The position numbers were made by a program, and so were the translations under genes. From Porphyromonadaceae bacterium (lineage in GTDB: Bacteria > Bacteroidota > Bacteroidia > Bacteroidales > UBA12481): DNA of 64,000 bases. The notes under the pieces are model-generated. The model had not been told where the DNA came from, ran no database searches, and saw only the letters and a program-made list of their open reading frames with translations. The stretch spans positions 69 through 64,068 of the forward strand of contig QYQM01000070.1 in NCBI GenBank assembly GCA_007280905.1, written 5' to 3'. Below are positions 1 through 64,000 of the stretch, piece by piece (positions within the stretch are counted from its first letter, which is position 1; every line of letters begins with the position of its first letter).

Positions 1-68
1 CCCCTTGAGCCTTACTTGAGCCTTGCGCCTCGAGCCTTACTTGAGCCTTGCGCCTTGAGCCTTGAGCC
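1..68. repeat. Tandem heptanucleotide array (units TTGAGCC / TTGCGCC / TCGAGCC with TTAC interruptions) directly 3' of the aminopeptidase gene; truncated by the window edge
   Basis: Read directly: 'ttgagcc ttac ttgagcc ttgcgcc tcgagcc ttac ttgagcc ttgcgcc ttgagcc ttgagcc'. The same unit family recurs at 22050-22119 and 59674-59694. Confidence 0.85.
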
Positions 69-1451
69 TTATCTTAAGCACTCAACCTCGGCAACAGTCT
101 TTGGTACCGCCTTGCCAAGCACCTTATAACCGGTTTTAGTTACAAGCACATCATCCTCGATGCGGATGCCTCCGAAGTCTTTGTATTTTTCAACTTCAGC
201 ATAATTGATGAAGCCGGTATGCTGGCCTTCGGCTTTCCATTGGTCAATCAAGGCCGGGATGAAATAGCACCCGGGTTCAACAGTGAGAACGAAGCCGGGT
301 TGTAGCCTGCGTGCCAGGCGCAGGAAGGCAAGTCCGAACTGGCTGGCTGGCTGGATTTCATCATCATATCCCACATATATCTGACCGAGGTTTTCCATAT
401 CATGCACATCAAGCCCCATCATGTGTCCCAATCCGTGCGGGAAGAACAGGGCATGAGCACCGGCTGCGACAGCGTCATGAGGACTTCCTTTCATCAGACC
501 AATCTCTTTGAGAGCATCGACCATGGCTCTGGCAGCAAGCAGATGAACATCTTTATAGAAAATACCGGGTTTAATGGCCGCTATGGCTTTGAGGTTTGCC
601 TGTAAAACGGCCTCATAAACAGCTTTCTGCCTACTGTTGAATTTCAGTCCGACGGGAACTGTACGGGTAAGATCAGAAGCATAATGAAGGGAAGTTTCAC
701 ACCCGGCATCCACCACCATCATCCGGCCCGGCTGAAGGATCTGACTATGATCATGATTGTGAAGCGTTTGTCCGTTCATACTTAGAATAACCGGGAACGA
801 AACCGGTCCACCGTGGGCTAATGCAATCCCCTCAATCGTACCGGCAATCTCCTGCTCCCAGGTACCGGGCATAGCCATTTTCATTGCTGTGGTATGCATC
901 AGGCAGGCGGTATCCACTGCCTTTTCGATCTCTATTATCTCATGCTGATCTTTGATCGAGCGCTGGGCAACCACGGCCTTGATCAGGCTAATAGATGATT
1001 TTGCCTTCAGACCGGCTGCGGGAATTTTAACCAACCGCTCAAGCTCGAGAATCGTTTCACCGCGATAGGGTGGTGTAACGTGAATTTCCCTTCCCTGACT
1101 GAGTGCTTTGGCAATCATTTTATCCAGATCGGCATAGGGAGCCGTATGGGTGACACCCACTTTGGTTGATAATTCTGCAATTGAGGGAAGAACACCCATC
1201 CAGATGATATCATCCATATCCACATTGTTACCGAAAATCCAGTCATGGCCGGAATCCAGATCAATCACACCAGCTAATCCGGTATGATCCAATCCGAAAT
1301 AATAGAGGAATGTGCTATCTTGCCTGAAATGATACTGGTTTGCCGGGTAATTGAAAGCGGCATCCACGTTTCCGGGCAATAAAATGAGTCCGCTGCCCAT
1401 GTTTTTGCGGAGCTGGGCTCTTCTGTATACGTAAATCTGTGATTCAAACAT
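69..1451 (-). CDS. pepP: Xaa-Pro aminopeptidase (peptidase M24B)
   Basis: The ORF carries M24 metal-ligand motifs: 'VVDAGCE', 'SDLTRT', 'HGLGHMMGLDVHD', 'LTVEPG', 'IRIEDDV'. I set the start at the internal Met 'MFESQIY' (cat at 1449-1451) rather than the ORF-track Met at 1487. Confidence 0.85.
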   Translation of the reverse strand: MFESQIYVYRRAQLRKNMGSGLILLPGNVDAAFNYPANQYHFRQDSTFLYYFGLDHTGLAGVIDLDSGHDWIFGNNVDMDDIIWMGVLPSIAELSTKVGVTHTAPYADLDKMIAKALSQGREIHVTPPYRGETILELERLVKIPAAGLKAKSSISLIKAVVAQRSIKDQHEIIEIEKAVDTACLMHTTAMKMAMPGTWEQEIAGTIEGIALAHGGPVSFPVILSMNGQTLHNHDHSQILQPGRMMVVDAGCETSLHYASDLTRTVPVGLKFNSRQKAVYEAVLQANLKAIAAIKPGIFYKDVHLLAARAMVDALKEIGLMKGSPHDAVAAGAHALFFPHGLGHMMGLDVHDMENLGQIYVGYDDEIQPASQFGLAFLRLARRLQPGFVLTVEPGCYFIPALIDQWKAEGQHTGFINYAEVEKYKDFGGIRIEDDVLVTKTGYKVLGKAVPKTVAEVECLR

Positions 1452-1561
1452 GACCGAAATATTTAAAAACGAACGAATATACAGCAATTCATTAACCTCT
1501 TTACTGCCGTGGAATGGTTTTTATCCGGATTTTGCGTATATTAAAGCGGATTAGATAACAG

Positions 1562-2260
1562 ATGCCCTACCGAAGATTACCGACAACCGATGTGGCCAGG
1601 CTTAAGGCCCTGCACTCCTGCACGCGCATGGCAGAGATTTCAGGATTGGACCAGCTCGCCTTCCCTGCTCAATATATCCATACCTTAAGAAACATTATCA
1701 ACAAACTCGAAGGAGCAAAGCACCAGCAGAACCAGGCAAGGAGGCATCAGATTGCATTTAACCGGGAGCACCAGCCAAACGTGGTTAAAACCCGGTTGTA
1801 TTTGTCGCACTTTATCCAGGTGCTCAATTTTGCGATCATCCGGGAGGAGGTTCCGGAATCCGCAAGGGCATTCTACGGTTTGGAAGATTACGGAAACCGG
1901 CTGCCCAACCTCAGGAGCGATGCGGACATCCTCGAATGGGGCAAAAGGATCATTGATGGAGAAAATCAGCGTTTTAAAAAGGGAGGTATCCCGATCATGA
2001 CTCCGAATATCGCCCGTGTTAAAGTCTGGTATGACCAGTTCAGGGATGGATATTACAATCAACTGACCGCCAATAAAACAACCATGCGTGCTGATCAGAA
2101 AATGATAGAGATCCGTAAGGAAGTTGATACCCTGCTCGCTGCTGTTTGGGATGGGATCGAAAAATTTTATAGTGCCTATCCTGAGTCCGAACGGCGGGAG
2201 CTAGCTGAGGCATACGGAATTGTATGTGTTTTACGCAAGGGCGAGAAGGAAACCCGCTAG
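1562..2260 (+). CDS. Hypothetical protein (232 aa), no motif I recognise
   Basis: Long uninterrupted ORF with protein-like composition. The overlapping ORFs in other frames are shorter and low-complexity. Confidence 0.5.
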   Translation: MPYRRLPTTDVARLKALHSCTRMAEISGLDQLAFPAQYIHTLRNIINKLEGAKHQQNQARRHQIAFNREHQPNVVKTRLYLSHFIQVLNFAIIREEVPESARAFYGLEDYGNRLPNLRSDADILEWGKRIIDGENQRFKKGGIPIMTPNIARVKVWYDQFRDGYYNQLTANKTTMRADQKMIEIRKEVDTLLAAVWDGIEKFYSAYPESERRELAEAYGIVCVLRKGEKETR

Positions 2261-2781
2261 TGCTGCTTTTTCAGCAGGTCGTCGATTTCCTTTTTCAGAA
2301 CTTCGAATTCCTCTTTCTTAAATCCCATCGAGTTCAGTACCAAGGTGCCCTCCCTGTCAAACAGGTAATTCCTCGGGATGAACCGGGTGGCAAATTTCGA
2401 ATACACTTCCTTCTTTTCATCCAGATAAAAGGGCATGGTCCACTTTTTCTTTTCAACAAATGCCTTTACTACTTCTGCCTTTTCTGCCCTATCGATAATC
2501 ACAAGCACAAAATCCTTATTATCCTTGTATTTAGCCCAGATATCCTTCTCAACAAGTGGTAATTCCTGATTACAAGGCCTGCACCAGGTAGCAAAGAAAT
2601 TGATCAGGACAACTTTCCCATACAGATCATCTGAGCTTAAAGTTTTACCGTCGAGGGTCTTTACAGTGAATTCCGGTATATCCGAACCCACTTTAAGAAG
2701 GTTCGCAGTATCCTTATCTGTTTGGCTATAAGCAGTTTGCATAATCAATGCCACGATCAGAAGAGAGAGTAGTTTTTTCAT
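2257..2781 (-). CDS. TlpA-like thiol:disulfide oxidoreductase (thioredoxin fold), secreted/lipoprotein
   Basis: CxxC motif in 'FFATWCRPCNQELP' and signal peptide 'MKKLLSLLIVALIMQTAYSQ'. Start moved to this Met (cat 2779-2781); the ORF-track N-terminal extension reads through a repeat element. Confidence 0.8.
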   Translation of the reverse strand: MKKLLSLLIVALIMQTAYSQTDKDTANLLKVGSDIPEFTVKTLDGKTLSSDDLYGKVVLINFFATWCRPCNQELPLVEKDIWAKYKDNKDFVLVIIDRAEKAEVVKAFVEKKKWTMPFYLDEKKEVYSKFATRFIPRNYLFDREGTLVLNSMGFKKEEFEVLKKEIDDLLKKQH

Positions 2782-2822
2782 ATTTAACGAATTAGATGAC
2801 AAAGATAAAACCAAAGATAAAA

Positions 2823-2895
2823 CCACGGAGACACGGAGAAACACGGAAATTAACCATTATCTCTGTGATTCTCTGTGTTCTCCGTGTCTCCGTGG
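2823..2895. repeat. Hairpin element built from inverted arrays of an ACACGGAG-type octamer (copy 1)
   Basis: Left arm 'ccacggagacacggagaaacacgga'; right arm 'ctctgtgttctccgtgtctccgtgg' is its near reverse complement. A second copy lies at 58074-58180. It sits between two co-directional genes. Confidence 0.85.
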
Positions 2896-3824
2896 TAGAT
2901 TTTTGGGGTTTTACTGTTCCGGTAAAAATACACCACTGCGGAAATACTCAATACGAGCGCCGGTATAGCCCAGATCCAGGCTTCAGGGCCGGTACCGATT
3001 TTATCGAGTTCTGCGGGATCAAACTGGTTGCGGAAGAAATAGGTTAAGGTAACCGGCAGGAAATTATTAATAATATGGGCTAAAACCGGATACCAAATGT
3101 TACCCGACCAAAAGAACAGGTAACCAAAAAGAACACCTAACACGAAACGGGGAAGAAATCCATAAAACTGCATATGGAAAGCCGAGAAAATAATGGCGAC
3201 AAAGATGATGGCAACATGAGGATTCCGGAACCACCGGTGGAAAATCTTCTGTAAAACTCCCCGGAAAAAGAACTCCTCGCCAAAGGCGGGAATCAGAACA
3301 ACCATCAGTACATTAACCAGATAGCCGGAAAATGTGTTGACTGTCAGAAAAGCTTCAGTCAGATCGCCGGCTTGCGCTTCGGCACTTTTCATCCAATCCT
3401 CGACACCCGAAAGAAATCCGGGCAATCGCAGTTCCTGGTTTAGTACTGACAGGAGATTCAGAACAGGCAGAATCAGCACCGTCAGAACAAGAACTACCGT
3501 AACCCGCTTTCTGTCAGGACTTTTATTGATATTCAAATACAGCCATGGATCTCTCACGACAAACCATCCGAAGATAATCGGAGGAATTACAAACATCGAG
3601 AGGGATTGGGTAATCTGCAGAAATTTCAGTAATGGGACATTAGCAGGATCGGTCACATCCAGGAGATTCATCCACTCGGTGAGTGGAACCCTGAAAAGCA
3701 CGATTCCCGCTACGATAGCCAACAGCATGACAACCAGCACACTGATAACGGTAATCAGTGTAAACATCAACAATTGAATAAACGGATGGTGTGAACTCAA
3801 ATATTGGTTTTCCATGATTGGCAA
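2850..3824 (-). CDS. CPBP-family intramembrane glutamic endopeptidase (CAAX protease-like)
   Basis: Multi-TM protein with CPBP motifs 'EEFFFRG', 'FSAFH' and 'HIINN'. The last ~17 codons ('...YHGDTENTENHRDNG') are translated from the hairpin repeat, so the true C-terminus may be an artefact of the element insertion. Confidence 0.8.
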   Translation of the reverse strand: MPIMENQYLSSHHPFIQLLMFTLITVISVLVVMLLAIVAGIVLFRVPLTEWMNLLDVTDPANVPLLKFLQITQSLSMFVIPPIIFGWFVVRDPWLYLNINKSPDRKRVTVVLVLTVLILPVLNLLSVLNQELRLPGFLSGVEDWMKSAEAQAGDLTEAFLTVNTFSGYLVNVLMVVLIPAFGEEFFFRGVLQKIFHRWFRNPHVAIIFVAIIFSAFHMQFYGFLPRFVLGVLFGYLFFWSGNIWYPVLAHIINNFLPVTLTYFFRNQFDPAELDKIGTGPEAWIWAIPALVLSISAVVYFYRNSKTPKIYHGDTENTENHRDNG

Positions 3825-3913
3825 AACTACAAAAAATGTTCAAGCCGGCCGGGATGGAAAACCATACCCGGGCCGGCCATGAACAAATAAACCAATCGAT
3901 AGAAATGAAGTCA

Positions 3914-4038
3914 GAGATTCCAATTCAGAATTCCGAATGCCGAAGTTGGAGATTCAAGTATTTATGAAGTACAGAATTACAACTTCAGGGTGACCTGAAT
4001 CTCGTACCTCGGAACTCGGAATTCTAAATTGGAATCTC
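3914..4038. repeat. Long imperfect inverted repeat (33-nt arms, ~59-nt loop) made of heptamer-like units (TCCGAAT/GCCGAAG)
   Basis: Arm 1 (3914-3946) is 'gagattccaattcagaattccgaatgccgaagt'. The reverse complement of arm 2 (4006-4038) is 'gagattccaatttagaattccgagttccgaggt'. They match at 29 of 33 positions by my count. Confidence 0.85.
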
Positions 4039-4045
4039 ATCTCTT

Positions 4046-5641
4046 TTACTTCTGAGGTGTCTCATTCCTGAGTACCCGCGTGAGACCATCTGGTGTCATG
4101 ATCCATTCCGCTCCAACGAGGTCACCTGACCAGGTATCTTCTGAATTCTGAACGGCATACAACAAATATTTCAGGCTCTTGTCAAGATAAACAATTGTAC
4201 CAGCCGGCAGGTTGATAGTTACCTCCACTTCCTGAGCATGGAACCGGTTGCTCTGCGACAGTCGATAAACCGGATCGAGCCCCAGAACAGAATCCTGTAG
4301 GGTGCAGGAATAGTTGATCTGCTCAGCGTATTCCTTTGCATCATGGTAATTGATAGCGCGGGCCGTTTTCCTGATCCGGATACCCGTTGCCGAGTCCTGG
4401 CAATACTCAATTCTCACGGTAGGCTGGATCAGCAGGTTAACCGAATCATTCTGGCGGTCGAGCCAGAACCGGCTATGATAATTGAACTCGGTCCTATTTT
4501 CGCTTCTGTCGATGGGGTATGGTAATGATTTTATTATCAGTTTTTTACTTTGAGGTATTGATAATACTTTTTCAACGGTCGTCCTGCCTTCTGATGAGTA
4601 TTGGACGCCTTCGTTAATACCGAGAACGATCAAAACGATCAGGGTGATCACCCATATACCGGAAAGACTGAAGGTACCGACCCTGTCACTGGCTTTGAAC
4701 CGGAAAATGACCTTAACCACTCCGTAAATCAGGCCAATCAAAGGGATGGCAACCAGAAGAATTAGACCGATCACGGCAATTGTTGCAGCGGTTGGTGAAA
4801 CAAAGAATCCGACAGCATCACCCAATCCAATGTTATTCAGGTTCCAGTCGGAATTGATAAACCAGGCTTTCCCACTGACTGCCAGGCCGATCATGGATCC
4901 GAGGATGGCAACACCGGCGATGATGAATGAGAAGGCGATGATAAACCCGATAATCTTGAAAAAAACCAGTATCAGTTTTGCAAAAGCCCTCACCATCCGG
5001 CCGATAAGGGTTCCCTGGCTGCCTCGCCTGACTGGTTGCTGCCGATAATCAGGAGCTGCCGGGTCATAGGGATACTCCTGCCGAACCTGGCGCTCAATAT
5101 TAAAGACATTGACCGGTTCCCCATACATTTCTAGCTTTTCAGCTGCTGTGCGGGCTTCGGGCACCCCAACCCAAAGGACGAAATAGATCAGGATACCAGC
5201 TCCGTAAGCCAATGTAAAGACTACAAACAGAATCCTGACAAAAAGCGGATCAACTTTGAAATAAGCTGCCAATCCGGAGCAGACACCTGCGATCCGTTGG
5301 TTGGATGGATCACGGTACATCCGACGCCCGCGGCCGCTATAAGGGGGTGGCATGGCCGGTCCGGCTTCCTCATCCCCGGCATCTACGATCTCTTCCGGTT
5401 CGCCCATGATTTCAATGACTTCCTTAGCATCCGCGAGATTGATCACCTCTTTACCCGGAACCAGCTTTTCCTGAAACAGTTCGGCCATGCGGGTCTCAAT
5501 GTCATTCAGAATTTCTGATTCCCCCGGAACCTGGCTGAAACGTGACTGCAACTGGTCAAGGTAATTCCTTAAAAGATCATAGGCATCGTCGTCGACATGA
5601 AGGACTAATCCGCCCAAATTGATTTTTATTGACTTTTTCAT
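4046..5641 (-). CDS. PspC-domain membrane protein (long form, 531 aa)
   Basis: PspC signature 'MYRDPSNQRIAGVCSGLAAYFKVDPLFVRILFVVFTL...LIYFVLWVGVP', followed by several TM helices and a C-terminal extracytoplasmic domain. The N-terminal ~60 aa are paralogous to those of ORF 6733-7281. Confidence 0.8.
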   Translation of the reverse strand: MKKSIKINLGGLVLHVDDDAYDLLRNYLDQLQSRFSQVPGESEILNDIETRMAELFQEKLVPGKEVINLADAKEVIEIMGEPEEIVDAGDEEAGPAMPPPYSGRGRRMYRDPSNQRIAGVCSGLAAYFKVDPLFVRILFVVFTLAYGAGILIYFVLWVGVPEARTAAEKLEMYGEPVNVFNIERQVRQEYPYDPAAPDYRQQPVRRGSQGTLIGRMVRAFAKLILVFFKIIGFIIAFSFIIAGVAILGSMIGLAVSGKAWFINSDWNLNNIGLGDAVGFFVSPTAATIAVIGLILLVAIPLIGLIYGVVKVIFRFKASDRVGTFSLSGIWVITLIVLIVLGINEGVQYSSEGRTTVEKVLSIPQSKKLIIKSLPYPIDRSENRTEFNYHSRFWLDRQNDSVNLLIQPTVRIEYCQDSATGIRIRKTARAINYHDAKEYAEQINYSCTLQDSVLGLDPVYRLSQSNRFHAQEVEVTINLPAGTIVYLDKSLKYLLYAVQNSEDTWSGDLVGAEWIMTPDGLTRVLRNETPQK

Positions 5642-5651
5642 TGTAGCGGGA

Positions 5652-5990
5652 TTAGGCTTGTTGGTTAATCAGTGCGACGGCTTTCACCAGATCCTCCCAT
5701 GAAGAATCCAGGTCCTTCAGAAAATCCCTGCCGGCATCGGTGAGCTTATAATATTTTCTTGGTGGCCCCTGGGGTGACTCTTCCCATCGATAGCTCAGCA
5801 GGCCGGCATTTTTTTGGCGGGTCAGCAACGGGTAGAGTGTTCCCTCCACCACAATCAGCCTGGCATCTTTCAGTTTACGAAGGATATCCGTTGCATAACA
5901 ATCCTGCTGATTCATGATCGTAAGGATGCAATACTCCAACACACCTTTTCGCATTTGGGCTTTTACGTTTTCAATTTTCTCGTTTTCCAT
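5652..5990 (-). CDS. PadR-family transcriptional regulator
   Basis: 112-aa winged-HTH protein with 'GVLEYCILTIM...YATDILRKL...VEGTLYPLLTRQKNAGLL...PRKYYKLTDAG', typical of PadR. Confidence 0.85.
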   Translation of the reverse strand: MENEKIENVKAQMRKGVLEYCILTIMNQQDCYATDILRKLKDARLIVVEGTLYPLLTRQKNAGLLSYRWEESPQGPPRKYYKLTDAGRDFLKDLDSSWEDLVKAVALINQQA

Positions 5991-6002
5991 GACTTATAAT
6001 TA

Positions 6003-6719
6003 TTAATCTCTTTTTAAAGAACCGAGGCCCGAAATATTCTTGTGAATCTCAGGTTCGCCCCGGTAACGGACTGAGCCTATCCCTGAGATTGATACATCGA
6101 GTTTGTCTTTAGCATATACGCGGGCACCTCCGGCACCTGACATGTCGACTTCAACATCATTGGCCATCAGATCAAGGGCATCGATATCACCGGCACCTGA
6201 TAACTGAATACGCAATTCATCAACCTTACCCCTGAAATCGCATTCTGAAGCACCCGAAAGATCGATTTTCAGGCTCTTGGCTTCGATTCCAAAATCGAGC
6301 CGTGCAGCACCTGTCGCCAAAATATTAAGCGATCCCAGTCGAAGCACCGAGTCGGATACCATCTTAATCGCTCCCGACAATTCCATCTTTTCCAAATCTT
6401 TTATCCCGATATACAGGTTCTTGTCACGGGCTTGTAAAATATTGAGCCGGGTTTCAATCCGCAGGGTCGATCCCTCTTCACTTACCTTTACGATGTCATA
6501 CAGGTTTTCGTCTAATTCCATCCGTAACGAAGGTTTGTCGGATGGCTCAAGAAAGACATGGAAATTACCGGAGATAACCAGGCGTGTGAAATTTCCGATT
6601 TTTTGATCGCGGGTTTCCACTTTGCCATTTCCGATTATCCCCCCCTGGCAGCTTGTGAGTATCACTAAAGCAAGTGACAACAACATCAACCAGCCTGATT
6701 TGTATATTTTCGTTTTCAT
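6003..6719 (-). CDS. DUF2807 / GIN-domain (putative adhesin-head beta-helix) lipoprotein
   Basis: Lipoprotein signal 'LALVILTSCQGG'. Repeated 'L.LSGAG/SGAS...' beta-solenoid-like segments ('KIDLSGASECDF', 'RIQLSGAGDIDA', 'EVDMSGAGGARV', 'DVSISGIGSVRY'). Confidence 0.7.
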   Translation of the reverse strand: MKTKIYKSGWLMLLSLALVILTSCQGGIIGNGKVETRDQKIGNFTRLVISGNFHVFLEPSDKPSLRMELDENLYDIVKVSEEGSTLRIETRLNILQARDKNLYIGIKDLEKMELSGAIKMVSDSVLRLGSLNILATGAARLDFGIEAKSLKIDLSGASECDFRGKVDELRIQLSGAGDIDALDLMANDVEVDMSGAGGARVYAKDKLDVSISGIGSVRYRGEPEIHKNISGLGSLKRD

Positions 6720-6732
6720 GATTCTGCGAGTA

Positions 6733-7281
6733 TCAGAAATAATTGGATCCCGTCTTCATTTCGCTGATTTGTTCCGGGGTGGTGGCCTGCGGCAAGGCAA
6801 TCCAGAGGACGATATACAGCAGGAAACCGAAGCCCATGAATAGGCCGATTACAAATAGGATGCGGAGCAGCAGGGGATCGGTATTGAAATAATAGGCCAA
6901 TCCTGAGCAAACACCTCCGATCGATTTATCCTGACCATCGCGATACATCCGGCGGCTCCGGCGGCCTCCGGCATAATGGTTGGAATAGGATTGCGAATAG
7001 CGCTGACCGCCTTCATGACGGCCCCCGATATCTTCAGGTGCACCAAGCACTTTTAATACTTCACGTACATCGTCGATGGAAATTACCTGACGCAGCGGTT
7101 TTAATCGCTCGGTAAAAAGTTCCGACATCCGTGTTTCAAGATCATGCATCACTTCGCGTCCTTCAACGCTCGACATGAATTGCCGCTCAACGGCATTCAG
7201 ATAGTCTCTCAGAATTTCATAGGCATCATCATCAATGTTGAAAATAGTGCCTGCCAGATTGATTTGAATTGTCCTTTTCAT
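6733..7281 (-). CDS. PspC-domain protein (short form, 182 aa)
   Basis: 'MYRDGQDKSIGGVCSGLAYYFNTDPLLLRILFVIGLF...LLYIVLWIALP'. The N-terminus 'MKRTIQINLAGTIFNIDDDAYEILRDYL' parallels 'MKKSIKINLGGLVLHVDDDAYDLLRNYL' of ORF 4046-5641. Confidence 0.8.
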   Translation of the reverse strand: MKRTIQINLAGTIFNIDDDAYEILRDYLNAVERQFMSSVEGREVMHDLETRMSELFTERLKPLRQVISIDDVREVLKVLGAPEDIGGRHEGGQRYSQSYSNHYAGGRRSRRMYRDGQDKSIGGVCSGLAYYFNTDPLLLRILFVIGLFMGFGFLLYIVLWIALPQATTPEQISEMKTGSNYF

Positions 7282-7438
7282 AACACACTAGTTTAATTGT
7301 TCAGAATACTTGCTTTAACATTGTTATCTCCTATACAAAGATATATTTATATATTGATACCTTGTATCACATAGTACTAAATATATTTAAATAATATTAA
7401 TAATTGGCTGATTATCAGGAATAAAGTTTTCATTTGGA
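7261..7438. repeat. Copy A of a ~178-bp direct repeat (first 6 codons, 5'UTR, promoter and upstream region of the PspC operon)
   Basis: Aligns base-for-base with 7811-7988 with scattered substitutions. Both copies start with 'ttgtccttttcataacacactagtttaatt' and end with 'ttttcattt(g/a)gg'. Confidence 0.9.
7336..7369 (-). promoter_or_regulatory. Bacteroidota -7 box TATCTTTG with palindrome TGATAC-N3-GTATCA 11 nt upstream (promoter/operator of the PspC-GIN-PadR-PspC operon)
   Basis: On the minus strand: 'TGATACAAGGTATCA' (7355-7369), 11 nt, then 'TATCTTTG' (7336-7343). This matches the TAnnTTTG consensus and lies ~55 nt upstream of the ATG at 7281. Confidence 0.6.
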
Positions 7439-7831
7439 GAGATAATTGAGATCAAACATCCACGATTCAGTAACGTTTCCTGAATTGTCTTCCGATAAGC
7501 GGCTTTCACTGAACATCCAGCTTTCCAAGGGCTGAGCTGCTTCATCGAGGTAATTGGTTTCCAGCATCCAGGGTTCAACCGAACCAGCTGATTCTTCGCT
7601 CAGATATTCCAGTTTAAACATCCAGCCTTCAACAGGTTCGCCCCGGATATCATCACCGGTTAATTTAACCGTATGGGTAAAATGTCCAAATGCCGGACGG
7701 CCTGAGCGCGAATATTTGTCTTTATCGGAATAAGCTTGTTCGTTAAGGGCAATTCCTAAAAGAACTACCGCAGCTATTTTTATCAGGTTTATTGTTTTCA
7801 TTTCCCTATTCATTTGGATTGTCCTTTTCAT
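7430..7831 (-). CDS. Small secreted protein with four tandem 'E-x-W-M-x(4)-Y/R-L-S/D-E' repeats
   Basis: Signal-like 'MKTINLIKIAAVVLLGIALN'. Repeats: 'VEGWMFKLEYLSEE', 'VEPWMLETNYLDEA', 'LESWMFSESRLSED', 'TESWMFDLNYLSK'. The first six codons (MKRTIQ) and the promoter are the duplicated copy of the PspC gene start. The start could instead be Met7 or Met11. Confidence 0.6.
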   Translation of the reverse strand: MKRTIQMNREMKTINLIKIAAVVLLGIALNEQAYSDKDKYSRSGRPAFGHFTHTVKLTGDDIRGEPVEGWMFKLEYLSEESAGSVEPWMLETNYLDEAAQPLESWMFSESRLSEDNSGNVTESWMFDLNYLSK

Positions 7832-7988
7832 AACACACTAGTTTAATTTTTAAGAATACTTGCCTTAACATTGTTGTTTCCTATGCAAAGATATATTTAA
7901 TTATTTGTACCTTGTATCACATAGTACTAAATATTTTTAAATAGATTTATTAATTACCTGATTATCAATGACAAAATTTTCATTTAGG
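7811..7988. repeat. Copy B of the ~178-bp direct repeat
   Basis: See 7261-7438. The two copies are 550 bp apart and bracket the body of the small WM-repeat gene. Confidence 0.9.
7886..7919 (-). promoter_or_regulatory. Duplicated promoter: TATCTTTG -7 box plus a degenerate palindrome (TGATACAAGGTACAA) at the same 11-nt spacing
   Basis: Read on the minus strand: box at 7886-7893, palindrome remnant at 7905-7919. Confidence 0.55.
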
Positions 7989-7990
7989 CA

Positions 7991-8016
7991 TTAAAAAACC
8001 GGCATAGCCGGCTTGG
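7991..8016 (-). terminator. Rho-independent terminator after ilvE
   Basis: Minus strand 'aagccggc tat gccggttt' stem-loop followed by 'TTTTTTAAT'. Confidence 0.7.
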
Positions 8017-8057
8017 TAGATAAAATTGAAGCGGAAAAATGAAGAATTGGAACGCTC

Positions 8058-9077
8058 TTACTCTACGAATTCGATCCACCCATAGGGATCGGGCAGGTCG
8101 CCCGTCTGAATTCCGGTAAGCTTTTCATACAGTTGCCGGGAAATAGCACCGGGTTCATCATTCTTACTGATCTGATATGTTTTACCGGTCGATTCATCCA
8201 CGATAGAGCGCACCGGGCTGATAACCGCGGCCGTTCCGCATGCACCCACCTCATCAAAGGTATCGAGCTCTTCAACGGGAACGGGCCGGATCTCCACATT
8301 CATACCCATATCTTTGGCAATCTGCTGGAGGCTCTTATTGATGATGCTCGGCAAAATGGATTTTGATTTAGGGGTAACGTAGGTATTATTCTTAATGGCG
8401 AAGAAATTAGCCGGACCCGCCTCATCGATGTATTTCTTTTCCCGGGCATCCAGGAACAAGACTGATGCATAACCTTTCTTATGTGCCACATCCAGGGCAC
8501 GCAAACTGGCTGCATAATTTCCTCCCACCTTGATGTAGCCCGTTCCCAGCGGCGCAGCCCGGTCATAGGTGCGGGTAATCATCATGTTTACCGGCCTGAA
8601 TCCCTCCTTAAAATAGGGCCCGACGGGTGTGACAAAAACCAAAAACAGATATTCAGAGGCCTCCTTAACACCCACCTGTGCACCCGAACCGATCAGTAAA
8701 GGCCTGATATAGAGTGAGGCTCCGGATCCGTAAGGAGGAACAAATCTTTTGTTCATCTGAACAGTCGTGAGGATAGCCTTGTGAAAAAGATCATCCGGGA
8801 CCTCAGCCATCATGATACCTTCGGCTGAAGTTTTCATACGCCGGCTATTCTCATCCCATCGGAAAAGCCTGATTTGGCCATCTTTGCCCATAAAGACTTT
8901 CATCCCTTCAAAAGCTTCCTGCCCATAATGGAGAGCGGTAGCTGCCATATGAAGGTTAATATATTCAGATGAAGATATTTCGAGTTCGCCCCATTGCCCG
9001 TTGCGATAATAACACCGTACATTGTAATCGGTTTTGATATAACCAAAGGGAAGCGATTTCCAGTCGAGCGTTTCCAT
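8058..9077 (-). CDS. ilvE: Branched-chain amino acid aminotransferase
   Basis: 339 aa with class-IV aminotransferase features 'HYGQEAFEGMK', 'YIRPLLIG', 'IKVGGNYAASL' and 'GTAAVISPV'. Confidence 0.9.
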   Translation of the reverse strand: METLDWKSLPFGYIKTDYNVRCYYRNGQWGELEISSSEYINLHMAATALHYGQEAFEGMKVFMGKDGQIRLFRWDENSRRMKTSAEGIMMAEVPDDLFHKAILTTVQMNKRFVPPYGSGASLYIRPLLIGSGAQVGVKEASEYLFLVFVTPVGPYFKEGFRPVNMMITRTYDRAAPLGTGYIKVGGNYAASLRALDVAHKKGYASVLFLDAREKKYIDEAGPANFFAIKNNTYVTPKSKSILPSIINKSLQQIAKDMGMNVEIRPVPVEELDTFDEVGACGTAAVISPVRSIVDESTGKTYQISKNDEPGAISRQLYEKLTGIQTGDLPDPYGWIEFVE

Positions 9078-9175
9078 AATTATATTGAAAAGTTAATTTT
9101 TTAGAATGACCAAATGTAGTAAAATTGTGCCACCTAAATGCTGATATTACCACATAGATCGACACAGAAACAAAG

Positions 9176-9769
9176 ATGAAGGAACTGGTATTCGTAACAA
9201 ACAATAAGCACAAACTCTCCGAGATCAGACAGATCCTCGGTGATTATTGTAAAATCATGAGCCTCGAAGAAATTGGATTTTCCGAAGAAATTGAGGAAAC
9301 GGCACCTGATCTTGCAGGGAATGCCTTGCTGAAGGCCAGGCATATCCATAACCGTTTCGGTTGCAATTGTTTTGCAGATGATACCGGCCTTGAAGTTGAT
9401 GCGCTCGATGGTGCTCCCGGAGTTTTTTCGGCCCGGTATGCCGGGGAAAATGCCACCTATGCCGATAATGTTAAAAAGCTCCTGGAGGCATTAGCCGGTA
9501 ATCACAATCGTACAGCCCGGTTTCGTACCGTGATTGCCCTCATCCTGGATAATCGTGAATATCTGTTTGAAGGCCGGGTGGAGGGTGAGATATTAACTGA
9601 GCCATGCGGCCTTACCGGTTTCGGTTACGACCCGGTTTTCAGGCCCTTAGAATCAAAAAAATCATTTGCCGAGATGTCAGCTGAAGAAAAGAATGTAATT
9701 TCCCATCGTGGTCGCGCTACAGCCAAACTGCAAACGTTCCTCAGCCTAACTGTTAAAGAGGCAAAATAA
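9176..9769 (+). CDS. rdgB: Non-canonical purine NTP pyrophosphatase (RdgB/HAM1 family)
   Basis: 'LVFVTNNKHKLSEI', 'ETAPDLAGNALLKA', 'ADDTGLEVDAL.GAPGV.SARYAG', 'GFGYDPVF', 'KN.ISHRG.A'. Confidence 0.9.
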   Translation: MKELVFVTNNKHKLSEIRQILGDYCKIMSLEEIGFSEEIEETAPDLAGNALLKARHIHNRFGCNCFADDTGLEVDALDGAPGVFSARYAGENATYADNVKKLLEALAGNHNRTARFRTVIALILDNREYLFEGRVEGEILTEPCGLTGFGYDPVFRPLESKKSFAEMSAEEKNVISHRGRATAKLQTFLSLTVKEAK

Positions 9770-9835
9770 ATGCGTTAAATTAGAGTTAGAGTAGTATCAA
9801 GAGGTCCTCGCCTGTCGAGTTTCGTTTAGCGTCAA

Positions 9836-9881
9836 GGGGTCCCCGCTTTCGCGGGGATGACAACGCTTCGATTTGAATTTT
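9836..9881. repeat. Structured intergenic element, copy 1: GGGGT-CCCCGC-TTTC-GCGGGG-ATGACAACGCTTCGATTTGAATTTT
   Basis: GC-rich 6-7 bp stem with a 4-nt loop and a conserved 3' tail. Second copy at 62326-62372. A weaker similarity ('ttcgKttagc') may extend ~25 nt upstream. Confidence 0.8.
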
Positions 9882-9889
9882 ACATAGTT

Positions 9890-12226
9890 ATGCAGAAAAT
9901 ATTTATCTTATTGATTTTACTGGTTCTTGCAGTTCCCGGACAGTCCCAGACTCGCGTTGGAGAGTGGCAGGATCATTTTTCTTTCAGTCAGGCAATCAGT
10001 TTGGTTGAAGCCAGGGGTATCATTTATTGCGCCACCCGTAGCGGCCTGTTTTCTTATGATCCTGCCACCACGAAAATCAGCAAATGGTCGAAAATCAATG
10101 GGCTCAGCGATCTCGAAATCTCTTGCCTGGCGTATAGTGAGGATCATAACATGCTGATTATCGCTTATACAAATTCCAATATCGACCTGCTCCGGAATAA
10201 CCAAATCATCAATATTCCGGATATCAAGCACAAAATGATGACCGGTAGTAAAAAGATAAACAGCATTCTGGTTCAGGGCGATGATGCCCTGTTATCCTGC
10301 GGATTTGGTATCATCCGGTTGAATCTCACGCGTGATGAGGTGGCATCAACCTATTTTATCGGTCCTGATGGTTCTCATCTGGCCGTCTTTGAAACAGCCA
10401 TATTTAATTTTGATTCCATTTTTGCAGCCACAGAAAAAGGAATCTTCAAAGCCGATATCAATGATCCGGAACTTGAAAATTACCGGGTCTGGACACCTGT
10501 AACCGGTCAGCCTTTTCCGGGTGAAACATTTAACCACCTGGCATACAACGACGGCAAACTTTGGGCTTCCCACCTGAGCACCACCGGGGATGTGGATTCA
10601 ATCTATACCTACAATGGGTATGAATGGACCTGGTTTCCAAGGTATTACAATGATATACGCCGCATGCAGTTTGAAGACGGGCAGGTTATCGTTGTCAGTG
10701 CATACCAGATCAACCTGATCAGTCCGGATGGCATATTGCAACGGCACATCGTGAGTTATGGTAGCAAGGATCTGATGAACCCGAATGATTTCCTCTTAGA
10801 TAATCAAGGGAAACCTTGGATAGCCGATCGAGATTTCGGCCTGATCTACTCGCCTGATTTTGTAACTTATACAAAAATAAGGCCTGCCGGTCCATGGGAC
10901 CGTAAAACTTTTGATATGGTAATCGCCGATGGAGATCTATGGATAGCCGGTGGAGCTTATGATGCCTCATGGAACAATATCTGGAACATCAGCGGAGTAT
11001 CGGCCAAACTCGATGGCACCTGGAAGGTGTTCAACCCGATCACCGTTTCCCAAATGGGACAAATCCGTGATATTGTGCGGCTGGCAGTTGATCCGGCCGA
11101 TCCGCACCATTTGTATGGCGCTTCATGGGGCTACGGGGTTGTAGAATTCAAAGACGGCGAATATGTCGGAATTTTCGATGATACGAACACCGATGGTGCA
11201 CTACAGAGTGTATTCCCGGGAAATCCGTATCTCCGTATCGGCGGACTCGCATTTGATTCGAAGAACAACCTGTGGGTAACCAATTCCAGTGTACCGTCAC
11301 CGGTATCGGTCATGAAAAAAGATGGCACCTGGAAAAGTTTCCCCTATGGTCAGTATCTCGGGGATGCCTTTACCGGCCCGATCGTAATCACTCCGGGTGA
11401 TGTCAAGTGGATCCTGCTGCCCAAAGGCAACGGGTTGTTTGCGTTTGATAACGGTAAAGACATCGATGACGTTGCTGACGACCGTATTGTGAGGATGCCG
11501 CTAAGAGTTACATTTCCTCCGAAAAACACCATTAAGATACTGAACGACATTTATTCTATGGCTGTTGATCTCGATGGAAGGCTGTGGATTGGGACCAGCT
11601 CAGGGGCTGTGGTCTATTATAACCCTTCGGCCGTTTTTTTATCATCTGATTTTTACGCTTCCCAACCCAGCGTGAACCAGGGCGACACCTTGTATCACGG
11701 GCTGCTAGCAACCGAAATTGTGACCGCCATAGCAGTTGACGGAGCCAACCGGAAATGGTTTGGCACCAGGAATTCAGGTGTTTTTTTAACCAATGCCGAT
11801 GGAACCGAAACGATTCAATCGTTTAATGTCACCAATTCGCCCTTGCCATCGAATGAAATCATATCCATCGTGATTGACAATCAATCCGGTGAAGTATATT
11901 TTGGCACCGAGGGAGGTGTCATATCCTACCGTGGAACTGCAATCCGGGATGATCTCTACATCGGTCCGGTTTATGCCTTCCCCAATCCGGTGAGGCCTGG
12001 TTATAACGGCCCCATTACTGTGAAAGGAGTACCTTCGGAATCAGTGGTAAAGATCACCGACCTCACCGGTAACCTGGTTTTTGAAGGGGAGAGTGTCGGG
12101 GGGCAGATTACCTGGGATGGCAATGAGCGATCGGGCCAGCCGGTGGTTACGGGCGTTTATCTGGTTTTTGCATCCACAACGGATGCATCGAGAAAAGCAA
12201 TCACAAAGATTCTGATCGTTCGCTAA
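9890..12226 (+). CDS. Two-propeller ('two-component regulator propeller'-like) protein with a T9SS C-terminal domain; PorZ-like
   Basis: Signal peptide 'MQKIFILLILLVLAVPGQSQ', ~700 aa of beta-propeller-like sequence, and a C-terminal ~80 aa 'FPNPVRPG...VKITDLTGNLVF...GVYLVF...KILIVR'. The PorZ assignment rests on size and architecture only. Start moved to 9890; the ORF-track start at 9857 lies inside the hairpin repeat. Confidence 0.6.
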   Translation: MQKIFILLILLVLAVPGQSQTRVGEWQDHFSFSQAISLVEARGIIYCATRSGLFSYDPATTKISKWSKINGLSDLEISCLAYSEDHNMLIIAYTNSNIDLLRNNQIINIPDIKHKMMTGSKKINSILVQGDDALLSCGFGIIRLNLTRDEVASTYFIGPDGSHLAVFETAIFNFDSIFAATEKGIFKADINDPELENYRVWTPVTGQPFPGETFNHLAYNDGKLWASHLSTTGDVDSIYTYNGYEWTWFPRYYNDIRRMQFEDGQVIVVSAYQINLISPDGILQRHIVSYGSKDLMNPNDFLLDNQGKPWIADRDFGLIYSPDFVTYTKIRPAGPWDRKTFDMVIADGDLWIAGGAYDASWNNIWNISGVSAKLDGTWKVFNPITVSQMGQIRDIVRLAVDPADPHHLYGASWGYGVVEFKDGEYVGIFDDTNTDGALQSVFPGNPYLRIGGLAFDSKNNLWVTNSSVPSPVSVMKKDGTWKSFPYGQYLGDAFTGPIVITPGDVKWILLPKGNGLFAFDNGKDIDDVADDRIVRMPLRVTFPPKNTIKILNDIYSMAVDLDGRLWIGTSSGAVVYYNPSAVFLSSDFYASQPSVNQGDTLYHGLLATEIVTAIAVDGANRKWFGTRNSGVFLTNADGTETIQSFNVTNSPLPSNEIISIVIDNQSGEVYFGTEGGVISYRGTAIRDDLYIGPVYAFPNPVRPGYNGPITVKGVPSESVVKITDLTGNLVFEGESVGGQITWDGNERSGQPVVTGVYLVFASTTDASRKAITKILIVR

Positions 12227-12228
12227 CC

Positions 12229-12954
12229 ATGATTGAAAAAACCCTCGGAATTGTTCTCAAACAGATCAAGTACGGGGAAACCAGCATTATCGCCCACCTG
12301 TATACCCGTCGTTGGGGCCGGATAGGAATTATGGTGCCCGGTGCACGTACTTCATCAAAAAACCGGAAGGCTTACCTTTTCCAACCGCTGACCATACTGG
12401 AACTGGAAGTGTATTATAAGGCCAATCGCGACCTGCAGAATATCAAAGAAGTCAAAAACCACAGTCCGTTTATGCATCTGACCGGCGATCCGGTAAAAAG
12501 TTCGGTAGCACTTTTTCTGGCCGAGATACTGAATAAAGCACTCCGTGAGGAGGAGCCCAATGAAGAATTATTTGATTTTCTGAATAGCCATATCCAATTT
12601 CTGGATCTCACAGATCAGGGTATCGCCAATTTTCACCTCTATTTTCTGCTCCGGTTATCGCGCCATCTCGGATTTAATCCGGGAATACCACCAGCTCAGA
12701 GCGATTTATGGTTTGACCTGGCCCACGGCACTTTCACCACTTCCCCGCCCCTGCACGATTCATTTCTTACCCCTGAATTGACCACCCTTCTGATCCGGTT
12801 TCTGTCGGTTCAGGCTTCCGACCTGGCATCTATTGTTATCGACCGCAATAAGCGGATTGAACTTCTCGAAGGGATCCTGCGGTATTATTATCTTCATCTG
12901 GAAGGATTGGGCGAAATCAAGTCGCATACCGTTTTGCATGCCTTATTCGACTGA
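12229..12954 (+). CDS. recO: DNA repair protein RecO
   Basis: 241 aa with an OB-fold N-terminus ('GIVLKQIKYGETSIIAHLYT...G') and RecO-like helical C-terminal layout. Confidence 0.8.
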   Translation: MIEKTLGIVLKQIKYGETSIIAHLYTRRWGRIGIMVPGARTSSKNRKAYLFQPLTILELEVYYKANRDLQNIKEVKNHSPFMHLTGDPVKSSVALFLAEILNKALREEEPNEELFDFLNSHIQFLDLTDQGIANFHLYFLLRLSRHLGFNPGIPPAQSDLWFDLAHGTFTTSPPLHDSFLTPELTTLLIRFLSVQASDLASIVIDRNKRIELLEGILRYYYLHLEGLGEIKSHTVLHALFD

Positions 12955-12987
12955 TCGGGGTGCGCATTGCCGGAATATTTTTTTTCG

Positions 12988-12995
12988 TATTTTTG
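12988..12995 (+). promoter_or_regulatory. -7 promoter box TATTTTTG upstream of the tRNA-Arg pair
   Basis: Matches TAnnTTTG and ends 13 nt before tRNA position 1. Confidence 0.5.
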
Positions 12996-13008
12996 CATCC
13001 TCAATTGC

Positions 13009-13080
13009 GGCCTCATAGTTCAAGGGATAGAACGGAAGTTTCCTAAACTTTAAATTCAGGTTCGAGTCCTGGTGGGGCTA
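13009..13080 (+). tRNA. tRNA-Arg (anticodon CCT)
   Basis: Hand-folded cloverleaf. Acceptor GGCCTCA/TGGGGCT (with G-U pairs), D arm GTTC-AAGGGATA-GAAC, anticodon arm GAAGT-TTCCTAA-ACTTT, T arm TCAGG-TTCGAGT-CCTGG, discriminator A. No encoded CCA. Confidence 0.85.
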
Positions 13081-13082
13081 CT

Positions 13083-13137
13083 TGGGTTTGTGTGTGGGTG
13101 TGAGTGTGGGTGTGCGTATGGGTATGTGCGTGTGGAA
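13083..13137. repeat. GT-rich short-unit repeat (GTGTGGG/GTGAGTG/GTGCGTA-like) filling the spacer between the two tRNA-Arg genes
   Basis: 'ttgggtttgtgtgtgggtgtgagtgtgggtgtgcgtatgggtatgtgcgtgtgg'. It is the source of the spurious 'HTHTHTHTHT' ORF on the minus strand. Confidence 0.85.
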
Positions 13138-13158
13138 GAGGTAGTGGATCAATTATCT

Positions 13159-13230
13159 GGCTCCGTAGTTCAAGGGATAGAATGATAGTTTCCGGAACTA
13201 TAGATACTGGTTCGAGTCCAGTCGGGGCTA
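13159..13230 (+). tRNA. tRNA-Arg (anticodon CCG)
   Basis: Hand-folded cloverleaf. Acceptor GGCTCCG/CGGGGCT, D arm GTTC-AAGGGATA-GAAT, anticodon arm ATAGT-TTCCGGA-ACTAT, T arm ACTGG-TTCGAGT-CCAGT, discriminator A. Confidence 0.85.
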
Positions 13231-13246
13231 CACAACTGGAAAAGTG

Positions 13247-13284
13247 CCCTCTGTAAATCAATGACTTACAGAGGGATTTTTTTT
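13247..13284 (+). terminator. Rho-independent terminator after the tRNA pair
   Basis: 10-bp stem 'ccctctgtaa'/'ttacagaggg' followed by a run of 8 T. Confidence 0.85.
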
Positions 13285-13381
13285 ATAAATCTAAGAGTAA
13301 AGGTAAAATGATTGGTTGAGCAACCCGACAGAGGATGTTTGCCGTTTGAGTTTACCAGCCTCCAGGAAAATTCATTGAAAA

Positions 13382-13413
13382 TTACCAAAATGGTAACTTT
13401 TTTAGTATCTTTG
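13382..13413 (+). promoter_or_regulatory. higBA promoter: palindrome TTACCA-AAA-TGGTAA followed 9 nt later by the -7 box TATCTTTG
   Basis: Perfect 6+6 inverted repeat at 13382-13396; box at 13406-13413, ending 20 nt before the higB ATG. This is a plausible HigA operator. Confidence 0.55.
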
Positions 13414-13433
13414 TCGCAATTATTTACAAATCG

Positions 13434-13727
13434 ATGAGAGTAATAGCTAAAAAGATACTTCGGGATTTTTGGGAGGAAAAAAATGATTCAAAAGAACAAC
13501 TTAAGACCTGGTATAAAGAAGCTTCAAAAGCTATATGGCTTTCTCCAAATGATATTAAAGCTGCGTATCTACAAGCAAGTATTTTAAAAAGTGGAAGAGT
13601 AGTTTTCAATATATGTGGCAACAGATACAGGTTGATAGTCCGGATAAATTATCCAAGAAGGTGGGTTTTTATTAGATTCATTGGTACACATGCAGAATAT
13701 GATAAAATTGATGCTGATAAAATTTAA
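13434..13727 (+). CDS. higB: Type II toxin HigB (RelE-fold mRNA interferase, YgjN-like)
   Basis: 97 aa, 'MRVIAKKILRDFW...FNICGNRYRLIVRINY....VFIRFIGTHAEYDKI', resembling the E. coli HigB/YgjN family. It is followed 5 nt later by an HTH antitoxin. Confidence 0.8.
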   Translation: MRVIAKKILRDFWEEKNDSKEQLKTWYKEASKAIWLSPNDIKAAYLQASILKSGRVVFNICGNRYRLIVRINYPRRWVFIRFIGTHAEYDKIDADKI

Positions 13728-13732
13728 AAGTC

Positions 13733-14083
13733 ATGGAAATAAAAATTATTAAGACAGAAGAAGATTATAATCAGGCTCTAAAGAGACTTGAAGTTGTTTT
13801 TGATGCGCCGGTGGATACACCTGAAGGCGATGAGGCGGAACTATTAGGATTATTGGTTGAGAAATTCGAAGATGAACATTATCCGATTGAATCACCGGAC
13901 CCGATTACAGCAATTAAGTTCCGGATGGAGCAGATGAATATGGATAACCAGGATTTAGCTAATGTGATAGGATATAAAAGCAGAGTTTCTGAGATTTTCA
14001 ATCTTAAAAGGAAATTGACTCTTAAAATGATAAGAAGCCTTCATGAAAAGTTGAAAATACCCTATGAATCCTTAATTACATAA
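13733..14083 (+). CDS. higA: HigA-type antitoxin (HTH / XRE-like C-terminal domain)
   Basis: 116 aa. The N-terminus 'IKTEEDYNQALKRLEVVFDA' and C-terminus 'MEQMNMDNQDLANVIGYKSRVSEIFNLKRKLTLKMIRSLHEKLKIP' are typical of YgjM-like HigA. Confidence 0.75.
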   Translation: MEIKIIKTEEDYNQALKRLEVVFDAPVDTPEGDEAELLGLLVEKFEDEHYPIESPDPITAIKFRMEQMNMDNQDLANVIGYKSRVSEIFNLKRKLTLKMIRSLHEKLKIPYESLIT

Positions 14084-14141
14084 TCCATCGCCCAACTGTT
14101 GTTTATCAATCGTTTTTAATGCTTTATTTCCTAAACTTTTC

Positions 14142-14175
14142 GACCTTTACAATAAACAGACCTTTACAATAAAAT
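14142..14175 (+). repeat. Exact 15-nt motif GACCTTTACAATAAA repeated twice in tandem (17-nt period) 23 nt upstream of the first T9SS cargo gene
   Basis: 'gacctttacaataaaca gacctttacaataaaat', read directly. Confidence 0.8.
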
Positions 14176-14197
14176 CGTTTTCAATAAATAATCTGTT

Positions 14198-17100
14198 ATG
14201 ACTCATAAACCATTAATGCTTCTGTTGCTGTCGGTTTTCCTCCTGATGGGCGGACTATCCGTATCTGCACAGAATAAGCCTGTCACCGCTCCAAAAGACT
14301 ATGCATCTTATCCCTATTGGATTGACATGATGCAAGATCCGCACGGAAATTTCTTTGAGATTCAGAAGGCTTTTTACACCTACTGGGAAGGCCGCGAAGT
14401 CACCAGGGGAACAGGATATAAACCGTTCAAGCGTTGGGAATATTATTGGCAATACCGGATCAATCCGGATGGAACCTTTCCGGAACCTGGCCAGGTTTAT
14501 CGCGAATACAATAATTATGTACAAACCCACCCGGTAGATGCCGGATTAAAAACCGGACAGGCTGTTTGGCAGGAACTCGGTCCGAAAAGTCGCGTTGATT
14601 ATGGCGGATATGTAGGCGTAGGCCGTATTAATGCTATCGGATTCCATCCCACGGATACTGCTACGGTTTATATTGGCGCCCCCTCCGGAGGCTTCTGGAT
14701 CACCCATGATGGCGGCCTTACATGGGCTTCACCTACCGATAATCTTCCAACGCTGGGTGTCTCTGCCATCCTGGTAAATCCAACCAGCCCGAATTTAATC
14801 CTGATCGGTACAGGAGACCGCGATGGCGGCAATTCTAATGGACTGGGCGTTTTCCGCAGTGATGATGGCGGACTGACCTGGCAGCAGTTTAATACCGGAA
14901 TGGGAAATGTTACCGTCGGGATGTTTGCCCGGCCGGAAAGCAACCTGCGGTTCATTCTTGCCGCGGCTAACGGCGGAATCTTTAAAACCCTTGACGGTGG
15001 TGAAAACTGGACCAAAACATCACCGGATAACTCCAATTACAGGGACGTAAAATTTAAACCTGGCAGTATCACAATCGCTTATGCCACAGCAGACAACGGA
15101 TTTTACCGTTCTGAAAACGGAGGTGATACCTGGACTCTCGTTCCAACCTCCAGCGGTTATCCGAATGGCGGACGACTGGTGATCGGGGTAACTCCGGCAA
15201 ATGACAGCCTGGTTTATCTCGTTGGTGGAGCCGCTAAGTTTCAGGGTTGCTTCCTTTCGCGAAATTTCGGCCAGAGCTTCGTTACGCAATCAACCACACC
15301 CAATATTCTTGGATATGAATACGATGGTTCCGATGATAAAAGTCAAGCCTGGTACGACCTGATGATCCACATTGACCTCACCAACCCGCTGATCGTTTAT
15401 GTTGGCGGCGTAAATATCTGGAAATCTGTTGATGGAGGCAAAAACTGGCAAATAGTAGGTCATTGGTGGGGCGACCGGACCAATGAAGTACATGCCGATC
15501 AGCATACGTTTGCCTTCAATCCGGCTAATAACCGGCTTTATGCAGGAAACGACGGCGGAATCTATTACACTGGCAATCAGGGAACTTCCTGGAAAGAGAT
15601 CAGTGAAGGATTGGGCATCGGACAATTATACAAAATAGGAGTGAGCAACACCGATTCGAAAAAAATTACCGGGGGATTTCAGGATAATGGCAGCGCAACA
15701 TGGACAGGCACCAACTGGTTAAATTCGGGTGGCGGCGATGGTATGGAATGCGCCGTCGATCCCTATGATGCACGCTATAGCTATACCTCGTTGTATTACG
15801 GTTCTCTTACCCGCTACTATAACAATTCCGGTGGACGCAATGTTGCCGCCAAAGGCACCAACGGTATCACCGAAGACGGAGCCTGGGTTACCCCTTTCCT
15901 CATCAGCGAAAGTGGTGGAAATACCATGGTTGTCGGATATAAAAACATCTGGATCAGCCAAAATGTAAAATCTAACGGAACGATCACCTGGACCAAAATA
16001 TCCGACAATCTCGCCGGCAGGAATGATGTAAATATGTCAGTTCTGGAGCAATCACCTGCCGATTTTAATTTCCTTTTTGCAGCCCGGTCGGATAATAAAC
16101 TTTTCCGGACCGATAATCTGCTGACTCCCCCGGTAGTATGGACAGACATTACCTCAAGGCTCCCCGTAAACGGAAATCCTTCCGATCTGGAATGTCACCC
16201 GTATGATCCCAATACCGTTTATATGGTGTTGAACCAGAAAGTGTATAAATCCACCAATAAGGGAAGCTCCTGGCAGAATATCTCCGGTAGTTTGCCGGCT
16301 ATCAACATCAGTACCATTGTATTCGATAAAACCAGTAACGAAGGACTTTACATAGGCACTGATGCCGGAACTTTTTATAAGGATGCTGATAGGTCTGACT
16401 GGGTAATGTATGGTGAATCTTTTCCGGTTTCGGTTGGGGTATCCGAACTGGAGATCTACAATGATCCGCGTAACCGCGCTGAATCCCGCTTAAGGGCTTC
16501 AACATTCGGCAGAGGCGTTTGGGAAATTAACCTCGCCGAATCACACGCCGTTTTACCTCCTGCTTTGCTAACGGCAACAACGGTGGATTCAAATATTGAG
16601 CTGACCTGGGTTCCCCCATTTTATGAGCAAAACATCCAGGGTTACCGGATTTACCGGAACGGTGAGTTTTTGACCATGATCAGCGGAGTGAGCTTTACCG
16701 ATATGAATGTTGAATCAGATGTAACCTTTACCTACAAAATTTCTGCACTATATATAGGTGGTATTGAATCGGGTTTCACAAACGAAGCTTTTGCCACAAT
16801 CGTTTCCCCGATAGAACTTCCTTATAGTCAGCCATTTGAAAAAGGTACTGCTGGTTGGACAGCGAAGTTTTCCTATGAAGGCTGGAAATACGGGACCGCT
16901 GAAACGCTCGCGGTGACCGGTCGTGACGGGCATTTCTTTGCCGCAAACAGCGCCGCTGCCGGAGAAGGCGTTCAGGTAAAAGACTACCTGTTTACTCCTG
17001 TTATCGATTTGTCCAGCTATACCGGAAAAACCATTACCCTGAAATTTGCTTATACTATGCGCAAATACAGAACGTATGATAAATTCAGCGTGGTTTATCG

Positions 17101-17575
17101 CACTTCACCCGACAGTGTCTGGATTAAACTGGTTGATTTAAAACCGCCGAGTACCCAAGCCTGGGTTTGGGATACCACGCAGGTTAACCTTCCGGAAAAA
17201 GCCCTGACATCCAGGGCACAAATTGGTTTCTTTTATGATAATTCAAACCAATTTGCCTGGGGTGCAGCAGTTGACGATGTGGATCTTTTCGTGAATACTA
17301 CCTCTGTTCAAACTATTGACAATCCTATCTCGATGAGAGTATTTCCCAATCCTAACCAGGGCCTGTTCAGTGTCGAATTAGCTTCCGGTGCAACAGGTAA
17401 AATCAAACTGCAGGTAGTCAATATCACCGGTCAGGTGATTCTCGAAAAGTGGTTTGAAAATAATTCGGGAACATTGGTGGAAATGATCGACCTTGGTACT
17501 CAGCCGAAAGGGGTGTATCAACTCACCATCCGGTCGAAATCCGCCGAATGGATACAAAAGATAACGATCCAATAG
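14198..17575 (+). CDS. Sortilin/VPS10-like BNR (Asp-box) beta-propeller protein with FN3, choice-of-anchor-J-like domain and T9SS type A C-terminal sorting domain (1125 aa)
   Basis: Signal peptide; multiple 'S.DGG.TW' Asp-boxes ('THDGGLTWAS', 'SDDGGLTWQQ', 'TLDGGENWTK', 'SENGGDTWTL', 'SVDGGKNWQI'). C-terminal 'FPNPNQGLFSVEL...LQVVNITGQVI...GVYQLTI' is a Por secretion tail. Confidence 0.8.
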   Translation: MTHKPLMLLLLSVFLLMGGLSVSAQNKPVTAPKDYASYPYWIDMMQDPHGNFFEIQKAFYTYWEGREVTRGTGYKPFKRWEYYWQYRINPDGTFPEPGQVYREYNNYVQTHPVDAGLKTGQAVWQELGPKSRVDYGGYVGVGRINAIGFHPTDTATVYIGAPSGGFWITHDGGLTWASPTDNLPTLGVSAILVNPTSPNLILIGTGDRDGGNSNGLGVFRSDDGGLTWQQFNTGMGNVTVGMFARPESNLRFILAAANGGIFKTLDGGENWTKTSPDNSNYRDVKFKPGSITIAYATADNGFYRSENGGDTWTLVPTSSGYPNGGRLVIGVTPANDSLVYLVGGAAKFQGCFLSRNFGQSFVTQSTTPNILGYEYDGSDDKSQAWYDLMIHIDLTNPLIVYVGGVNIWKSVDGGKNWQIVGHWWGDRTNEVHADQHTFAFNPANNRLYAGNDGGIYYTGNQGTSWKEISEGLGIGQLYKIGVSNTDSKKITGGFQDNGSATWTGTNWLNSGGGDGMECAVDPYDARYSYTSLYYGSLTRYYNNSGGRNVAAKGTNGITEDGAWVTPFLISESGGNTMVVGYKNIWISQNVKSNGTITWTKISDNLAGRNDVNMSVLEQSPADFNFLFAARSDNKLFRTDNLLTPPVVWTDITSRLPVNGNPSDLECHPYDPNTVYMVLNQKVYKSTNKGSSWQNISGSLPAINISTIVFDKTSNEGLYIGTDAGTFYKDADRSDWVMYGESFPVSVGVSELEIYNDPRNRAESRLRASTFGRGVWEINLAESHAVLPPALLTATTVDSNIELTWVPPFYEQNIQGYRIYRNGEFLTMISGVSFTDMNVESDVTFTYKISALYIGGIESGFTNEAFATIVSPIELPYSQPFEKGTAGWTAKFSYEGWKYGTAETLAVTGRDGHFFAANSAAAGEGVQVKDYLFTPVIDLSSYTGKTITLKFAYTMRKYRTYDKFSVVYRTSPDSVWIKLVDLKPPSTQAWVWDTTQVNLPEKALTSRAQIGFFYDNSNQFAWGAAVDDVDLFVNTTSVQTIDNPISMRVFPNPNQGLFSVELASGATGKIKLQVVNITGQVILEKWFENNSGTLVEMIDLGTQPKGVYQLTIRSKSAEWIQKITIQ

Positions 17576-17589
17576 GCGAGAAATTAATA

Positions 17590-20500
17590 ATGAAAACAAT
17601 GGCCTCCCGTTTCATTGGTATCCTTATGATATCAATAGCTTTCGGCTCTGTGGCTTTTGCTCAGAACCGGAGTAACCCCGCCGTTACTGATTATGCTTCA
17701 AATCCACGGTGGATTGAAATGATGGAGGATCCTAAAGCTAATTTTTTTGAAATCCAGAAAGCCTTTTATACTTACTGGCAAGGCCGGGTTACCCATCGGG
17801 GCGATGGGTACAAACCATTCAAGCGCTGGGAGTATTATTGGCAATTCAGGGTTAATCCTGATGGGTCCTTTCCTCCGGCTGGCCAGATATTACGTGAATA
17901 CGAGCGGTTTGCCGCTGAACAGCCGGAGGGGCCGGGATTCAAATCGGGCAATGCAAACTGGATCGAACTCGGTCCTAAAACCCGTGTTGACGTTGGTGGC
18001 TATGTCGGTATCGGCCGGCTGAATGCCATTGCCTGTCACCCATCGGATACCAGTATTGTTTATGCAGGGGCTCCCTCGGGCGGACTTTGGAAATCGACCG
18101 ACGGAGGGAAAAACTGGGCGGTTCTCACGGACCGGATGCCTTCGCTGGGCGTTTCCTCTATCCTGATACACCCATCGAAGCCTGATGACATCCTGGTTGG
18201 AACGGGCGACCGTGATCACGGGGATGCCCGTGGCATCGGAGTCATTCACAGCACTGATGGAGGCACAACCTGGGAAATGTACAATAAAGGGATGGGTGAA
18301 TTTACAGTCGGAATGATGGATCGGAGCGACTCCAACCCGGATTTTATTCTGGCAGCCACGAACCGTGGAATTTTCAAAACCTCCAACGGCGGGGCTCAAT
18401 GGGAATTAAAATTCAATCCCGAAGGAGCTGCTTTTAAAGATATCAAGCTAAAACCGGGCAATTCAAACATCGCTTATGCAACCTCTGTTGGTGTTGTTGG
18501 TTTTTATCGCAGCGAAGATGCCGGCGAAACCTGGGTCCAGGTTCCTGATACCGCCGGAGTACCCACGCAAGGCAGATTGGTTATCGGAGTTACTCCGGCC
18601 GCCAGCAACCTGGTTTACCTGGTTTGCGGTGCAGCTGCTTATGTGGGCTGCTTTGTATCCCAGGACGACGGTAAAAACTTTATCCTGCAGTCGGCTTCTC
18701 CAAATATACTCGGGTATGCTTCTGACGGAAGCGATACCGGAAGCCAGGCCTGGTATGACCTGTCTATCTTTGTCAACCCTGTAAGCGCTCAGGAAGTCCA
18801 TGTGGGAGGAGTAAACCTATGGAGATCGGATAATGGCGGAAAAAGCTGGAAAATTACTGGACACTGGACAGGCAGCGGTGCTGCCGAAGTTCACGCCGAT
18901 CAGCACACTTTTTACTATAATCCGGTGAACAAACGGCTCTATGCCGGAAATGACGGAGGTATCTATTTTACCGATAACCGTGGAACTACCTGGAAAGAAA
19001 TCAGTGTAGGGCTCGGAATCGGACAAATCTATCGTCTCGGGGTCAGTGTAACCAACCCTTATAAGGTGGTTACCGGCTTCCAGGATAACGGAAGTGCCAC
19101 CTGGACGGGCAAGGAATGGCTGACTTCAGGCGGAGGCGATGGAATGGAATCCGCAGTTGATCCAACTGATTATCAGTATAGTTATACAACCCTTTATTAT
19201 GGCACTATCACGCAATTATTATTTAATGGTTACAACCGCCAGGTTGGCGGCAATGGAACCGGGGGTATCGATGAAACTGGCGCCTGGGTCACTCCTTATC
19301 TGATCCATCAGGACGACGGAAACACCATGATAGCCGGTTATAAAAACATCTGGATCACTCATGACCTCAAAAATCCGAATACCCTTTCGTGGAAGAAAAT
19401 CTCCAATAATCTGGCCGGAACCGATGACGTTTACGTGGCCGCACTGGAACAGTCGCCTGCCCAGCCGCAGATGCTGTATGTTTCACGTTACGACCGCAGA
19501 CTGTTCCGAACCGACGATTTTAATAAACCAATCCCGGTTTGGATCGATCTGACATCGAATTTACCCATTGAAGCAACCCCAAGCGACCTGGAATGCCACC
19601 CGTTTGATCCGATGACCGTTTATATGACACTGGCCGGACGAGTGTTTAAATCGGCTGATAAAGGGGAAACCTGGACAGACATCAGCGGGTCCCTTCCTTA
19701 TATTTCCATGAACACCATTTTCTTCGACGAATCAAGCGTGGAAGGGCTATACGTTGGAACTGATGCAGGCGTATATTTCAAAGATGCCGGAATGACCGAC
19801 TGGGTATTTTACAATACCAACCTGCCTTTATCGGTTGAAGCAAGTGAACTGGAAGTTTATTACGATCACCTCGACCGTTCAAAATCCAGGCTGCGTGCTT
19901 CCACCTTCGGACGGGGATTATGGGAAACACCGCTGGCCGCCTCCGACCCCATTCTGCCTGCCACCTTTCTTGAGGCTGTCAATGGCAAAGACAAGATAAC
20001 CCTATATTGGAACACGCCATTTTACCCGCAATACGTATCAAATTACAAGATCTTCAGAAACAATATCCTGTACGGCGTCAGCAGCACTCTATCCTGGTCC
20101 GATGATCAGGTTGAACACAATACAGACTATACCTATTATATCGTTGCAGAATATGCCAATTCTACTGAGGCAAAACCTTCCAACGCAGTATCATCCATCC
20201 TGATTGATCCCGCGACACTTCCCTATTCTGCAGATTTTGAATCCAGTACCGCGGGATGGACTTCTACCAAAACAGTTAACGGATGGAATTACGGCACTGC
20301 CGGCGAGCTCGGCATTTCCGGAAATGACGGATATTTTTTTGGCATTAAGGGTGTAGAATCGACTGCCGATAATAAAGTTACCGATTGCCTGATTTCCCCC
20401 GCCGCCGATCTTTCCTCGTACAAGGAGTCAGTGGTAACTCTGTCATTTGATTACAGTTATTTACGGTCTCCTGAATTTGGCAAATTGAATGTCGTTTACC

Positions 20501-20976
20501 GGGTTTCGCCTGACAGCACCTGGGTATCCCTGCTAAGCCTGAGCCCTCCAAATGCCAGCATTTATGCCTGGGACAGCGTAACCCTCATCCTTCCGGCTGA
20601 AGCGCTGAAGGCAGCCACGCAGGTTGGATTCCTCTATGAAAACCATGGAAACTCAATTGGAGGAGCCGGAATTGACAATATTCAACTGACCGCAAGATCA
20701 ATGGGGATTCTTGAAAATAGTACCCGGATATCCTGCCGGATCTTCCCGAATCCAAATAACGGCATATTTCAGATTGAAGTAACCTCGAAACAGCCGGGCA
20801 AGATCAGCATTCAGATAATCAATCTGAATGGCCAAATAGTGCTTGATGAACAATTAAACAACGATAACGGTCAGATAATCAAATCCTTTGACCTCCGGAG
20901 TCAGGCCAAAGGAGTCTATCAAATCCGTATTCAAACCTCAGAAGGCAACCGGACCGAACAAATAATGATTAAATAG
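17590..20976 (+). CDS. Tandem paralog of 14198-17575 (sortilin/BNR propeller T9SS cargo, ~1128 aa)
   Basis: Collinear with the upstream gene along the whole length (e.g. 'NFFEIQKAFYTYW.GR....G.GYKPFKRWEYYWQ.R.NPDG.FP'). Ends with 'FPNPNNGIFQIEV...IQIINLNGQIV...GVYQIRI'. Start set at 'MKTMASRF...' because the track start at 17548 overlaps the upstream gene. Confidence 0.8.
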   Translation: MKTMASRFIGILMISIAFGSVAFAQNRSNPAVTDYASNPRWIEMMEDPKANFFEIQKAFYTYWQGRVTHRGDGYKPFKRWEYYWQFRVNPDGSFPPAGQILREYERFAAEQPEGPGFKSGNANWIELGPKTRVDVGGYVGIGRLNAIACHPSDTSIVYAGAPSGGLWKSTDGGKNWAVLTDRMPSLGVSSILIHPSKPDDILVGTGDRDHGDARGIGVIHSTDGGTTWEMYNKGMGEFTVGMMDRSDSNPDFILAATNRGIFKTSNGGAQWELKFNPEGAAFKDIKLKPGNSNIAYATSVGVVGFYRSEDAGETWVQVPDTAGVPTQGRLVIGVTPAASNLVYLVCGAAAYVGCFVSQDDGKNFILQSASPNILGYASDGSDTGSQAWYDLSIFVNPVSAQEVHVGGVNLWRSDNGGKSWKITGHWTGSGAAEVHADQHTFYYNPVNKRLYAGNDGGIYFTDNRGTTWKEISVGLGIGQIYRLGVSVTNPYKVVTGFQDNGSATWTGKEWLTSGGGDGMESAVDPTDYQYSYTTLYYGTITQLLFNGYNRQVGGNGTGGIDETGAWVTPYLIHQDDGNTMIAGYKNIWITHDLKNPNTLSWKKISNNLAGTDDVYVAALEQSPAQPQMLYVSRYDRRLFRTDDFNKPIPVWIDLTSNLPIEATPSDLECHPFDPMTVYMTLAGRVFKSADKGETWTDISGSLPYISMNTIFFDESSVEGLYVGTDAGVYFKDAGMTDWVFYNTNLPLSVEASELEVYYDHLDRSKSRLRASTFGRGLWETPLAASDPILPATFLEAVNGKDKITLYWNTPFYPQYVSNYKIFRNNILYGVSSTLSWSDDQVEHNTDYTYYIVAEYANSTEAKPSNAVSSILIDPATLPYSADFESSTAGWTSTKTVNGWNYGTAGELGISGNDGYFFGIKGVESTADNKVTDCLISPAADLSSYKESVVTLSFDYSYLRSPEFGKLNVVYRVSPDSTWVSLLSLSPPNASIYAWDSVTLILPAEALKAATQVGFLYENHGNSIGGAGIDNIQLTARSMGILENSTRISCRIFPNPNNGIFQIEVTSKQPGKISIQIINLNGQIVLDEQLNNDNGQIIKSFDLRSQAKGVYQIRIQTSEGNRTEQIMIK

Positions 20977-21092
20977 ATCGACATGAACCTGTGAAAATAT
21001 CCACCCTTATCCTTTCAATAGCAATGATTCCATTCGGGAGGAACTATTGCTCTTTACCCCTCAGCCAGGCTTCCTCCCCAAATAACCCCATT

Positions 21093-21836
21093 ATGCAAAA
21101 ACGATACTGCCTCGCGCTTGATCTCAGGAAGGATTCTGCCCTGATCAGCCAATACAAACATGTTCATACCAAAGAAGGCATCTGGCCCGAAATTCCAAGA
21201 GGAATCAAAGAGGTCGGGATAACTGATATGGAGATATACCTGTGGGACAACCGCATGTTTATGATCCTGGAAGTTCCCATGAACTGGGACTACGATTCGG
21301 AAATGGCCAGACTAGGCAAATTGGAGAAACAAGCGGAATGGAGTGACTATGTTTGGCAGTTCCAGCAGCTTCTCCCCTATTCTAAAAACGGAGAAAAATG
21401 GATCCAGATGGAAAAAGTGTTCCACCTGAATCCTGCCGGTATAAAAGGAACCGCAAAAGCTGGTTATACCGAGCCGACCTATGATAAACCCTCCAAACGA
21501 TTTTGCGCGACACTGGACCTCAGGGATAACCCGGAATTAATCAGTCAATACCGCTATTATCACTCGCCCGAAGGACATTGGCCCGAAATATCCAAAGGGA
21601 TCAGATCAGTCGGGATCTTCGATATGCAAATCTACCTTATCGGCAACAGGATGTTCATGATAACGGAAACGATACCTGGTTTTCAATGGAACGAGCAAAT
21701 GCAAAAGCTGTCGACCCTTGAAAAACAGAAGGATTGGGAGGCCCTGATGAAAAAATTCCAGCAGGCACTGCCCGGAACAAAGGAGATAAAATGGGAGCTT
21801 ATGGAAAATGTTTTTGATCTGAACCGTGATTTTTAG
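21093..21836 (+). CDS. Fused tandem L-rhamnose mutarotase (RhaM/DUF718-like) domains
   Basis: Two homologous ~110-aa halves: 'KRYCLALDLRKDSALISQYKHVHTKEGIWPEIPRGIKEVGITDMEIYLWDNRMFMILE' and 'KRFCATLDLRDNPELISQYRYYHSPEGHWPEISKGIRSVGIFDMQIYLIGNRMFMITE'. The ATG at 21093 is preferred over the upstream GTG at 20991, but that 34-codon extension cannot be excluded. Confidence 0.7.
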   Translation: MQKRYCLALDLRKDSALISQYKHVHTKEGIWPEIPRGIKEVGITDMEIYLWDNRMFMILEVPMNWDYDSEMARLGKLEKQAEWSDYVWQFQQLLPYSKNGEKWIQMEKVFHLNPAGIKGTAKAGYTEPTYDKPSKRFCATLDLRDNPELISQYRYYHSPEGHWPEISKGIRSVGIFDMQIYLIGNRMFMITETIPGFQWNEQMQKLSTLEKQKDWEALMKKFQQALPGTKEIKWELMENVFDLNRDF

Positions 21837-23110
21837 TTGCCTTTGAGCATCCCTTTAACCACATTCAAATCTCCATCAGTTTTAGCAGGTGTGATCTCCA
21901 GCAGTTTCGCCAGCAATTCGTAAATATGGACATTTTCGAAGGCAGGTTGCACAAATCCTTTCTTAAACGAAGGCCCGTCAGCATAGAAAATCCCATGCAT
22001 ATCCCGATTATCCGGATCATACCCATGCATCCCCAAACTATACTGCATCTTGCGCCTTGAGCCTTGCGCCTTGAGCCTTGAGCCTTGCGCCTTGAGCCTT
22101 GAGTTTATTGCCTTGTGCCTTATTTCGAGGCCCCATGCGCTATCGGCTTCAACTATGAGTTGCGGTATGCGCAAATGGGTCCCATAATGATAGCGGGCCG
22201 GCAGCTCTTCACGCTTCCATACTTTCAGGTGCGGAGTCGATCTGAGCTGGTTGTATACCTCATCCAGATAAGCAGGCTCCGGTTCCAGGTTGATGACAGG
22301 ATTGCCCCCGTTTATTCTTTTTATCTTTTTCAGATCTAAAATATCTTCGAGAAAAACCTGCTGTCCTTCAGGAATATAACCCATTCCATGGTCCGAAAGG
22401 ATGATCAGGTCAATTCCCAGGCCGGACTTCTTTTCAATTCTTTTCAATACATCCGTCAGGACCCCCACCAGCCGGTCGAGTTTCTTTACTTTCTCTTCCG
22501 TTTCCTTGCTGACCGGGCCAAAGTCATGACTCGTTTTATCGGGTTCATCGAAATAGAACATGATCAGTGCCGGCCGTTCATTTGAAGGGAGAGATAACCA
22601 GCTGAATACGGTATCGATCTGCTGTTTAAAAGGGAATCCCTCCTCATAAATTTTTCTATTTTCCGGGCGGTAACGCTCATTGCTTTCGGTACCCACCCAG
22701 AAATAAGATGCTGTTCTGACTCCTTGTTTTTCAGCCGTTTCCCAAATGGCTTCCCCTTCCCAGAAAATTGAATCCTCCACGGCCTGGCGATCCCCCATAC
22801 GGAAAACACGGTCGAGCTTCGGATCATAAAAACTATTCTGTACGATACCATTATGATCAGGATAGAGGCCCGTAGCGATGGCGTAATGATTCGGGAAAGT
22901 TTTAGTCGGATAGCTTGGCTTCAACGATTCTGCTCTGCAGCCTGCTTTGGCCAGCCGGTCGAGGTTTGGGGTATGATAAATTGCAGGATAGTCCCACCTG
23001 AAACCATCCATCGACAGGACTACCACACAATGATTATCTATCACACCCGCAATCAGAAAAGCTGGAGTCATCAGGAAGGCAAAGAGACAAAGGCGAAGTT
23101 TTTTTAACAT
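21833..23110 (-). CDS. Ectonucleotide pyrophosphatase/phosphodiesterase (alkaline-phosphatase superfamily), secreted
   Basis: 'VVVLSMDGFRWDY', nucleophile region 'YPTKTFPNHY', 'ILSDHGM', 'GMHGYDP'. A heptamer-repeat-encoded insert lies just before the GMHGYD motif. Confidence 0.8.
   Translation of the reverse strand: MLKKLRLCLFAFLMTPAFLIAGVIDNHCVVVLSMDGFRWDYPAIYHTPNLDRLAKAGCRAESLKPSYPTKTFPNHYAIATGLYPDHNGIVQNSFYDPKLDRVFRMGDRQAVEDSIFWEGEAIWETAEKQGVRTASYFWVGTESNERYRPENRKIYEEGFPFKQQIDTVFSWLSLPSNERPALIMFYFDEPDKTSHDFGPVSKETEEKVKKLDRLVGVLTDVLKRIEKKSGLGIDLIILSDHGMGYIPEGQQVFLEDILDLKKIKRINGGNPVINLEPEPAYLDEVYNQLRSTPHLKVWKREELPARYHYGTHLRIPQLIVEADSAWGLEIRHKAINSRLKAQGSRLKAQGSRRKMQYSLGMHGYDPDNRDMHGIFYADGPSFKKGFVQPAFENVHIYELLAKLLEITPAKTDGDLNVVKGMLKGN
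22050..22119. repeat. Ten tandem heptamers (TTGCGCC/TTGAGCC family) lying in frame inside the phosphodiesterase CDS
   Basis: Parsed unit by unit from 22050. On the coding strand they translate as 'HKAINSRLKAQGSRLKAQGSRRK', with a 21-nt (3-unit) period giving RLKAQGS. Confidence 0.9.
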
Positions 23111-23136
23111 AATGTATGACGGTTGGCAAATGGTTT

Positions 23137-23171
23137 ACAAAAGAAAGCCCCGTTAATATTAGCGGGGCTTT
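23137..23171 (-). terminator. Rho-independent terminator after the TonB-dependent receptor
   Basis: 9-bp stem 'aaagccccg'/'cggggcttt'. On the minus strand it is followed by 'TTTCTTTTGT'. Confidence 0.7.
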
Positions 23172-23188
23172 ACAATTATGTTCGCAAA

Positions 23189-26100
23189 TTAGTTAAAAAT
23201 ATATCTGATCGAAAGTTGTGCCTGCCATCTCGAACTCAGCAGCCCAGAGTCATCAATTCCCATAATACTGCCTTTAGGCTTGGTAAACGAGAATTGCGGA
23301 GTGGTTCCATCGCTCTTGAATCCTTGAAACTTGATCAGCGGGTAGGTACTGTAATAAGCCCCTGAAGCATAATATATGCGGCCCCAATCTTTATTGATCA
23401 GGTTACCCAGATTGTATACATCCAGACCGATTTGCAAGGTATTGCGTTTGCCTCCTACATTAATGTAGAAATCCTGTGCAATATGTAAGTCAAAGATGTT
23501 GGTAAACGGAACTCTTGAATGATTCCTTTCAACATAATTCCCTTTACGGGTGCTAAGATATGCATCGCTATTAATGAATGCTTCGAGGTCAGTCCACTGC
23601 TGGGCAGCAGAGAGGGTTACATCGCCCGCACTGTTTTTCAGGTCAACCAGGAAAATATCACTTTGATCTTTAGGAACATACATCAGTTCAAGACTTTGGT
23701 TGTCCTCTCCCAGGTACTTTGAGGAACCATCGGCGTAACCATATGAGAACCTCTCGCCGGACTGACCGGTGTAGAAGAGGGATATCGTAGTTGCGGCATG
23801 ATTGGCATAATCGATCTTATAGGATAAAAAGCTTACAATACGATGACCCAGGTCGAAATTGGAGATGGACAGATCGAGGTCGTTTTTCCCGCGAACGTTC
23901 GGAACACGCCATTGCGAAGAGTTCTGCGAAGAAACACCGTCGTTCATAGAATATGCACGGCCGAATGTATAGGCAACGCTACCCGAGAATCCTTTGGAGA
24001 AATTCTTGGTTAGCTGACCGGTAATATTATATGAATAACCTTTGTCGGTATTCGTTCCTAAAATAATATCGGTGTAGGCCCTGTTCTTATTGGTATTGGG
24101 ATCTTTGCCAAGGGCAATCTTCGACCAGATCGGACGATCGTCGCCGGTACCGGTAAGAGAATCAGTCTTGACATAGGCCAGATTATAATACATGATATTA
24201 TTGATGGTTTTGGAGAAAGTAAAGTCAATTGTTCCGACCAATCCCCAGGGAAGCTTTTTGTCAAGGGCAATTCCGGTACGGAAAATTTTTGGGAATTTGA
24301 AATCCTTCGCGAAGATATCCACCTGTCCTGACGGTTGGGTGGGTGGCAGTGACGGTTGATTGTTCCACTCGTGATTAAACAGCAATTCAGGTGAACCAGC
24401 GGCAGTAACCCTCATACCTCCTGTGATGACGGCATTATTCTGGAATGAAGCTCCCGGCCATACATAAGGAATGCGGCTGGTAAAGAGTCCGGCACCTCCC
24501 CTGATCTGAAGGGTTTTATCTCCCAGAACATCATAGTTGAATCCAACGCGCGGGTTGAGCATGATTTTGGGTGACGGAGTCTGCCCGGTTTTTGCACTTT
24601 TCAGATCCCAGCTCTTTTCTACTAAAATCGGAATTACATTATCATTGAAATCAGCATTGACTAAAGGCTGATCCAGGAACATAGGTATATCTGCACGCAA
24701 TCCGTAAGTCAGGTTAAATCTGTCACTGACCTGGAACTTATCCTGAATATAGAAACCGAATTGAACCGCTTTAAAGTTGGCAGCTGCCACTGATCCGTCG
24801 CCGGTAATATTATCAACTGCCGAAAATGTACGGTCGTATTGGTAAGCAGGTTTATCACCAAGAAAATCGGCGATACTGTTGAACTGGTAAGAACCGAAAT
24901 TCTGGCGGATGAACAGGTTGTACATCTTGTAAAACTCATTATGTGTACCAATAGTAATGGTATGCTTTCCAAAGTTCATGTCAAAATTGTCGGTCAGGGT
25001 AATAATATCCTGCTTCAGGTCATTTGCGGTTGAGAACTCTTCCGAGCCAAAGTAAATGTTGCTGTTGCCATCTTTAATCCTTACATATGGGAAATTATTA
25101 CCAATCGGATCTCTGTCATCCCTGACAAAAGTCAGGCCTAATATCAGGTTGTTACTTAACCTGTCGTTGAAATTGCTTTTAAGTTCAACGGCTGATGAAT
25201 TGGTAGTTGACGGGAAGAGGATACCGGAATTGGAGTATCTCAGGTTCGTTGTGCTCGAGTTACCCGGGCTAACCGAAACACCCCTTGTGTATTGATGCCT
25301 GATCATCAGTTTGTGCACTTTGCTGATATTCCAGTCAATGCGCCCGAATAACTTGGTTCCGTCAAGGGTCCTGCTGGCACCATCATAAACGCCCGGATCA
25401 TATCCCCAGGCAACCAGTTTGTCGTTCAGCTGAGTCAATTCCGCTGCGGTGACTGTACCCTGATAAGTGCCAAAATCAAATGGCTGGGGTGTTTCCTCTT
25501 TCTGAATTTCAGCATTAACAAAGAAGAAGAGTTTATTCTTGACAATCGGACCACCTAATCTGAATCCATAAATGCTTGAATTAAAGTTAGGAAGGTTAAT
25601 CCTCTGCTTGGAAGTATCATCAGTAGGGGTTTTTCCTGCCAGTGTTGCATTTCTCATATAATAGTAAGCCGATCCCTGAATCTCGTTTGTGCCCCGGCGT
25701 GTAACGGCGTTAATGCCGGCACCTGCAAAACCTCCGATTTTCACATCAAACGGAGCGACCTGAACGGAAAATTGTTCAATGATGTCAATACTGAACGGAG
25801 AAATACCGGCCTGGCCTCCATTGGTTCCCTGGTCAGTCAATCCAAAAACATCGTTACTGACAGCTCCGTCAAGATAAATTGAATTGAAGCGGTTATTCGT
25901 CCCGGCAATTTCAATACCGCCCAACTGGGTTACCCTGGCCTGAGGAGTTAACCGGGTAAAGTCAGTAATGCCCCTTGCAATGCTGGGCATACTTTGAATT
26001 TTTTCAATGGTGACATTAGTTTCCGTTCCTGTACTGTTCCCATCGAAAACATCCTTATCGCCACGTCGGCCAACTATGGCAATTTCGCCTAGCCTGACTT

Positions 26101-26446
26101 CCGTATTCTTTAACTGAACATTGATACGGTAAGTCTGCCCCAAAGTGAGGTAAATGTTCTCCTGGGTCCACGACTCAAAGCCTACAAACGTAACTTTCAC
26201 CGTGTAAGGTCCTCCAACCTCCATGTTCGGCAAGCGATACAAACCACCAGCATCGGTGCTGGCACCAAATAGCGAACCGGTTGGAACGTGCGTTGCAATT
26301 ACCGTTGCTCCGGGCAACGGTGAACCATCCGGGTTGGTAACTTTACCGTTGATCCCGGAGGTTGTGATCTGGGAATAGCCACTGACCGCAGTGAACACAC
26401 CCAAAGCAATGAATAATAAAAACCTGATTAAATTTCTCATACACAA
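23189..26446 (-). CDS. TonB-dependent receptor with N-terminal carboxypeptidase-regulatory-like domain (1085 aa); no adjacent SusD
   Basis: Signal peptide; 'GKVTNPDGSPLPGATVIATH...GGLYRLPNMEVGGPYTVKVTFVGF'; plug region; long beta-barrel ending in the aromatic C-terminus '...LSIRYIFN'. Confidence 0.85.
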   Translation of the reverse strand: MCMRNLIRFLLFIALGVFTAVSGYSQITTSGINGKVTNPDGSPLPGATVIATHVPTGSLFGASTDAGGLYRLPNMEVGGPYTVKVTFVGFESWTQENIYLTLGQTYRINVQLKNTEVRLGEIAIVGRRGDKDVFDGNSTGTETNVTIEKIQSMPSIARGITDFTRLTPQARVTQLGGIEIAGTNNRFNSIYLDGAVSNDVFGLTDQGTNGGQAGISPFSIDIIEQFSVQVAPFDVKIGGFAGAGINAVTRRGTNEIQGSAYYYMRNATLAGKTPTDDTSKQRINLPNFNSSIYGFRLGGPIVKNKLFFFVNAEIQKEETPQPFDFGTYQGTVTAAELTQLNDKLVAWGYDPGVYDGASRTLDGTKLFGRIDWNISKVHKLMIRHQYTRGVSVSPGNSSTTNLRYSNSGILFPSTTNSSAVELKSNFNDRLSNNLILGLTFVRDDRDPIGNNFPYVRIKDGNSNIYFGSEEFSTANDLKQDIITLTDNFDMNFGKHTITIGTHNEFYKMYNLFIRQNFGSYQFNSIADFLGDKPAYQYDRTFSAVDNITGDGSVAAANFKAVQFGFYIQDKFQVSDRFNLTYGLRADIPMFLDQPLVNADFNDNVIPILVEKSWDLKSAKTGQTPSPKIMLNPRVGFNYDVLGDKTLQIRGGAGLFTSRIPYVWPGASFQNNAVITGGMRVTAAGSPELLFNHEWNNQPSLPPTQPSGQVDIFAKDFKFPKIFRTGIALDKKLPWGLVGTIDFTFSKTINNIMYYNLAYVKTDSLTGTGDDRPIWSKIALGKDPNTNKNRAYTDIILGTNTDKGYSYNITGQLTKNFSKGFSGSVAYTFGRAYSMNDGVSSQNSSQWRVPNVRGKNDLDLSISNFDLGHRIVSFLSYKIDYANHAATTISLFYTGQSGERFSYGYADGSSKYLGEDNQSLELMYVPKDQSDIFLVDLKNSAGDVTLSAAQQWTDLEAFINSDAYLSTRKGNYVERNHSRVPFTNIFDLHIAQDFYINVGGKRNTLQIGLDVYNLGNLINKDWGRIYYASGAYYSTYPLIKFQGFKSDGTTPQFSFTKPKGSIMGIDDSGLLSSRWQAQLSIRYIFN

Positions 26447-26705
26447 AAAGTTTAGGTTATAATAAATTGATTGACTACATGTTACTTTGGAAAAAAATCT
26501 TCTGCATCAAAAGAAACGATTTTCCCCAAATCCAACCTAAAATAAACATTAAGTTTTATCTGCAAAGAGATTTATCTACTCTGTTATCAACATGTTTTTA
26601 TATCCACAACATTTTTCACCCGTTAACTCTTTTTGAATTCTATAATTCTTTAACTTAATTAAATATTTTACCTAAATTCTTTTTTATCAACTCATTACGT
26701 AACCA

Positions 26706-27521
26706 ATGAAAAAGAAAATTTTACTCTTGGGGCTACTTATGGCAGGCCTGGTCCTTGCCAACGCCCAGGTTACTGTTACCTCCTCAACAGGCCTTTATGA
26801 GGAACCATCGTTAAAATCAATAAGAATTGCCACCGTCATCGAAGGTGAAAATGTAATTTTGGGGGAGAAAACCGGAGAATTCTGGAAAGCTGTCGTCGGA
26901 AAAAAATCAGGCTACCTCCACGAATCCTGCTTGTCGAATTATGTTGACCCTAAAAAGTCCGGGAATACCGAACCAGTCATTGCTCCGGTCATCACGGTTT
27001 TACCCGCTAAATCTACTCAGGACACAGTGAACTTTGAACAATACGGCGGCCTCTTTTCCATTGGCATCGCTCTCGGCGGCGGAGGTCTTATTGGCCTGCC
27101 TGTGCGGCTGTTTCCCACACGCAACTTTGCCATTGAGCTAGGAGTTTATGCGCGCGGAATGATCGCGACAAAAACCTTTGTGGGTTTAAACCTGAATGGT
27201 GGTTTAAATTTTTACTTCAAGGATAGTTTTAACCCCAAAAAGAAAAAATTCAGACATGACGGAGCTTTCCTGAGGGGAGGAAAAACTTTCTACAATGCTG
27301 ATATTAAAGACATTATTATAATGGGCGGCTGGACTCGTGACCATTTCAAATTGGGGACAACCGATAGAGTTTTTACTTTGGAGCTCGGAGTGGGTCTCAA
27401 CTCAATGAAATATACCGAAACTACCTCAGGTTCTTGGGGTTATGAAACAACCACCTATTCAGGAAATACACCGATGCTATTTTGGAAATTTGCATGGAGC
27501 CTATTTCCCAAGAAACACTAA
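26706..27521 (+). CDS. Secreted protein: SH3b-like N-terminal domain plus small beta-barrel-like C-terminal domain
   Basis: Signal peptide 'MKKKILLLGLLMAGLVLANAQ'. An SH3_3-like segment ('GLYEEPSLKSIRIATVIEGENVILGEKTGEFWKAVVGKKSGYLHESCL') and a Gly/aromatic-rich C-terminal half. Confidence 0.45.
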   Translation: MKKKILLLGLLMAGLVLANAQVTVTSSTGLYEEPSLKSIRIATVIEGENVILGEKTGEFWKAVVGKKSGYLHESCLSNYVDPKKSGNTEPVIAPVITVLPAKSTQDTVNFEQYGGLFSIGIALGGGGLIGLPVRLFPTRNFAIELGVYARGMIATKTFVGLNLNGGLNFYFKDSFNPKKKKFRHDGAFLRGGKTFYNADIKDIIIMGGWTRDHFKLGTTDRVFTLELGVGLNSMKYTETTSGSWGYETTTYSGNTPMLFWKFAWSLFPKKH

Positions 27522-27678
27522 AGTAATTCGGGCGCAAAATAAACGATTCCCCCAAATCGGGTCTAATTTTTAAATGCTTGAGCTGATGGCAGGTTAATCA
27601 ATCGTGTTATCAGCAGTTTAAGTTTGTGTCAAATCGGTTGAATCATTGTGTAGTTTTACCCTTGCCAATTTTTAAAAA

Positions 27679-28074
27679 ATGAAAAATCAATCGCTTGGAT
27701 TTGCAGTTGTCTTGCTTTTTTTGTTTTCTGGTTGCCTTAAAGAACCAGGAATCGGAGGGACCTCTACGATAACCGGTAAAGTCTATGCATATGATTATGA
27801 TTCTGAGATGAATAACCTGAGGGCACAGTACTATGCCCCCGATGAGGACGTTTATATTATTTATGGCAAAGATTCCGTTTTCTCCGACCGCACGCAAACC
27901 AGTTTCGATGGTTCCTACCGGTTCGAATACCTCAGGCCGGGAACCTATACCCTCTTTGCCTATAGTAAAAACATTGTAACCAAGTTGCCACCTTTAATGC
28001 CGATCAAAAAAACTGTGGAGATTCTGTCGAACAATCAGGTTTTGACAGTCGATGATATTGAAATCAACAAATAA
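27679..28074 (+). CDS. Small lipoprotein with carboxypeptidase-regulatory-like (Ig-like) fold
   Basis: Lipobox 'LFLFSGC'; 'ITGKVYAYD...SFDGSYRFEYLRPGTYTLFAY'. The stop overlaps the next start (TAATG). Confidence 0.6.
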   Translation: MKNQSLGFAVVLLFLFSGCLKEPGIGGTSTITGKVYAYDYDSEMNNLRAQYYAPDEDVYIIYGKDSVFSDRTQTSFDGSYRFEYLRPGTYTLFAYSKNIVTKLPPLMPIKKTVEILSNNQVLTVDDIEINK

Positions 28075-28844
28075 TGCAGAATCAGCTTCATGAAATTCTC
28101 CATGGTTTCCAATCCATAACGCTGAAAGACATCGAGTGTGTAAAGCTTATGACCCGGGCCGACACAAAATATCTTTGTCAGCTGAATCAACTCGACCGCC
28201 TGCTGAAAAAAGCACAGTCCGAATTCCGGGTTCTGGAAAACCGCGGGAACCGCTTGCTTGGTTATGAATCGCTATATCTGGATACTCCTGAACACCGCAT
28301 GTATCTCGATCATCACAATGGGAAACTGAACCGCTATAAGGTCAGAATCAGGGAATACCTGACCTCTCATGAGCTCTTTCTGGAAATTAAAAAAAAGGAC
28401 AACCAGCTGAATACTGAAAAAAAACGTATTCCGATTTCATCCGACCGTAACTTTCTTAAGCCAGAATACAAGGACTTTATATCTTCGAATTCGCCGTATG
28501 ATCCGGAATTCCTGGAACCCAAACTTAGGTCGTCGTTCAAACGTATTACACTGGTCAATAATGATATCTTCGAGCGGGTGACCATCGACATCCACCCCGC
28601 CTGGCAAAGCGGACAGCGTATTATTGAGCTCCCCAACCTGGTCATCATAGAGGTAAAGTCGGTGATAACAACCAGCAGCGCCGGATTTGGCTCCCTTTTA
28701 AGGGAAGAGAGGATCCTCCCCAAAAGGCTCAGTAAATACTGTACCGGAACAACCCTGCTTTTCCCGGTAATTAAACATAACCGATTCAAAGCAAAATTGT
28801 TACATTTGAAAAAATTGGATAAAAATCTAATATATGGTGAATAA
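28074..28844 (+). CDS. VTC-domain protein (triphosphate-tunnel-metalloenzyme-type polyphosphate polymerase domain)
   Basis: 256 aa with a Lys/Arg/Glu-rich beta-strand pattern: 'RADTKYL', 'YESLYLDTPEHRMYLDHHNGKLNRYKVRIREYLTSHELFLEIKKKD...TEKKRI', 'RVTIDI', 'VIIEVKS'. I recognise this as the bacterial VTC family. Recalled from memory, not searched. Confidence 0.65.
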   Translation: MQNQLHEILHGFQSITLKDIECVKLMTRADTKYLCQLNQLDRLLKKAQSEFRVLENRGNRLLGYESLYLDTPEHRMYLDHHNGKLNRYKVRIREYLTSHELFLEIKKKDNQLNTEKKRIPISSDRNFLKPEYKDFISSNSPYDPEFLEPKLRSSFKRITLVNNDIFERVTIDIHPAWQSGQRIIELPNLVIIEVKSVITTSSAGFGSLLREERILPKRLSKYCTGTTLLFPVIKHNRFKAKLLHLKKLDKNLIYGE

Positions 28845-29562
28845 TTTCTTGCACTTAGTTAATCCGGATCAGGTATCGGGCTTTATCGGGGCAGCGGATC
28901 AGGGGGTTGAAGCGATACGGTTTCTTGGGCTTAAAATGATAAATCCGCCGGATTTCCTTCAGCTGGTCACCCGGTTTGTTTTCAATTTCATTATGACCAT
29001 CATTTTGATTCGATTTTTATATTACCCGCATTCCAAAAGAAAAGATTTCTTTTTTATCTTCATGATTTTCAGTACAATAGTTTTCCTGCTTTGCTTTATG
29101 CTCGGGAAAGTATCCGTTCAGCTCGGTTTTGCTCTCGGTCTTTTTGCCATTTTCGGAATTTTACGATACCGTACAGACACCATACCGATCAAGGAAATGA
29201 CCTATTTGTTCCTAATGGTTGGCATATCAGTAGTTAATTCACTGTCCGACAAATCAATCAGTTGGTCAGAGCTTTTGTTTGCCAATCTGGTGATTATCCT
29301 GATTACCTGGTACCTTGAGATGATCTGGATGAAAAAAAAGGAAGATTTTATGGATATCCGGTATGAAAAAATTGAATTGATCCCTCCCTCCCGGCATGCA
29401 GAATTACTTGAAGACCTTAAAAAAAGGACGGGTTTGAATGTATATCGATTCCGTATCGATCGCATTAATTTTCTCCGGGATACCGTAAAGATTCGAATCT
29501 TTTTCCGTCATGAAAAAGAGGTCAACCGTCTCCCTGCTGAACCTAAAAAACCGGTTACCTGA
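28834..29562 (+). CDS. DUF4956-like polytopic membrane protein
   Basis: Several TM helices plus a 'LFAIFGILRYRTDTIPIKEMTYLF' motif that I associate with DUF4956, the usual partner of bacterial VTC genes. Overlaps the VTC stop by 11 nt. The start is uncertain (alternative Met at 'MINPPDF'). Confidence 0.6.
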   Translation: MVNNFLHLVNPDQVSGFIGAADQGVEAIRFLGLKMINPPDFLQLVTRFVFNFIMTIILIRFLYYPHSKRKDFFFIFMIFSTIVFLLCFMLGKVSVQLGFALGLFAIFGILRYRTDTIPIKEMTYLFLMVGISVVNSLSDKSISWSELLFANLVIILITWYLEMIWMKKKEDFMDIRYEKIELIPPSRHAELLEDLKKRTGLNVYRFRIDRINFLRDTVKIRIFFRHEKEVNRLPAEPKKPVT

Positions 29563-29581
29563 TTCCGGCAGCTACCCTTTA

Positions 29582-30253
29582 GTGAAAAAATCCGGTTGGA
29601 TATTTATCCTGCTAATCCTAAGTGCGGCCGGATATGGCCAGTATCAGGATGCACGCCTATGGGCAAGCCTTTCGATCCGTTACGAACCGAATAAAAAATG
29701 GAAAATCAGCCTGGAAGAGGAGGCCCGGTTTTTTGATAATATCAGCAGGCTCAATAACATCAATTCGGAATTGACTATTGATTATCAGATCAGTAAGCTG
29801 TTCAATGGTGGGATTCTTTACCGGTTTATCAGTAATCAGAATACCGGCGGGAATTTTGATTTTAACCACCGTTTCGGAGTGTACCTCGGCGTACAAAAGA
29901 AGTATGGCGACTGGTCCTGTTCAATCAAAACCGCCTTTCAAAAAACTTATCCTGAATATGTGCACTCGAGGGAATGGTATATCCCCGAAAATTATGTCCG
30001 GGTGTTAGCTGAGGTTTCCCGGGACCTGAAAAATAAAAAAACTGAGCCTTACGCCAACATCGAATTCTGGTACCGGATACAAACCGGTGATCAGGCCTTT
30101 GTCGACCAATACCGGTTTACCATCGGCATTAAACATAAGCTAAATAAAATCAACAGGTTGGATTTTTACTACAGGATTCAGCAGGAATTACAGGTGAAGA
30201 ATCCGTTAACTGCCCATATCATCGGGGTTGGTTATCGGTTTATTGTTCGGTGA
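29582..30253 (+). CDS. DUF2490-like outer-membrane beta-barrel protein
   Basis: The in-frame GTG at 29582 gives the signal peptide 'VKKSGWIFILLILSAAGYGQ'. Alternating-hydrophobic strands with aromatic girdles, ending '...GVGYRFIVR'. The ORF-track ATG at 29510 would overlap the upstream gene by 53 nt. Confidence 0.55.
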   Translation: MKKSGWIFILLILSAAGYGQYQDARLWASLSIRYEPNKKWKISLEEEARFFDNISRLNNINSELTIDYQISKLFNGGILYRFISNQNTGGNFDFNHRFGVYLGVQKKYGDWSCSIKTAFQKTYPEYVHSREWYIPENYVRVLAEVSRDLKNKKTEPYANIEFWYRIQTGDQAFVDQYRFTIGIKHKLNKINRLDFYYRIQQELQVKNPLTAHIIGVGYRFIVR

Positions 30254-31510
30254 CAAATTCTGGTTAACCCATTTGAACAATTTATCCCCGCGTCTGATTT
30301 TCCGGCCTGTCCGGAATGCAATTCGTTCCCCCTTCAGGGCTGTTTGAACCTGTCCTCCATTATTATGGATCTCCCTGATAGTTATCTGGATGAGTCCGGT
30401 TGTTGGCCCTGTTATCAGAACCTCTTCCCCCACTGTTAAGCATTCAGATTGAATATCGAACTCCCCCACTCCAAGCCTGGAATAATAATTAGTTGCGGTC
30501 CCTATAAATATTTTTCTTTTTGTTGCTGCCGACCCGTACACCGAACTCCATTCTCCCAGACGTTGTCCGAGGTAGTATCCATCCCAGAATCCACGATTGA
30601 AAACAGTTGAAAGCCGTTCCTTCCATTGTTCGATTTTTTCCGGCACGTATGTTCCATCGAAAAGACTATCAACTGCTTCCCTGTAGCAGGAAGTAACGGT
30701 TTGAACATATTCGGCTGGTCTTGCCCTGCCTTCAATCTTGAGAACGGTAATCCCAGAGGCAATGATGCGATCGAGAAAATGGATGGTCGACAGGTCTTTG
30801 GGCGACATGATATACTCCTGATCGATTTCAAGCTGATCGCCCGATTCAATATCTTCTACCCGGTATGCACGGCGACACGCCTGTAAACAGTTTCCGCGGT
30901 TAGCGGAGGAATTGTATTGATGGAGGCTCAGGTGGCATTTGCCGGATATGGCCATGCAAAGGGCACCGTGCACAAACAGTTCAAGCCTGACCGGTTCACC
31001 CGAGGGCCCGGTGATGCTGTTGGCACCAATCTTCCCGGCTATCGCACTTATCTGATCAAGAGTGAGTTCCCTTGCCAGGACCATCACATCGGCATATTTT
31101 GCATAAAAACGAAGTGTTTCGAAATTGGATATATTCAGCTGAGTCGACAGGTGAAGCGGCATCCCCCGATTCCTGGCATATTCGATGACTGATTGATCAG
31201 ATACTATTATGGCGGAGATTCCAGCCTCGGCTGCCGCATCAATCAATTGCTGTGACAGTGTGATTTCCTGGTCGTAAATTATAGTATTCAGGGTCAGGTA
31301 TGATTTCACCCCGCTAAATTTACAATATCTGGCGATTAAAGGGAGGTCGGAGGTAAGGAAATTCCGTGCGGATTTCGACCTCATGTTCAGATGTTCAACA
31401 CCAAAATACACTGCATTGGCACCACCCGATATTGCAGCTCTGAGGGATTCAAACGACCCGGCTGGCGCCATAACTTCGATGGCTTCCCGGTTATAGGGTA
31501 ATCCGGTCAT
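30206..31510 (-). CDS. Peptidase U32-family protein (family includes RlhA/TrhP/UbiU-V type Fe-S hydroxylase components)
   Basis: 'IEVMAPAGSFESLRAAISGGANAVYFG', 'ELFVHGALCMAISGKCHLS......SANRGNCLQACR'. The 3' end overlaps the convergent DUF2490 gene by 48 nt. Confidence 0.8.
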   Translation of the reverse strand: MTGLPYNREAIEVMAPAGSFESLRAAISGGANAVYFGVEHLNMRSKSARNFLTSDLPLIARYCKFSGVKSYLTLNTIIYDQEITLSQQLIDAAAEAGISAIIVSDQSVIEYARNRGMPLHLSTQLNISNFETLRFYAKYADVMVLARELTLDQISAIAGKIGANSITGPSGEPVRLELFVHGALCMAISGKCHLSLHQYNSSANRGNCLQACRRAYRVEDIESGDQLEIDQEYIMSPKDLSTIHFLDRIIASGITVLKIEGRARPAEYVQTVTSCYREAVDSLFDGTYVPEKIEQWKERLSTVFNRGFWDGYYLGQRLGEWSSVYGSAATKRKIFIGTATNYYSRLGVGEFDIQSECLTVGEEVLITGPTTGLIQITIREIHNNGGQVQTALKGERIAFRTGRKIRRGDKLFKWVNQNLSPNNKPITNPDDMGS

Positions 31511-31929
31511 GGTCTTGATTGAATAATGATCGGGCCCTGCTGTCCCTTGCCATCATCCTGAACATCAAATAGGGTACAAGTTTCAAAAGCCCGTTTTGAC
31601 CATTGATCGCCAATATTCTTTCTGTTAATGGAAAAATCAAGCACTTTAAGCCGGTTTTTGAAGCGGCGAACTTCACGCCCCCCGTTCAGGTCGATCAGGT
31701 AATCAGGTAAAAAATCCTTGAGGTGATCAAGCAGTTCCATAGGATTTTCCTGGTAAATAAAAATATCATCCAGGTAAGGATTGGAATCGAGTAACCAACG
31801 ATGAGATTCCTTCACTATGGAATAGACCAGCGCCTCCTCCACCTGGGTTTTCAGGCACCTGATTAAAGCGGTGGCTAAAAGAATTTCCCCGGGATCATCC
31901 GGATGGAGGATGATGAATCTGGCTTCCAT
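31507..31929 (-). CDS. Small protein resembling only the N-terminal half-domain of GT9 (heptosyltransferase-like) glycosyltransferases
   Basis: 'RFIILHPDDPGEILLATALIRCLK...LLDSNPYLDDIF...YLIDLNG' resembles the GT9 N-terminal pattern ('ILIIR.S.LGD..L.TP.I..LK...NP.ID'). At 140 aa it is far shorter than a complete GT9. There is a 4-nt overlap with the U32 start. Confidence 0.4.
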   Translation of the reverse strand: MEARFIILHPDDPGEILLATALIRCLKTQVEEALVYSIVKESHRWLLDSNPYLDDIFIYQENPMELLDHLKDFLPDYLIDLNGGREVRRFKNRLKVLDFSINRKNIGDQWSKRAFETCTLFDVQDDGKGQQGPIIIQSRP

Positions 31930-31938
31930 CTGATTTTA

Positions 31939-32181
31939 TTAATCGATAGTTACCAGCAAATGAATCTGATTATCCAGGCATTCGACCACTCCCCGTTTGA
32001 TCGGGAAATGGTGAGTCTGGCCGATAGTATCAATAACCTTAATGCTCCCGGCTCCCAAAGTGGAAATTATTGGTGCATGGTTATTCAGGATCTCAAAAGA
32101 ACCCAGGGTTCCGGGAAGGCTCACCAGGGTGATCTCCCCGGAATAGATTTTTGATTCCGGTGTTAGTATTTCCAGGTACAC
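31939..32181 (-). CDS. atpC: F-type ATP synthase epsilon subunit (short, 80 aa)
   Basis: 'LEILTPE..IYSGE...V.LPG..G.FEIL.NHAP.IS.L..G.I'. It lies immediately downstream of atpD. Confidence 0.85.
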   Translation of the reverse strand: MYLEILTPESKIYSGEITLVSLPGTLGSFEILNNHAPIISTLGAGSIKVIDTIGQTHHFPIKRGVVECLDNQIHLLVTID

Positions 32182-32198
32182 TATAATGATTGGATTAG

Positions 32199-34719
<2,521 letters not shown>

Positions 34720-34723
<4 letters not shown>

Positions 34724-37056
34724 ACGCCTTGTTTCAGCATTTTTAACCGTTTCCTCTCTTTGTCCCGTTGAATTCCTTGCAGAAGGATCGAAGGGACAAG
34801 CAATAAATTGGAAATCACAGCAATCAGCAAGGTTATGCTGATGAGGAATCCCATGGCTTTGGTACCACCGAATTCCGATACCACAAAGATCCCGAAACCG
34901 ATGAACAATACCGAAACCGTATAGATGACACTCACTCCAACCTCCTTTAATGTATTAATAACTGCAACTTCCGGATCAATTCCGCGGCGTGAAAGGTGCT
35001 GCCTGTATTTCGAAAGAAAGTGTACGGCTGTGTCCACTGCAATTCCATAGGTTACGCTAAACACTAATAAAGTTGAAGGCTTTATCGAAATATGGCAATA
35101 TCCCATGAGCCCGGCCGTGAACAGCAACGGGAGCAAGTTTGCAAAAATGGAAACTACAATCATTCGTGGACTGCGATACATATAGGCCATGAAAAAGGCG
35201 ATGAATAGAATGGCTAGTACAAGACTCTTTATCAGGTGCTTAACGAGATATTCCGTTCCAAGGGTAAATTTCAGACTCGATCCGGTAAGGATCGTTTTGT
35301 ACTGACCGGGTGGAAAGAGGGTGTCGAGTTTTGCCTGAAGGCTATTCTGTATTTCAACCAGCTTGTTTGTACCCACGTCAGCAATACGAAAATTGATACG
35401 CATAATCTGATTGGTTGAATCGAGGAATGAGTTGACTATTTTATTCCCCTTTATGGCGCTTGAAAGATAGGGCAATAAGAAAGATCGTTCCTGTGCGCTG
35501 GGCAATCGGTAATATTTTTCACCTCCGTTGTAGTAAGCCTGGTTGGCAACCTTCATACCGTCGACCAGGCTGAATGACCGTCCCAGTTCAGGATACTTCA
35601 GAGCATATTCCTGAAAACTCTCCACTTTCTTTAAAAAGGATAACCCATAAACACCATTTGGTTTCCGGGTATCGATGGCAACCTCCAGAGGCAACACTCC
35701 TTTAATGGTGTTTTCAAAAAACTTTTGATCCTGGTACAATTGATTTTTTTTAGGAATATCATCCAAGATATACCCCGTTGATTTTATCTTGGTGATTCCA
35801 AAAATAGCCACCGACATGATCACGAAAACCGAAAAATAAATCCAGTTTCTTTTGAAGCGGATGAGAAAAACCAATTGATCGGTAATGCGTTTGACAACGC
35901 GGTTATCGAGATGGCGGATATGCTTATCCAACGGCGGTGGAAAAAATGAAAAGATAACCGGAACTAAAAACAGGCAAAGCAGGCATAATACCATAATATT
36001 CACCGAAGCCACGAGCCCGAAAGTACGAAGCATTTCATTGTCGATAGTCATGAAGGTGGCAAAACCGACTGCTGCAGTCGTGTTGGCCATAAATATCTCT
36101 GCTCCAACCTTTTGAATAACCCGTTGCAGGGCTTTTACCTTATTCTGGTGAAGTTGGTATTCTCCATGATACTTGTTTAGGAGGAAAATATTATTCGGGA
36201 TCCCGATGACAATGAGCAAGGCAGGTATCATACCGGTCAATACCGTGATGCTCGCTCCCATCAATGACATCATACCCATTGCCCAAACTGCGCCAATCGA
36301 AACTATCAACAAGGAAAAAAAGACAGCCCTTGCCGATCTGAAAAAGAACAGAAGGATGAAGGTTGTTGCCAATGCAGCCAGGATCAGAAACTTTATGAAT
36401 TCGCGTTGAACTATCTCCGAAATAGTTGACCTCACATAGGGAAGACCGGAATAGTGAATTTGAAGATTATTCTCTTTCCCAAACTGTATAGCAAGAACCT
36501 TCATTTTCTGGATTATGAACATCCGGTCTTTGGTATTGATCTGGTTATCTCCCATGGTCATTACCATCAGATAGGTATGGGTAGAATCCGAATAAACCAG
36601 ATCGCGGTAAATAGGCAATCCCCTGAACTCCCTTACCAGGCTATCGAGCTGTTCCTGTGAATCCAATCTTTCAGGGAAAATATTATAGAGGTCGAATGCT
36701 TTTTTCTCCTCATTCTTACGAAGATTTATCGCTTCGTAAACAGATAATACATTGCGAATTCCATCGATTTCCCTGATTGAACTTTTTAACTTATTGAAGG
36801 AATTGAACTTTTCAAAGGTAAAGAAATCGGGGTCCTGAAAACCAAACAGGAATAGCCCGCCTTCCTCACCAAAAACTTTATTAAACTCAAGCAGTTTAAT
36901 GGAAACACTATCCGTTTCGGGAAGCATTCCCGAATAACCATAATCGATTCCGAGTTTGGGCAGCTGCCAGAGCATAAACAGGGTGATCACGCCAATTACA
37001 ATGACAATGCTCATCCTGTTTCTTAATATCTTACCTGCAACCTTGCCCCAAAACAT
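34720..37056 (-). CDS. MMPL/RND-superfamily transporter (HpnN-like architecture, 778 aa)
   Basis: Two repeated modules, each a TM helix, a large extracytoplasmic loop and a 5-TM bundle. There is a 4-nt overlap with the polyprenyl synthase start. Confidence 0.7.
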
Positions 37057-37064
37057 ATTATTGA

Positions 37065-38444
37065 TTATTTGACAGCCCTGATCCCCAACTCGGTCAATTT
37101 TTGTTGAAGCAGTTCCGGATTTCTTGGTTTAGCAATTACGGTTCTTTTCCGATCGATCAGGATCATCGTAGGTGTGGCCCTGATGCCATAATCGTAGGCA
37201 ATCGAGCAATCCCAGCCTTTCAATTCAGAATAGTTGATCCAGGAATACCCGTTTTTTTGTATAGCATCTTCCCAATCTTTTTTCTTATTATCTAAGGAAA
37301 TTGCAACGATCTCAAGATCCGTCCTCGCATATCTGTCATAAAGTTTTTGCAATTTCGGAAGCATGTCATTGCAATGGGGGCACCAGCTTGCCCAGAAAAC
37401 CACCAGAATATACCGGGCCGGAATTTCCGACATAACCAGCGCCCCTTTGGGGTCCCTGGGAATTACAATTTCCGGAACCTGTTTTCCCGGGGAGGTTTTC
37501 TGATAAGATTCAACCCGTTCTTTAAACTCCCCCTTTTTCTTTTCATCCGCACAGGAAGCCTGTGCGAGGTAGAATTCAGTCAGATAGGTGAAAAATTCAT
37601 CGAATTCGGTCCTTTCAGCCCATTGTGCAATATCTTCCAGGAGAAACTGAAAAAGCACGTCGTTTACTGCCGCTGCCGACATGAGTTTGTCCAAACCTTT
37701 CTTCATGGCAGCTTCCAGGTTGTCAGGGCTATAGGCACGCTGGTACAGGCTGAAATAAGTTCTTACTTTATTAACCAGGCCGGGACTATACATCTGGTTG
37801 GTATCGGCAAAGCTGACATGGTCCCAGAAATGGTCGAGAACGTATTTCAGTTCATCTTTCGGATCAATTCCGGCCGGAACCTTTGGTGATATTTCCAACC
37901 TGAGAAATCCGGAAACGTAGGTATCGGGATATTTTTCCACGATATCGCGGGTGATCTTTTCCGGATCGCTTGCCCGAACTTTCTGTAATTCCCGTATAAC
38001 CTGCTGCTCAAATGGGTCAGTGGCAGGATAAAGCACAGCTAATCTCTGCAACAATTCAGCCTTTCGCTGGATTTCCAGAAAAAAGTGCATATACGAATTA
38101 AGCAACTGATTTTCTTTCGATTCGATGACTGTCAGACTATCGATGATGGAAGAGAAGTGCGTTCTCATCCGGATTTGTTCCTTATTAAAAATGATATCCC
38201 AGAATTGCTCGGGTCCGACTACTATACGGTACATACCAGGATGGGCATTCGCCGGCAGGGTAAAGGTAAAAAAGCCGTCGGGGGAGGCCTTTGCCGAATC
38301 CACCATATTACGGTTCAATCCCATATAGTCAAAAAGATAAGCCTTTTTTGTAGGCATTGAATCCACCTTTACCTGAATGGTATATTGAGCCGGTAAGCTG
38401 ATCTGATAACAGATAAAGAGAAGGATTATACCGGCCTTTTTCAT
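37065..38444 (-). CDS. Secreted TlpA/thioredoxin-like protein with a long N-terminal domain (459 aa)
   Basis: Signal peptide; C-terminal thioredoxin fold with 'VVFWASWCPHCNDMLP'. Confidence 0.75.
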   Translation of the reverse strand: MKKAGIILLFICYQISLPAQYTIQVKVDSMPTKKAYLFDYMGLNRNMVDSAKASPDGFFTFTLPANAHPGMYRIVVGPEQFWDIIFNKEQIRMRTHFSSIIDSLTVIESKENQLLNSYMHFFLEIQRKAELLQRLAVLYPATDPFEQQVIRELQKVRASDPEKITRDIVEKYPDTYVSGFLRLEISPKVPAGIDPKDELKYVLDHFWDHVSFADTNQMYSPGLVNKVRTYFSLYQRAYSPDNLEAAMKKGLDKLMSAAAVNDVLFQFLLEDIAQWAERTEFDEFFTYLTEFYLAQASCADEKKKGEFKERVESYQKTSPGKQVPEIVIPRDPKGALVMSEIPARYILVVFWASWCPHCNDMLPKLQKLYDRYARTDLEIVAISLDNKKKDWEDAIQKNGYSWINYSELKGWDCSIAYDYGIRATPTMILIDRKRTVIAKPRNPELLQQKLTELGIRAVK

Positions 38445-38456
38445 ATCGATCCCGGC

Positions 38457-39338
38457 TTAATATTTCAGAGACTCCACTCCGGCAACAATTTCGATCAGTT
38501 CATTGGTGATGGCTGCCTGTCGGGCTTTGTTATAATCGAGCGTCAGGTTCCGGATCATATCGGTGGCATTATCAGTGGCCTGGTGCATTGCCGTCATGCG
38601 TGCACCGTGTTCTGAGGCGACAGAATCCAACAGAGCTTTATATAATTGTACTTTGAGAGCTTCCGGAATCAATGTTTTAACCAGATATTCCAGATCGGGT
38701 TCAAAAATAAAAAACGGCTGTGTTTTTGAACCCGTGCTGCCATCAACCGATTCAACTGGTAAAAACCGCTCGACGGCGAGGGTTTGAGAGGCTGCATTTT
38801 TGAACTGATTATATATCAGGTCGATACGATCATATTTATTGTCCGTGAACTGCTGCATCAATGATTCAGCTATGGTTTCGGTTTTAACAAAGGTTGGCTT
38901 ATCTATCAGTTCATTGAGATATGGCCAGATTCCCCAACCCTTGCTTTTCAGGATTTCTCCGCCTTTTTTGCCGATAAAGATCAGATCGACGTGCCCTTTT
39001 CCCTTTTGAACCGGATATTGACCATTAACCCACTCAATAACAGCCTTTGCGATATTAGCATTAAAGCCACCGCATAGTCCGCGGTTAGCAGCGATCACCA
39101 CCATGAGGACTTTTTCGGGATCCCTGAGAACCGTCAATGGGCTGATATTTTTATCGTTGATTGCCCCACTCACCTGGCGTATCACCTCATGTAACCGCGA
39201 AGCATAAGGCCGGATCTGCGTAATTGCATCCTGAGCTTTTTTCAGCTTGGCTGCAGAAACCATTTTCATGGCACTGGTAATTTGCCTGGTCGATTTGACC
39301 GAGGTGATTCTTTGCCTTATTTCCTTTAAATTCGCCAT
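38457..39338 (-). CDS. atpG: F-type ATP synthase gamma subunit
   Basis: 'MANLKEIRQRITSVKSTRQITSAMKMVSAAKL' and C-terminal 'RQAAITNELIEIVAG'. Confidence 0.95.
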   Translation of the reverse strand: MANLKEIRQRITSVKSTRQITSAMKMVSAAKLKKAQDAITQIRPYASRLHEVIRQVSGAINDKNISPLTVLRDPEKVLMVVIAANRGLCGGFNANIAKAVIEWVNGQYPVQKGKGHVDLIFIGKKGGEILKSKGWGIWPYLNELIDKPTFVKTETIAESLMQQFTDNKYDRIDLIYNQFKNAASQTLAVERFLPVESVDGSTGSKTQPFFIFEPDLEYLVKTLIPEALKVQLYKALLDSVASEHGARMTAMHQATDNATDMIRNLTLDYNKARQAAITNELIEIVAGVESLKY

Positions 39339-39353
39339 CCGGGTTAATAACCT

Positions 39354-40940
39354 TTATTTCCTGTATTTAACGGTCATCTCAGAAACAACGCGGGTAAGAA
39401 TACTTTCAGACTTATCAGTGATCTGACCATTCCTCAGTTCATCCATCATTTCCGGGTATTTAATCTTAACATACTCCAGGAATGCTGATTCAAATTCACG
39501 GATTTTCTTAACCGGAACCTCGAATAACAATCCTCTGGTACCACAGAATAAAATAGCTATCTGTTCTTCAACCGAATAGGGATTATGCAGGTTTTGCTTA
39601 AGAATTTCAACATTTCGGGCACCTTTTCCCAGTACATTCAGGGTTGCTGAATCGAGATCGGAGCCGAATTTCGAGAATGCTTCCAGCTCGCGGTACTGAG
39701 CCTGGTCGAGTTTAAGCGAACCGGCCACTTTCTTCATGGCTTTAACCTGTGCTTCGCCCCCAACCCTGGAAACCGAGATCCCGACGTTGATAGCCGGCCG
39801 GATACCGGAGTTGAACAATCCGGATTCGAGGAATATCTGCCCGTCGGTTATAGAGATTACGTTGGTTGGAATGTAAGCTGAAATGTCGCCTGCCTGTGTT
39901 TCAATGATTGGCAATGCAGTAAGTGAACCTCCGCCTTTAATCAACGGCCTCAAAACTTCGGGGAGGTCGTTCATTCTTGCGGCTACCTCGTCGCTGTCGA
40001 TCACTTTAGCAGCTCTCTCCAGCAATCTGGAATGGAGATAAAATACATCGCCCGGATAAGCTTCTCGACCCGGCGGACGGCGAAGTAACAAGGAAACTTC
40101 GCGGTAGGAAACAGCTTGTTTGGATAAATCGTCATACACGATCAAAGCGTCCCGGCCGGTGTCACGGAAAAATTCTCCGATAGCGGCACCTGCAAACGGG
40201 GCATAAAACTGGAGTGCAGCGGGGTCACTGGCGGTAGCCATAACTATTACAGTATAAGGCATGGCGCCGTGTTCTTCAAATGTTTTAGCGATTTGCGCGA
40301 CAGTTGAGCCTTTTTGGCCGATGGCCACATAGATGCAATATACCGGTTTACCTTTCTCGTAATTTTGCCGCTGATTGATAATCGTATCGATGGCGATAGC
40401 TGTTTTACCGGTTTGCCGGTCGCCGATAATTAATTCGCGCTGACCGCGTCCGATGGGGATCATGGCATCGATAGCCTTTATGCCGGTTTGGAGCGGCTGA
40501 TTTACCGGCTGACGGAAGATTACACCGGGAGCCTTGCGCTCCAGTGGCAGTTCGATCAGTTTGCCTGTAATCGGTCCTTTGCCATCCAGCGGATCGCCAA
40601 TGGTGTTTATTACCCGGCCTAAAAGACCTTCGCCAACCCGTATTGAGGCTATCCTTCGCGACCGTTTTACATGGCTGCCTTCACCAATACCTACAGAAGG
40701 GCCCAACAGAACTGTACCAACATTATCTTCCTCCAGGTTAAGGACAATGCCCATGACTCCATTGTCGAATTCAACCAATTCGTTGCTCTGTACATTGGAA
40801 AGGCCATAAATACGGGCAATTCCGTCACCAACTTGCAATACAGATCCAACTTCTTCGAAGCTCGCATCGAGTTTCAATCCCTCCAGTTGCTGCCGTAAAA
40901 TCTGCGAAATTTCCGCCGGTTTAATGCTTGCCATGGTCAA
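39354..40940 (-). CDS. atpA: F-type ATP synthase alpha subunit
   Basis: Walker A 'GDRQTGKTA', '[41 protein letters not shown]'. The start could be Met3 (40934). Confidence 0.95.
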
Positions 40941-41486
40941 TTATTTCTTTGTTTCTCTTAATTCCTGTCTTATTCTTTTCAATTTCGACTGCACACTGGC
41001 ATCCAGCTGTTGGTCTTCTAGGGTCAGAATAAATCCGCCGATTAAGGCTTCATTAGTTTCTGTTTTCATATCAATCTTTCTGTGACTCGATTCTTCCAAT
41101 CGCTTTTTCAACCCATCCAGAAATTTAAGATTCACCGGAATAGCTGATTCTACTGTAGCATCTAATATTCCCTGATCGGCCTTGTACAACTCCGTGAACA
41201 TCCTGCAGATTGAAGAAAGATTGACTTCGCGCCGGTGGTGGATCAGAAGCAGCAGAAATTCCAGAGTGATTGGTTCCACCACTCCGGATAAGGCACTTTT
41301 CACCATCCGCGCTTTTTCGGAGCTCATGATAACCGGGCTTTCCAGAATCCATTTGAACTCAGGTGAATCTGCGAGCAATCGGGTAAGTTTAGAAAGATCC
41401 TTCTTTACTTTCTCAACCTGATTCCGCTCTTTAACCAGCAGAAAAAGAGCTCTTGCATATCTGGATGCTAGTCGGCTACCGTTCAT
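40941..41486 (-). CDS. atpH: F-type ATP synthase delta (OSCP) subunit
   Basis: 'ASRYARALF' N-terminus, 'LIGGF.L...D...D.SV...L' C-terminus, and its position between atpF and atpA. Confidence 0.85.
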   Translation of the reverse strand: MNGSRLASRYARALFLLVKERNQVEKVKKDLSKLTRLLADSPEFKWILESPVIMSSEKARMVKSALSGVVEPITLEFLLLLIHHRREVNLSSICRMFTELYKADQGILDATVESAIPVNLKFLDGLKKRLEESSHRKIDMKTETNEALIGGFILTLEDQQLDASVQSKLKRIRQELRETKK

Positions 41487-41490
41487 AAAA

Positions 41491-41985
41491 CTAGTTCAAT
41501 TTCAAGTCGCTAAGCTGTTCCTTGATCAGGGTTTCCTGCTGGGTACGGTCCGAAAGTTCCCTTTTCAGGATCTTTTCGGCAATATCCACTGATAATGAGG
41601 CAACCTGCTTCCTTATTTCGTTAATGGCGGCAAGTTTTTCGTTTTCAATCTGGCGCTGGGCGTGCTCAAAAACCCTGGCGGTTTCCTGAACGGCTTCATC
41701 CCGTGCTTTGCTGATCAATTGTTCCCTGATTTGCCTTGCTTCACCAATCAATTGATCGTGCTCGGCATGGGCCTCCTGAAGCATCTTTTCATGATCGGAT
41801 TTCAGGCGGGATAATCCCTCCCGTGCCTCATTGGCCGACTGAAGGGCTTTTTCGATAGATTGTTCGCGTTCCTTGAGCATTTTAAGGACGGGTCCCCAGG
41901 CATATTTCCGCAGAATAAAAAACACGACGGAAAAAGCCAGAACCATCCAGAAAATCGTTCCGTAATCCGGTGATACTAGTCCCAT
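41491..41985 (-). CDS. atpF: F-type ATP synthase b subunit
   Basis: A single N-terminal TM helix ('IFWMVLAFSVVFFIL') followed by a long charged coiled coil. Start set at 'MGLVSPDYG' (cat 41983-41985). Confidence 0.85.
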   Translation of the reverse strand: MGLVSPDYGTIFWMVLAFSVVFFILRKYAWGPVLKMLKEREQSIEKALQSANEAREGLSRLKSDHEKMLQEAHAEHDQLIGEARQIREQLISKARDEAVQETARVFEHAQRQIENEKLAAINEIRKQVASLSVDIAEKILKRELSDRTQQETLIKEQLSDLKLN

Positions 41986-42010
41986 ACTCTTAAATTTAAA
42001 CCGAACTTGC

Positions 42011-42280
42011 TTAACCAAGAAATACAATCAATAAGCAGACAATCATGGCGAAGAAACACGCTCCTTCAACCAAAGCAGCGGCAACGATCATATTCGCCCT
42101 GATATCTCCAACCGATTCCGGCTGGCGTGCAATAGCTTCCATGGCACTTTTACCAATCTGTCCAATTCCGATACCGGCTCCGATAGCAGCCAGTCCGGAT
42201 CCAATTGCAGCGCCCATTGGGGCCATTGGGGCCATTGCTGCACCTGCAGCCTGTAAAATAAATACGATAAAACTTAACAT
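42011..42280 (-). CDS. atpE: F-type ATP synthase c subunit
   Basis: 'GLAAIGAGIGIGQIG.SAMEAIARQPE......AAALVEG..FFAMIV'. Start set at 'MLSFIVF' (cat 42278-42280). The N-terminus contains a 9-nt tandem duplication encoding MAPMAPM. Confidence 0.9.
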   Translation of the reverse strand: MLSFIVFILQAAGAAMAPMAPMGAAIGSGLAAIGAGIGIGQIGKSAMEAIARQPESVGDIRANMIVAAALVEGACFFAMIVCLLIVFLG

Positions 42281-42311
42281 ACTCTTTAGGTATTTGGCGT
42301 TAATAATACTC

Positions 42312-43415
42312 TTAATGACTTTCCTCCCGTGCCATTCCGAAATAGATAGCGGAAAGAAGAGTGAAAACGTAAGCCTGGATAAAGGCAACCAGCAGTTCGA
42401 GCATCGTCATGAATACATAGAATAAAACGGAAACGATTGAGGAACCATAGCCGGCAATCCAGTTGATCTGTCCAAAAATAAAAATCATCACAATGAAGCT
42501 CAATGCTATAAAATGCCCAGCCAGGATGTTGGCAAAGAGCCGGATGCACAAAACGAGCGGTTTGGTAAAAGCCCCAAGCAATTCAATAAAGGGCATCAGG
42601 GGAATCGGAAACTTCAGCCACCAGGGTACTCCGGGTGCGTTGAAAATGTGTTTCCAGTAATGGCGATTGGTGCTGAAGGTGGTAATCAGAAAGGAAAATA
42701 TCGCCAGCAAAGCGGTAATGGCAATGTTCCCTGTGACATTAGCACCTCCCGGAGGGATTGGTACCAGGCCCATCAGGTTATTGACCAGAATAAAAAAGAA
42801 TGCCGTTAAAAGATAGGGCATGAATTTTTCATACCGGTGTATGCCGATTGACGGAATGGCAATGTCATCTCTGACAAAAAGGATAACGGGTTCGATCAGG
42901 GATTGAAATCCGCTGGGTGCCTTTCCGGGATTCTTAACATATTTCCTTGCCAAAGGGATAAACACGAGAAGAATGAGGATCATGCTGATCAGCATGGCGG
43001 CTACTGTTTTGGTTATCGATAAGTCGATTGGGAGCGGAACCTCCTCGTTAATAGATCCATCAGAATTAGCTTGAACAATCTTCCCTTCATGAGGCCCTTC
43101 CTGAGCAATCAGATAACCTTTGTATGCTTTAGTACCATGGTGGAACTTTGAAGAAAAAAAAACCGAAAGGCCCTTTTCGCGGGTATACAAAATCACGGGA
43201 AGAGGAATGCTAATGTGGGTTTCCCTGATTTTCATGATATGCCATTCATGGGCATCCATTACATGCTCCATGACAAATTTTCCGGCATCAAATTTCTTAG
43301 GTGCTTCGCTTTGCTCTTTAAGCTCTTTCTGGCTTTCCGGATTCAATGCCATCAAGCGGCTCCCGGGTGCCACCATCAGGAGCAGGATCCACGCAATATA
43401 CATCCATCTCTTCAT
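42312..43415 (-). CDS. atpB: F-type ATP synthase a subunit
   Basis: Essential Arg motif 'IRLFANILAGH'; polytopic; long N-terminal extension with a signal-like segment, as in Bacteroidota. Confidence 0.9.
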   Translation of the reverse strand: MKRWMYIAWILLLMVAPGSRLMALNPESQKELKEQSEAPKKFDAGKFVMEHVMDAHEWHIMKIRETHISIPLPVILYTREKGLSVFFSSKFHHGTKAYKGYLIAQEGPHEGKIVQANSDGSINEEVPLPIDLSITKTVAAMLISMILILLVFIPLARKYVKNPGKAPSGFQSLIEPVILFVRDDIAIPSIGIHRYEKFMPYLLTAFFFILVNNLMGLVPIPPGGANVTGNIAITALLAIFSFLITTFSTNRHYWKHIFNAPGVPWWLKFPIPLMPFIELLGAFTKPLVLCIRLFANILAGHFIALSFIVMIFIFGQINWIAGYGSSIVSVLFYVFMTMLELLVAFIQAYVFTLLSAIYFGMAREESH

Positions 43416-43457
43416 TCCTGTTCGGTTTCAGCAAGGTGGCAAATGTATAAAAAAAAA

Positions 43458-43850
43458 TTATCGTTCTGCTTGCTTTCTGGATTGCCTGTTCAGAGATCTT
43501 GACTCAAAAATCATATATACCAGGTACATGATAAAAGTTGCGATCAGGAATGGTAAAGCATGTTCTTTATGCAAGGCCGAGTAAATAAACATAAATGCCA
43601 TCAGTATCAAGATTTTCAAGGCTTTATAGATCAAAAAGGCTGAATTGAACTTACTGAATTTTTCTTCCATAAGGCGGGTAAGCACCACCTGTCCGGCAGC
43701 TGTTACCACAACAATAGCAGCCAGCATAAACGGTAAGACCGGGGGATACTGCCCGGGTAATATATAAACGAAGGCCACCCAACCCAGCCCAATCAATAAA
43801 AGTGTTATCAGGGTAAGCTCGATCCAGTATCTGGTATCCACATTTTTCAT
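43458..43850 (-). CDS. Four-TM membrane protein in the atp leader region (function unknown; AtpI-position)
   Basis: A hydrophobic 130-aa ORF tightly packed between the AtpZ-like gene and atpB. Confidence 0.55.
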   Translation of the reverse strand: MKNVDTRYWIELTLITLLLIGLGWVAFVYILPGQYPPVLPFMLAAIVVVTAAGQVVLTRLMEEKFSKFNSAFLIYKALKILILMAFMFIYSALHKEHALPFLIATFIMYLVYMIFESRSLNRQSRKQAER

Positions 43851-43852
43851 AG

Positions 43853-44089
43853 CTAAAGATCCTTTATCAATAAATACATGGTAATTATCAATCCTCCGAT
43901 TGATAAGAGCAACGTGAACAGTGGAAAACCAATATTAATCCACTTATCTATTTGCCATCCGATAAAAAAAGCGGCCAGAATGACCGCAATCAGTTTGAAA
44001 GCCAGGTTGGAATAGCGGGCATAATCCCGCAGCATCCGCTTTTCCTTATCCAGCTTATTTGGGAAGGACGACTTCTTTCCGTTTTGCAT
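43853..44089 (-). CDS. AtpZ/AtpI-family small membrane protein
   Basis: '...YARYSNLAFKLIAVILAAFFIGWQIDKW...FPLFTLLLSIGGLIITMYLLIKD', a two-TM hairpin. Start chosen at 'MQNGKKSS' (cat 44087-44089), which overlaps the bactofilin 3' end by 35 nt. The Met at 44035 is an alternative. Confidence 0.6.
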   Translation of the reverse strand: MQNGKKSSFPNKLDKEKRMLRDYARYSNLAFKLIAVILAAFFIGWQIDKWINIGFPLFTLLLSIGGLIITMYLLIKDL

Positions 44090-44432
44090 CGGAGTCAGTG
44101 TCCATTCGGCAAGTTCCGGTAAATACTGCACCTGGGTCGATTGCCAGCTTGCGGGTAATGATTTCTCCGTTGAAACGGGCGGTAGCTTTCAGGCTTACCA
44201 GATCGGCAGCATGGATATTACCGGTTATCTGCCCGGAAACCTCTAGTGTCTGGCAAATTATATCACCTAAAATTTGTCCGGATGCACCGATCACCACCTT
44301 CCCTTTGATATCCATTTTCCCGTGTAGCTGACCATCGATCCTGATTCCGGAGTTGGATTCAACATCTCCTTTTACCTGAGTACCGGCAGAGATCAGGTTA
44401 ATCGCATTGGTTGATTCGATTTCTTTTGCCAT
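44055..44432 (-). CDS. Bactofilin (polymer-forming cytoskeletal protein, DUF583)
   Basis: Beta-helical repeat pattern 'ISAGTQVKGDVESNSGIRIDGQLHGKMDIKGKVVIGASGQILGDIICQTLEVSGQITGNIHA..LVSLKATARFNGEI'. Confidence 0.8.
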   Translation of the reverse strand: MAKEIESTNAINLISAGTQVKGDVESNSGIRIDGQLHGKMDIKGKVVIGASGQILGDIICQTLEVSGQITGNIHAADLVSLKATARFNGEIITRKLAIDPGAVFTGTCRMDTDSDAKRKEVVLPK

Positions 44433-44486
44433 ATCGCTTCATATTTTCAGGTAAATGTAAAAAAAAACCGGCTTATCAACAAAGTT

Positions 44487-45482
44487 TTAAACAGGATCGT
44501 ACGCCCATGTCAGATAAAGTGCTCCCCAGGTAAATCCGCCACCGAAAGCCGTAAGGATAAGTTGGTCTCCCTTTTTCAGCTGATTTTCATATTCCCATAA
44601 GACCAATGGGATTGTTGCAGTGGTGGTATTGCCGTATTTCTGGATATTCACCATCACGCGGTTGGGATCAAGTCCCATCCTCCTGCCAACTGCTTCAATA
44701 ATACGAAGATTAGCCTGATGGGGAACCAGCCATAATTTGTCGGCCGTGAGGTTATGCTTTTCCATCATCTCAACAGAGATATCGGCCATTTTCGATACCG
44801 CCATTTTAAATACGGTTTGACCCTCCTGATATAAATAATGTTCTTTGGCATCAACCGTTTCATGCGATGCGGGTCGTATTGAACCACCAGCTTTCAAATA
44901 GAGGTGTTTTCTTCCTGACCCGTCGGTGCGCAGGATGTGATCCTGAATTCCATATTCACTATTGGGTTCCAGCAGCACAACACCGGCACCGTCACCAAAC
45001 AAAGGGCAGGTATTCCGATCGGTATAATCGGTTATCGATGACATTTTATCGGCACCGATGCACAATATTTTTTTTGCACTTCCGGTTTCGATGAATTTTG
45101 ACGCTACAGCAAGCATAAATACAAATCCGGAACAGGCTGCAGCCATATCAAAACTGAAGGCATTTTTTATTCCGACCTTATCGCTGATAATGTTGGCCGT
45201 GGCAGGGAAAGCCATATCAGGGGTGACAGTGGTGCAAATGACCATGTCAATATCCTCCGGATTAGTGCCTGTCTTTTTCAGAAGTTTTTTTACTGCCGGA
45301 ACAGCCATATCTGAAGTTCCCAGACCTGGTTCCTTCAAAAGATGCCGTTCTCTGATGCCGGTTCGTGAAACGATCCATTCGTCGGTGGTATCCACCATTT
45401 TTTCCAGATCGGAATTGGTCAGAATATCGGGGGGAGTATAGGCCTCAACCCCTGTTATGGCCGCATATATCTTTTGCATCAT
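44487..45482 (-). CDS. fabH: 3-oxoacyl-ACP synthase III
   Basis: Catalytic Cys 'DMAAACSGF', 'VPHQANLRII', 'GNTTTATIPL'. Confidence 0.95.
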   Translation of the reverse strand: MMQKIYAAITGVEAYTPPDILTNSDLEKMVDTTDEWIVSRTGIRERHLLKEPGLGTSDMAVPAVKKLLKKTGTNPEDIDMVICTTVTPDMAFPATANIISDKVGIKNAFSFDMAAACSGFVFMLAVASKFIETGSAKKILCIGADKMSSITDYTDRNTCPLFGDGAGVVLLEPNSEYGIQDHILRTDGSGRKHLYLKAGGSIRPASHETVDAKEHYLYQEGQTVFKMAVSKMADISVEMMEKHNLTADKLWLVPHQANLRIIEAVGRRMGLDPNRVMVNIQKYGNTTTATIPLVLWEYENQLKKGDQLILTAFGGGFTWGALYLTWAYDPV

Positions 45483-46417
45483 TCAAATGCTTTCTTAAGT
45501 TTTGTAATTAAACCGGACTGAACAAGGTCGCGGTTGTTGATCAGCATATTCTTAATGGCGAGAGGAGTGGACTTTCCATGCCCGATCAAAACGGGTGATC
45601 CAATCCCGATGATCGGGATTCCGCCAAAATTCTCATAATTGTACTGTTCAAAGAAGGGATTCGAAAGTTTGAGTTTTTGACTCAGATAGTAAACGGATTC
45701 TGCCATCTTAAGCACAACATTACCGATAAATCCTTCACAAACAACAACATCGGCTTTATCAGCAAATAGCTCATTCCCCTCCACATTACCAATAAAATTG
45801 AAATCCCGGCTATCTTTCATCATCTGGAATGCGGCTTTGGTGAGCAGATTTCCTTTTTCTTCTTCTTCACCGATATTCAGGAGGCCGACTTTTGGATTGG
45901 TGGCTCCGTGAATATGCTCGGCATAGAATGATCCCATGATCGCATACTGGTACATGACATCGGGCCTGGCATCCGGGTTAAGTCCGACGTCGAGCAGGAG
46001 AGTATATTCATTTTCTCCCTTGGGAATCGAAACTCCAATACAAGGCCGGATAATTCCCGGTATGGATTTGATGGTAAACATGGCCCCCGCCATCATGGCT
46101 CCCGTATTTCCCGCACTGCAGAATCCATCAAGCTTTCCTTCTGCGAGCATCTGGAATCCAACACCCATGCTTGAATCCTTTTTCAATGAGAAAGCTTTAA
46201 CCGGATGGTCTCCCATGCCGATAACCTGGGTGGTCGGTACAACAAGAAAATTGCCGGGGTCGAAATTCTCCTCCCGGCAAGTAGTTTCAATGGCTTGCTT
46301 GTCACCGATTAATATCAGTTCAACATCAGGAGGCATTTCCTTTTTTGCCAGGATAGCCCCTTTTGTCGTCGAAATGGGAGCATGATCGCCCCCCATAATA
46401 TCCAGACCGATCTTCAT
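45479..46417 (-). CDS. plsX: Phosphate acyltransferase PlsX
   Basis: 'MKIGLDIMGGDHAP', 'GNTGAMMAG', 'VVCEGFIGNVVLK'. Start set at 46417 to avoid overlap with rpmF. Confidence 0.9.
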   Translation of the reverse strand: MKIGLDIMGGDHAPISTTKGAILAKKEMPPDVELILIGDKQAIETTCREENFDPGNFLVVPTTQVIGMGDHPVKAFSLKKDSSMGVGFQMLAEGKLDGFCSAGNTGAMMAGAMFTIKSIPGIIRPCIGVSIPKGENEYTLLLDVGLNPDARPDVMYQYAIMGSFYAEHIHGATNPKVGLLNIGEEEEKGNLLTKAAFQMMKDSRDFNFIGNVEGNELFADKADVVVCEGFIGNVVLKMAESVYYLSQKLKLSNPFFEQYNYENFGGIPIIGIGSPVLIGHGKSTPLAIKNMLINNRDLVQSGLITKLKKAFE

Positions 46418-46445
46418 CTGATTTTCTGATCTGATAATTACCTGA

Positions 46446-46631
46446 CTATGCGGTAACTTCCTTTTCGATAGCCAGTTTACCACGGTAATGTCCGCATTCC
46501 GGACAAACACGGTGATACTGGACGGTAGCTCCGCAATTGGAACAGGTAGCCAACTGAGAAGGAGTAGCTTTGTAATGAGTTCTCCGCTTATTTCTCCTCT
46601 GTTTCGACGTTCTGTGTTTAGGATTTGGCAT
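46446..46631 (-). CDS. rpmF: 50S ribosomal protein L32
   Basis: 'MPNPKHRTSKQRRNKRRTH' and a zinc-ribbon 'C.NCG......H.VCP.CG.Y'. Confidence 0.95.
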   Translation of the reverse strand: MPNPKHRTSKQRRNKRRTHYKATPSQLATCSNCGATVQYHRVCPECGHYRGKLAIEKEVTA

Positions 46632-46643
46632 GACTGTAACTAT

Positions 46644-47114
46644 TTATTTAACACTTAAATTTTTCAATAAATCGAGCATTACCGGATCGCAACCCGGCTT
46701 GCCGCCTGCTTTGTCGGGATGAACCTTGCGCATCGGCAGACTGAGTATGACGTACTCATAAAGGTATTGTGACAAATCGAATTGGTAGGCCTCATTAGGA
46801 AGCCAAACCACATCAAATTCATCTTCTTTGTTCCCGTGTCCGAATCTCCCGTAAAGTCTGAATTCACCGGTTATTGGTTGTTCATATTCCTCCAGGCACC
46901 GGTCGCATGGCAGCGCAACCCACCCGTCGAGTGTAAAACTGAACTCCAACTGGCGCTCTTGCCTGATCATTTCAATTTTAACAAGCACATCAGCCTTCTG
47001 GATTTCACTCTCGGGGAATAGTCCAAAGAACGTATCAACAAGCTCAAATTCAAAGTCATGCAGTCCATTTGAATAGGAGCTGAAAGGGATAATATATTCA
47101 GAAAAACGGTTCAA
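46644..47114 (-). CDS. yceD: YceD/DUF177 family protein (large-subunit accumulation factor), probable TTG start
   Basis: 'C.R CL' motif ('LPCDRCLEEY') and its position upstream of rpmF. The track start at 47198 would place a good -7 box (47137-47144) inside the CDS. The in-frame TTG at 47112-47114 gives 'MNRFSEYIIPF...'. Confidence 0.6.
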   Translation of the reverse strand: MNRFSEYIIPFSSYSNGLHDFEFELVDTFFGLFPESEIQKADVLVKIEMIRQERQLEFSFTLDGWVALPCDRCLEEYEQPITGEFRLYGRFGHGNKEDEFDVVWLPNEAYQFDLSQYLYEYVILSLPMRKVHPDKAGGKPGCDPVMLDLLKNLSVK

Positions 47115-47136
47115 CCCTCTTTCAAAAAATGTCCGG

Positions 47137-47144
47137 CAAAAGTA
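47137..47144 (-). promoter_or_regulatory. -7 promoter box TACTTTTG for the yceD-rpmF-plsX-fabH operon
   Basis: On the minus strand 'tacttttg' matches TAnnTTTG, 22 nt upstream of the proposed TTG start. Confidence 0.45.
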
Positions 47145-47215
47145 TAAAACAATATCGGAATAAAAAAAAGATTTCGAGAACCCCCGGGTAATCCGCAAGT
47201 TAACTGTAAATGAGC

Positions 47216-48421
47216 CTATTTTTTCAAAACGATCCTAAAGGTCGTCCCCCGGTTGATTTCGGAATTCCTCACGAAAATCTTGCCGTTGTGGTAATTCTCG
47301 ATGATCCTTTTAACCAGCGACAAGCCAAGTCCCCAACCTCTGGGTTTTGTTGTATATCCCGGTTGAAAAACAACTTTGTAATTTGATTTTTGTATGCCTT
47401 TCCCCGAATCGGTAATATCCAGGTAAACCACCTGGTTTTGGTCCTTTACGTAAATATTGATCTGTCCGCTCCCGTCCATAGCATCAATGGCATTCTTGCA
47501 AATATTTTCGACCACCCATTCGAACAGGGTTAGGTTCAGCGGAAGATAAAGTTCATCGAGATCTCCGAAGTGCAATGCGAACTTGATTTTATCGGAGGTC
47601 CTGTTTTGCAGGTATCTGACCGAATTATCCAGCACGGCGAGCAGATTTTCGGGCAGCAGAACCGGTGTTGAACCGATTTTCGAGAAACGGTCGGCAATTG
47701 TTTCGAGCCTTCGCACATCCTTTTCCACCTCCCGGATAATTTCGGGCCCGGCTTCCTCCATTTTCAGGAGCTCTACCCAGGCCATCAGGGAGGAAATCGG
47801 TGTGCCCAACTGATGGGCCGTTTCCTTCGACATACCCACCCAAACCTGGTTTTGCTCGGCCTGGCGGGTGGAGCTGAATCCAAAGTAAGCAAGAAAGACA
47901 AACAGGAAAATGATAGCCAGCTGAATAATCGGATAAAGCTGAATGCGAGTCAGGATATAGGAATCCTTATAGTAGAAAAACTGTTTCGAACCAGGCATCT
48001 CAATCAAAATAGGATCATGCTGCGCTTTCATCTTAGCAAGTTGCCGGGTCAGGTATTTTTTGCTTTTTGAGCCTATGGAATTGAGGTTCTTGCCCCCGTC
48101 GACTGGTTGATTATTACTATCGAATAGTTTTAGATTTCTGGCAATCACCATATTTCCACTCTCATCGACGGTAATTACCGGGATGGTGGTATTGTTTTGG
48201 ATGATTTTAATCAGAAAGTCATCATAAGGAGTTTCCTGGCCGATATTCATGTTGTTCAGCAGTTGCTCCGTTGCAGCAACCCACGTCTCCATCTTCAGCT
48301 TTTCCTCACTCTCCAGTTTCTTGACCAAGGTATTGGTATACCACGAAGTAGCAATTCCAATAATCAGAGCCCCCGCAAGAAGTAAAAATTTCCAGCGTTG
48401 TTTACGCGTATAAATATGCAA
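47216..48421 (-). CDS. Sensor histidine kinase (two TM helices, extracytoplasmic loop), orphan with no adjacent response regulator
   Basis: H-box 'ETAHQLGTPISSLM', N-box 'VVENICKNAIDA', G-boxes 'DSGKGI' and 'GWGLGLSLVKRI'. Confidence 0.85.
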   Translation of the reverse strand: MHIYTRKQRWKFLLLAGALIIGIATSWYTNTLVKKLESEEKLKMETWVAATEQLLNNMNIGQETPYDDFLIKIIQNNTTIPVITVDESGNMVIARNLKLFDSNNQPVDGGKNLNSIGSKSKKYLTRQLAKMKAQHDPILIEMPGSKQFFYYKDSYILTRIQLYPIIQLAIIFLFVFLAYFGFSSTRQAEQNQVWVGMSKETAHQLGTPISSLMAWVELLKMEEAGPEIIREVEKDVRRLETIADRFSKIGSTPVLLPENLLAVLDNSVRYLQNRTSDKIKFALHFGDLDELYLPLNLTLFEWVVENICKNAIDAMDGSGQINIYVKDQNQVVYLDITDSGKGIQKSNYKVVFQPGYTTKPRGWGLGLSLVKRIIENYHNGKIFVRNSEINRGTTFRIVLKK

Positions 48422-48481
48422 ATCAGTCAGTATTTAGAATTTCGAACAGTCTCAGGCTTCAGCAGACTACCTAAAACGATA

Positions 48482-49522
48482 TCATCCCTGCGGATATTGT
48501 ATCAGGCTCAATCTTTTTTCGATCAATTTTCCGGCATACTTTTCGGGGTCATAATCAACCAGATCGAGATCAATGATCTCCTGCCGGTTCCGCATCTGCA
48601 GACTATGGGAGTAAGTTTTGTCGTAGTAAGGAAGAAGTAACCTAACCACGCCGGCAAAGTCACCATTTTCGAGCAATTCAAGGCACTGACTCGTAACAAG
48701 GCCGCCCAGCCGCTTTGAAATCTGCCGGACGGAAGCGGCTAATCTTTCGGGGTCGAGACCGGCATATTCATCCCCGATAACTTTTATTCTCAACTCATCC
48801 GAAACTTTAATCCGGATCAGGGAAGAGGTAGTCATAGCTAAGAAAAAGGGCTCAGGCATGAAAATCCTGCCGATCTGACGGCTCTCATCTTCAAGCCAGA
48901 TGACCTGATCCTGATGATACGACTGTAAATCATGGAACAAATTGTTTTCAAACTGCTCATTCGTTGGCTGGGCACCCAAGCCGATCCCACCGAATACCGA
49001 TCCGCGGTGATTGGCCAATCGTTCGAGATCGACAATGGCCTCCCCGGATTCGGCCAGTTTTTTCAACCAAAGGGTTTTACCGCTTCCGGTGAGCCCGCCC
49101 AATATGATAAATTTCCTGCCGGTAACCAGGTTTTCCCGGATGTATGAACGATAGGCTTTATATCCGCCTTTCAGCACGTTAATGCTGAATCCGGCTGTCT
49201 CGAGCAGCCAGCTCATCGAAGCACTGCGCATACCGCCTCTCCAGCAATGAACCAGAATCTGTTTTCCAGGAGCAAATTTGCGTGCTGCCTGAACAAACCC
49301 CGACATTTTCGGGCCTACGATATCCAGCCCCATATCAAAGGCCCGCGACCGGCCAATCATTTTATACATTGTGCCAATCCTGGCCCGCTCTTCATCAGTG
49401 AACAAATGCAGATTGATGGCTCCCGGGATATGTCCCTGAGCATATTCCGAGGGTGACCGGACGTCCACAACCGGTTTCCGTAATGCCTGGGATAGAAACT
49501 CCCGGGGTCCGATCTCATTCAT
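48482..49522 (-). CDS. selU: tRNA 2-selenouridine synthase (rhodanese plus P-loop)
   Basis: Rhodanese region 'VDVRSPSEYAQGHIPGAINL' with active-site 'VHCWRGGMRS'; Walker A 'GGLTGSGKT'. Confidence 0.85.
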   Translation of the reverse strand: MNEIGPREFLSQALRKPVVDVRSPSEYAQGHIPGAINLHLFTDEERARIGTMYKMIGRSRAFDMGLDIVGPKMSGFVQAARKFAPGKQILVHCWRGGMRSASMSWLLETAGFSINVLKGGYKAYRSYIRENLVTGRKFIILGGLTGSGKTLWLKKLAESGEAIVDLERLANHRGSVFGGIGLGAQPTNEQFENNLFHDLQSYHQDQVIWLEDESRQIGRIFMPEPFFLAMTTSSLIRIKVSDELRIKVIGDEYAGLDPERLAASVRQISKRLGGLVTSQCLELLENGDFAGVVRLLLPYYDKTYSHSLQMRNRQEIIDLDLVDYDPEKYAGKLIEKRLSLIQYPQG

Positions 49523-49970
49523 AAACAGCTATCTCTGCAAAAAATTTCCTAAGATTGACTTGTTTTCCTTGCCTGTGTTCCGTCCGAACGGCGACAGAGC
49601 CTGAATCAGTTTGCGTATCGGCATGGATTGCAACCAAACCCTTCCGTTCCCGCGCAAGGTTAATGGGAATAACTGTTGCCGGATAAGGAGCCGAAAATGC
49701 CACTCTTGATTTGGCATGGCCTCGGTTGGTAAAGTGCGTCATAAAAAGAGACTCTCCCGCCAGAACCCTTGACCCTGCCGAGAGTAATTTTCCAAGCATT
49801 CTCTGGTTAGGTTCGCTGCCATCACCCATCCGGGTTTCAAAGGTGATACCCACCTCTAGATAAACCATAGCGCCGGCTTCGGCAATAACGATTTCCATCG
49901 GATCCAGCTCGATCTCGACCAGCTGGATATCTTCACCAATAATTTTATAATCAATCTGATGTGATTTCAT
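49515..49970 (-). pseudogene. AIM24/DUF124 (TIGR00266-like) gene relic with an internal out-of-frame deletion
   Basis: The N-terminal ~110 aa are family-like ('YKIIGEDIQLVEIELDPMEIVIAEAGAMVYLE...GESLFMTHFTN.G....VAFSAPYPATVIPINL'). The family's C-terminal motif ('LRGNGRVWLQSMPIRKLIQAL') follows immediately but in another frame (ORF 49529-49717). The ~120-aa middle of the family is missing. Confidence 0.6.
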
Positions 49971-49985
49971 TCTATACTGATTTTA

Positions 49986-52193
49986 TTAGTTGACAATGGT
50001 GATCCTACCCGTACCCTGACCGGTTACCCGGCCGATTATGACAGCATCGGCAATGCCCTTCAGGTGAAGGGTTCTGACCGCTTCAGCCGCATCCTCAGCA
50101 GGCAGAGCCGCCAGCAGCCCGCCGGAGGTTTGGGCATCGCAAATGGCAAGTTTCTGTATTTCATCGAAATTTCCGGGCCAGTTGACCCAATCGTTAGCAT
50201 AAGCAAGATTGTTTCGGGTACCTCCAGGCACAACGCCGGATCCGATCAGCTGGAATATATCACTAAGGTAAGGAACATCCGCTGCCTGAAGCTCAGCATC
50301 GGCGTGGCTTCCTCGGGTCATTTCCAGGAGATGGCCGATCAGGCCAAAACCGGTAACATCGGTACACGCGTGAATGGTAAACGATTGTAAAGTTTCAGCG
50401 GCAGTTTTATTCAGGGTGCTCATCAGCTGGAAAACTATATCTGCCTGATTATTTGGAAGAAGACCTTGTTTAAGGGCTGTACTGTAAATCCCGGTACCGA
50501 TTGGTTTGGTCAGAATGAGGACATCGCCTTTCCTGGCCCCGCTGTTAGTCCAGATTTTGTCCGGATGAACGCTGCCGGTGACCACCATGCCGTATTTTGG
50601 CTCGGTATCCTCGATGGTATGTCCGCCTAGAACTGATATGCCGGCTTCGGCTGCCTTATCCTGGGCTCCGTGAAGAATATCGCGAAGCACTTGCAGATCA
50701 AGTCGTTTTACAGGGAAACCCACAATATTCAGGGCAAACAGCGGTTTGGCTCCCATGGCATAAATATCACTGAGGGCATTAGCGGCAGCGATTGCACCAA
50801 ACAGATAAGGATCATCCACAACCGGTGTAAAAAAATCAACCGTTTCAACCAGGGCGATATCATCGCTGATGCGAAATACAGCAGCATCATCGGCTGTTTC
50901 AGGACCGACCAGGATATCCAGGTTTTTTAATATTTTCAAGTCCTTCACCACTTTCTCCAGATCCTGCGGCCGGAGTTTGCAGGCGCAACCCAGTCCATGG
51001 GTAAATTGTGTGAGCTTAATCCCACCCGACCGAATGCGAGCCGGTTCGATGGTTGAAATTGGCGAAAGGGATATTACTGCTTCAGTAATCAATCGGGCAG
51101 CCTGCCTGATTTCTTCTTCGGTGGTATATTTTCCGGTTGACAGCCGGATGGTTCCCATTGCCACATCGATAGGAACTTGCATGGCCCTAAGCACTCCGGA
51201 AACGGTAACCTGATCGGTATGGCAGGCAGCGCCGGCCGAAGCCGCTACTCCATCTGCCGAGCTGAGCAGTGTATTTGCTTCAATTCCGGGAAAGCCGATG
51301 CTTAGCGTATTTGGAAGCCGTTTCTCAGGATGCCCGTGCACAACAGCGCGGGGATATCTTTCCAGAATCAGTTCTTCAAGCAGGTCCCGCATTTTTTTCA
51401 GGTGTATACCGGTTTCGGACCCGTTTTGCATCGCCAGTTCACAAGCTTTGCCCAGACCGGCAATCTCCAGAACATTTTCAGTGCCCGGCCTGCGGTTTTG
51501 CTCATGATCTGCACCATGAATGATTTTATCGAGGCGAATACCCTGTCTGATATAAAGGGCGCCGATACCTTTCGGGGCATACAGTTTATGGCCGGCAACA
51601 GACAGGAGATCCACGTTAAGCTCGTTCACATTAACCGGAATCTTACCAATACTCTGAGCTGCATCGCAATGCATCCAGATTCCCTTTTCGTGGGCCATTT
51701 TTCCGATTTCGGCAACCGGCTGAATGGTTCCGACCTCATTATTGGCATGCATCACCGATATCAGTATAGTTTCCGGTCGTATCAGCCGAAATACCTCCGC
51801 TGGATCGACCATGCCATATTCATTTACAGGAACATGGGTAATTTGAAATCCCTCCTTTTCAAGATAGCTGCATACCTCGAGCACAGCAGGGTGCTCAACC
51901 GAAGTGGTAATAATATGATTGCCCAGGTGGCGCCGGGCATGGGCAGCCCCGATGATCGCCAGGTTATTGGATTCAGTGCCGCCGCTGGTAAATACAATTT
52001 CATACGCAAATGCACCTAGCAGACCGGCCACCTGTTTTCTGGCTGTTTCAACTGCCAGCCGGGTTTGCGAGCCGTAATAATGACTGCTGCTCGGATTGCC
52101 AAAGAACTCCCTCAGAAACGGTTCCATGGTATTGGCCACAGCAGGATCAATCGGGGTGGTTGCATTATAATCGAGGTAAATTGGTTTGGCCAT
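49986..52193 (-). CDS. selD: Fusion protein: NifS-like cysteine desulfurase/selenocysteine lyase (N) plus selenide,water dikinase SelD (C)
   Basis: N-terminal half: 'IYLDYNATTP', 'FTSGGTESNN', PLP-Lys 'SVAGHKLYAPKGIG', active loop 'SAGAACH'. C-terminal half: SelD N-terminal loop 'THGLGCACKL' (Cys form, no UGA), 'VETVDFFTPVVDDPYLFGAIAAANALSDIYAMGA', 'VLGGHT'. Confidence 0.85.
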   Translation of the reverse strand: MAKPIYLDYNATTPIDPAVANTMEPFLREFFGNPSSSHYYGSQTRLAVETARKQVAGLLGAFAYEIVFTSGGTESNNLAIIGAAHARRHLGNHIITTSVEHPAVLEVCSYLEKEGFQITHVPVNEYGMVDPAEVFRLIRPETILISVMHANNEVGTIQPVAEIGKMAHEKGIWMHCDAAQSIGKIPVNVNELNVDLLSVAGHKLYAPKGIGALYIRQGIRLDKIIHGADHEQNRRPGTENVLEIAGLGKACELAMQNGSETGIHLKKMRDLLEELILERYPRAVVHGHPEKRLPNTLSIGFPGIEANTLLSSADGVAASAGAACHTDQVTVSGVLRAMQVPIDVAMGTIRLSTGKYTTEEEIRQAARLITEAVISLSPISTIEPARIRSGGIKLTQFTHGLGCACKLRPQDLEKVVKDLKILKNLDILVGPETADDAAVFRISDDIALVETVDFFTPVVDDPYLFGAIAAANALSDIYAMGAKPLFALNIVGFPVKRLDLQVLRDILHGAQDKAAEAGISVLGGHTIEDTEPKYGMVVTGSVHPDKIWTNSGARKGDVLILTKPIGTGIYSTALKQGLLPNNQADIVFQLMSTLNKTAAETLQSFTIHACTDVTGFGLIGHLLEMTRGSHADAELQAADVPYLSDIFQLIGSGVVPGGTRNNLAYANDWVNWPGNFDEIQKLAICDAQTSGGLLAALPAEDAAEAVRTLHLKGIADAVIIGRVTGQGTGRITIVN

Positions 52194-52206
52194 AATCCCT
52201 GTAATT

Positions 52207-53142
52207 CTATCGGTATTTATTATTTACCCCTTCCATCATTCCCAGATAATTCAGGAACCTCATCTCTGATACTAATCCGTTTTCAACGGCTTCACGAACT
52301 GAGCAACCCGGCTCATGGGTGTGTGAGCAGTTATAAAACTGGCAGGTATCGGAATGTTTGAATATCTCCGGAAAATAATGGTAGAGTTCGCTTTTATCTA
52401 TTTCGAGCATTCCAAAGCCTCGGATGCCGGGAGTATCGATGATATGTCCGCCTGATGATATTTCCACCATTTCAGGAAAAGTGGTGGTGTGTTTACCTGA
52501 TTTATTGGAAACGGATATCTCGCGGGTCTTCAAATGTTTTAATGGATCCAGCAAATTGATCAGTGTAGATTTGCCTACTCCGCTGTTTCCGCTGATCAAA
52601 GTGATCTTGCCCGGAAGGTAATTCCTGATTTCCTCTAATCCCTTTCTGGATACCAGCGATAGCGTATGACAGGGGTACCCGGCCAGGGTATAGGCATTGA
52701 TCCAATCGAACTGGGTGCCCATCTCATCAGTACCATAAAGATCGGTTTTGTTGAAAACCAGGACAGTCGGAACACTGTATGCTTCGGCGGTAACAAGGAA
52801 CCGATCCGCAAACATCGATAAGGTGACGGGTGCTTTCAGGGTAATCATCAGAAAAGCCTGATCGATGTTTGCAGCGAGAATATGCGATTCACGCGCTAAA
52901 TTGATGGCTTTCCGGATGATATAGTTTTTCCGCTGATGGATTTTCGTGATTATCCCTTTACCCGGCGCATCAGAAGTTCCGTCGACCCGGTCGCCAACGG
53001 CAACCGGATTTGTGGTACGGATCCCCTTCATCCTGAAAAGTCCCTTGATGCCGCAAATGAGTACCTCGCCGCTATCAATTCTTACAGTATGATAGGAGCC
53101 GGTGGTTTTAATGACGGTGCCGGTAAAAAAGGAAGTTGACAT
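52207..53142 (-). CDS. rsgA: Ribosome small-subunit-dependent GTPase A
   Basis: Circularly permuted GTPase: 'NKTDL', 'GNSGVGKSTLIN', 'DTPG', and zinc finger 'C.F.NCSH..EPGC'. Confidence 0.9.
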   Translation of the reverse strand: MSTSFFTGTVIKTTGSYHTVRIDSGEVLICGIKGLFRMKGIRTTNPVAVGDRVDGTSDAPGKGIITKIHQRKNYIIRKAINLARESHILAANIDQAFLMITLKAPVTLSMFADRFLVTAEAYSVPTVLVFNKTDLYGTDEMGTQFDWINAYTLAGYPCHTLSLVSRKGLEEIRNYLPGKITLISGNSGVGKSTLINLLDPLKHLKTREISVSNKSGKHTTTFPEMVEISSGGHIIDTPGIRGFGMLEIDKSELYHYFPEIFKHSDTCQFYNCSHTHEPGCSVREAVENGLVSEMRFLNYLGMMEGVNNKYR

Positions 53143-53185
53143 ACGTAGACAAAACTACGAAGAATAATTATGCCCTTCGGGCTAA

Positions 53186-53893
53186 TTAGTGCATCAGGAA
53201 CTGCAGGTCCCCTCCAGGATATACTTCGAATGGAGTCTCGTTTTTGCGGAATATCCGTGCTGGCCGGGGGCCGATGAGCTCAACCTGCCGGTTCCGGATT
53301 TCCAGCATGGTGCCTTCACGGAGCCCTACAACATAAAGATCGGGGTTTATTTCGATGAACTCGAGGATCCGTTGTTCCCTTGTTTCTCCGGCATGGCCTT
53401 CGGGATGTTCATCCAGGTAATGCGGATTGATCTGGAACGGAACAAAATTACAGGAATATAGTCCGACAGGATCGATAATGGGCATATCGTTGGTCGTCCG
53501 GATAGTAGGGCAGGCAACATTTGCCCCGGCACTCCAGCCGATAAATGGCGTTCCGGTCAGAACTTTTTCCCGGATGGCATCAATCAGGTTAAAATTGTGC
53601 AGACAGCGGGTCAGCTGCCAGGTATTTCCACCACCAATGACAATAGCCCTGGCAGCCTCCACCGCCTCCGCCGGTGATCCGTAATGATGGATCGAATCCA
53701 CTCTGATTCCCAACTCGTTAAACCGTTCCTGCACCTTTTTCTCATAGGCATCATAGGAAAAGGTAACTGCAGCATAAGGAATAAAAAGTACCTGATCGAC
53801 CGCTGGTTTCAGGAACTTTCCGATTTGTTCCCTGGGATGCTGGAGATAGGTATCCCCGGCATTGGTAGAATTGCTGATTAATAATAGCTTCAT
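53186..53893 (-). CDS. pepE: Dipeptidase E (peptidase S51)
   Basis: 'LLLISNS', 'IVIGGGNTWQL', 'GWSAGAN', 'INPHY'. Confidence 0.8.
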   Translation of the reverse strand: MKLLLISNSTNAGDTYLQHPREQIGKFLKPAVDQVLFIPYAAVTFSYDAYEKKVQERFNELGIRVDSIHHYGSPAEAVEAARAIVIGGGNTWQLTRCLHNFNLIDAIREKVLTGTPFIGWSAGANVACPTIRTTNDMPIIDPVGLYSCNFVPFQINPHYLDEHPEGHAGETREQRILEFIEINPDLYVVGLREGTMLEIRNRQVELIGPRPARIFRKNETPFEVYPGGDLQFLMH

Positions 53894-54672
53894 AATGTTT
53901 TCGCCTCTTTAAAGCGTGTCATTAGGTTCTCCCGGTTAAAATTGTCCGGGTTTTTTTCAATATCGATAAAAAGAAATTGTGTATTTAATGCATTGTAAAT
54001 CAGTAATTTTCCACTTAATAGCTCACCCGCTCCGGTCACTAATTTGAGTGCCTCATTAGCCTGCATCAATCCGATAATGCCAGGTATCACACTATAAATG
54101 CCCAAAACAGGCCGGGGGACTTTGATTGCCGGAACAGTCTCCGGGTGGAGGCAACGGTAGCTGGGGCCGTTCCGGTAGTTGAAAACGGAAACCTGACCCT
54201 GGTATTCATGAACCGCTGCATGGACCATTGGCTTATCTTGAATAATGCAGGCATCATTGATCAGGTATCGGGATTCCAGATTATCGGTACAGTCGAGAAT
54301 CACATCATATTCAGCAATTATCTCCAATGCGTTCTGAGCGGTCAGCCGGCGATTAATCATGATCAGATCTACAAAACTGTTCAATCGTTTCATGCGGGTA
54401 CTGGCTACGATGGATTTTAACTTTCCTATATCGTTAAATCCGTAAAAAACCTGGCGCTGCAGGTTCGATATTTCAATCTCATCATGATCTATAATACCGA
54501 TGACCCCTGCACCGGCAGCCGTAAGATACTGGATCACCGGGCATCCCAGGCCGCCGGCTCCAACAACCAAAAATTTGGTATTCCGGATCAGCGTTTGTCC
54601 GGCTTCACCGATCTCCTTGAGAATGAGATGACGGTGATACCTGAGTTTTTCGGGATCGCTGAGTACTGTCAT
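53890..54672 (-). CDS. ThiF/MoeB/HesA-family adenylyltransferase (E1-like)
   Basis: 'RYHRHLIL..IG..GQ', nucleotide loop 'VVGAGGLGC', 'D.D.IE.SNLQRQ'. The substrate (MoaD/ThiS/other) cannot be told from context. Confidence 0.8.
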   Translation of the reverse strand: MTVLSDPEKLRYHRHLILKEIGEAGQTLIRNTKFLVVGAGGLGCPVIQYLTAAGAGVIGIIDHDEIEISNLQRQVFYGFNDIGKLKSIVASTRMKRLNSFVDLIMINRRLTAQNALEIIAEYDVILDCTDNLESRYLINDACIIQDKPMVHAAVHEYQGQVSVFNYRNGPSYRCLHPETVPAIKVPRPVLGIYSVIPGIIGLMQANEALKLVTGAGELLSGKLLIYNALNTQFLFIDIEKNPDNFNRENLMTRFKEAKTL

Positions 54673-54748
54673 GGTGCGAAAGTTAAAAAAAAACTGTAGA
54701 GGCGCATAATTATGCGTCTCTACAGTCAGTCGAAGGCTAATGTTCGAA

Positions 54749-55588
54749 TCAGCCGCCGAAATGTATTCCTATGGTTACCGGATAGATTTCCGGTCCTTTG
54801 CAATTTTCAAAGAGTGTCTGCGGATAGTAATTTGCGAACAGTGCTACATCACCATACCCAACACGGGCGGTAAAACCGTAGTTAAAATCTCTCAGATAGA
54901 AATCATCCTTGATTTTAATCTTTTGTTTCTCACCATTAACTATGTATTTCTGAACCTGGCGTGATCCGATACGCAGGCCGCCAATCACACCGGCTGCGAG
55001 TTTAATCCGTCTGTTTTCACCATATACCGGAATCTGGAATTGCACCATTAAAGGAAGATTCAGATGCCAGATAGCCAGCCGGTTTTTATACAATTCCATT
55101 TCAACAGGTTCTGCCACAATACCGTTATCTGTTTTCGTGAAACTGAAATCATTGACGAAGCGATAGTTCTGATATTGAAAACCCAGGCCGGTAACTATCC
55201 CAACATAGTTTTTTATAATTCCTAATGTTTTCTCGGCAAAATTGAAATTAAACTCCATACTGTTGGCTACTTTAAGGTCCATAAAATCGGCGCCTTCCGG
55301 TAACGTCATCGTATTATCTGAATTAACAAAATTGGTCAGGCCGAGTTCAAATCCGGCCCAGGTGCCGTTCATCCGGTGAACTGGCTTGTGTTCTTTCTCA
55401 ATGCGACGTTCTCTAATGACAACATTTGAATCACCTTCTGTTAAAATCCTGATGTCCTTATCATCATCCACAATAACGATATATTTTTTATTTCCGATCC
55501 TGATCTTTGATGTATCGGGATTCTGCCCGTAGCTATTTAAGCCAAAAAGGACCATGGCTGCTGATGCGAGTAAAACGATTTTTTTCAT
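54749..55588 (-). CDS. Outer-membrane beta-barrel protein (porin-like), downstream of the ECF/anti-sigma pair
   Basis: Signal peptide 'MKKIVLLASAAMVLFGLNSYGQ' and an alternating beta-strand pattern. Confidence 0.5.
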   Translation of the reverse strand: MKKIVLLASAAMVLFGLNSYGQNPDTSKIRIGNKKYIVIVDDDKDIRILTEGDSNVVIRERRIEKEHKPVHRMNGTWAGFELGLTNFVNSDNTMTLPEGADFMDLKVANSMEFNFNFAEKTLGIIKNYVGIVTGLGFQYQNYRFVNDFSFTKTDNGIVAEPVEMELYKNRLAIWHLNLPLMVQFQIPVYGENRRIKLAAGVIGGLRIGSRQVQKYIVNGEKQKIKIKDDFYLRDFNYGFTARVGYGDVALFANYYPQTLFENCKGPEIYPVTIGIHFGG

Positions 55589-55658
55589 GATAATTGGTTT
55601 AAACTATTTTAAAGATAGGACGGAGTGGTCTTGGGAAAAGTTACAGGAAACGATTTAC

Positions 55659-56699
55659 TTATCTGTTTTCCTGGTCCCGGATGGGTGATTCTACATCAAA
55701 AAGGCGGGAGTTGAATGAAACCGCCATGATATCCCCTTTAGAATCATATTCGCGGTTGAACTTCATATTTGTACCTGCCAAAGAATTGATTTTATCGACA
55801 CCCGCTCCAGCGACTTCCCACATAGAGAAACGGGTTCTCCTGACCAGAATGCGATCCTCGCCGAGAATTTTTTCGCGGAATAATTGAAGGGCATATTGAG
55901 GCAATGTCAGCGCATCTGCTGCGGTAACGGAATTGATAATTGCAGACGGATAGTTCGATGCGAGTAATATTTTTGTGCTTTGCGGATCCGGAATTCTGGG
56001 TCCTGCTCCTGCCGATTTGTGGGAAAGTGAGTTCATCGGGATGAATTCCCGCGGGCTGCTTTCTAATTTAGCGGGCTTTTCGTTAACCGGGATAATGGTT
56101 GTCGGTTGTCGGTTATCAGTTATCGGTTGTTGAATATTGGTCGAGGGTAGTTGGTTGCTGGTTGCAGTCTGTTCGATTTTGGCCAAACCGGGAGTCACTA
56201 TTTTTGGGGGATCCGGCCAGAGAAACCAGACCAATAAAATAACTGCAGCAGAGGAGATTGCCGTGATGATCCAGGGTGAAAGAATACGGGTTTTCCTGAG
56301 AAGTTCTTTTTTATACGGATAAATCACTGAATCAGCCGGATTCAGCCGGGTAAGCTGGAAAGCAGCATATTTTTCCGCAAGTTCGGCATACTCATTCAAC
56401 TGAAAGTCAAACATCCTGGCCTCTTCCTCCGGCAGATCATTTTCCATGCGGGCAATGCAAAGTTGATCCATGGAAGCAATACCGGGAATATCAGCCGGAC
56501 TTTTTAACAATTGTTCTTTCTGGTCAAGGGATTCCACGCCGGCAGCCAGACTGACTCCTGAGACTCCGAGGAGTTCCTGCTTCAGGTCGGGATTCTGTTC
56601 CAGAAAATCAAGAAAGGTTTCGAGCTGTTCATTGCTCAGCTGCCCATCGAGATAATCGAGGAACCAGATCTCGTAATTATTTCTAGTCAGGCTTTCCAT
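55659..56699 (-). CDS. Putative anti-sigma factor / single-pass membrane protein
   Basis: There is a 2-nt gap after the ECF sigma gene. N-terminus 'YEIWFLDYLDGQLS..Q...F..FL..NP' and one TM helix 'WIITAISSAAVILLVWFLW'. The linker after the TM is encoded by a heptamer array. Confidence 0.5.
   Translation of the reverse strand: MESLTRNNYEIWFLDYLDGQLSNEQLETFLDFLEQNPDLKQELLGVSGVSLAAGVESLDQKEQLLKSPADIPGIASMDQLCIARMENDLPEEEARMFDFQLNEYAELAEKYAAFQLTRLNPADSVIYPYKKELLRKTRILSPWIITAISSAAVILLVWFLWPDPPKIVTPGLAKIEQTATSNQLPSTNIQQPITDNRQPTTIIPVNEKPAKLESSPREFIPMNSLSHKSAGAGPRIPDPQSTKILLASNYPSAIINSVTAADALTLPQYALQLFREKILGEDRILVRRTRFSMWEVAGAGVDKINSLAGTNMKFNREYDSKGDIMAVSFNSRLFDVESPIRDQENR
56097..56166. repeat. Heptamer array (GGTTGTC/GGTTATC/GGTTGCT family) inside the anti-sigma CDS
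   Basis: 'ggttgtc ggttgtc ggttatc agttatc ggttgtt ... ggtagtt ggttgct ggttgca'. The coding strand gives '...TSNQLPSTNIQQPITDNRQPTT...'. Confidence 0.8.
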
Positions 56700-56700
56700 T

Positions 56701-57186
56701 TTATACTAACGCTTCGACCGAACCCACATATTCTTTTAAAAACACACGTGCCCGGTAGATATACACTTTTACCTGGGCTTCCGATAAACCGGTCATTCCG
56801 GCAATCTCTTTGTATGAATATCCTTCGTAATCTCTCAGCATGATCACTGAACGCTGATCAGCGGGTAACCGGGCAACTCCATTTTCGAGTTTTTCCATCA
56901 CATCCGAGTATTGTTCGCTGTGCGAGTATTCGCTCATATTCACCTTGTCCCAATCTGCCATTCTTTTATCCACCCTTGTTTGATCAATCAACTTGTGATA
57001 AGCAGTAGTAAATAAATACGACTTCGCTTTCTCTGCCGAAACCTGCTCCACATTGATCCAAAGTTTCTCAAATGAATCCTGGACCAGGTCCCGGGCTTTC
57101 TCCTTGTCGCGTATGTTCTTCAGCAAAAACCGGTACACTGCATCGGCGTGCTGGTTCACACAACGGTTATAATCGTTTACGGTCAT
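56701..57186 (-). CDS. ECF-type RNA polymerase sigma-70 factor
   Basis: Region 2 'DLVQDSFEKLW' and region 4 'VIMLRDYEGYSYKEIAGMTGLSEAQVKVYIYRAR'. Confidence 0.9.
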   Translation of the reverse strand: MTVNDYNRCVNQHADAVYRFLLKNIRDKEKARDLVQDSFEKLWINVEQVSAEKAKSYLFTTAYHKLIDQTRVDKRMADWDKVNMSEYSHSEQYSDVMEKLENGVARLPADQRSVIMLRDYEGYSYKEIAGMTGLSEAQVKVYIYRARVFLKEYVGSVEALV

Positions 57187-57208
57187 TTTCGGTTACAGGC
57201 AATCGTTG

Positions 57209-57234
57209 GACGAAGTTACATCAGAAATAGTTAC
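57209..57234 (-). promoter_or_regulatory. Candidate autoregulated ECF promoter GTAAC-N17-CGTC
   Basis: On the minus strand 'tGTAAC tatttctgatgtaactt CGTC', ending 22 nt upstream of the sigma-factor ATG. It matches the general ECF AAC/CGT pattern. Confidence 0.45.
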
Positions 57235-57308
57235 AATTCATTTGAGATTTTTTAGAAATTTGATGCGAATACCTAACAGTGACCAGTGACGCATAAAAAT
57301 TCGCAACC

Positions 57309-58061
57309 ATGAGATATTTTATTTCCTTTCATGTGCTTCTGCTGATGCTTCTTAGTACGCAGCCTTCAATCGGTCAAACTATTCCTGATCAATCCGTTAC
57401 CGCTGTTTTATGGTTTCAGAGATCTGCGGAATACCGGGCCTTATGTTATCAGGCATATAATCTGGCGGAGTTGAGGGCTAAGGAGTATCTCGTTAATCCT
57501 GATATGGAAAAACAGGCAGCGGTGATTTTTGATATCGATGAAACCCTGCTCGACAACAGCCCGTCAGAAGCTCTCAATATTATTGATGATAAAACCTACA
57601 GTCAGGAAAGGTGGAAAGTCTGGTCCGACCTGGCATCCGCTGCTGCAATACCCGGAAGCCTGGATTTCTGCCATTTCCTGGCCAGGAATGACATTCAGGT
57701 TATATACGTGTCGAACCGACAGAACACTGAATCCATGGCAACCCTTCAGAACCTGCAGAAATGGAATTTTCCTTATGCTGACCGTAACCATCTTTACCTG
57801 AAATCGGATGCCTCAAGCAAGGAATTCAGGCGTAATGTCATTGAAAAACAGTACAATGTAATTCTTCTGGTTGGCGATAACCTATCGGATTTCGATCTGG
57901 TATTCGAAGACCGGTCGGTCAATTTTGGGTACAAAACGGTTGACAGCCTGCGCTTTGAATTGGGCAAAAAGTTCATCATCCTGCCAAACCCGATGTACGG
58001 CGATTGGACCAAGCCGCTTACCGGAGAACGGAAAAGCTGGCTGAATACCAAAGGAAAGTAA
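57309..58061 (+). CDS. Class C acid phosphatase / 5'-nucleotidase, lipoprotein e(P4) family (HAD/DDDD)
   Basis: 'VIFDIDETLLDNSP' and 'LVGDNLSDF', with a signal peptide. Confidence 0.8.
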   Translation: MRYFISFHVLLLMLLSTQPSIGQTIPDQSVTAVLWFQRSAEYRALCYQAYNLAELRAKEYLVNPDMEKQAAVIFDIDETLLDNSPSEALNIIDDKTYSQERWKVWSDLASAAAIPGSLDFCHFLARNDIQVIYVSNRQNTESMATLQNLQKWNFPYADRNHLYLKSDASSKEFRRNVIEKQYNVILLVGDNLSDFDLVFEDRSVNFGYKTVDSLRFELGKKFIILPNPMYGDWTKPLTGERKSWLNTKGK

Positions 58062-58073
58062 ATAATGGAAAAA

Positions 58074-58180
58074 CCACGGAGACACGGAGAACATAGAGAA
58101 ACACAGAGATTTTTATTCGCTCTGGCTTATGGCTTGTTTGATTAACTTCGTGGAACTCCGTGTTCTCTGTGTCTCCGTGG
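58074..58180. repeat. Hairpin element built from inverted ACACGGAG-type octamer arrays (copy 2, longer loop)
   Basis: Left arm 'ccacggagacacggagaacatagagaaacacagag'; right arm 'ctccgtgttctctgtgtctccgtgg'. The loop contains 'ggcttat ggcttgt' heptamers. It sits between co-directional genes. Confidence 0.85.
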
Positions 58181-58221
58181 TTAGTAATTAGACATAGCCA
58201 ATTAGATTTTTTCCCCTCCAA

Positions 58222-58255
58222 TGATACAAAGTATCAGTTTTGTGTTTTATCTTTG
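58222..58255 (+). promoter_or_regulatory. tetR-operon promoter/operator: palindrome TGATAC-AAA-GTATCA, 11 nt, then the -7 box TATCTTTG
   Basis: Palindrome at 58222-58236, box at 58248-58255, ending 22 nt upstream of the tetR ATG. The geometry and half-sites are the same as at 7336-7369. Confidence 0.6.
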
Positions 58256-58277
58256 ACCAACCGTTCAACCAATAATA

Positions 58278-58853
58278 ATGAGCCCAAGAACAGAACAACA
58301 ATTTGAGGTAATCCGGAGGAGCCGGAAGCTTCAGATCATGCAAACGGCGCTGGAATTGTTTGCCAGGGAAGGATACCATTCCTGCTCTGTTGCCCGGATA
58401 GCTGAATATGCAGGGATCTCCAAGGGTTTGCTCTATAATTATTTCACATCCAAGGAGGATCTGCTCGATTCAATCATGGCTCTCGGGATCGAGAAATTTC
58501 ACAATATCCTCGAAGAGATCCAGCACGAGCTTGATACCCCGGAAGAGCTGATGATGTATATCCATGGCGGGTTTGAAATCATCCGCAGAGAACCGGAATT
58601 CTACCGGCTCCTGTTCAGCGTATTCTTCCAGCCGGGAGTATCGGATGCTTCACAAATCCGCTACCGCGAAACTCTCGAACATCTCACACAGGACATTGCT
58701 GTTTATTTTAAAACCAAAGGAGACCCGAACCCTGCCGAAAAAGCTATGCTGCTGGGCAATATCATTGACGGAGTAGGACTTCATTATTTTCTGTCGCCAG
58801 AAACCGTAAACCTTGATAAACTCGAAAAAATCATCTTTGAATTATTCAAATAA
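58278..58853 (+). CDS. TetR/AcrR-family transcriptional regulator
   Basis: N-terminal HTH 'IMQTALELFAREGYHSCSVARIAEYAGISKGLLYNYFTSKEDLL'. Confidence 0.9.
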   Translation: MSPRTEQQFEVIRRSRKLQIMQTALELFAREGYHSCSVARIAEYAGISKGLLYNYFTSKEDLLDSIMALGIEKFHNILEEIQHELDTPEELMMYIHGGFEIIRREPEFYRLLFSVFFQPGVSDASQIRYRETLEHLTQDIAVYFKTKGDPNPAEKAMLLGNIIDGVGLHYFLSPETVNLDKLEKIIFELFK

Positions 58854-58857
58854 CTCT

Positions 58858-59622
58858 ATGCGACCAATAATTACCTGTATGCTGGCTGTACTGCTCACCT
58901 GCTTCCTTATGACTCCGGTTTCCGGCCAGCAAACCCTCACGGCCAAACAGATCATTGAAAAGGCCGACCGCAACATGCAGGGCGAAAGTAGTGTCAGTTC
59001 AATGACCATGACTATCAGGCGGCCGACCTGGGAGCGTACTGTCGGATTTAAAAACTGGGCAAAGGGGCGCGACCTTGCCCTGACACTGGTTACCGAACCG
59101 GCAAAGGAAAAAGGTCAGACCTTCCTAAAACGCGGAAATGATATGTGGAGCTATATCCCCCCGATCGGCCGGCTGGTAAAACTGCCCCCCTCGATGATGT
59201 CGCAGGGCTGGATGGGATCGGATTATACCAACGATGATATCCTGAATGAATCCTCCCTGGTGCAGGATTATACCCACGAGCTCATAGGAACCGAAGATTT
59301 CCAAGACAGTAAATGCTTCAAAATCAGTCTGGTACCATTAGAGCAATCGAACATCGTGTGGGGAAAGATCATCACCTGGGTTAGCACCTCCGATTATCTG
59401 TTCCTCAAATCGGAATACTATGATGAGAACCAGTTGCTCGTACGCACGGAAACAGCCGGCGGGATTAAGACCATGGACGGCCGCAAAATCCCGACCCGCC
59501 TGGAGATAATTCCGGCCGATGAGCCGCAGAACCGTACGATCGTCCTCATTCAATCAATGGATTTCGACGTAAAGATCGATGACGGTTTTTTCTCCCAGCA
59601 AAACATGAAATCGGTTAAATAA
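58858..59622 (+). CDS. Outer-membrane lipoprotein-sorting (LolA-like) periplasmic protein
   Basis: Signal peptide 'MRPIITCMLAVLLTCFLMTPVSGQ'; 'M.MTI.RP.WER...FK.W.KG.D..L......P.KEKGQ..LK....MW.Y.P', typical of the LolA-like family that accompanies FtsX permeases. Confidence 0.7.
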   Translation: MRPIITCMLAVLLTCFLMTPVSGQQTLTAKQIIEKADRNMQGESSVSSMTMTIRRPTWERTVGFKNWAKGRDLALTLVTEPAKEKGQTFLKRGNDMWSYIPPIGRLVKLPPSMMSQGWMGSDYTNDDILNESSLVQDYTHELIGTEDFQDSKCFKISLVPLEQSNIVWGKIITWVSTSDYLFLKSEYYDENQLLVRTETAGGIKTMDGRKIPTRLEIIPADEPQNRTIVLIQSMDFDVKIDDGFFSQQNMKSVK

Positions 59623-59634
59623 AAACTCAACCGA

Positions 59635-60909
59635 ATGGAACAAAAACATCCATATCGCTATAAACTTCATTTCTTGCGCCTTGTGCCTTGTGCCTTTTAT
59701 CTTAACCTGGCATGGAGAAATATATGGCGAAACAAGCGCCGGTCGCTGATTACTATCTCCTCCATCCTGTTTGCGGTCTTTTTTTCGGTCGTAATGCGCG
59801 GATTTCAGCTTGGCTCCTATAAGAATATGGTGGACAACGTCGTGCAGGCCTATACCGGATATATCCAGGTATTCGACCGTAAATTCCAGTCCGATAAGAT
59901 TATAGAAAACACCATCCTGATGGATGACCGAATCATTTCAGAAATCGAAAAGAATAAAAACGTGACGATGGCTTTGCCGCGGCTGGAATCATTTGCACTG
60001 GCCAGTTCCGGCAATCAGACGAAAGGCGTGCTGGTGCTCGGGACCGATCCGGATAAAGACGATCAGCTTACGCATCTTTCCAGGAGGTTGGTGCAGGGCA
60101 CCTTTCTACATAATAGCGACAGCGCGGCAATAGTATCGGAACGGCTGGCCAAATACCTGAAGGTGAGTATCGGCGATACGCTGGTGCTGATTTCGCAGGG
60201 ATTTCACGGAGCTGGTGCAGCCGGGAAATTCCTCGTAAAAGGAATCTTAAGGTTTCCTTCGCCCGACCTGGACAACAAAATGGTGTATCTCCCCCTGGTC
60301 CAGGCACAACAGTTTTTCTCGGCCGAAAACCGGGTAACATCGATCTCTTTGAACCTGAAGAACAGCAACGATCTGAGCAGAACGGTGAAAAAACTTCAGC
60401 AAAAGCTAGGTACTCAATATGATGTTCGTTCGTGGGATACGATCCTGGTGGAACTCAAACAGCAGATCGGGTCGGACAGCGCCGGTGGCCTGATCATGCT
60501 CGGAATGCTCTACCTGATCATCGGTTTCGGGGTTTTCGGTACTGTCCAGATGATGACTGCCGAACGGCGCCGGGAATTCGGTGTCGTAGTTGCTGTAGGA
60601 ATGCAGAAAAGGCGCCTCGGCACCATTCTCGCCTTGGAAATGCTTATTATGGGGCTTATCGGCATTGCTGCGGGAATCCTTCTCAGCATTCCGGTGGTTT
60701 GGTGGGGCCATGTTCACCCGATCACGCTCACCGGCAAGATGGCCGAGTCGATCATCCAATATGGAATGGAACCGATCATGCCAACGGCCTGGGAAGCTGG
60801 TTACGTCATCAATCAGACGCTCGTAGCGATGCTCATCGTTTTCGCCGCCGTCATCCTGCCGGTCTGGAACGTCACACGCCTCCGGGTCACCAAAGCCCTT
60901 CGCTCTTAA
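59635..60909 (+). CDS. ABC transporter permease, FtsX/MacB-type (4 TM plus periplasmic domain)
   Basis: 'LAWRNIWRNKRRSLITISSI', a large periplasmic loop and a C-terminal 3-TM FtsX domain. The first ~20 codons run through a heptamer array, so the true start may be an internal TTG/GTG. Confidence 0.8.
   Translation: MEQKHPYRYKLHFLRLVPCAFYLNLAWRNIWRNKRRSLITISSILFAVFFSVVMRGFQLGSYKNMVDNVVQAYTGYIQVFDRKFQSDKIIENTILMDDRIISEIEKNKNVTMALPRLESFALASSGNQTKGVLVLGTDPDKDDQLTHLSRRLVQGTFLHNSDSAAIVSERLAKYLKVSIGDTLVLISQGFHGAGAAGKFLVKGILRFPSPDLDNKMVYLPLVQAQQFFSAENRVTSISLNLKNSNDLSRTVKKLQQKLGTQYDVRSWDTILVELKQQIGSDSAGGLIMLGMLYLIIGFGVFGTVQMMTAERRREFGVVVAVGMQKRRLGTILALEMLIMGLIGIAAGILLSIPVVWWGHVHPITLTGKMAESIIQYGMEPIMPTAWEAGYVINQTLVAMLIVFAAVILPVWNVTRLRVTKALRS
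59674..59694. repeat. Three heptamers (TTGCGCC TTGTGCC TTGTGCC) at the 5' end of the permease ORF
   Basis: Read directly. Same unit family as 1-68 and 22050-22119. Confidence 0.8.
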
Positions 60910-60943
60910 TATCAAAATCAGCACCTCAACAAATCAGCAAATC

Positions 60944-62236
60944 ATGATACCATCCCTCTCCTGGAAAAACATCTGGCGCAACAAGGTCCGGAGCCTGGTT
61001 GTGATCGCAGCGATGACCTTCGGGATCTTCGGAGGACTCTTCACTTCCGCGATCTATAAAGGCATGAGTGACCGAAGGGTGAAAGAGGCACTTACCAAAG
61101 AAGTTGCTCATATCCAGATACATGATCCGAAATTTATTGAGAATCCGGAAATCGGGCTGACTTTGCCCGATCCCGGTGGAATTGTCCGGTTTGCCGAAGG
61201 GCTGCCGGGAGTTAAGGCTGCAACTGACCGGCTGAAGATCGTAACCATGATCAACAGTTCGGCTGCGTCATCCGGGGTCACCGTGTACGGGATCGATCCG
61301 GATAAAGAAAAGGAAGTGAGTGAATTATATACTTCCGTCTATGATTCACTGATACTTGCCGACAAACTCAAGCTGACAGATCCGGCACTCATCGGAACGT
61401 ATCTGAAAGACAGTACGGGAAGCTGGTTCGGTGGATCGCAGCGTAACCCGATCGTCATCGGCGAAACCCTGGCGCGCAAGCTGAAATTAAAAATCAATTC
61501 CAAGGTGGTACTCACCTTCCAGAGCGCTGACGGCAGCCTTACCGGCGGGTCCTACCGGGTATGCGGGATTTACCGTCTCGAGAACAATGCGTTTGAAGAG
61601 ATGAATGTGTACGTCAGGAAACCGGATCTGGCTTCACTTGCCGCTCTTACCTCAGAGGACGCCCACGAGGTAACCATTTTCATGAACGATCCCAAAAAGG
61701 TGGGTTCTGCGATGGAATCCATCAGGGCCGAGTATCCCGATCTGGATGTTATGGACTGGAAAACCCTGCTGCCTGATGTGGCCATGCTGAACGACCTTTT
61801 GGTGGTGTCGATGATAGTGATCATGGTGATCATCCTCGCCGCGCTGGGCTTCGGGATCGTCAACACTATGCTGATGGTGGTGCTTGAGCGGGTGAAAGAG
61901 CTCGGCATGCTGATAGCTGTCGGGATGAACAAGCTCAGGGTTTTCAACATGATTATTCTCGAATCGGTTCTGCTCTGCCTCACCGGCGCCATTGCCGGGA
62001 TGGGTATCAGTGCCGTAGTGATTGAGATCTTTAACAAGCAGGGCATCGACCTCACTGCCTACGCACAGAAAGGCATGGAAGCCTGGGGTTACAGTGCGGT
62101 GATGTACCCGAACCTCTCCTGGAACTTCTACCTGATCGTAGCTGCCCTGGTGGTGATCACCGGCATCGCCGCCTCAGCCTACCCAGCCTGGAAAGCATTG
62201 AAGCTTAACCCGGCAGATGCGCTAAGAACAGAGTGA
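60944..62236 (+). CDS. ABC transporter permease, FtsX/MacB-type (second paralog)
   Basis: 'LSWKNIWRNKVRSLVVIAAM', a periplasmic loop, and the FtsX C-terminal domain ending 'AYPAWKALKLNPADALR'. Confidence 0.85.
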   Translation: MIPSLSWKNIWRNKVRSLVVIAAMTFGIFGGLFTSAIYKGMSDRRVKEALTKEVAHIQIHDPKFIENPEIGLTLPDPGGIVRFAEGLPGVKAATDRLKIVTMINSSAASSGVTVYGIDPDKEKEVSELYTSVYDSLILADKLKLTDPALIGTYLKDSTGSWFGGSQRNPIVIGETLARKLKLKINSKVVLTFQSADGSLTGGSYRVCGIYRLENNAFEEMNVYVRKPDLASLAALTSEDAHEVTIFMNDPKKVGSAMESIRAEYPDLDVMDWKTLLPDVAMLNDLLVVSMIVIMVIILAALGFGIVNTMLMVVLERVKELGMLIAVGMNKLRVFNMIILESVLLCLTGAIAGMGISAVVIEIFNKQGIDLTAYAQKGMEAWGYSAVMYPNLSWNFYLIVAALVVITGIAASAYPAWKALKLNPADALRTE

Positions 62237-62287
62237 CGAGTGACGAGTGACGACAGAACGTGAAGCGTGAAGCGTGAAACGAAAGAC
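62233..62287. repeat. Two adjacent heptamer arrays: GTGACGA x3, then GTGAAGC x2 with degenerate units
   Basis: 'gtgacga gtgacga gtgacga cagaac gtgaagc gtgaagc gtgaaac gaaagac'. The permease TGA stop lies inside the first unit. Confidence 0.9.
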
Positions 62288-62325
62288 AATAACAAGGGCT
62301 TCGGTTAGCATACGTGGTTAGGGAC

Positions 62326-62372
62326 GGGGTCCCGGCCTTCGCCGGGATGACAATGCTCCGGATTGAAATTTT
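62326..62372. repeat. Structured intergenic element, copy 2: GGGGT-CCCGGC-CTTC-GCCGGG-ATGACAATGCTCCGGATTGAAATTTT
   Basis: Same architecture as 9836-9881. The stem differs by a paired C>G / G>C change that preserves base pairing. Confidence 0.8.
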
Positions 62373-62374
62373 GA

Positions 62375-62416
62375 GTTTTGGGGTTTGGGGTTTATTTGCT
62401 TTTTGGGCTTTGTGAT
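62375..62416. repeat. Degenerate heptamer array (GGTTTGG/GTTTTGG family)
   Basis: 'gttttgg ggtttgg ggtttat ttgcttt ttgggct ttgtgat'. Confidence 0.7.
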
Positions 62417-62448
62417 TTGATAATATTTTCAAAGATTGTTTTAACATA

Positions 62449-63150
62449 TTGATTATGAACATCATCGAAATCAATAACCTGGTCAAGATCTACGACGACC
62501 GGAAAAGTGTGCCGGTGACGGCAATTAACGGGATCGACCTCAATTTCAAGGAGAGTGAGTTCACAACAATTGTGGGGCCTTCGGGATCAGGAAAGACCAC
62601 TTTATTAAATATGCTGGGCGGATTGGATGAACCCACTTCGGGAAAAATCCTGATCGACGGTGTTGATTTGAGTCAGCTGAAATCCAGGGAAGTCATCGAT
62701 TTCCGTATGCGGAACATCGGTTTCGTATTCCAGGCATATAACCTGATACCGGTACTCACGGCGTTGGAGAACGTGGAGTTCATCATGCATTTGCAGGGAA
62801 AGCCGAAAGCCGAACGGCTGCAGCGGGCAAAGGATCTGCTCGTCCAGGTTGGCCTGGAAGACAGGATGAACGCACGGCCGGGCAAGCTTTCGGGCGGTCA
62901 GCAGCAGCGAGTGGCCGTTGCCCGGGCACTGGCCTCGAAACCCAAGTTCATCCTGGCCGATGAGCCCACCGCCAACCTCGATTCCAAATCGGCAGAAACA
63001 CTGCTCGATATCATGGAGCGCCTGAACCACGAAGAGAAGATCACCTTCATCTTCTCCACTCACGATGCGCGCGTGGTGGCTAAGGCCCATCGTGTTATTA
63101 CCGTCGAGGACGGGCAGGTGAAGAGCGACGAAGACTACCCAGAGCATTAA
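62449..63150 (+). CDS. ABC transporter ATP-binding protein (MacB/LolD-type)
   Basis: Walker A 'GPSGSGKTT', Q-loop, signature 'LSGGQQQRVAVARAL', Walker B 'ILADEPTANLD', H-loop 'STHD'. Confidence 0.95.
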   Translation: MIMNIIEINNLVKIYDDRKSVPVTAINGIDLNFKESEFTTIVGPSGSGKTTLLNMLGGLDEPTSGKILIDGVDLSQLKSREVIDFRMRNIGFVFQAYNLIPVLTALENVEFIMHLQGKPKAERLQRAKDLLVQVGLEDRMNARPGKLSGGQQQRVAVARALASKPKFILADEPTANLDSKSAETLLDIMERLNHEEKITFIFSTHDARVVAKAHRVITVEDGQVKSDEDYPEH

Positions 63151-63160
63151 CCGATCAACA

Positions 63161-64000
63161 ATGAAACCGAGTTTCTTTATCAATGATCGTGACGCGAAAC
63201 GCGTGACACGACTCCTATCGTTGGCGCTTCTGCTGCTCCTACCCCATCGAGCCTCGGCCCAGCTCACTGCAAGCGCCAACGGCTACCTCTCCAACATGCA
63301 ATCGGTGATGTTTGAAAAGATCGATGGACCCTGGACAATTGACAACCTAGTGCATAACCGCCTGAATTTCAAGGCTGGATGTGGCTCGCACGTGAATGCG
63401 GCCGTGGAGGTAAGGAACCGGTTTCTCTTTGGCGAGACAGTGAAATATTTCCCAGGATATGCTGACAGGATCGGGCAGGACCGCGGCTGGGCCGACCTTT
63501 CGTGGAACCTCATTTCCGATACCTCATATATCCTGAACACTACCATCGACCGTGCCTATATCGATCTGAATCTGGGTAAGTTCCAGGCTACCATCGGCCG
63601 GCAGCGGATCAACTGGGGGATGAATTACGTATGGAACCCCAACGATATCTTCAATGTATACAGCTTTTTCGATTTCGATTACGTGGAGCGGCCCGGCAGC
63701 GATGCCGTCAGGCTGCAGTACTATTTTACCCCGTCGACTCATCTGGAACTGGTTGGTAAAATGAACAGCACCGACCAGCCAAGCTATGCCGGATTATTCC
63801 GTTTTTCATTGGCAGGATATGATTTTCAGATCCTTGGCGGACAGATTGATAAAAAGGAATATGTTGCCGGCGGCGGTTTTTCAGGTTATATCGGTCCGGT
63901 ATCGCTGAACGGGGAGGTCACTTATCTCCACCCCCGGAAAATGATCTCCCATCCCGGTCCGGCCATCATCGCAGGGGGAGGCCTCAGCTACCTTACCCCC
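63161..64000 (+). CDS. Outer-membrane protein (beta-barrel-like), 5' partial at the window end; not in the supplied ORF track because it has no stop in the window
   Basis: My own translation from the ATG at 63161: 'MKPSFFINDRDAKRVTRLLSLALLLLLPHRASAQLTASANGYLSNMQSVMFEK...IGRQRINWGMNYVWNPNDIFNVYSFFDFDYVERPGSDAVRLQYYF...'. It is open for all 280 codons to 64000. It has a signal peptide and lies 10 nt after the ATPase gene. The minus-strand ORFs here look spurious. Confidence 0.7.
   Translation, partial: MKPSFFINDRDAKRVTRLLSLALLLLLPHRASAQLTASANGYLSNMQSVMFEKIDGPWTIDNLVHNRLNFKAGCGSHVNAAVEVRNRFLFGETVKYFPGYADRIGQDRGWADLSWNLISDTSYILNTTIDRAYIDLNLGKFQATIGRQRINWGMNYVWNPNDIFNVYSFFDFDYVERPGSDAVRLQYYFTPSTHLELVGKMNSTDQPSYAGLFRFSLAGYDFQILGGQIDKKEYVAGGGFSGYIGPVSLNGEVTYLHPRKMISHPGPAIIAGGGLSYLTP
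63189..63216. repeat. Short heptamer array (GTGACGC GAAACGC GTGACAC GACTCCT) within the first codons of the OM protein gene
   Basis: Read directly. Related to the GTGACGA units at 62233 and to 'gtgacca gtgacgc' at 57279-57292. Confidence 0.6.

Follow-up and report, generated by a model that had tools for sequence, protein, structure and literature searches.

A heptanucleotide array inside an NPP-type phosphodiesterase gene of a freshwater Bacteroidales bacterium: probable frame-constrained polymorphism and not an ON/OFF switch

An NPP-type (ectonucleotide pyrophosphatase/phosphodiesterase) gene in the window, by which we mean the whole 64,000-nucleotide stretch of DNA that was analyzed, contains an array of the heptanucleotide AAGGCNC within its coding sequence. 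This array is probably a copy of a dispersed AAGGCNC repeat family that grew in place in a disordered loop of the enzyme, and its variation between strains is most reasonably read as a frame-constrained polymorphism in length and sequence and not as an ON/OFF switch. The coordinates of the features discussed below are given in Table 1.

Table 1. Features of the window, with the basis or remark for each
Feature	Position	Strand	Basis or remark
NPP-type (ectonucleotide pyrophosphatase/phosphodiesterase) gene	21833..23110	minus	ORF, 425 aa, N-terminal hydrophobic leader
G360-M-H362-G-Y-D365 codons, conserved metal-ligand motif (G-x-HGYD)	22016..22033	minus	alignment A1
Single-base variant cluster abutting the array	22034..22037	minus	window versus L002; contig of run X5
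Heptanucleotide array, ~11 units of AAGGCNC (plus strand TTGNGCC), 77 nt	22045..22121	minus	unit reading, TRF
Array core, 21-nt (7-aa, SRLKAQG) super-period	22049..22103	minus	TRF and self-match
Proto-repeat seed, native codons AAGGCAC AAGGCA (R-H-K-A)	22108..22121	minus	also in unexpanded orthologs
Second array (array 1), AAGGCNC sense	1..70	minus	right arm of a composite intergenic palindrome, which is truncated at the window start
Third, short array, TTGCGCC TTGTGCC TTGTGCC TT	59674..59696	plus	antisense to the AAGGCNC orientation

Results

The 425-aa product matched Pfam PF01663 (6.6e-86, 289 bits against a cutoff of 23, residues 29 to 365) over profile positions 1 to 342 of 342, i.e., the whole catalytic domain, and it matched the Xanthomonas NPP structure PDB 2gsn at 3.2e-71. 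Residues D35, T71, D191, H195, D240, H241, and H362 were invariant in an alignment with 34 homologs (A1), as were G360, G363, and Y364 around the last of these. We take the first seven to be the catalytic and metal-ligand residues, following the assignments in the published Xac NPP structures. The gene is thereby predicted to encode an NPP, or type I phosphodiesterase, of the alkaline-phosphatase superfamily. Immediately upstream of it, on the same strand, is a TonB-dependent receptor gene (23189..26446), and its neighborhood holds the polyphosphate-related genes VTC, DUF4956, and DUF2490 and no surface-antigen genes.

An AF2 model of the enzyme had a mean pLDDT of 83 and a pTM of 0.84, and the best Foldseek matches to it were the Xac NPP structures 7mw8, 7n1s, and 2gsn, with target-normalized TM-scores of 0.88 to 0.89. 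In this otherwise confident model the repeat-encoded residues 333 to 354 were coil with pLDDT values below 50, and the alignment with 2gsn showed a 16-residue gap opposite the repeat-encoded stretch. These residues are thus predicted to make up a surface loop that is disordered and directly precedes the motif with the His ligand. As its second reading, the earlier note had proposed a repeat tolerated as an insertion in a surface loop; mapping the stretch as loop or core agreed with the loop, and this second reading is the one that the evidence favors, with the refinement that the repeat had grown in place from native codons and had not been inserted, as described below.

On the plus strand, positions 22050 to 22119 read TTGCGCC TTGAGCC TTGCGCC TTGAGCC TTGAGCC TTGCGCC TTGAGCC TTGAGTT TATTGCC TTGTGCC, that is, seven canonical and three degenerate units. 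The ten units counted there previously were counted correctly, but the register of the gene gives 11 (22045 to 22121). Read in the sense direction from 22121 downward, units 1 to 6 are AAGGCAC AAGGCAA TAAACTC AAGGCTC AAGGCGC AAGGCTC, and units 7 to 11, ending at 22045, are AAGGCTC AAGGCGC AAGGCTC AAGGCGC AAGATGC. They encode residues ~331 to 356 (RHKAINSRLKAQGSRLKAQGSRRKMQ), and the translation of the array within the ORF is ...HKAINSRLKAQGSRLKAQGSRRKMQYSLGMHGYD. Sequence reading, TRF, and a 14-mer scan confirmed the heptamer unit, its translation, its place before GMHGYD, and its identity with the array at positions 1 to 68, all as the earlier note had described them. The array is located ~78% into the ORF, in the last quarter and not near the 5' end. 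Its length (70 or 77 nt) is not a multiple of 3, and "in frame" here means that the ORF reads through it.

TRF reported the core at 22049 to 22103 with a period of 7 (7.9 copies, 89% matches, score 89) and with a period of 21 (2.6 copies, 97% matches, score 103), and a looser period-21 row reached 22121. The longest perfect self-match of the array was 29 nt at a shift of 21, 18 nt at a shift of 14, and 13 nt at a shift of 7, with at most two identical units in a row. Because the units alternate and are heterogeneous, the register most favorable to slippage is 21 nt, a step that leaves the frame intact. From its sequence, the 21-nt super-period of the core appears to be the signature of a recent frame-preserving duplication of 21 nt. 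Single-unit changes shift the frame, since a 7-nt unit is not divisible by 3. When changes of one or two units in either direction were simulated, the HGYD motif and the C terminus were lost (the products were truncated or out of frame), and the simulated loss of three units kept the frame; the previously stated rule that only three-unit changes keep the frame was therefore correct.

Orthologs without the insert carried a seed of one to two units at the same site (AAGGCAC AAGGCTC AAG, coding for H-K-A-Q). The site read GAAATAAGTCACAAGGCTCAAGTAAAG in L116 and L201 and GAAATAAGGCACAAGTCGGAT in L200, and clade-specific derivatives (AAGGC[ACT]C, AAGGCAG/AAGGCAT, AAGGAGA, and AAGGCGA) occupied the same codons elsewhere. 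Because unexpanded orthologs already carry the seed as native codons, the array grew in place and was not inserted. The stretch from VEA to HGYD was measured in 122 homologous proteins: it was 19 to 23 aa long in 66 of them, 27 aa long in 14, and either 25 aa or 29 to 49 aa long in 15, and all of the length variants were full-length proteins. Different lineages have expanded the seed independently, by ~5 to 29 residues. With regard to whether the insert is unique among orthologs, the expansion is indeed missing in many of them, but the seed is present there and other clades have made expansions of their own.

No frameshifted allele was found in the assembled sequences of ~35 close tblastn loci and the 122 proteins, which included at least 29 longer than the base length. 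Matches among the close loci were truncated only by contig ends, one of which (L214) fell exactly at the array, and none was split at the array site. The alleles counted are assembled ones, and the 20 metagenome runs were examined in the form of Logan contigs, from which rare variants are lost, so that a minority of out-of-frame cells may have gone unseen. Frameshifted alleles may also be underrepresented in the output of gene callers and homology searches, a concern that the tblastn-based loci lessen. The nearest NPP match among the genome contigs searched, which do not contain the host species itself, was 86% identical. An exact-match scan with the left flank gave no match in a metagenome contig collection that lacks the host population, and a protein-based scan of it returned relatives only.

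A second assembly, L002, was colinear with the window over 19.3 kb and differed from it at 2 positions in ~19.2 kb outside the array patch. The NPP array was the only substantially different stretch between the two. The L002 array was a net 27 nt shorter, carried at least 10 substitutions, and was still in frame, the 27-nt difference being a multiple of 3 that was reached through a compensating 1-nt change. The right-hand junctions of the alleles differed as well (..AAGATGCAGTAT in the window versus ..CACAAGTAT in L002). A degenerate third unit was common to both (TAAACTC / ATAACAC), and this shared oddity indicates common descent of the two arrays. Unit composition and number thus differ between near-identical strains as well as between orthologs, many of which lack the insert, and the variability anticipated in the earlier note is real. 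Directly beside the array, the window and L002 differed by a synonymous TT/CC change at 22036 to 22037, and a contig of run X5 carried a C>A change at 22034 (L357F). An independent JGI contig (L001) had an NPP gene identical to that of the window, and unitigs of runs X1 and X2 reproduced both array junctions, reaching 30 to 45 nt into the array with no mismatch. The difference between the window and L002, with its substitutions and its different right junction, goes beyond what slippage alone yields.

The unit is not confined to the NPP gene. With at most one mismatch, the 14-mer TTGMGCCTTGMGCC occurred 12 times in the window versus 0.08 times expected, a count reached by 0 of 100 shuffles, and all 12 matches fell in three places (1 to 68, 22050 to 22098, and 59674 to 59687). 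The window also gave 12 TRF rows with a period of 7 versus a shuffle mean of 1.37. In each lake metagenome run, ~100 contigs matched the repeat, at a summed depth of 2000 to 7000 versus 10 to 17 on the flanks, and Logan unitigs broke within it. Related Bacteroidales MAGs had several array-bearing contigs each, with the arrays mostly outside long ORFs in this small sample. A protein-database search with the translated repeat KAQGSRL returned only ORFs of 44 to 86 aa and no domain, a result that says little about real proteins with short arrays.

Array 1 begins at the TAA stop codon (69 to 71) of a minus-strand aminopeptidase P gene. A complete palindromic element was found in L199 (4131 to 4512), where a forward heptamer array is followed by a hairpin, a (GTGGGT)n array, and a reverse heptamer array, with a predicted fold of -196.7 kcal/mol (z = -13.35). 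Two convergent genes flank array 1 and its partner array in L199, and each array starts either at the stop codon of its gene or 3 nt beyond it. Three contigs, each from a different metagenome sample, agreed in the unit number of array 1, and L002 came from one of these samples. Since array 1 is similar in length to the NPP array and constant in unit number, instability is not uniform across arrays. The third array falls in the 5' end, as called, of an ORF for a LolC/E-like ABC permease (59635..60909, NCBIfam lolCE match), and it was identical in L196, where the gene call includes it. In a related MAG, a prmC gene above the TIGR03534 equivalog cutoff contained two in-frame AAGGCNC-family arrays in opposite orientations. 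Since prmC is a housekeeping gene, such arrays are therefore tolerated in coding loops of a gene that has no reason to phase-vary. AAGGCNC is a dispersed family of heptameric simple sequence repeats (SSRs), whose arrays, in the small sample covered, were mostly intergenic and often abutted stop codons on the coding strand.

Discussion

We propose the following course of events. The AAGGCNC family is dispersed lineage-wide in this uncultured freshwater Bacteroidales bacterium, and the NPP array would have started as a proto-repeat of one to two units provided by native R-H-K-A-Q codons. Replication slippage (the mechanism we infer) or unequal exchange would have made the array longer and shorter, while its units would have been remodeled by point mutation or by conversion from one to another. 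Purifying selection on the enzyme would remove frame-breaking variants, so that out-of-frame alleles would presumably exist only as transient nulls. What is visible is a loop that varies in length and sequence among strains and species, lengthened by ~5 to 29 residues in which K, Q, G, S, R, and E are frequent, and that we assume to be neutral.

The difference between the window and L002 may have had an origin other than local hypermutation, namely, import from a relative diverged by ~10%, either as a short patch of homologous recombination or as an old allele polymorphism that recombination had unlinked from its flanks. The ~10 substitutions in ~90 nt (roughly 11%) resemble the 86 to 89% identity of the related locus L200, and the two synonymous states at 22036 to 22037 occur as alternatives among relatives (TATAGCCTGGGG in L118 and L133, TATAGTTTGGGG in L116 and L122). 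Different right junctions, together with a constant unit number of array 1 across the same samples, would also fit. However, the L002 array was absent from every sequenced relative compared, and the odd third unit common to both alleles speaks for common array descent. The tract would also need bounds within ~90 nt, given that the flanks are identical, whereas in L116 5 of the 42 nt immediately upstream differ. We consider such an origin rather unlikely, though a serious possibility. It concerns the source of the variation only and is compatible with an array that grew in place under a frame constraint.

It is improbable, in our judgment, that the loop array is a selectively maintained hypermutable module, either as a low-frequency frameshift switch hidden in consensus assemblies or as a diversifying loop by the active site, with the AAGGCNC family spreading by a lineage-specific process that starts arrays from short seeds, also in coding loops such as those of NPP and PrmC.

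The earlier note had favored a contingency (phase-variable) locus. A true locus of this kind would be kept because stochastic gain or loss of a single unit turns the secreted phosphodiesterase OFF and ON in a subpopulation. In its favor are a 7-nt unit whose single and double changes abolish HGYD and the C terminus, as in our simulation, and an array that is the only substantially variable stretch between two near-identical 19-kb contigs. In Haemophilus influenzae, heptanucleotide SSRs that lie within genes and cause frameshifts are candidates for phase variation, and there (AATTTTG)14 is found inside hmw1A and (AACAACC)8-13 inside a TonB-dependent receptor gene (PMC2651432). The NPP array is like these loci in having a 7-nt unit inside an ORF and a unit number that differs between strains. 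However, the H. influenzae tracts consist of many identical units and have frameshifted alleles among strains (PMC2651432), whereas the NPP array has alternating units, is located 3' in the gene of a free-living organism, and showed no OFF allele in the assembled sequences of the ~35 close loci and of the proteins (at least 29) above the base length. It has no long homogeneous tract, adjacent units being mostly nonidentical and the self-match being 13 nt at a shift of 7 versus 29 nt at a shift of 21, and the two strain alleles, those of the window and L002, are separated by a multiple of 3 nt that took a compensating change. Its position in the last quarter of the ORF, away from the 5' end, the in-frame arrays in prmC, and the setting of the gene in a lake bacterium beside a TonB-dependent receptor and polyphosphate-related genes and not surface antigens also count against a switch. 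The phase-variation claim is not supported by these comparisons, with every recovered allele in frame and 21 nt as the best register, and we regard a true contingency locus as quite improbable.

Delivery of the array as a mobile or copy-pasted repeat element, which would fit a unit dispersed at many loci and the pairing of arrays in inverted orientation, both in an intergenic region and within prmC, is very unlikely. We reject insertion because orthologs without the insert hold the seed, the first one to two units being native codons at the exact site and the unit variants being clade-specific; moreover, there were no target-site duplications, terminal structures, or transposase genes, and the flanks are single copy in the window. 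An artifact of short-read metagenome assembly, to which the breaks of Logan unitigs in the array, the start of the window inside array 1, and the end of L214 at the NPP array might point, is hardly credible because independent contigs and unitigs agree (L001 and runs X1 and X2), the array, at 77 nt, would fit within a single k=141 word of the MEGAHIT-style L002 contig (as judged from its k141_ name), and both alleles keep the frame. A diversity-generating retroelement target was also considered and was rejected because the 64-kb window contains no template copy, i.e., no second copy of the patch flanks and array-to-array matches only.

A frame-constrained array of the AAGGCNC family that grew in place, the reading we prefer, has partial counterparts in several known systems. 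Like in-frame coding tandem repeats (VNTR-like), the NPP array varies in length and sequence from strain to strain, encodes a flexible low-complexity segment, and keeps the frame; unlike them it has a 7-nt unit, and the frame is kept only via three-unit (21-nt) steps or compensating indels. The window NPP shares the fold, the nucleophile, the metal-ligand residues, and a basic loop before G-x-HGYD with Xac NPP (2gsn and 7mw8) and the catalytic domains of ENPP1 to ENPP7, and it differs from Xac NPP in the ~16 extra repeat-encoded residues in that loop.

Long SSRs with 5- to 11-nt units have been treated by Mrazek et al. (2007, as summarized in PMC4679880). Heptameric families include the STRR heptamers of cyanobacteria, GGGAATC in Xanthomonas, and GGGGA(C/T)T in Nostoc (PMC4692102), as well as TAACTGA in Beggiatoaceae, Cyanobacteria, and five Bacteroidetes (PMC4679880). 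Like AAGGCNC, these genome-wide families consist of one lineage-specific heptamer in many dispersed arrays, with occasional intragenic copies in the sole stop-free orientation. Copy number varies in them, and among the AAGGCNC arrays compared it differed between two strains for the NPP array and was constant for array 1 and the third array. Unlike intragenic copies that lie at protein termini, the NPP array falls within an enzyme's catalytic domain, and it has been expanded repeatedly at the orthologous codons of several clades. Among the described heptamer families that we found in the literature, none matched the AAGGCNC unit with its free sixth position and a freshwater Bacteroidales host.

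The locus is probably a clean natural case of an enzyme gene that harbors a repeat with a unit length not divisible by three, and the repeat survives there only as frame-restoring variants; the NPP loop is the fastest-changing stretch in 19 kb. These results also document AAGGCNC as an apparently undescribed heptamer family of freshwater Bacteroidales, one that breaks metagenome assemblies, yields spurious short ORFs, and can pass for phase variation. If OFF variants were real, contingency-type switching would extend to an enzyme that scavenges phosphorus in a free-living lake bacterium, and if the array were a maintained hypermutable module, this clade would own a built-in way to vary its enzymes.

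Results

Direct reading of the plus strand gave ten consecutive 7-nt units at 22050-22119, seven of them canonical TTG[A/C]GCC and three degenerate (TTGAGTT, TATTGCC, and TTGTGCC); in the register of the gene, the array comprises 11 AAGGCNC units, running from 22121 down to 22045. The ORF reads through the array, whose translation, RHKAINSRLKAQGSRLKAQGSRRKMQ, precedes YSLGMHGYD; this confirms both the heptamer array and its position directly before the metal-ligand motif GMHGYD that the earlier note had described. Judged from its sequence, the product is an NPP-type phosphodiesterase: it matched PF01663 (6.6e-86) and the Xanthomonas NPP 2gsn (3e-71), the latter being gapped by 16 residues opposite the repeat, and the nucleophile and metal-ligand positions showed no variation across 34 homologs. 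In an AlphaFold2 model built with 34 homologs as input (mean pLDDT 83, pTM 0.84; target-normalised TM-score 0.89 when superposed on Xac NPP), the repeat-encoded residues 333-354 formed one of just three segments whose pLDDT fell below 50 and were modelled as coil, inside a coil stretch from strand 327-329 to the strand beginning at the motif. K, Q, G, S, and R abound in this stretch, which fits a disordered surface loop able to take insertions.

Coordinates of features in the window
Feature	Position	Remark
NPP gene	21833..23110	minus strand; 425-aa ORF containing the heptamer array
NPP surroundings	21833-30500	gene content read from contig L002
rhaM ORF	20991-21836	L-rhamnose mutarotase, PF05336 (domain assignment); convergent with NPP
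Array 1	1-70	AAGGCNC/TTGNGCC heptamer array
Array 3	59674-59696	AAGGCNC/TTGNGCC heptamer array
Other-unit heptamer arrays	62231-62278, 62375-62393, 56097-56130, 3917-3944	
Permease gene	60944..62236	two heptamer arrays at stop codon
Palindromic intergenic element	2807-2911, 58072-58182	two copies
(TGGGTG)n hexamer array	13083-13123	fills spacer between two tRNA-Arg genes
tRNA-Arg	13009-13081	anticodon CCT
tRNA-Arg	13159-13231	anticodon CCG

Preceding the NPP gene on its strand is a TonB-dependent receptor gene, and genes carrying VTC, DUF4956, and DUF2490 domains lie nearby. These domains are associated with polyphosphate metabolism, and together with the receptor gene they suggest a phosphorus-scavenging neighbourhood. 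In the rhaM ORF, the domain is apparently duplicated in tandem, because the two halves have in common the motifs ISQY(K/R)..H...G.WPEI..GI...GI.DM.IYL..NRMFMI.

The earlier note reasoned that unit changes would switch the gene by frameshift, and the arithmetic held: in simulation, a change of one or two units in either direction removed the HGYD motif and the C terminus, while loss of three units preserved the frame. Tandem Repeats Finder scored the array both at period 7 (7.9 copies, 89% matches) and at period 21 (2.6 copies, 97% matches, score 103). The longest perfect self-match was 13 nt at a 7-nt shift, 18 nt at 14 nt, and 29 nt at 21 nt; since neighbouring units alternate CTC/CGC, a long perfect self-match exists only at the 21-nt shift, and the present array appears, by its sequence, to be built for in-frame change.

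All homologs with an expansion were full length. At the tblastn-confirmed loci, where a frameshift would break the match in two, the matches reached residue 418-425 in all but three, which were cut by a contig end (on the C-terminal side in L214 and L217 and on the N-terminal side in L129); the end of the L214 contig coincides with the array's first unit. No frameshifted (OFF) allele was seen among these loci and the expanded homologous proteins. About ten distinct expanded length states were all in frame, with a chance of 1/3 for each. Such an outcome is very unlikely to arise by chance, and selection on the enzyme evidently filters array variants.

Insertion of the array from elsewhere was rejected, as orthologs without the insert already have its first codons. 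In orthologous-site DNA from 40 related loci, native codons already spelled the start of the array in these insert-less orthologs (GAA ATA AGT CAC AAG GCT CAA GTA AAG in L116 and L201; GAA ATA AGG CAC AAG TCG in L200), and expansions in other lineages lay at exactly these seed codons, with lineage-specific units: AAGGC[ACT]C/AGGGCNC in the window's clade (L117, L118, L129, L133, and L202), AAGGCAG/AAGGCAT in L119 and L203, AAGGAGA in L123, L125, and L206-208, and AAGGCGA in L211. The stretch from the VEA strand to the HGYD motif, compared in 122 homologous proteins, measured 19-23 residues in 66, 27 residues in 14 (5-7 above a base of 20-22), and 25 or 29-49 residues in 15; a full 7-residue step equals one 21-nt, three-unit step. 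Taken together, seed codons, lineage-specific expansions, and segment lengths indicate that a proto-repeat expanded in place into the array, on several occasions and to differing extents. Many orthologs lack the expansion; several lineages have expanded the seed codons. This recurrence at orthologous codons is of moderate interest.

Unit number of the NPP array also differed between two near-identical strains. Contig L002 (ENA ERZ27245777) is colinear with window 13784-33109; outside the array, ~19.2 kb of sequence shows just two differences, a SNP and a single-base indel. Its array has 7 units plus 1 nt versus 11 units (net -27 nt, frame kept), with at least 10 substitutions in the units, a different right-hand junction, and, adjoining the array, a synonymous TT/CC change at 22036-22037. 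A further variant, at 22034, was present on a contig from metagenome run X5. Assembly error was rejected for the window allele, as the independent JGI contig L001 was identical and unitigs of runs X1 and X2 reproduced both junctions. No other stretch of the region comes close to the array patch in variability, and it is of moderate interest that the patch accounts for nearly all the difference between two contigs otherwise differing at two positions in 19 kb. This variability may reflect local hypermutation, or else a short recombination patch or old allele. Points in favour of recombination are the ~11% divergence inside the patch, which resembles that between related species, the presence of both TT and CC states in relatives, the unit number of array 1, equal in three contigs of as many metagenome samples, one also the source of L002, and an identical array 3 in contig L196. 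Single-base differences between near-identical assemblies cluster within ~15-35 nt of heptamer arrays, beside the NPP array (22034 and 22036-22037) and at or beside array 1 (31, 80, and 102); the latter three also lie at a contig end, so assembly errors are possible.

A two-unit pattern with at most one mismatch matched 12 times in the window versus 0.08 expected by chance, always within 1-68, 22050-22098, or 59674-59687, which bears out the earlier observation of the same unit at 1-68. When contigs of four lake/freshwater metagenome runs were compared with the NPP locus, ~100 contigs matched the array in each of the three deepest runs; summed depth there was 2000-7000 at the array versus 10-17 on the flanks, and flank-carrying unitigs ended within the array. 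Searching one genome per species for (AAGGCNC)4 revealed several arrays, spread over different contigs, in the related MAGs Loclat_bin-16290, Bacteroidales SO_2017_GW1_194, and GWF2_49_14, the majority not within long ORFs, and scattered matches in other phyla. In a database search, the sole matches to the translated repeat were 44-86-aa hypothetical ORFs without a domain, presumably spurious calls over intergenic arrays. Period 7 was the commonest tandem-repeat class in the window (12 Tandem Repeats Finder rows; 30 dinucleotide shuffles averaged 1.37, with at most 3), and 7-10-nt tandem repeats are abundant in the genome at large. Further arrays had the units GAGTGAC (x3.3), CGTGAAG (x2.9), TTTGGGG (x2.4), GGTTGTC (x4.9), and ATTCCGA (x4.1), the first two back to back at the permease stop codon.

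Array 3 lies at residues ~14-21, within the called 5' end (window 59635-59720) of a LolC/E-like ABC permease ORF. The conserved N terminus, WRNIWRNKRRS, begins just downstream, so the start codon is uncertain and array 3 may be coding or 5' UTR.

Array 1 corresponds to the right arm of a composite intergenic palindrome between two convergent genes in contig L199 (4131-4512). In this palindrome, a forward AAGGCNC array begins 3 nt past one stop codon and a reverse heptamer array terminates at the other gene's stop codon; a GC-rich hairpin and a (GTGGGT)n hexamer array lie between them. Folded as RNA (-196.7 kcal/mol, z = -13.35), its outer stem is formed by the paired heptamer arrays; a role as bidirectional terminator or 3' stabiliser is possible. 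The same hexamer fills the tRNA-Arg spacer. The two-copy palindromic element has short tandem repeats (CCACGGAGACACGGAGAA ... TTCTCCGTGTCTCCGTGG) as its arms and resembles a dispersed hairpin of the REP or MITE type.

A second coding example was found in Loclat_bin-16290, where the ORF at 2059..3162 of contig L029 scored 218 bits against TIGR03534 (equivalog cutoff, 199) and is, by this match, prmC, encoding release-factor methyltransferase PrmC. Two in-frame AAGGCNC-family arrays in the ORF split the match into three stretches: one array, in sense orientation, encodes KAQGSRLKAQGK..., and the other, in antisense orientation with stop-free units, encodes LEPCALRLEPS.... Together the two arrays add ~85 residues in two methyltransferase loops.

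Discussion

The AAGGCNC family resembles long simple-sequence repeats with 5-11-nt units, among which heptamers predominate (PMC4679880), and the heptamer families known from cyanobacteria, Xanthomonas, and Beggiatoaceae, which lie mainly between genes, frequently next to stop codons on the coding strand, and seldom occur in coding sequence (PMC4679880; PMC4692102). Heptameric families and intragenic simple-sequence repeats are thus both already known; the finding itself is real and beyond chance.

An evolved contingency switch, the reading first proposed, is not supported and is improbable, given the lack of OFF alleles among the loci and proteins compared, the heterogeneous units, the 3' position in the gene, and the precedent of prmC, a housekeeping gene without plausible reason to phase-vary. 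Judging from prmC, the entry of arrays into coding loops is evidently a by-product tolerated in this lineage. The evidence instead supports the alternative in the earlier note, a tolerated expanding repeat in a surface loop: on this reading, a heptamer repeat found genome-wide has expanded within a disordered loop of a secreted phosphodiesterase, and the resulting NPP array is hypervariable but constrained to stay in frame.

Follow-up and report, generated by a model that had tools for sequence, protein, structure and literature searches.

The four-gene cassette in the 64-kb window (the whole stretch of DNA that was analysed), an operon from an uncultured member of the Bacteroidota, couples a VTC-type protein with a DUF4956 membrane protein, and adds a DUF2490 protein and a small lipoprotein. 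Judged from its sequence and predicted structure, the product of 28074-28844 is a candidate polyphosphate polymerase, a stand-alone, cytoplasmic VTC-type triphosphate tunnel metalloenzyme (TTM) that would form the core of the module. It is tentatively proposed, at a little short of an even chance, that a two-part core consisting of this tunnel enzyme and DUF4956 synthesises polyphosphate and moves the polymer outward from the cytoplasm, with the partner proteins handling it.

Organisation of the cassette

The genes form a co-directional run at 27679-30253 in which neighbours overlap or almost touch:

27679-28074, + strand: lipoprotein gene (gene 1), 131 aa, from the ORF and its sequence
28074-28844, + strand: VTC gene (gene 2), 256 aa, from Pfam, an AF2 model and Foldseek
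28834-29562, + strand: DUF4956 gene (gene 3), 242 aa, from Pfam and a structure model
29582-30253, + strand: DUF2490 gene (gene 4), 223 aa from the GTG start, from Pfam

The TAA stop codon of the lipoprotein gene (28072-28074) and the ATG of the VTC gene (28074-28076) have one base in common, giving TAATG. The VTC and DUF4956 genes overlap by 11 nt, the DUF4956 ATG lying at 28834, and a gap of 19 nt leads from the DUF4956 gene to the DUF2490 gene when the latter begins at GTG 29582. Two starts are possible for the DUF2490 gene, ATG 29510 or GTG 29582; the former was dropped on the basis of the signal peptide and homologue lengths. Translation from the GTG yields a canonical signal peptide (MKKSGWIFILLILSAAGYGQ) and a protein of 223 aa, close to the median of 227 aa among 55 homologues; the counterpart encoded by the nearest complete genome has 226 aa. 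The coordinates given in the preliminary description, together with its TAATG junction, its 11-nt overlap and its GTG 29582 start with a 19-nt gap, proved exact to the base.

This arrangement is not a product of chance: dozens of independent genomes show the same succession of genes. Promoter and terminator scans of the cassette, including one for a Bacteroides-type promoter pattern, returned signals at chance level only, and no foreign-DNA signal was seen in GC content. All four proteins had zero matches in NCBIfam and PADLOC, and a defence-system reading of the cassette was rejected.

The surroundings had initially been described as phosphorus-themed, a view that the flanking genes do not support. 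The genes for an NPP phosphodiesterase and a TonB receptor lie on the opposite strand to the cassette and are syntenic in just 5 of 81 loci, the NPP linkage not being kept beyond the closest relatives, and the remainder of the window consists of housekeeping genes. PPK was absent from the window genes scanned.

The VTC protein and its membrane partner

The 28074-28844 protein matches the VTC family (PF09359) with an E value of 6.6e-24 and 85.2 bits (gathering score 23), over profile positions 2-235 of 235, and VTC is the sole Pfam family recovered at E ≤ 0.01. The protein lacks any hydrophobic segment, and its AF2 model (pLDDT 88.8, pTM 0.86) displays long antiparallel strands. Foldseek returned yeast Vtc4 as the best match (E 2.5e-12, TM 0.65); the top 13 matches are all Vtc4, Vtc3 or Vtc2 (E 2.5e-12 to 1.9e-9, TM 0.58-0.65), followed by hydrolytic TTMs as a second tier (E 1e-8 to 1e-5). 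A confident model with Vtc4 as its nearest fold bears out the VTC/TTM tunnel fold anticipated from the sequence. Since a direct sequence search against the PDB gave no match and a profile search yielded no more than a marginal one, to Vtc2, the link to Vtc4 is based on Pfam, the fold search and a profile-profile alignment. No Pfam match to SPX or DUF202 was found in any of the four proteins. An exact-sequence look-up of the VTC protein of the window produced no record, and the VTC profile matched thousands of sequence clusters; in the best 150 the domain makes up the whole protein, with a length typical of prokaryotes (about 250 aa).

The partner encoded by the overlapping gene matches DUF4956 (PF16316) along the full profile (positions 1-169 of 169; E 7.4e-50, 169 bits). 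Hydropathy reveals several hydrophobic segments, and the structure model, which is only moderately confident (pLDDT 72.8), contains five helices followed by a predicted cytoplasmic beta-alpha-beta-beta domain at the C-terminus. The protein features an invariant motif, R111-Y-R113-T..P118-x-K120-E-M-T-Y, and the positive-inside pattern places its conserved basic motifs and its C-terminal domain on the cytoplasmic side. When the model was compared with PDB folds, nothing fell below E 0.3 and no VTC membrane chain was matched; the weak matches were to ACT/ferredoxin-like domains only, on the C-terminal part. A lenient Pfam scan of 28 DUF4956 members did not detect DUF202 even at E ≤ 1, nor anything else meaningful. 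Because similarity of DUF4956 to the yeast VTC membrane domain (DUF202/Vtc1), to a solved channel or to other solved structures was undetectable, export is a step that we infer. From its sequence and model, DUF4956 is a candidate conduit or anchor for the VTC enzyme, and its ACT/ferredoxin-like C-terminal domain would also suit a regulator.

The association between the two proteins was surveyed in 81 loci, dominated by Bacteroidota, of which 78 were assessable for the pairing, 71 for DUF2490 and 70 for the lipoprotein. In every one of the 78 loci the VTC and DUF4956 genes are same-strand neighbours, mostly overlapping or at most 12 nt apart. Of the 71 loci, 52 (about 73%) have DUF2490, mostly straight after DUF4956, and lipoprotein homologues occur in 24 of 70 (about 34%), all with a lipobox and all upstream of or inside the VTC run. 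Since these two components only partly co-occur, the four-gene set is a lineage-specific elaboration and the obligate pair is VTC plus DUF4956 only; co-conservation, the check proposed at the outset, holds for the pair and is partial for DUF2490 and the lipoprotein. The pair spans many bacterial and archaeal lineages, being found also in Deinococcus (in the order CotH, VTC, DUF4956) and Aminobacter (DUF4956, VTC, phytase-like protein) plasmids and in Methanospirillum. In B. thetaiotaomicron, for which a genetic system exists, BT3498-99 correspond to DUF4956 and DUF2490, and a VTC gene presumably lies next to them.

A surface or secreted CotH kinase is the main recurrent accessory gene of VTC loci, a link that the preliminary description had overlooked, and the CotH-VTC-DUF4956 trio occurs in about 18 of the 81. 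The recurrent partners comprise the lipoprotein, a small secreted protein, DUF2490, CotH (T9SS-sorted or with a lipobox), Cthe_2159 and ASST-like T9SS cargo. Where checked, they are predicted to be extracytoplasmic by a signal peptide, lipobox or T9SS sorting domain, and nearly all accessory genes recurring at VTC loci have extracytoplasmic products. Secreted phosphoesterases adjoin the pair in some loci, with an ankyrin-metallophosphoesterase beside it in three from Bacteroidota. An HMM of 17 neighbouring CotH proteins had no match at E ≤ 1 among window ORFs of at least 50 aa, and no CotH, DUF4832 or pel genes lie within the 64-kb window.

These patterns bear on a different, unlikely reading in which polyphosphate is made and kept in the cytoplasm, DUF4956 serves as an anchor or as a ligand-sensing regulator through its ACT-like C-terminus, and DUF2490 and the lipoprotein are unrelated or indirectly involved. 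Retention of the polymer would leave unexplained the secreted, surface or outer-membrane nature of nearly all recurrent partners in several phyla, as well as the obligate five-helix partner with conserved basic loops at the membrane face. It would nevertheless agree with the lack of likeness of DUF4956 to Vtc1/DUF202 or to a known channel, with its sole weak fold matches being ACT/ferredoxin-like and C-terminal, and with the many loci that do without DUF2490 and the lipoprotein. The authors of a preprint on S. intermedius have likewise suggested, given the absence of further VTC subunits, that the polymer may stay in the cytoplasm.

Tunnel residues and enzyme chemistry

Residue conservation was determined in 151 diverse representatives with at most 50% identity to one another, and the Vtc4 reference used for mapping was composed of overlapping fungal fragments and PDB alignment numbering. 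The mapping derives from a profile-profile alignment at 76% probability only and leans partly on motif identity. In Vtc4, the triphosphate/Mn-binding and catalytic set consists of K200, R264, R266, K281, Y359, R361, E426, S457 and K458. The equivalents in the VTC protein are K32 (for K200, in the context of R28), R91 (R264), R93 (R266), K106 (K281), F155 (Y359), R157 (R361), E193 (E426), S220 (S457) and K221 (K458). Eight of the nine mapped residues, all but Y359, are 100% conserved in the 151 representatives; at the Tyr359 position, F is found in 106 (70%) and Y in 44. Conserved Lys, Arg and Glu occur at alternating strand positions, consistent with the inward-facing tunnel lining that had been expected.

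The D30 position is acidic in 151 of 151 representatives (D in 141, E in 10), where Vtc4 has Thr198 and AtTTM3 has E4. This site corresponds to the second Glu of the metal-2 site in hydrolytic TTMs and to position two of the N-terminal E-x-E-x-K-type motif. As in Vtc4, two mappable positions of the acidic patch of hydrolytic TTMs are occupied by basic residues, R28 and K195, and the tunnel strand with K116/R118 is likewise basic. Because D30 is always acidic and Tyr359 is mostly replaced by Phe, the chemistry of the VTC protein could differ from that of Vtc4.

It is thus conceivable, and in our view quite unlikely, that the tunnel enzyme is not a polymerase and instead performs tri-/polyphosphate hydrolysis, nucleotide cyclisation or (pyro)phosphoryl transfer to a lipid or sugar held by DUF4956, so that the module would phosphorylate or otherwise alter some constituent of the envelope or matrix. 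A near-identical tunnel centre does not preclude a TTM from being a hydrolase instead of a polymerase; AtTTM3, an enzyme of this kind, was examined as a candidate polymerase and turned out to be a tripolyphosphatase. The acidic D30 at a metal-2 ligand position of hydrolytic TTMs points in the same direction, as does the Tyr359-to-Phe exchange in most relatives, given that the Y359F substitution in yeast Vtc4 reduces polyphosphate, and Gram-positive pairs travel with Pel polysaccharide operons. On the other side stand the basic R28, K195 and K116/R118 strand, the invariance of the Vtc4 triphosphate-binding set with K458 included, and the lead of Vtc4 over hydrolytic TTMs by at least four orders of magnitude in profile and fold searches. 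We infer polymerase rather than hydrolase chemistry.

Envelope components, proposed mechanism and known systems

The DUF2490 protein matches its family (PF10677) with an E value of 1.4e-19 and 71 bits against a cut-off of 29.8. With its Sec signal peptide, it is predicted to be a small outer-membrane beta-barrel, the barrel architecture being taken from the literature, and an N-terminal hydrophobic signal-like leader is present in 55 of 55 homologues. The family is classified as a putative porin (TC 1.B.81) and listed without an established function. Conserved Arg/Lys residues are in excess: R49 and R178 are, like E161, 100% conserved, and R81, R97, K/R116, R140 and K189 are conserved to at least 80%. 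A preprint on DUF2490 models describes a buried salt-bridge network in a subset (238 complete networks among 2,789 models); because this network is buried inside those models, the members carrying it may not be open pores.

The lipoprotein possesses a lipobox (LFSG followed by C) and then a conserved C-x-K-E-[PA]-G-x-G-G motif. Its match to CarboxypepD_reg (PF13620; E 1e-4, 23 bits) lies under the cut-off of 32.3, and similarly weak CarboxypepD_reg matches occur in 12 of 16 homologues, alongside fn3_3, SdrD_B and Y_Y_Y. A profile search against the PDB gave weak, repeat-like matches only, to Ig/prealbumin-like domains, which suggests at most a prealbumin/CarboxypepD_reg-like beta-sandwich. Among the domain identities in the preliminary description, Pfam upholds VTC, DUF4956 and DUF2490, and the CarboxypepD_reg call remains below threshold. 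Its placement of the products in different envelope layers agrees with hydropathy, the lipobox, the signal peptide and the structure model.

An inward system, in which DUF2490 and DUF4956 import environmental polyphosphate and the tunnel enzyme processes it on the inner side to scavenge phosphate or energy, is highly improbable: the secreted phosphoesterases near the pair (phytase-like in Aminobacter, ankyrin-metallophosphoesterase in Bacteroidota), the nearby NPP phosphodiesterase and the conserved DUF2490 Arg/Lys, reminiscent of the phosphate- and pyrophosphate-selective porins OprP/OprO, would fit it, but polyanion entry into an inside-negative cell is electrically unfavourable and no dedicated energy source is encoded, the residue set is of the polymerase type, the cassette lacks a binding protein or ATPase of the uptake type, the NPP linkage is confined to the closest relatives, and the CotH kinase linkage is unaccounted for.

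If, as proposed, the core makes polyphosphate and passes it outward, the soluble VTC tunnel enzyme would, like yeast Vtc4, build the chain from the phosphate of a nucleoside triphosphate. The enzyme would sit at the cytoplasmic face of DUF4956, facing the conserved basic loops (S-K-R-K-D and R-Y-R-T...K-E) and the small C-terminal domain, and would hand the growing chain into a DUF4956 oligomer, through which the chain would cross the inner membrane, its passage favoured by a membrane potential that is negative inside. Handling of the polymer in the periplasm, outer membrane or cell surface would, in Bacteroidota, fall to the small lipoprotein and the arginine-rich DUF2490 barrel, and in many genomes surface or secreted enzymes from the same operon, chiefly CotH kinase, may use or act on the product. 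A broader version, which we regard as very doubtful, holds that VTC and DUF4956 constitute a prokaryote-wide synthase-exporter feeding a phosphoanhydride donor to secreted or surface-anchored CotH kinases, which would phosphorylate proteins or matrix polymers, and that DUF2490 is, in Bacteroidota, the polyphosphate-selective outer-membrane pore of this extracellular pathway; the kinases would use the exported donor because an ATP supply is lacking outside the cell.

Should the pair indeed make and export polyphosphate, it would represent a second, mechanistically distinct bacterial polyphosphate route and an independent answer to the problem solved by the yeast VTC channel. It would also supply polyphosphate to the periplasm or the exterior, where the polymer may contribute to metal binding, to the biofilm matrix and to host interaction (gut Bacteroides). 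It might furnish the phosphoryl donor that CotH kinases outside the cell lack, and DUF4956 and DUF2490, both large families of unknown function, would each gain a role.

The textbook bacterial route to polyphosphate is PPK1/PPK2, which builds cytoplasmic granules. The presumed product (polyphosphate) and presumed substrate (nucleoside triphosphate) are the same for the VTC enzyme, whereas fold and mechanism are unrelated; to our knowledge, PPK enzymes have no dedicated membrane or outer-membrane partners. Current reviews assign VTC-type polymerases to eukaryotes and PPK enzymes to prokaryotes. Within the searchable literature, neither an experimental study of the bacterial VTC+DUF4956 combination nor a measured activity for any bacterial VTC protein was found, in keeping with the earlier statement that the function of this pairing is experimentally undefined.

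The pair is already annotated and mentioned in print, a point likewise missing from the preliminary description. It has been reported in Streptococcus, Clostridium and Bifidobacterium, and clusters of CotH, VTC ('polyphosphate polymerase') and DUF4956 occur in C. perfringens NELoc-2 and beside the pel operons of Gram-positives. The VTC and DUF4956 genes are co-directional neighbours there as well, described in print as of unknown function; unlike those clusters, the window is devoid of CotH, DUF4832 and pel genes, and it carries a lipoprotein and DUF2490 as Gram-negative additions. Hydrolytic CYTH/TTM enzymes (E. coli YgiF, AtTTM3, CyaB-type cyclases) belong to the same eight-stranded tunnel superfamily and have the acidic residue kept at D30. 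The cassette enzyme differs from them in having basic residues, D30 aside, wherever the acidic patch was mappable, in the lack of CHAD or another partner domain, and in its match to the VTC profile.

A further close parallel is the eukaryotic VTC complex, in which the catalytic TTM Vtc4 is joined to the Vtc1/2/3 membrane channel; in yeast it ties polyphosphate synthesis to membrane transit. Both systems share the Pfam family PF09359, the tunnel fold and the invariant K200/R264/R266/K281/R361/E426/S457/K458 equivalents, and in the bacterial cassette the enzyme is genetically linked to a membrane protein. In contrast to its eukaryotic counterpart, the bacterial enzyme has neither SPX nor a fused DUF202 transmembrane domain, Thr198 is replaced by Asp/Glu and Tyr359 mostly by Phe, and the partner is DUF4956, which bears no detectable sequence or fold likeness to Vtc1. 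The target is the vacuole in the eukaryotic complex and would be the periplasm or exterior here, and the cassette adds outer-membrane and lipoprotein components.

Gene layout and domain identities

Re-examination of the cassette reproduced exactly the four ORF positions of the preliminary description:

27679-28074, + strand: lipoprotein gene; its TAA stop shares one base with the ATG that starts the VTC gene (TAATG at 28072-28076)
28074-28844, + strand: VTC gene; overlaps the DUF4956 gene by 11 nt
28834-29562, + strand: DUF4956 gene; its ATG at 28834 lies inside the end of the VTC gene
29582-30253, + strand: DUF2490 gene; GTG at 29582 adopted as the start

Since roughly half of the relatives in the alignment keep the first 37 residues of DUF4956, the start at ATG 28834, inside the VTC gene, is plausible. 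Two starts are possible for the DUF2490 gene, ATG 29510 and GTG 29582. The latter, which leaves a 19-nt gap after DUF4956, was adopted since the resulting 223-aa product has a textbook signal peptide and fits homologue lengths (median 227 aa, n=55); in the closest complete genome (L084), the gene encodes 226 aa and begins 10 nt past DUF4956. The convergent DUF2490 and U32 peptidase genes share 48 nt at their 3' ends (30206-30253), and the U32 protein, at 434 aa, is 17 aa longer at its C-terminus than its 417-aa counterpart in the closest genome, which lacks the overlap. Upstream of the cassette, at a distance of 157 nt and in the same orientation, an ORF at 26706-27521 (+ strand) encodes a 271-aa protein that has a signal peptide and no Pfam match; none of the 80 related loci contains a homologue. 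A lineage-specific insertion seems likely; L084, otherwise syntenic, lacks the ORF and has the lipoprotein gene directly after the TonB receptor.

Pfam profiles matched each of the three domain calls made earlier, namely VTC (E 6.6e-24, full length), DUF4956 (E 7.4e-50) and DUF2490 (E 1.4e-19), and no NCBIfam or PADLOC model matched any of the four cassette proteins. The first product had been described as a CarboxypepD_reg-like lipoprotein: its lipobox is present, but the CarboxypepD_reg match falls below the cut-off (23 bits vs 32.3), and a profile of its homologues (n=16) gives similarly weak matches to several prealbumin- or Ig-like domains. From its sequence, it can be described no more closely than as a probable small beta-sandwich lipoprotein. 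In 25/25 homologues, the lipobox is followed by C-x-K-E-[PA]-G-x-G-G.

The tunnel enzyme and its membrane partners

Profile, fold and residues all assign the VTC protein to the VTC/TTM family. A confident AlphaFold model (22 homologues as input; pLDDT 88.8, pTM 0.86) has yeast Vtc4, Vtc3 and Vtc2 as its 13 best PDB matches (E 2.5e-12 to 1.9e-9, TM ~0.6-0.65), followed by hydrolytic tunnel enzymes such as YgiF, archaeal TTMs and CyaB-type cyclases (E 1e-8 to 1e-5). Polyphosphate synthesis by Vtc4 requires K200, R264, R266, K281, Y359, R361, E426, S457 and K458, the last of which distinguishes active Vtc4 from inactive Vtc2/3 (Liu et al.). With Vtc4 numbering taken from PDB alignments, these residues correspond to K32, R91, R93, K106, F155, R157, E193, S220 and K221, respectively, and the flanking R28, K116, R168 and K195 to R196, K294, R373 and K428. 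The mapping is a moderate-probability profile-to-profile alignment of the bacterial family with fungal Vtc4 fragments (probability 76%, E 2.3e-5), and also with Vtc2, supported by motif identity and strand order. The mapped residues occupy alternating positions on predicted strands, as expected for a tunnel lining. Among 151 representatives sharing at most 50% identity, all of them, flanking ones included, are 100% conserved except at positions 155 (F in 106, Y in 44) and 168 (R in 147, K in 4). The TTM/VTC fold and the conservation of tunnel residues, points named beforehand as those on which the proposal could fail, are thus upheld by the Vtc4-like model and the invariant residues.

Hydrolytic TTMs possess an acidic patch (AtTTM3 E2, E4, E90 and E171) that constitutes a second metal site, the positions of which are occupied by basic residues in Vtc4 (Martinez et al.). 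The bacterial family resembles Vtc4 at R28 and K195, whereas the AtTTM3 E4 position is always Asp/Glu (D30), unlike Thr198 of Vtc4. The Tyr359 position also differs, being mostly Phe, and the Y359F substitution in yeast Vtc4 results in less polyphosphate (Liu et al.).

DUF4956 is a very large family of at least 7,935 clusters at 90% identity. Its model (pLDDT 72.8) contains five long helices (38-63, 70-89, 93-113, 119-137 and 144-166) followed by a beta-alpha-beta-beta domain (171-225), and its charged loops obey the positive-inside rule for an N-out, C-in topology. This topology places the nearly invariant S-K-R-K-D loop, the invariant motif R111-Y-R113-T..P118-x-K120-E-M-T-Y and the C-terminal domain at the cytoplasmic face, on the side of the soluble enzyme. 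Foldseek searches with the model returned only ACT/ferredoxin-like fragments (best E 0.3), and no DUF4956 member scanned matched DUF202, the VTC membrane domain, even at E <= 1; homology of DUF4956 to the yeast VTC channel is thus not detectable. Genomic context suggests it as a candidate conduit.

DUF2490 is catalogued as a putative porin of unknown function (TC 1.B.81), and a 2026 preprint describes DUF2490 models as outer-membrane barrels with Sec signal peptides, 238/2,789 of which enclose a buried network of two Arg, two Glu and a Tyr. In cassette-linked members (n=55), R49, E161 and R178 are invariant, R81, R97, K/R116, R140, K189 and two more basic columns are at least 80% conserved, and four acidic positions are conserved. 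The basic residues could form an anion-selective lumen or a closed plug.

Genomic neighbourhood and distribution

A scan with one genome per species confirmed 539 VTC loci, and all ORFs around VTC in the best 80, predominantly from Bacteroidota, were subjected to unbiased clustering.

Recurrent neighbours of VTC in the best 80 of 539 loci
DUF4956: same strand, adjoining VTC; 78/80 loci, the remaining two broken by contig ends
DUF2490: 52/71 assessable loci
Lipoprotein: 24/70 assessable loci
Secreted protein of 135-190 aa without Pfam match: 17/70 assessable loci (20 overall); missing from the window
CotH kinase: same co-directional run; ~18 loci
Cthe_2159-type protein: 6 loci

VTC and DUF4956 usually overlap or lie no more than 12 nt apart, and longer runs are commonly arranged as CotH > lipoprotein > small protein > VTC > DUF4956 > DUF2490, or end in DUF2490 > CotH. 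The small secreted protein, encoded between the lipoprotein and VTC genes, is rich in K/E/N/Y repeats (e.g., L004:8270-8689, L071:6277-6831 and L051:3566-3973, positions within related loci). CotH genes occur in the VTC-DUF4956 operons at L037:12142-13548, L043:11608-13002, L078:12215-13606, L071:3533-5824 and L082:4611-5939. All neighbouring Bacteroidota CotH proteins are predicted to be extracytoplasmic, either surface lipoproteins or T9SS cargo: forms of ~760 aa carry T9SS sorting domains, and in those of ~460 aa an acidic C-R-[DE]-[DE] stretch comes after the lipobox. An extracellular CotH beside VTC-DUF4956 poses the question of the kinase's phosphoryl donor. Further recurrent neighbours include ASST-like T9SS cargo and an ankyrin-metallophosphoesterase. 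Three loci without DUF2490 (L009, L027 and L040; example positions L027:11402-12469 and L040:12588-14213) have DUF4956 followed by a secreted 355-aa protein without Pfam match and then a secreted ankyrin-repeat calcineurin-like metallophosphoesterase.

Beyond Bacteroidota, the pair occurs as CotH > VTC > DUF4956 on a Deinococcus plasmid, DUF4956 > VTC > phytase-like protein on Aminobacter plasmids and TIG-domain protein > VTC > DUF4956 in Methanospirillum. Published examples of CotH-'polyphosphate polymerase'-DUF4956 are located next to pel operons of Streptococcus, Clostridium and Bifidobacterium, as well as in NELoc-2 of C. perfringens; BT3498-99 of B. thetaiotaomicron are DUF4956 and DUF2490. 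A full-library VTC profile search returned 8,942 clusters at 50% identity (2,422 at E <= 1e-30), and the best 150 matches are all stand-alone proteins of 239-329 aa without fusions. A 6-kb contig labelled Candidatus Heimdallarchaeota (L018, NJBF01000097.1) bears a VTC-DUF4956 pair 44% identical to the Bacteroidota window protein; the pair ranks amid Bacteroidota loci, and the contig may be mis-binned.

The neighbourhood of the cassette had been described as phosphorus-themed, which the flanking genes do not support. The NPP phosphodiesterase and TonB-dependent receptor genes are real; they lie on the opposite strand and are syntenic in only 5/81 loci. No ppk, ppx or pho gene was found among the window ORFs scanned, and GC content is nothing unusual. 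Products of the remaining window genes are T9SS cargo, PorZ, RecO, Ham1, rhamnose mutarotase, U32 peptidase, ATP synthase subunits, polyprenyl synthase, an MMPL transporter and a thioredoxin-like protein. Details of individual window genes:

9857-12226: PorZ-like T9SS component
14198-17575 and 17548-20976: two adjoining, slightly overlapping genes (~1,130 aa each) for Sortilin/BNR-repeat T9SS cargo with Por_Secre_tail domains
21833-23110, - strand: NPP gene with an in-frame 21-bp tandem duplication at 22061-22102 (SRLKAQG twice), in a loop variable in the closest relative
31939-33710 and 38457-40940, - strand: ATP synthase epsilon and beta, apart from gamma and probable alpha; the polyprenyl synthase, MMPL transporter and thioredoxin-like genes split the set, as in the closest complete genome

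Proposed function and relation to known systems

The leading, still tentative, interpretation places the tunnel enzyme on the cytoplasmic side of DUF4956, where it would polymerise phosphate; DUF4956 would carry the polyphosphate through the inner membrane. Handling of the polymer in the outer envelope of Bacteroidota would then fall to DUF2490 and the lipoprotein. General bioenergetics suggests that an inside-negative potential would help a polyanion to move outward. Export is argued for most strongly by the fact that nearly all recurrent partners, in several phyla, are predicted to be secreted, surface-anchored or outer-membrane proteins. The strongest argument against it is that DUF4956 is no more than a putative channel. 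A polymer that stays cytoplasmic, with DUF4956 as anchor or regulator, is an unlikely alternative. It is somewhat less probable that the enzyme carries out another TTM reaction or that an envelope polymer is modified. As judged from its residues, polymerase chemistry is likely for the bacterial enzyme, yet not proven, because AtTTM3 is a hydrolase despite its Vtc4-like tunnel centre (Martinez et al.). Inward scavenging of polyphosphate, opposite to the direction of export, is very improbable.

The pair is annotated by NCBI as 'polyphosphate polymerase domain-containing protein' and 'DUF4956 domain-containing protein' and two Pel papers have commented on it; no functional test of it was found in the searchable literature, and recent reviews still present VTC as a eukaryotic enzyme. 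The window cassette is an ordinary instance of a widespread, uncharacterised module rather than a unique one. Unlike the eukaryotic VTC complex, of which it is not a member, this system lacks both the SPX and DUF202 domains and employs an unrelated membrane partner.
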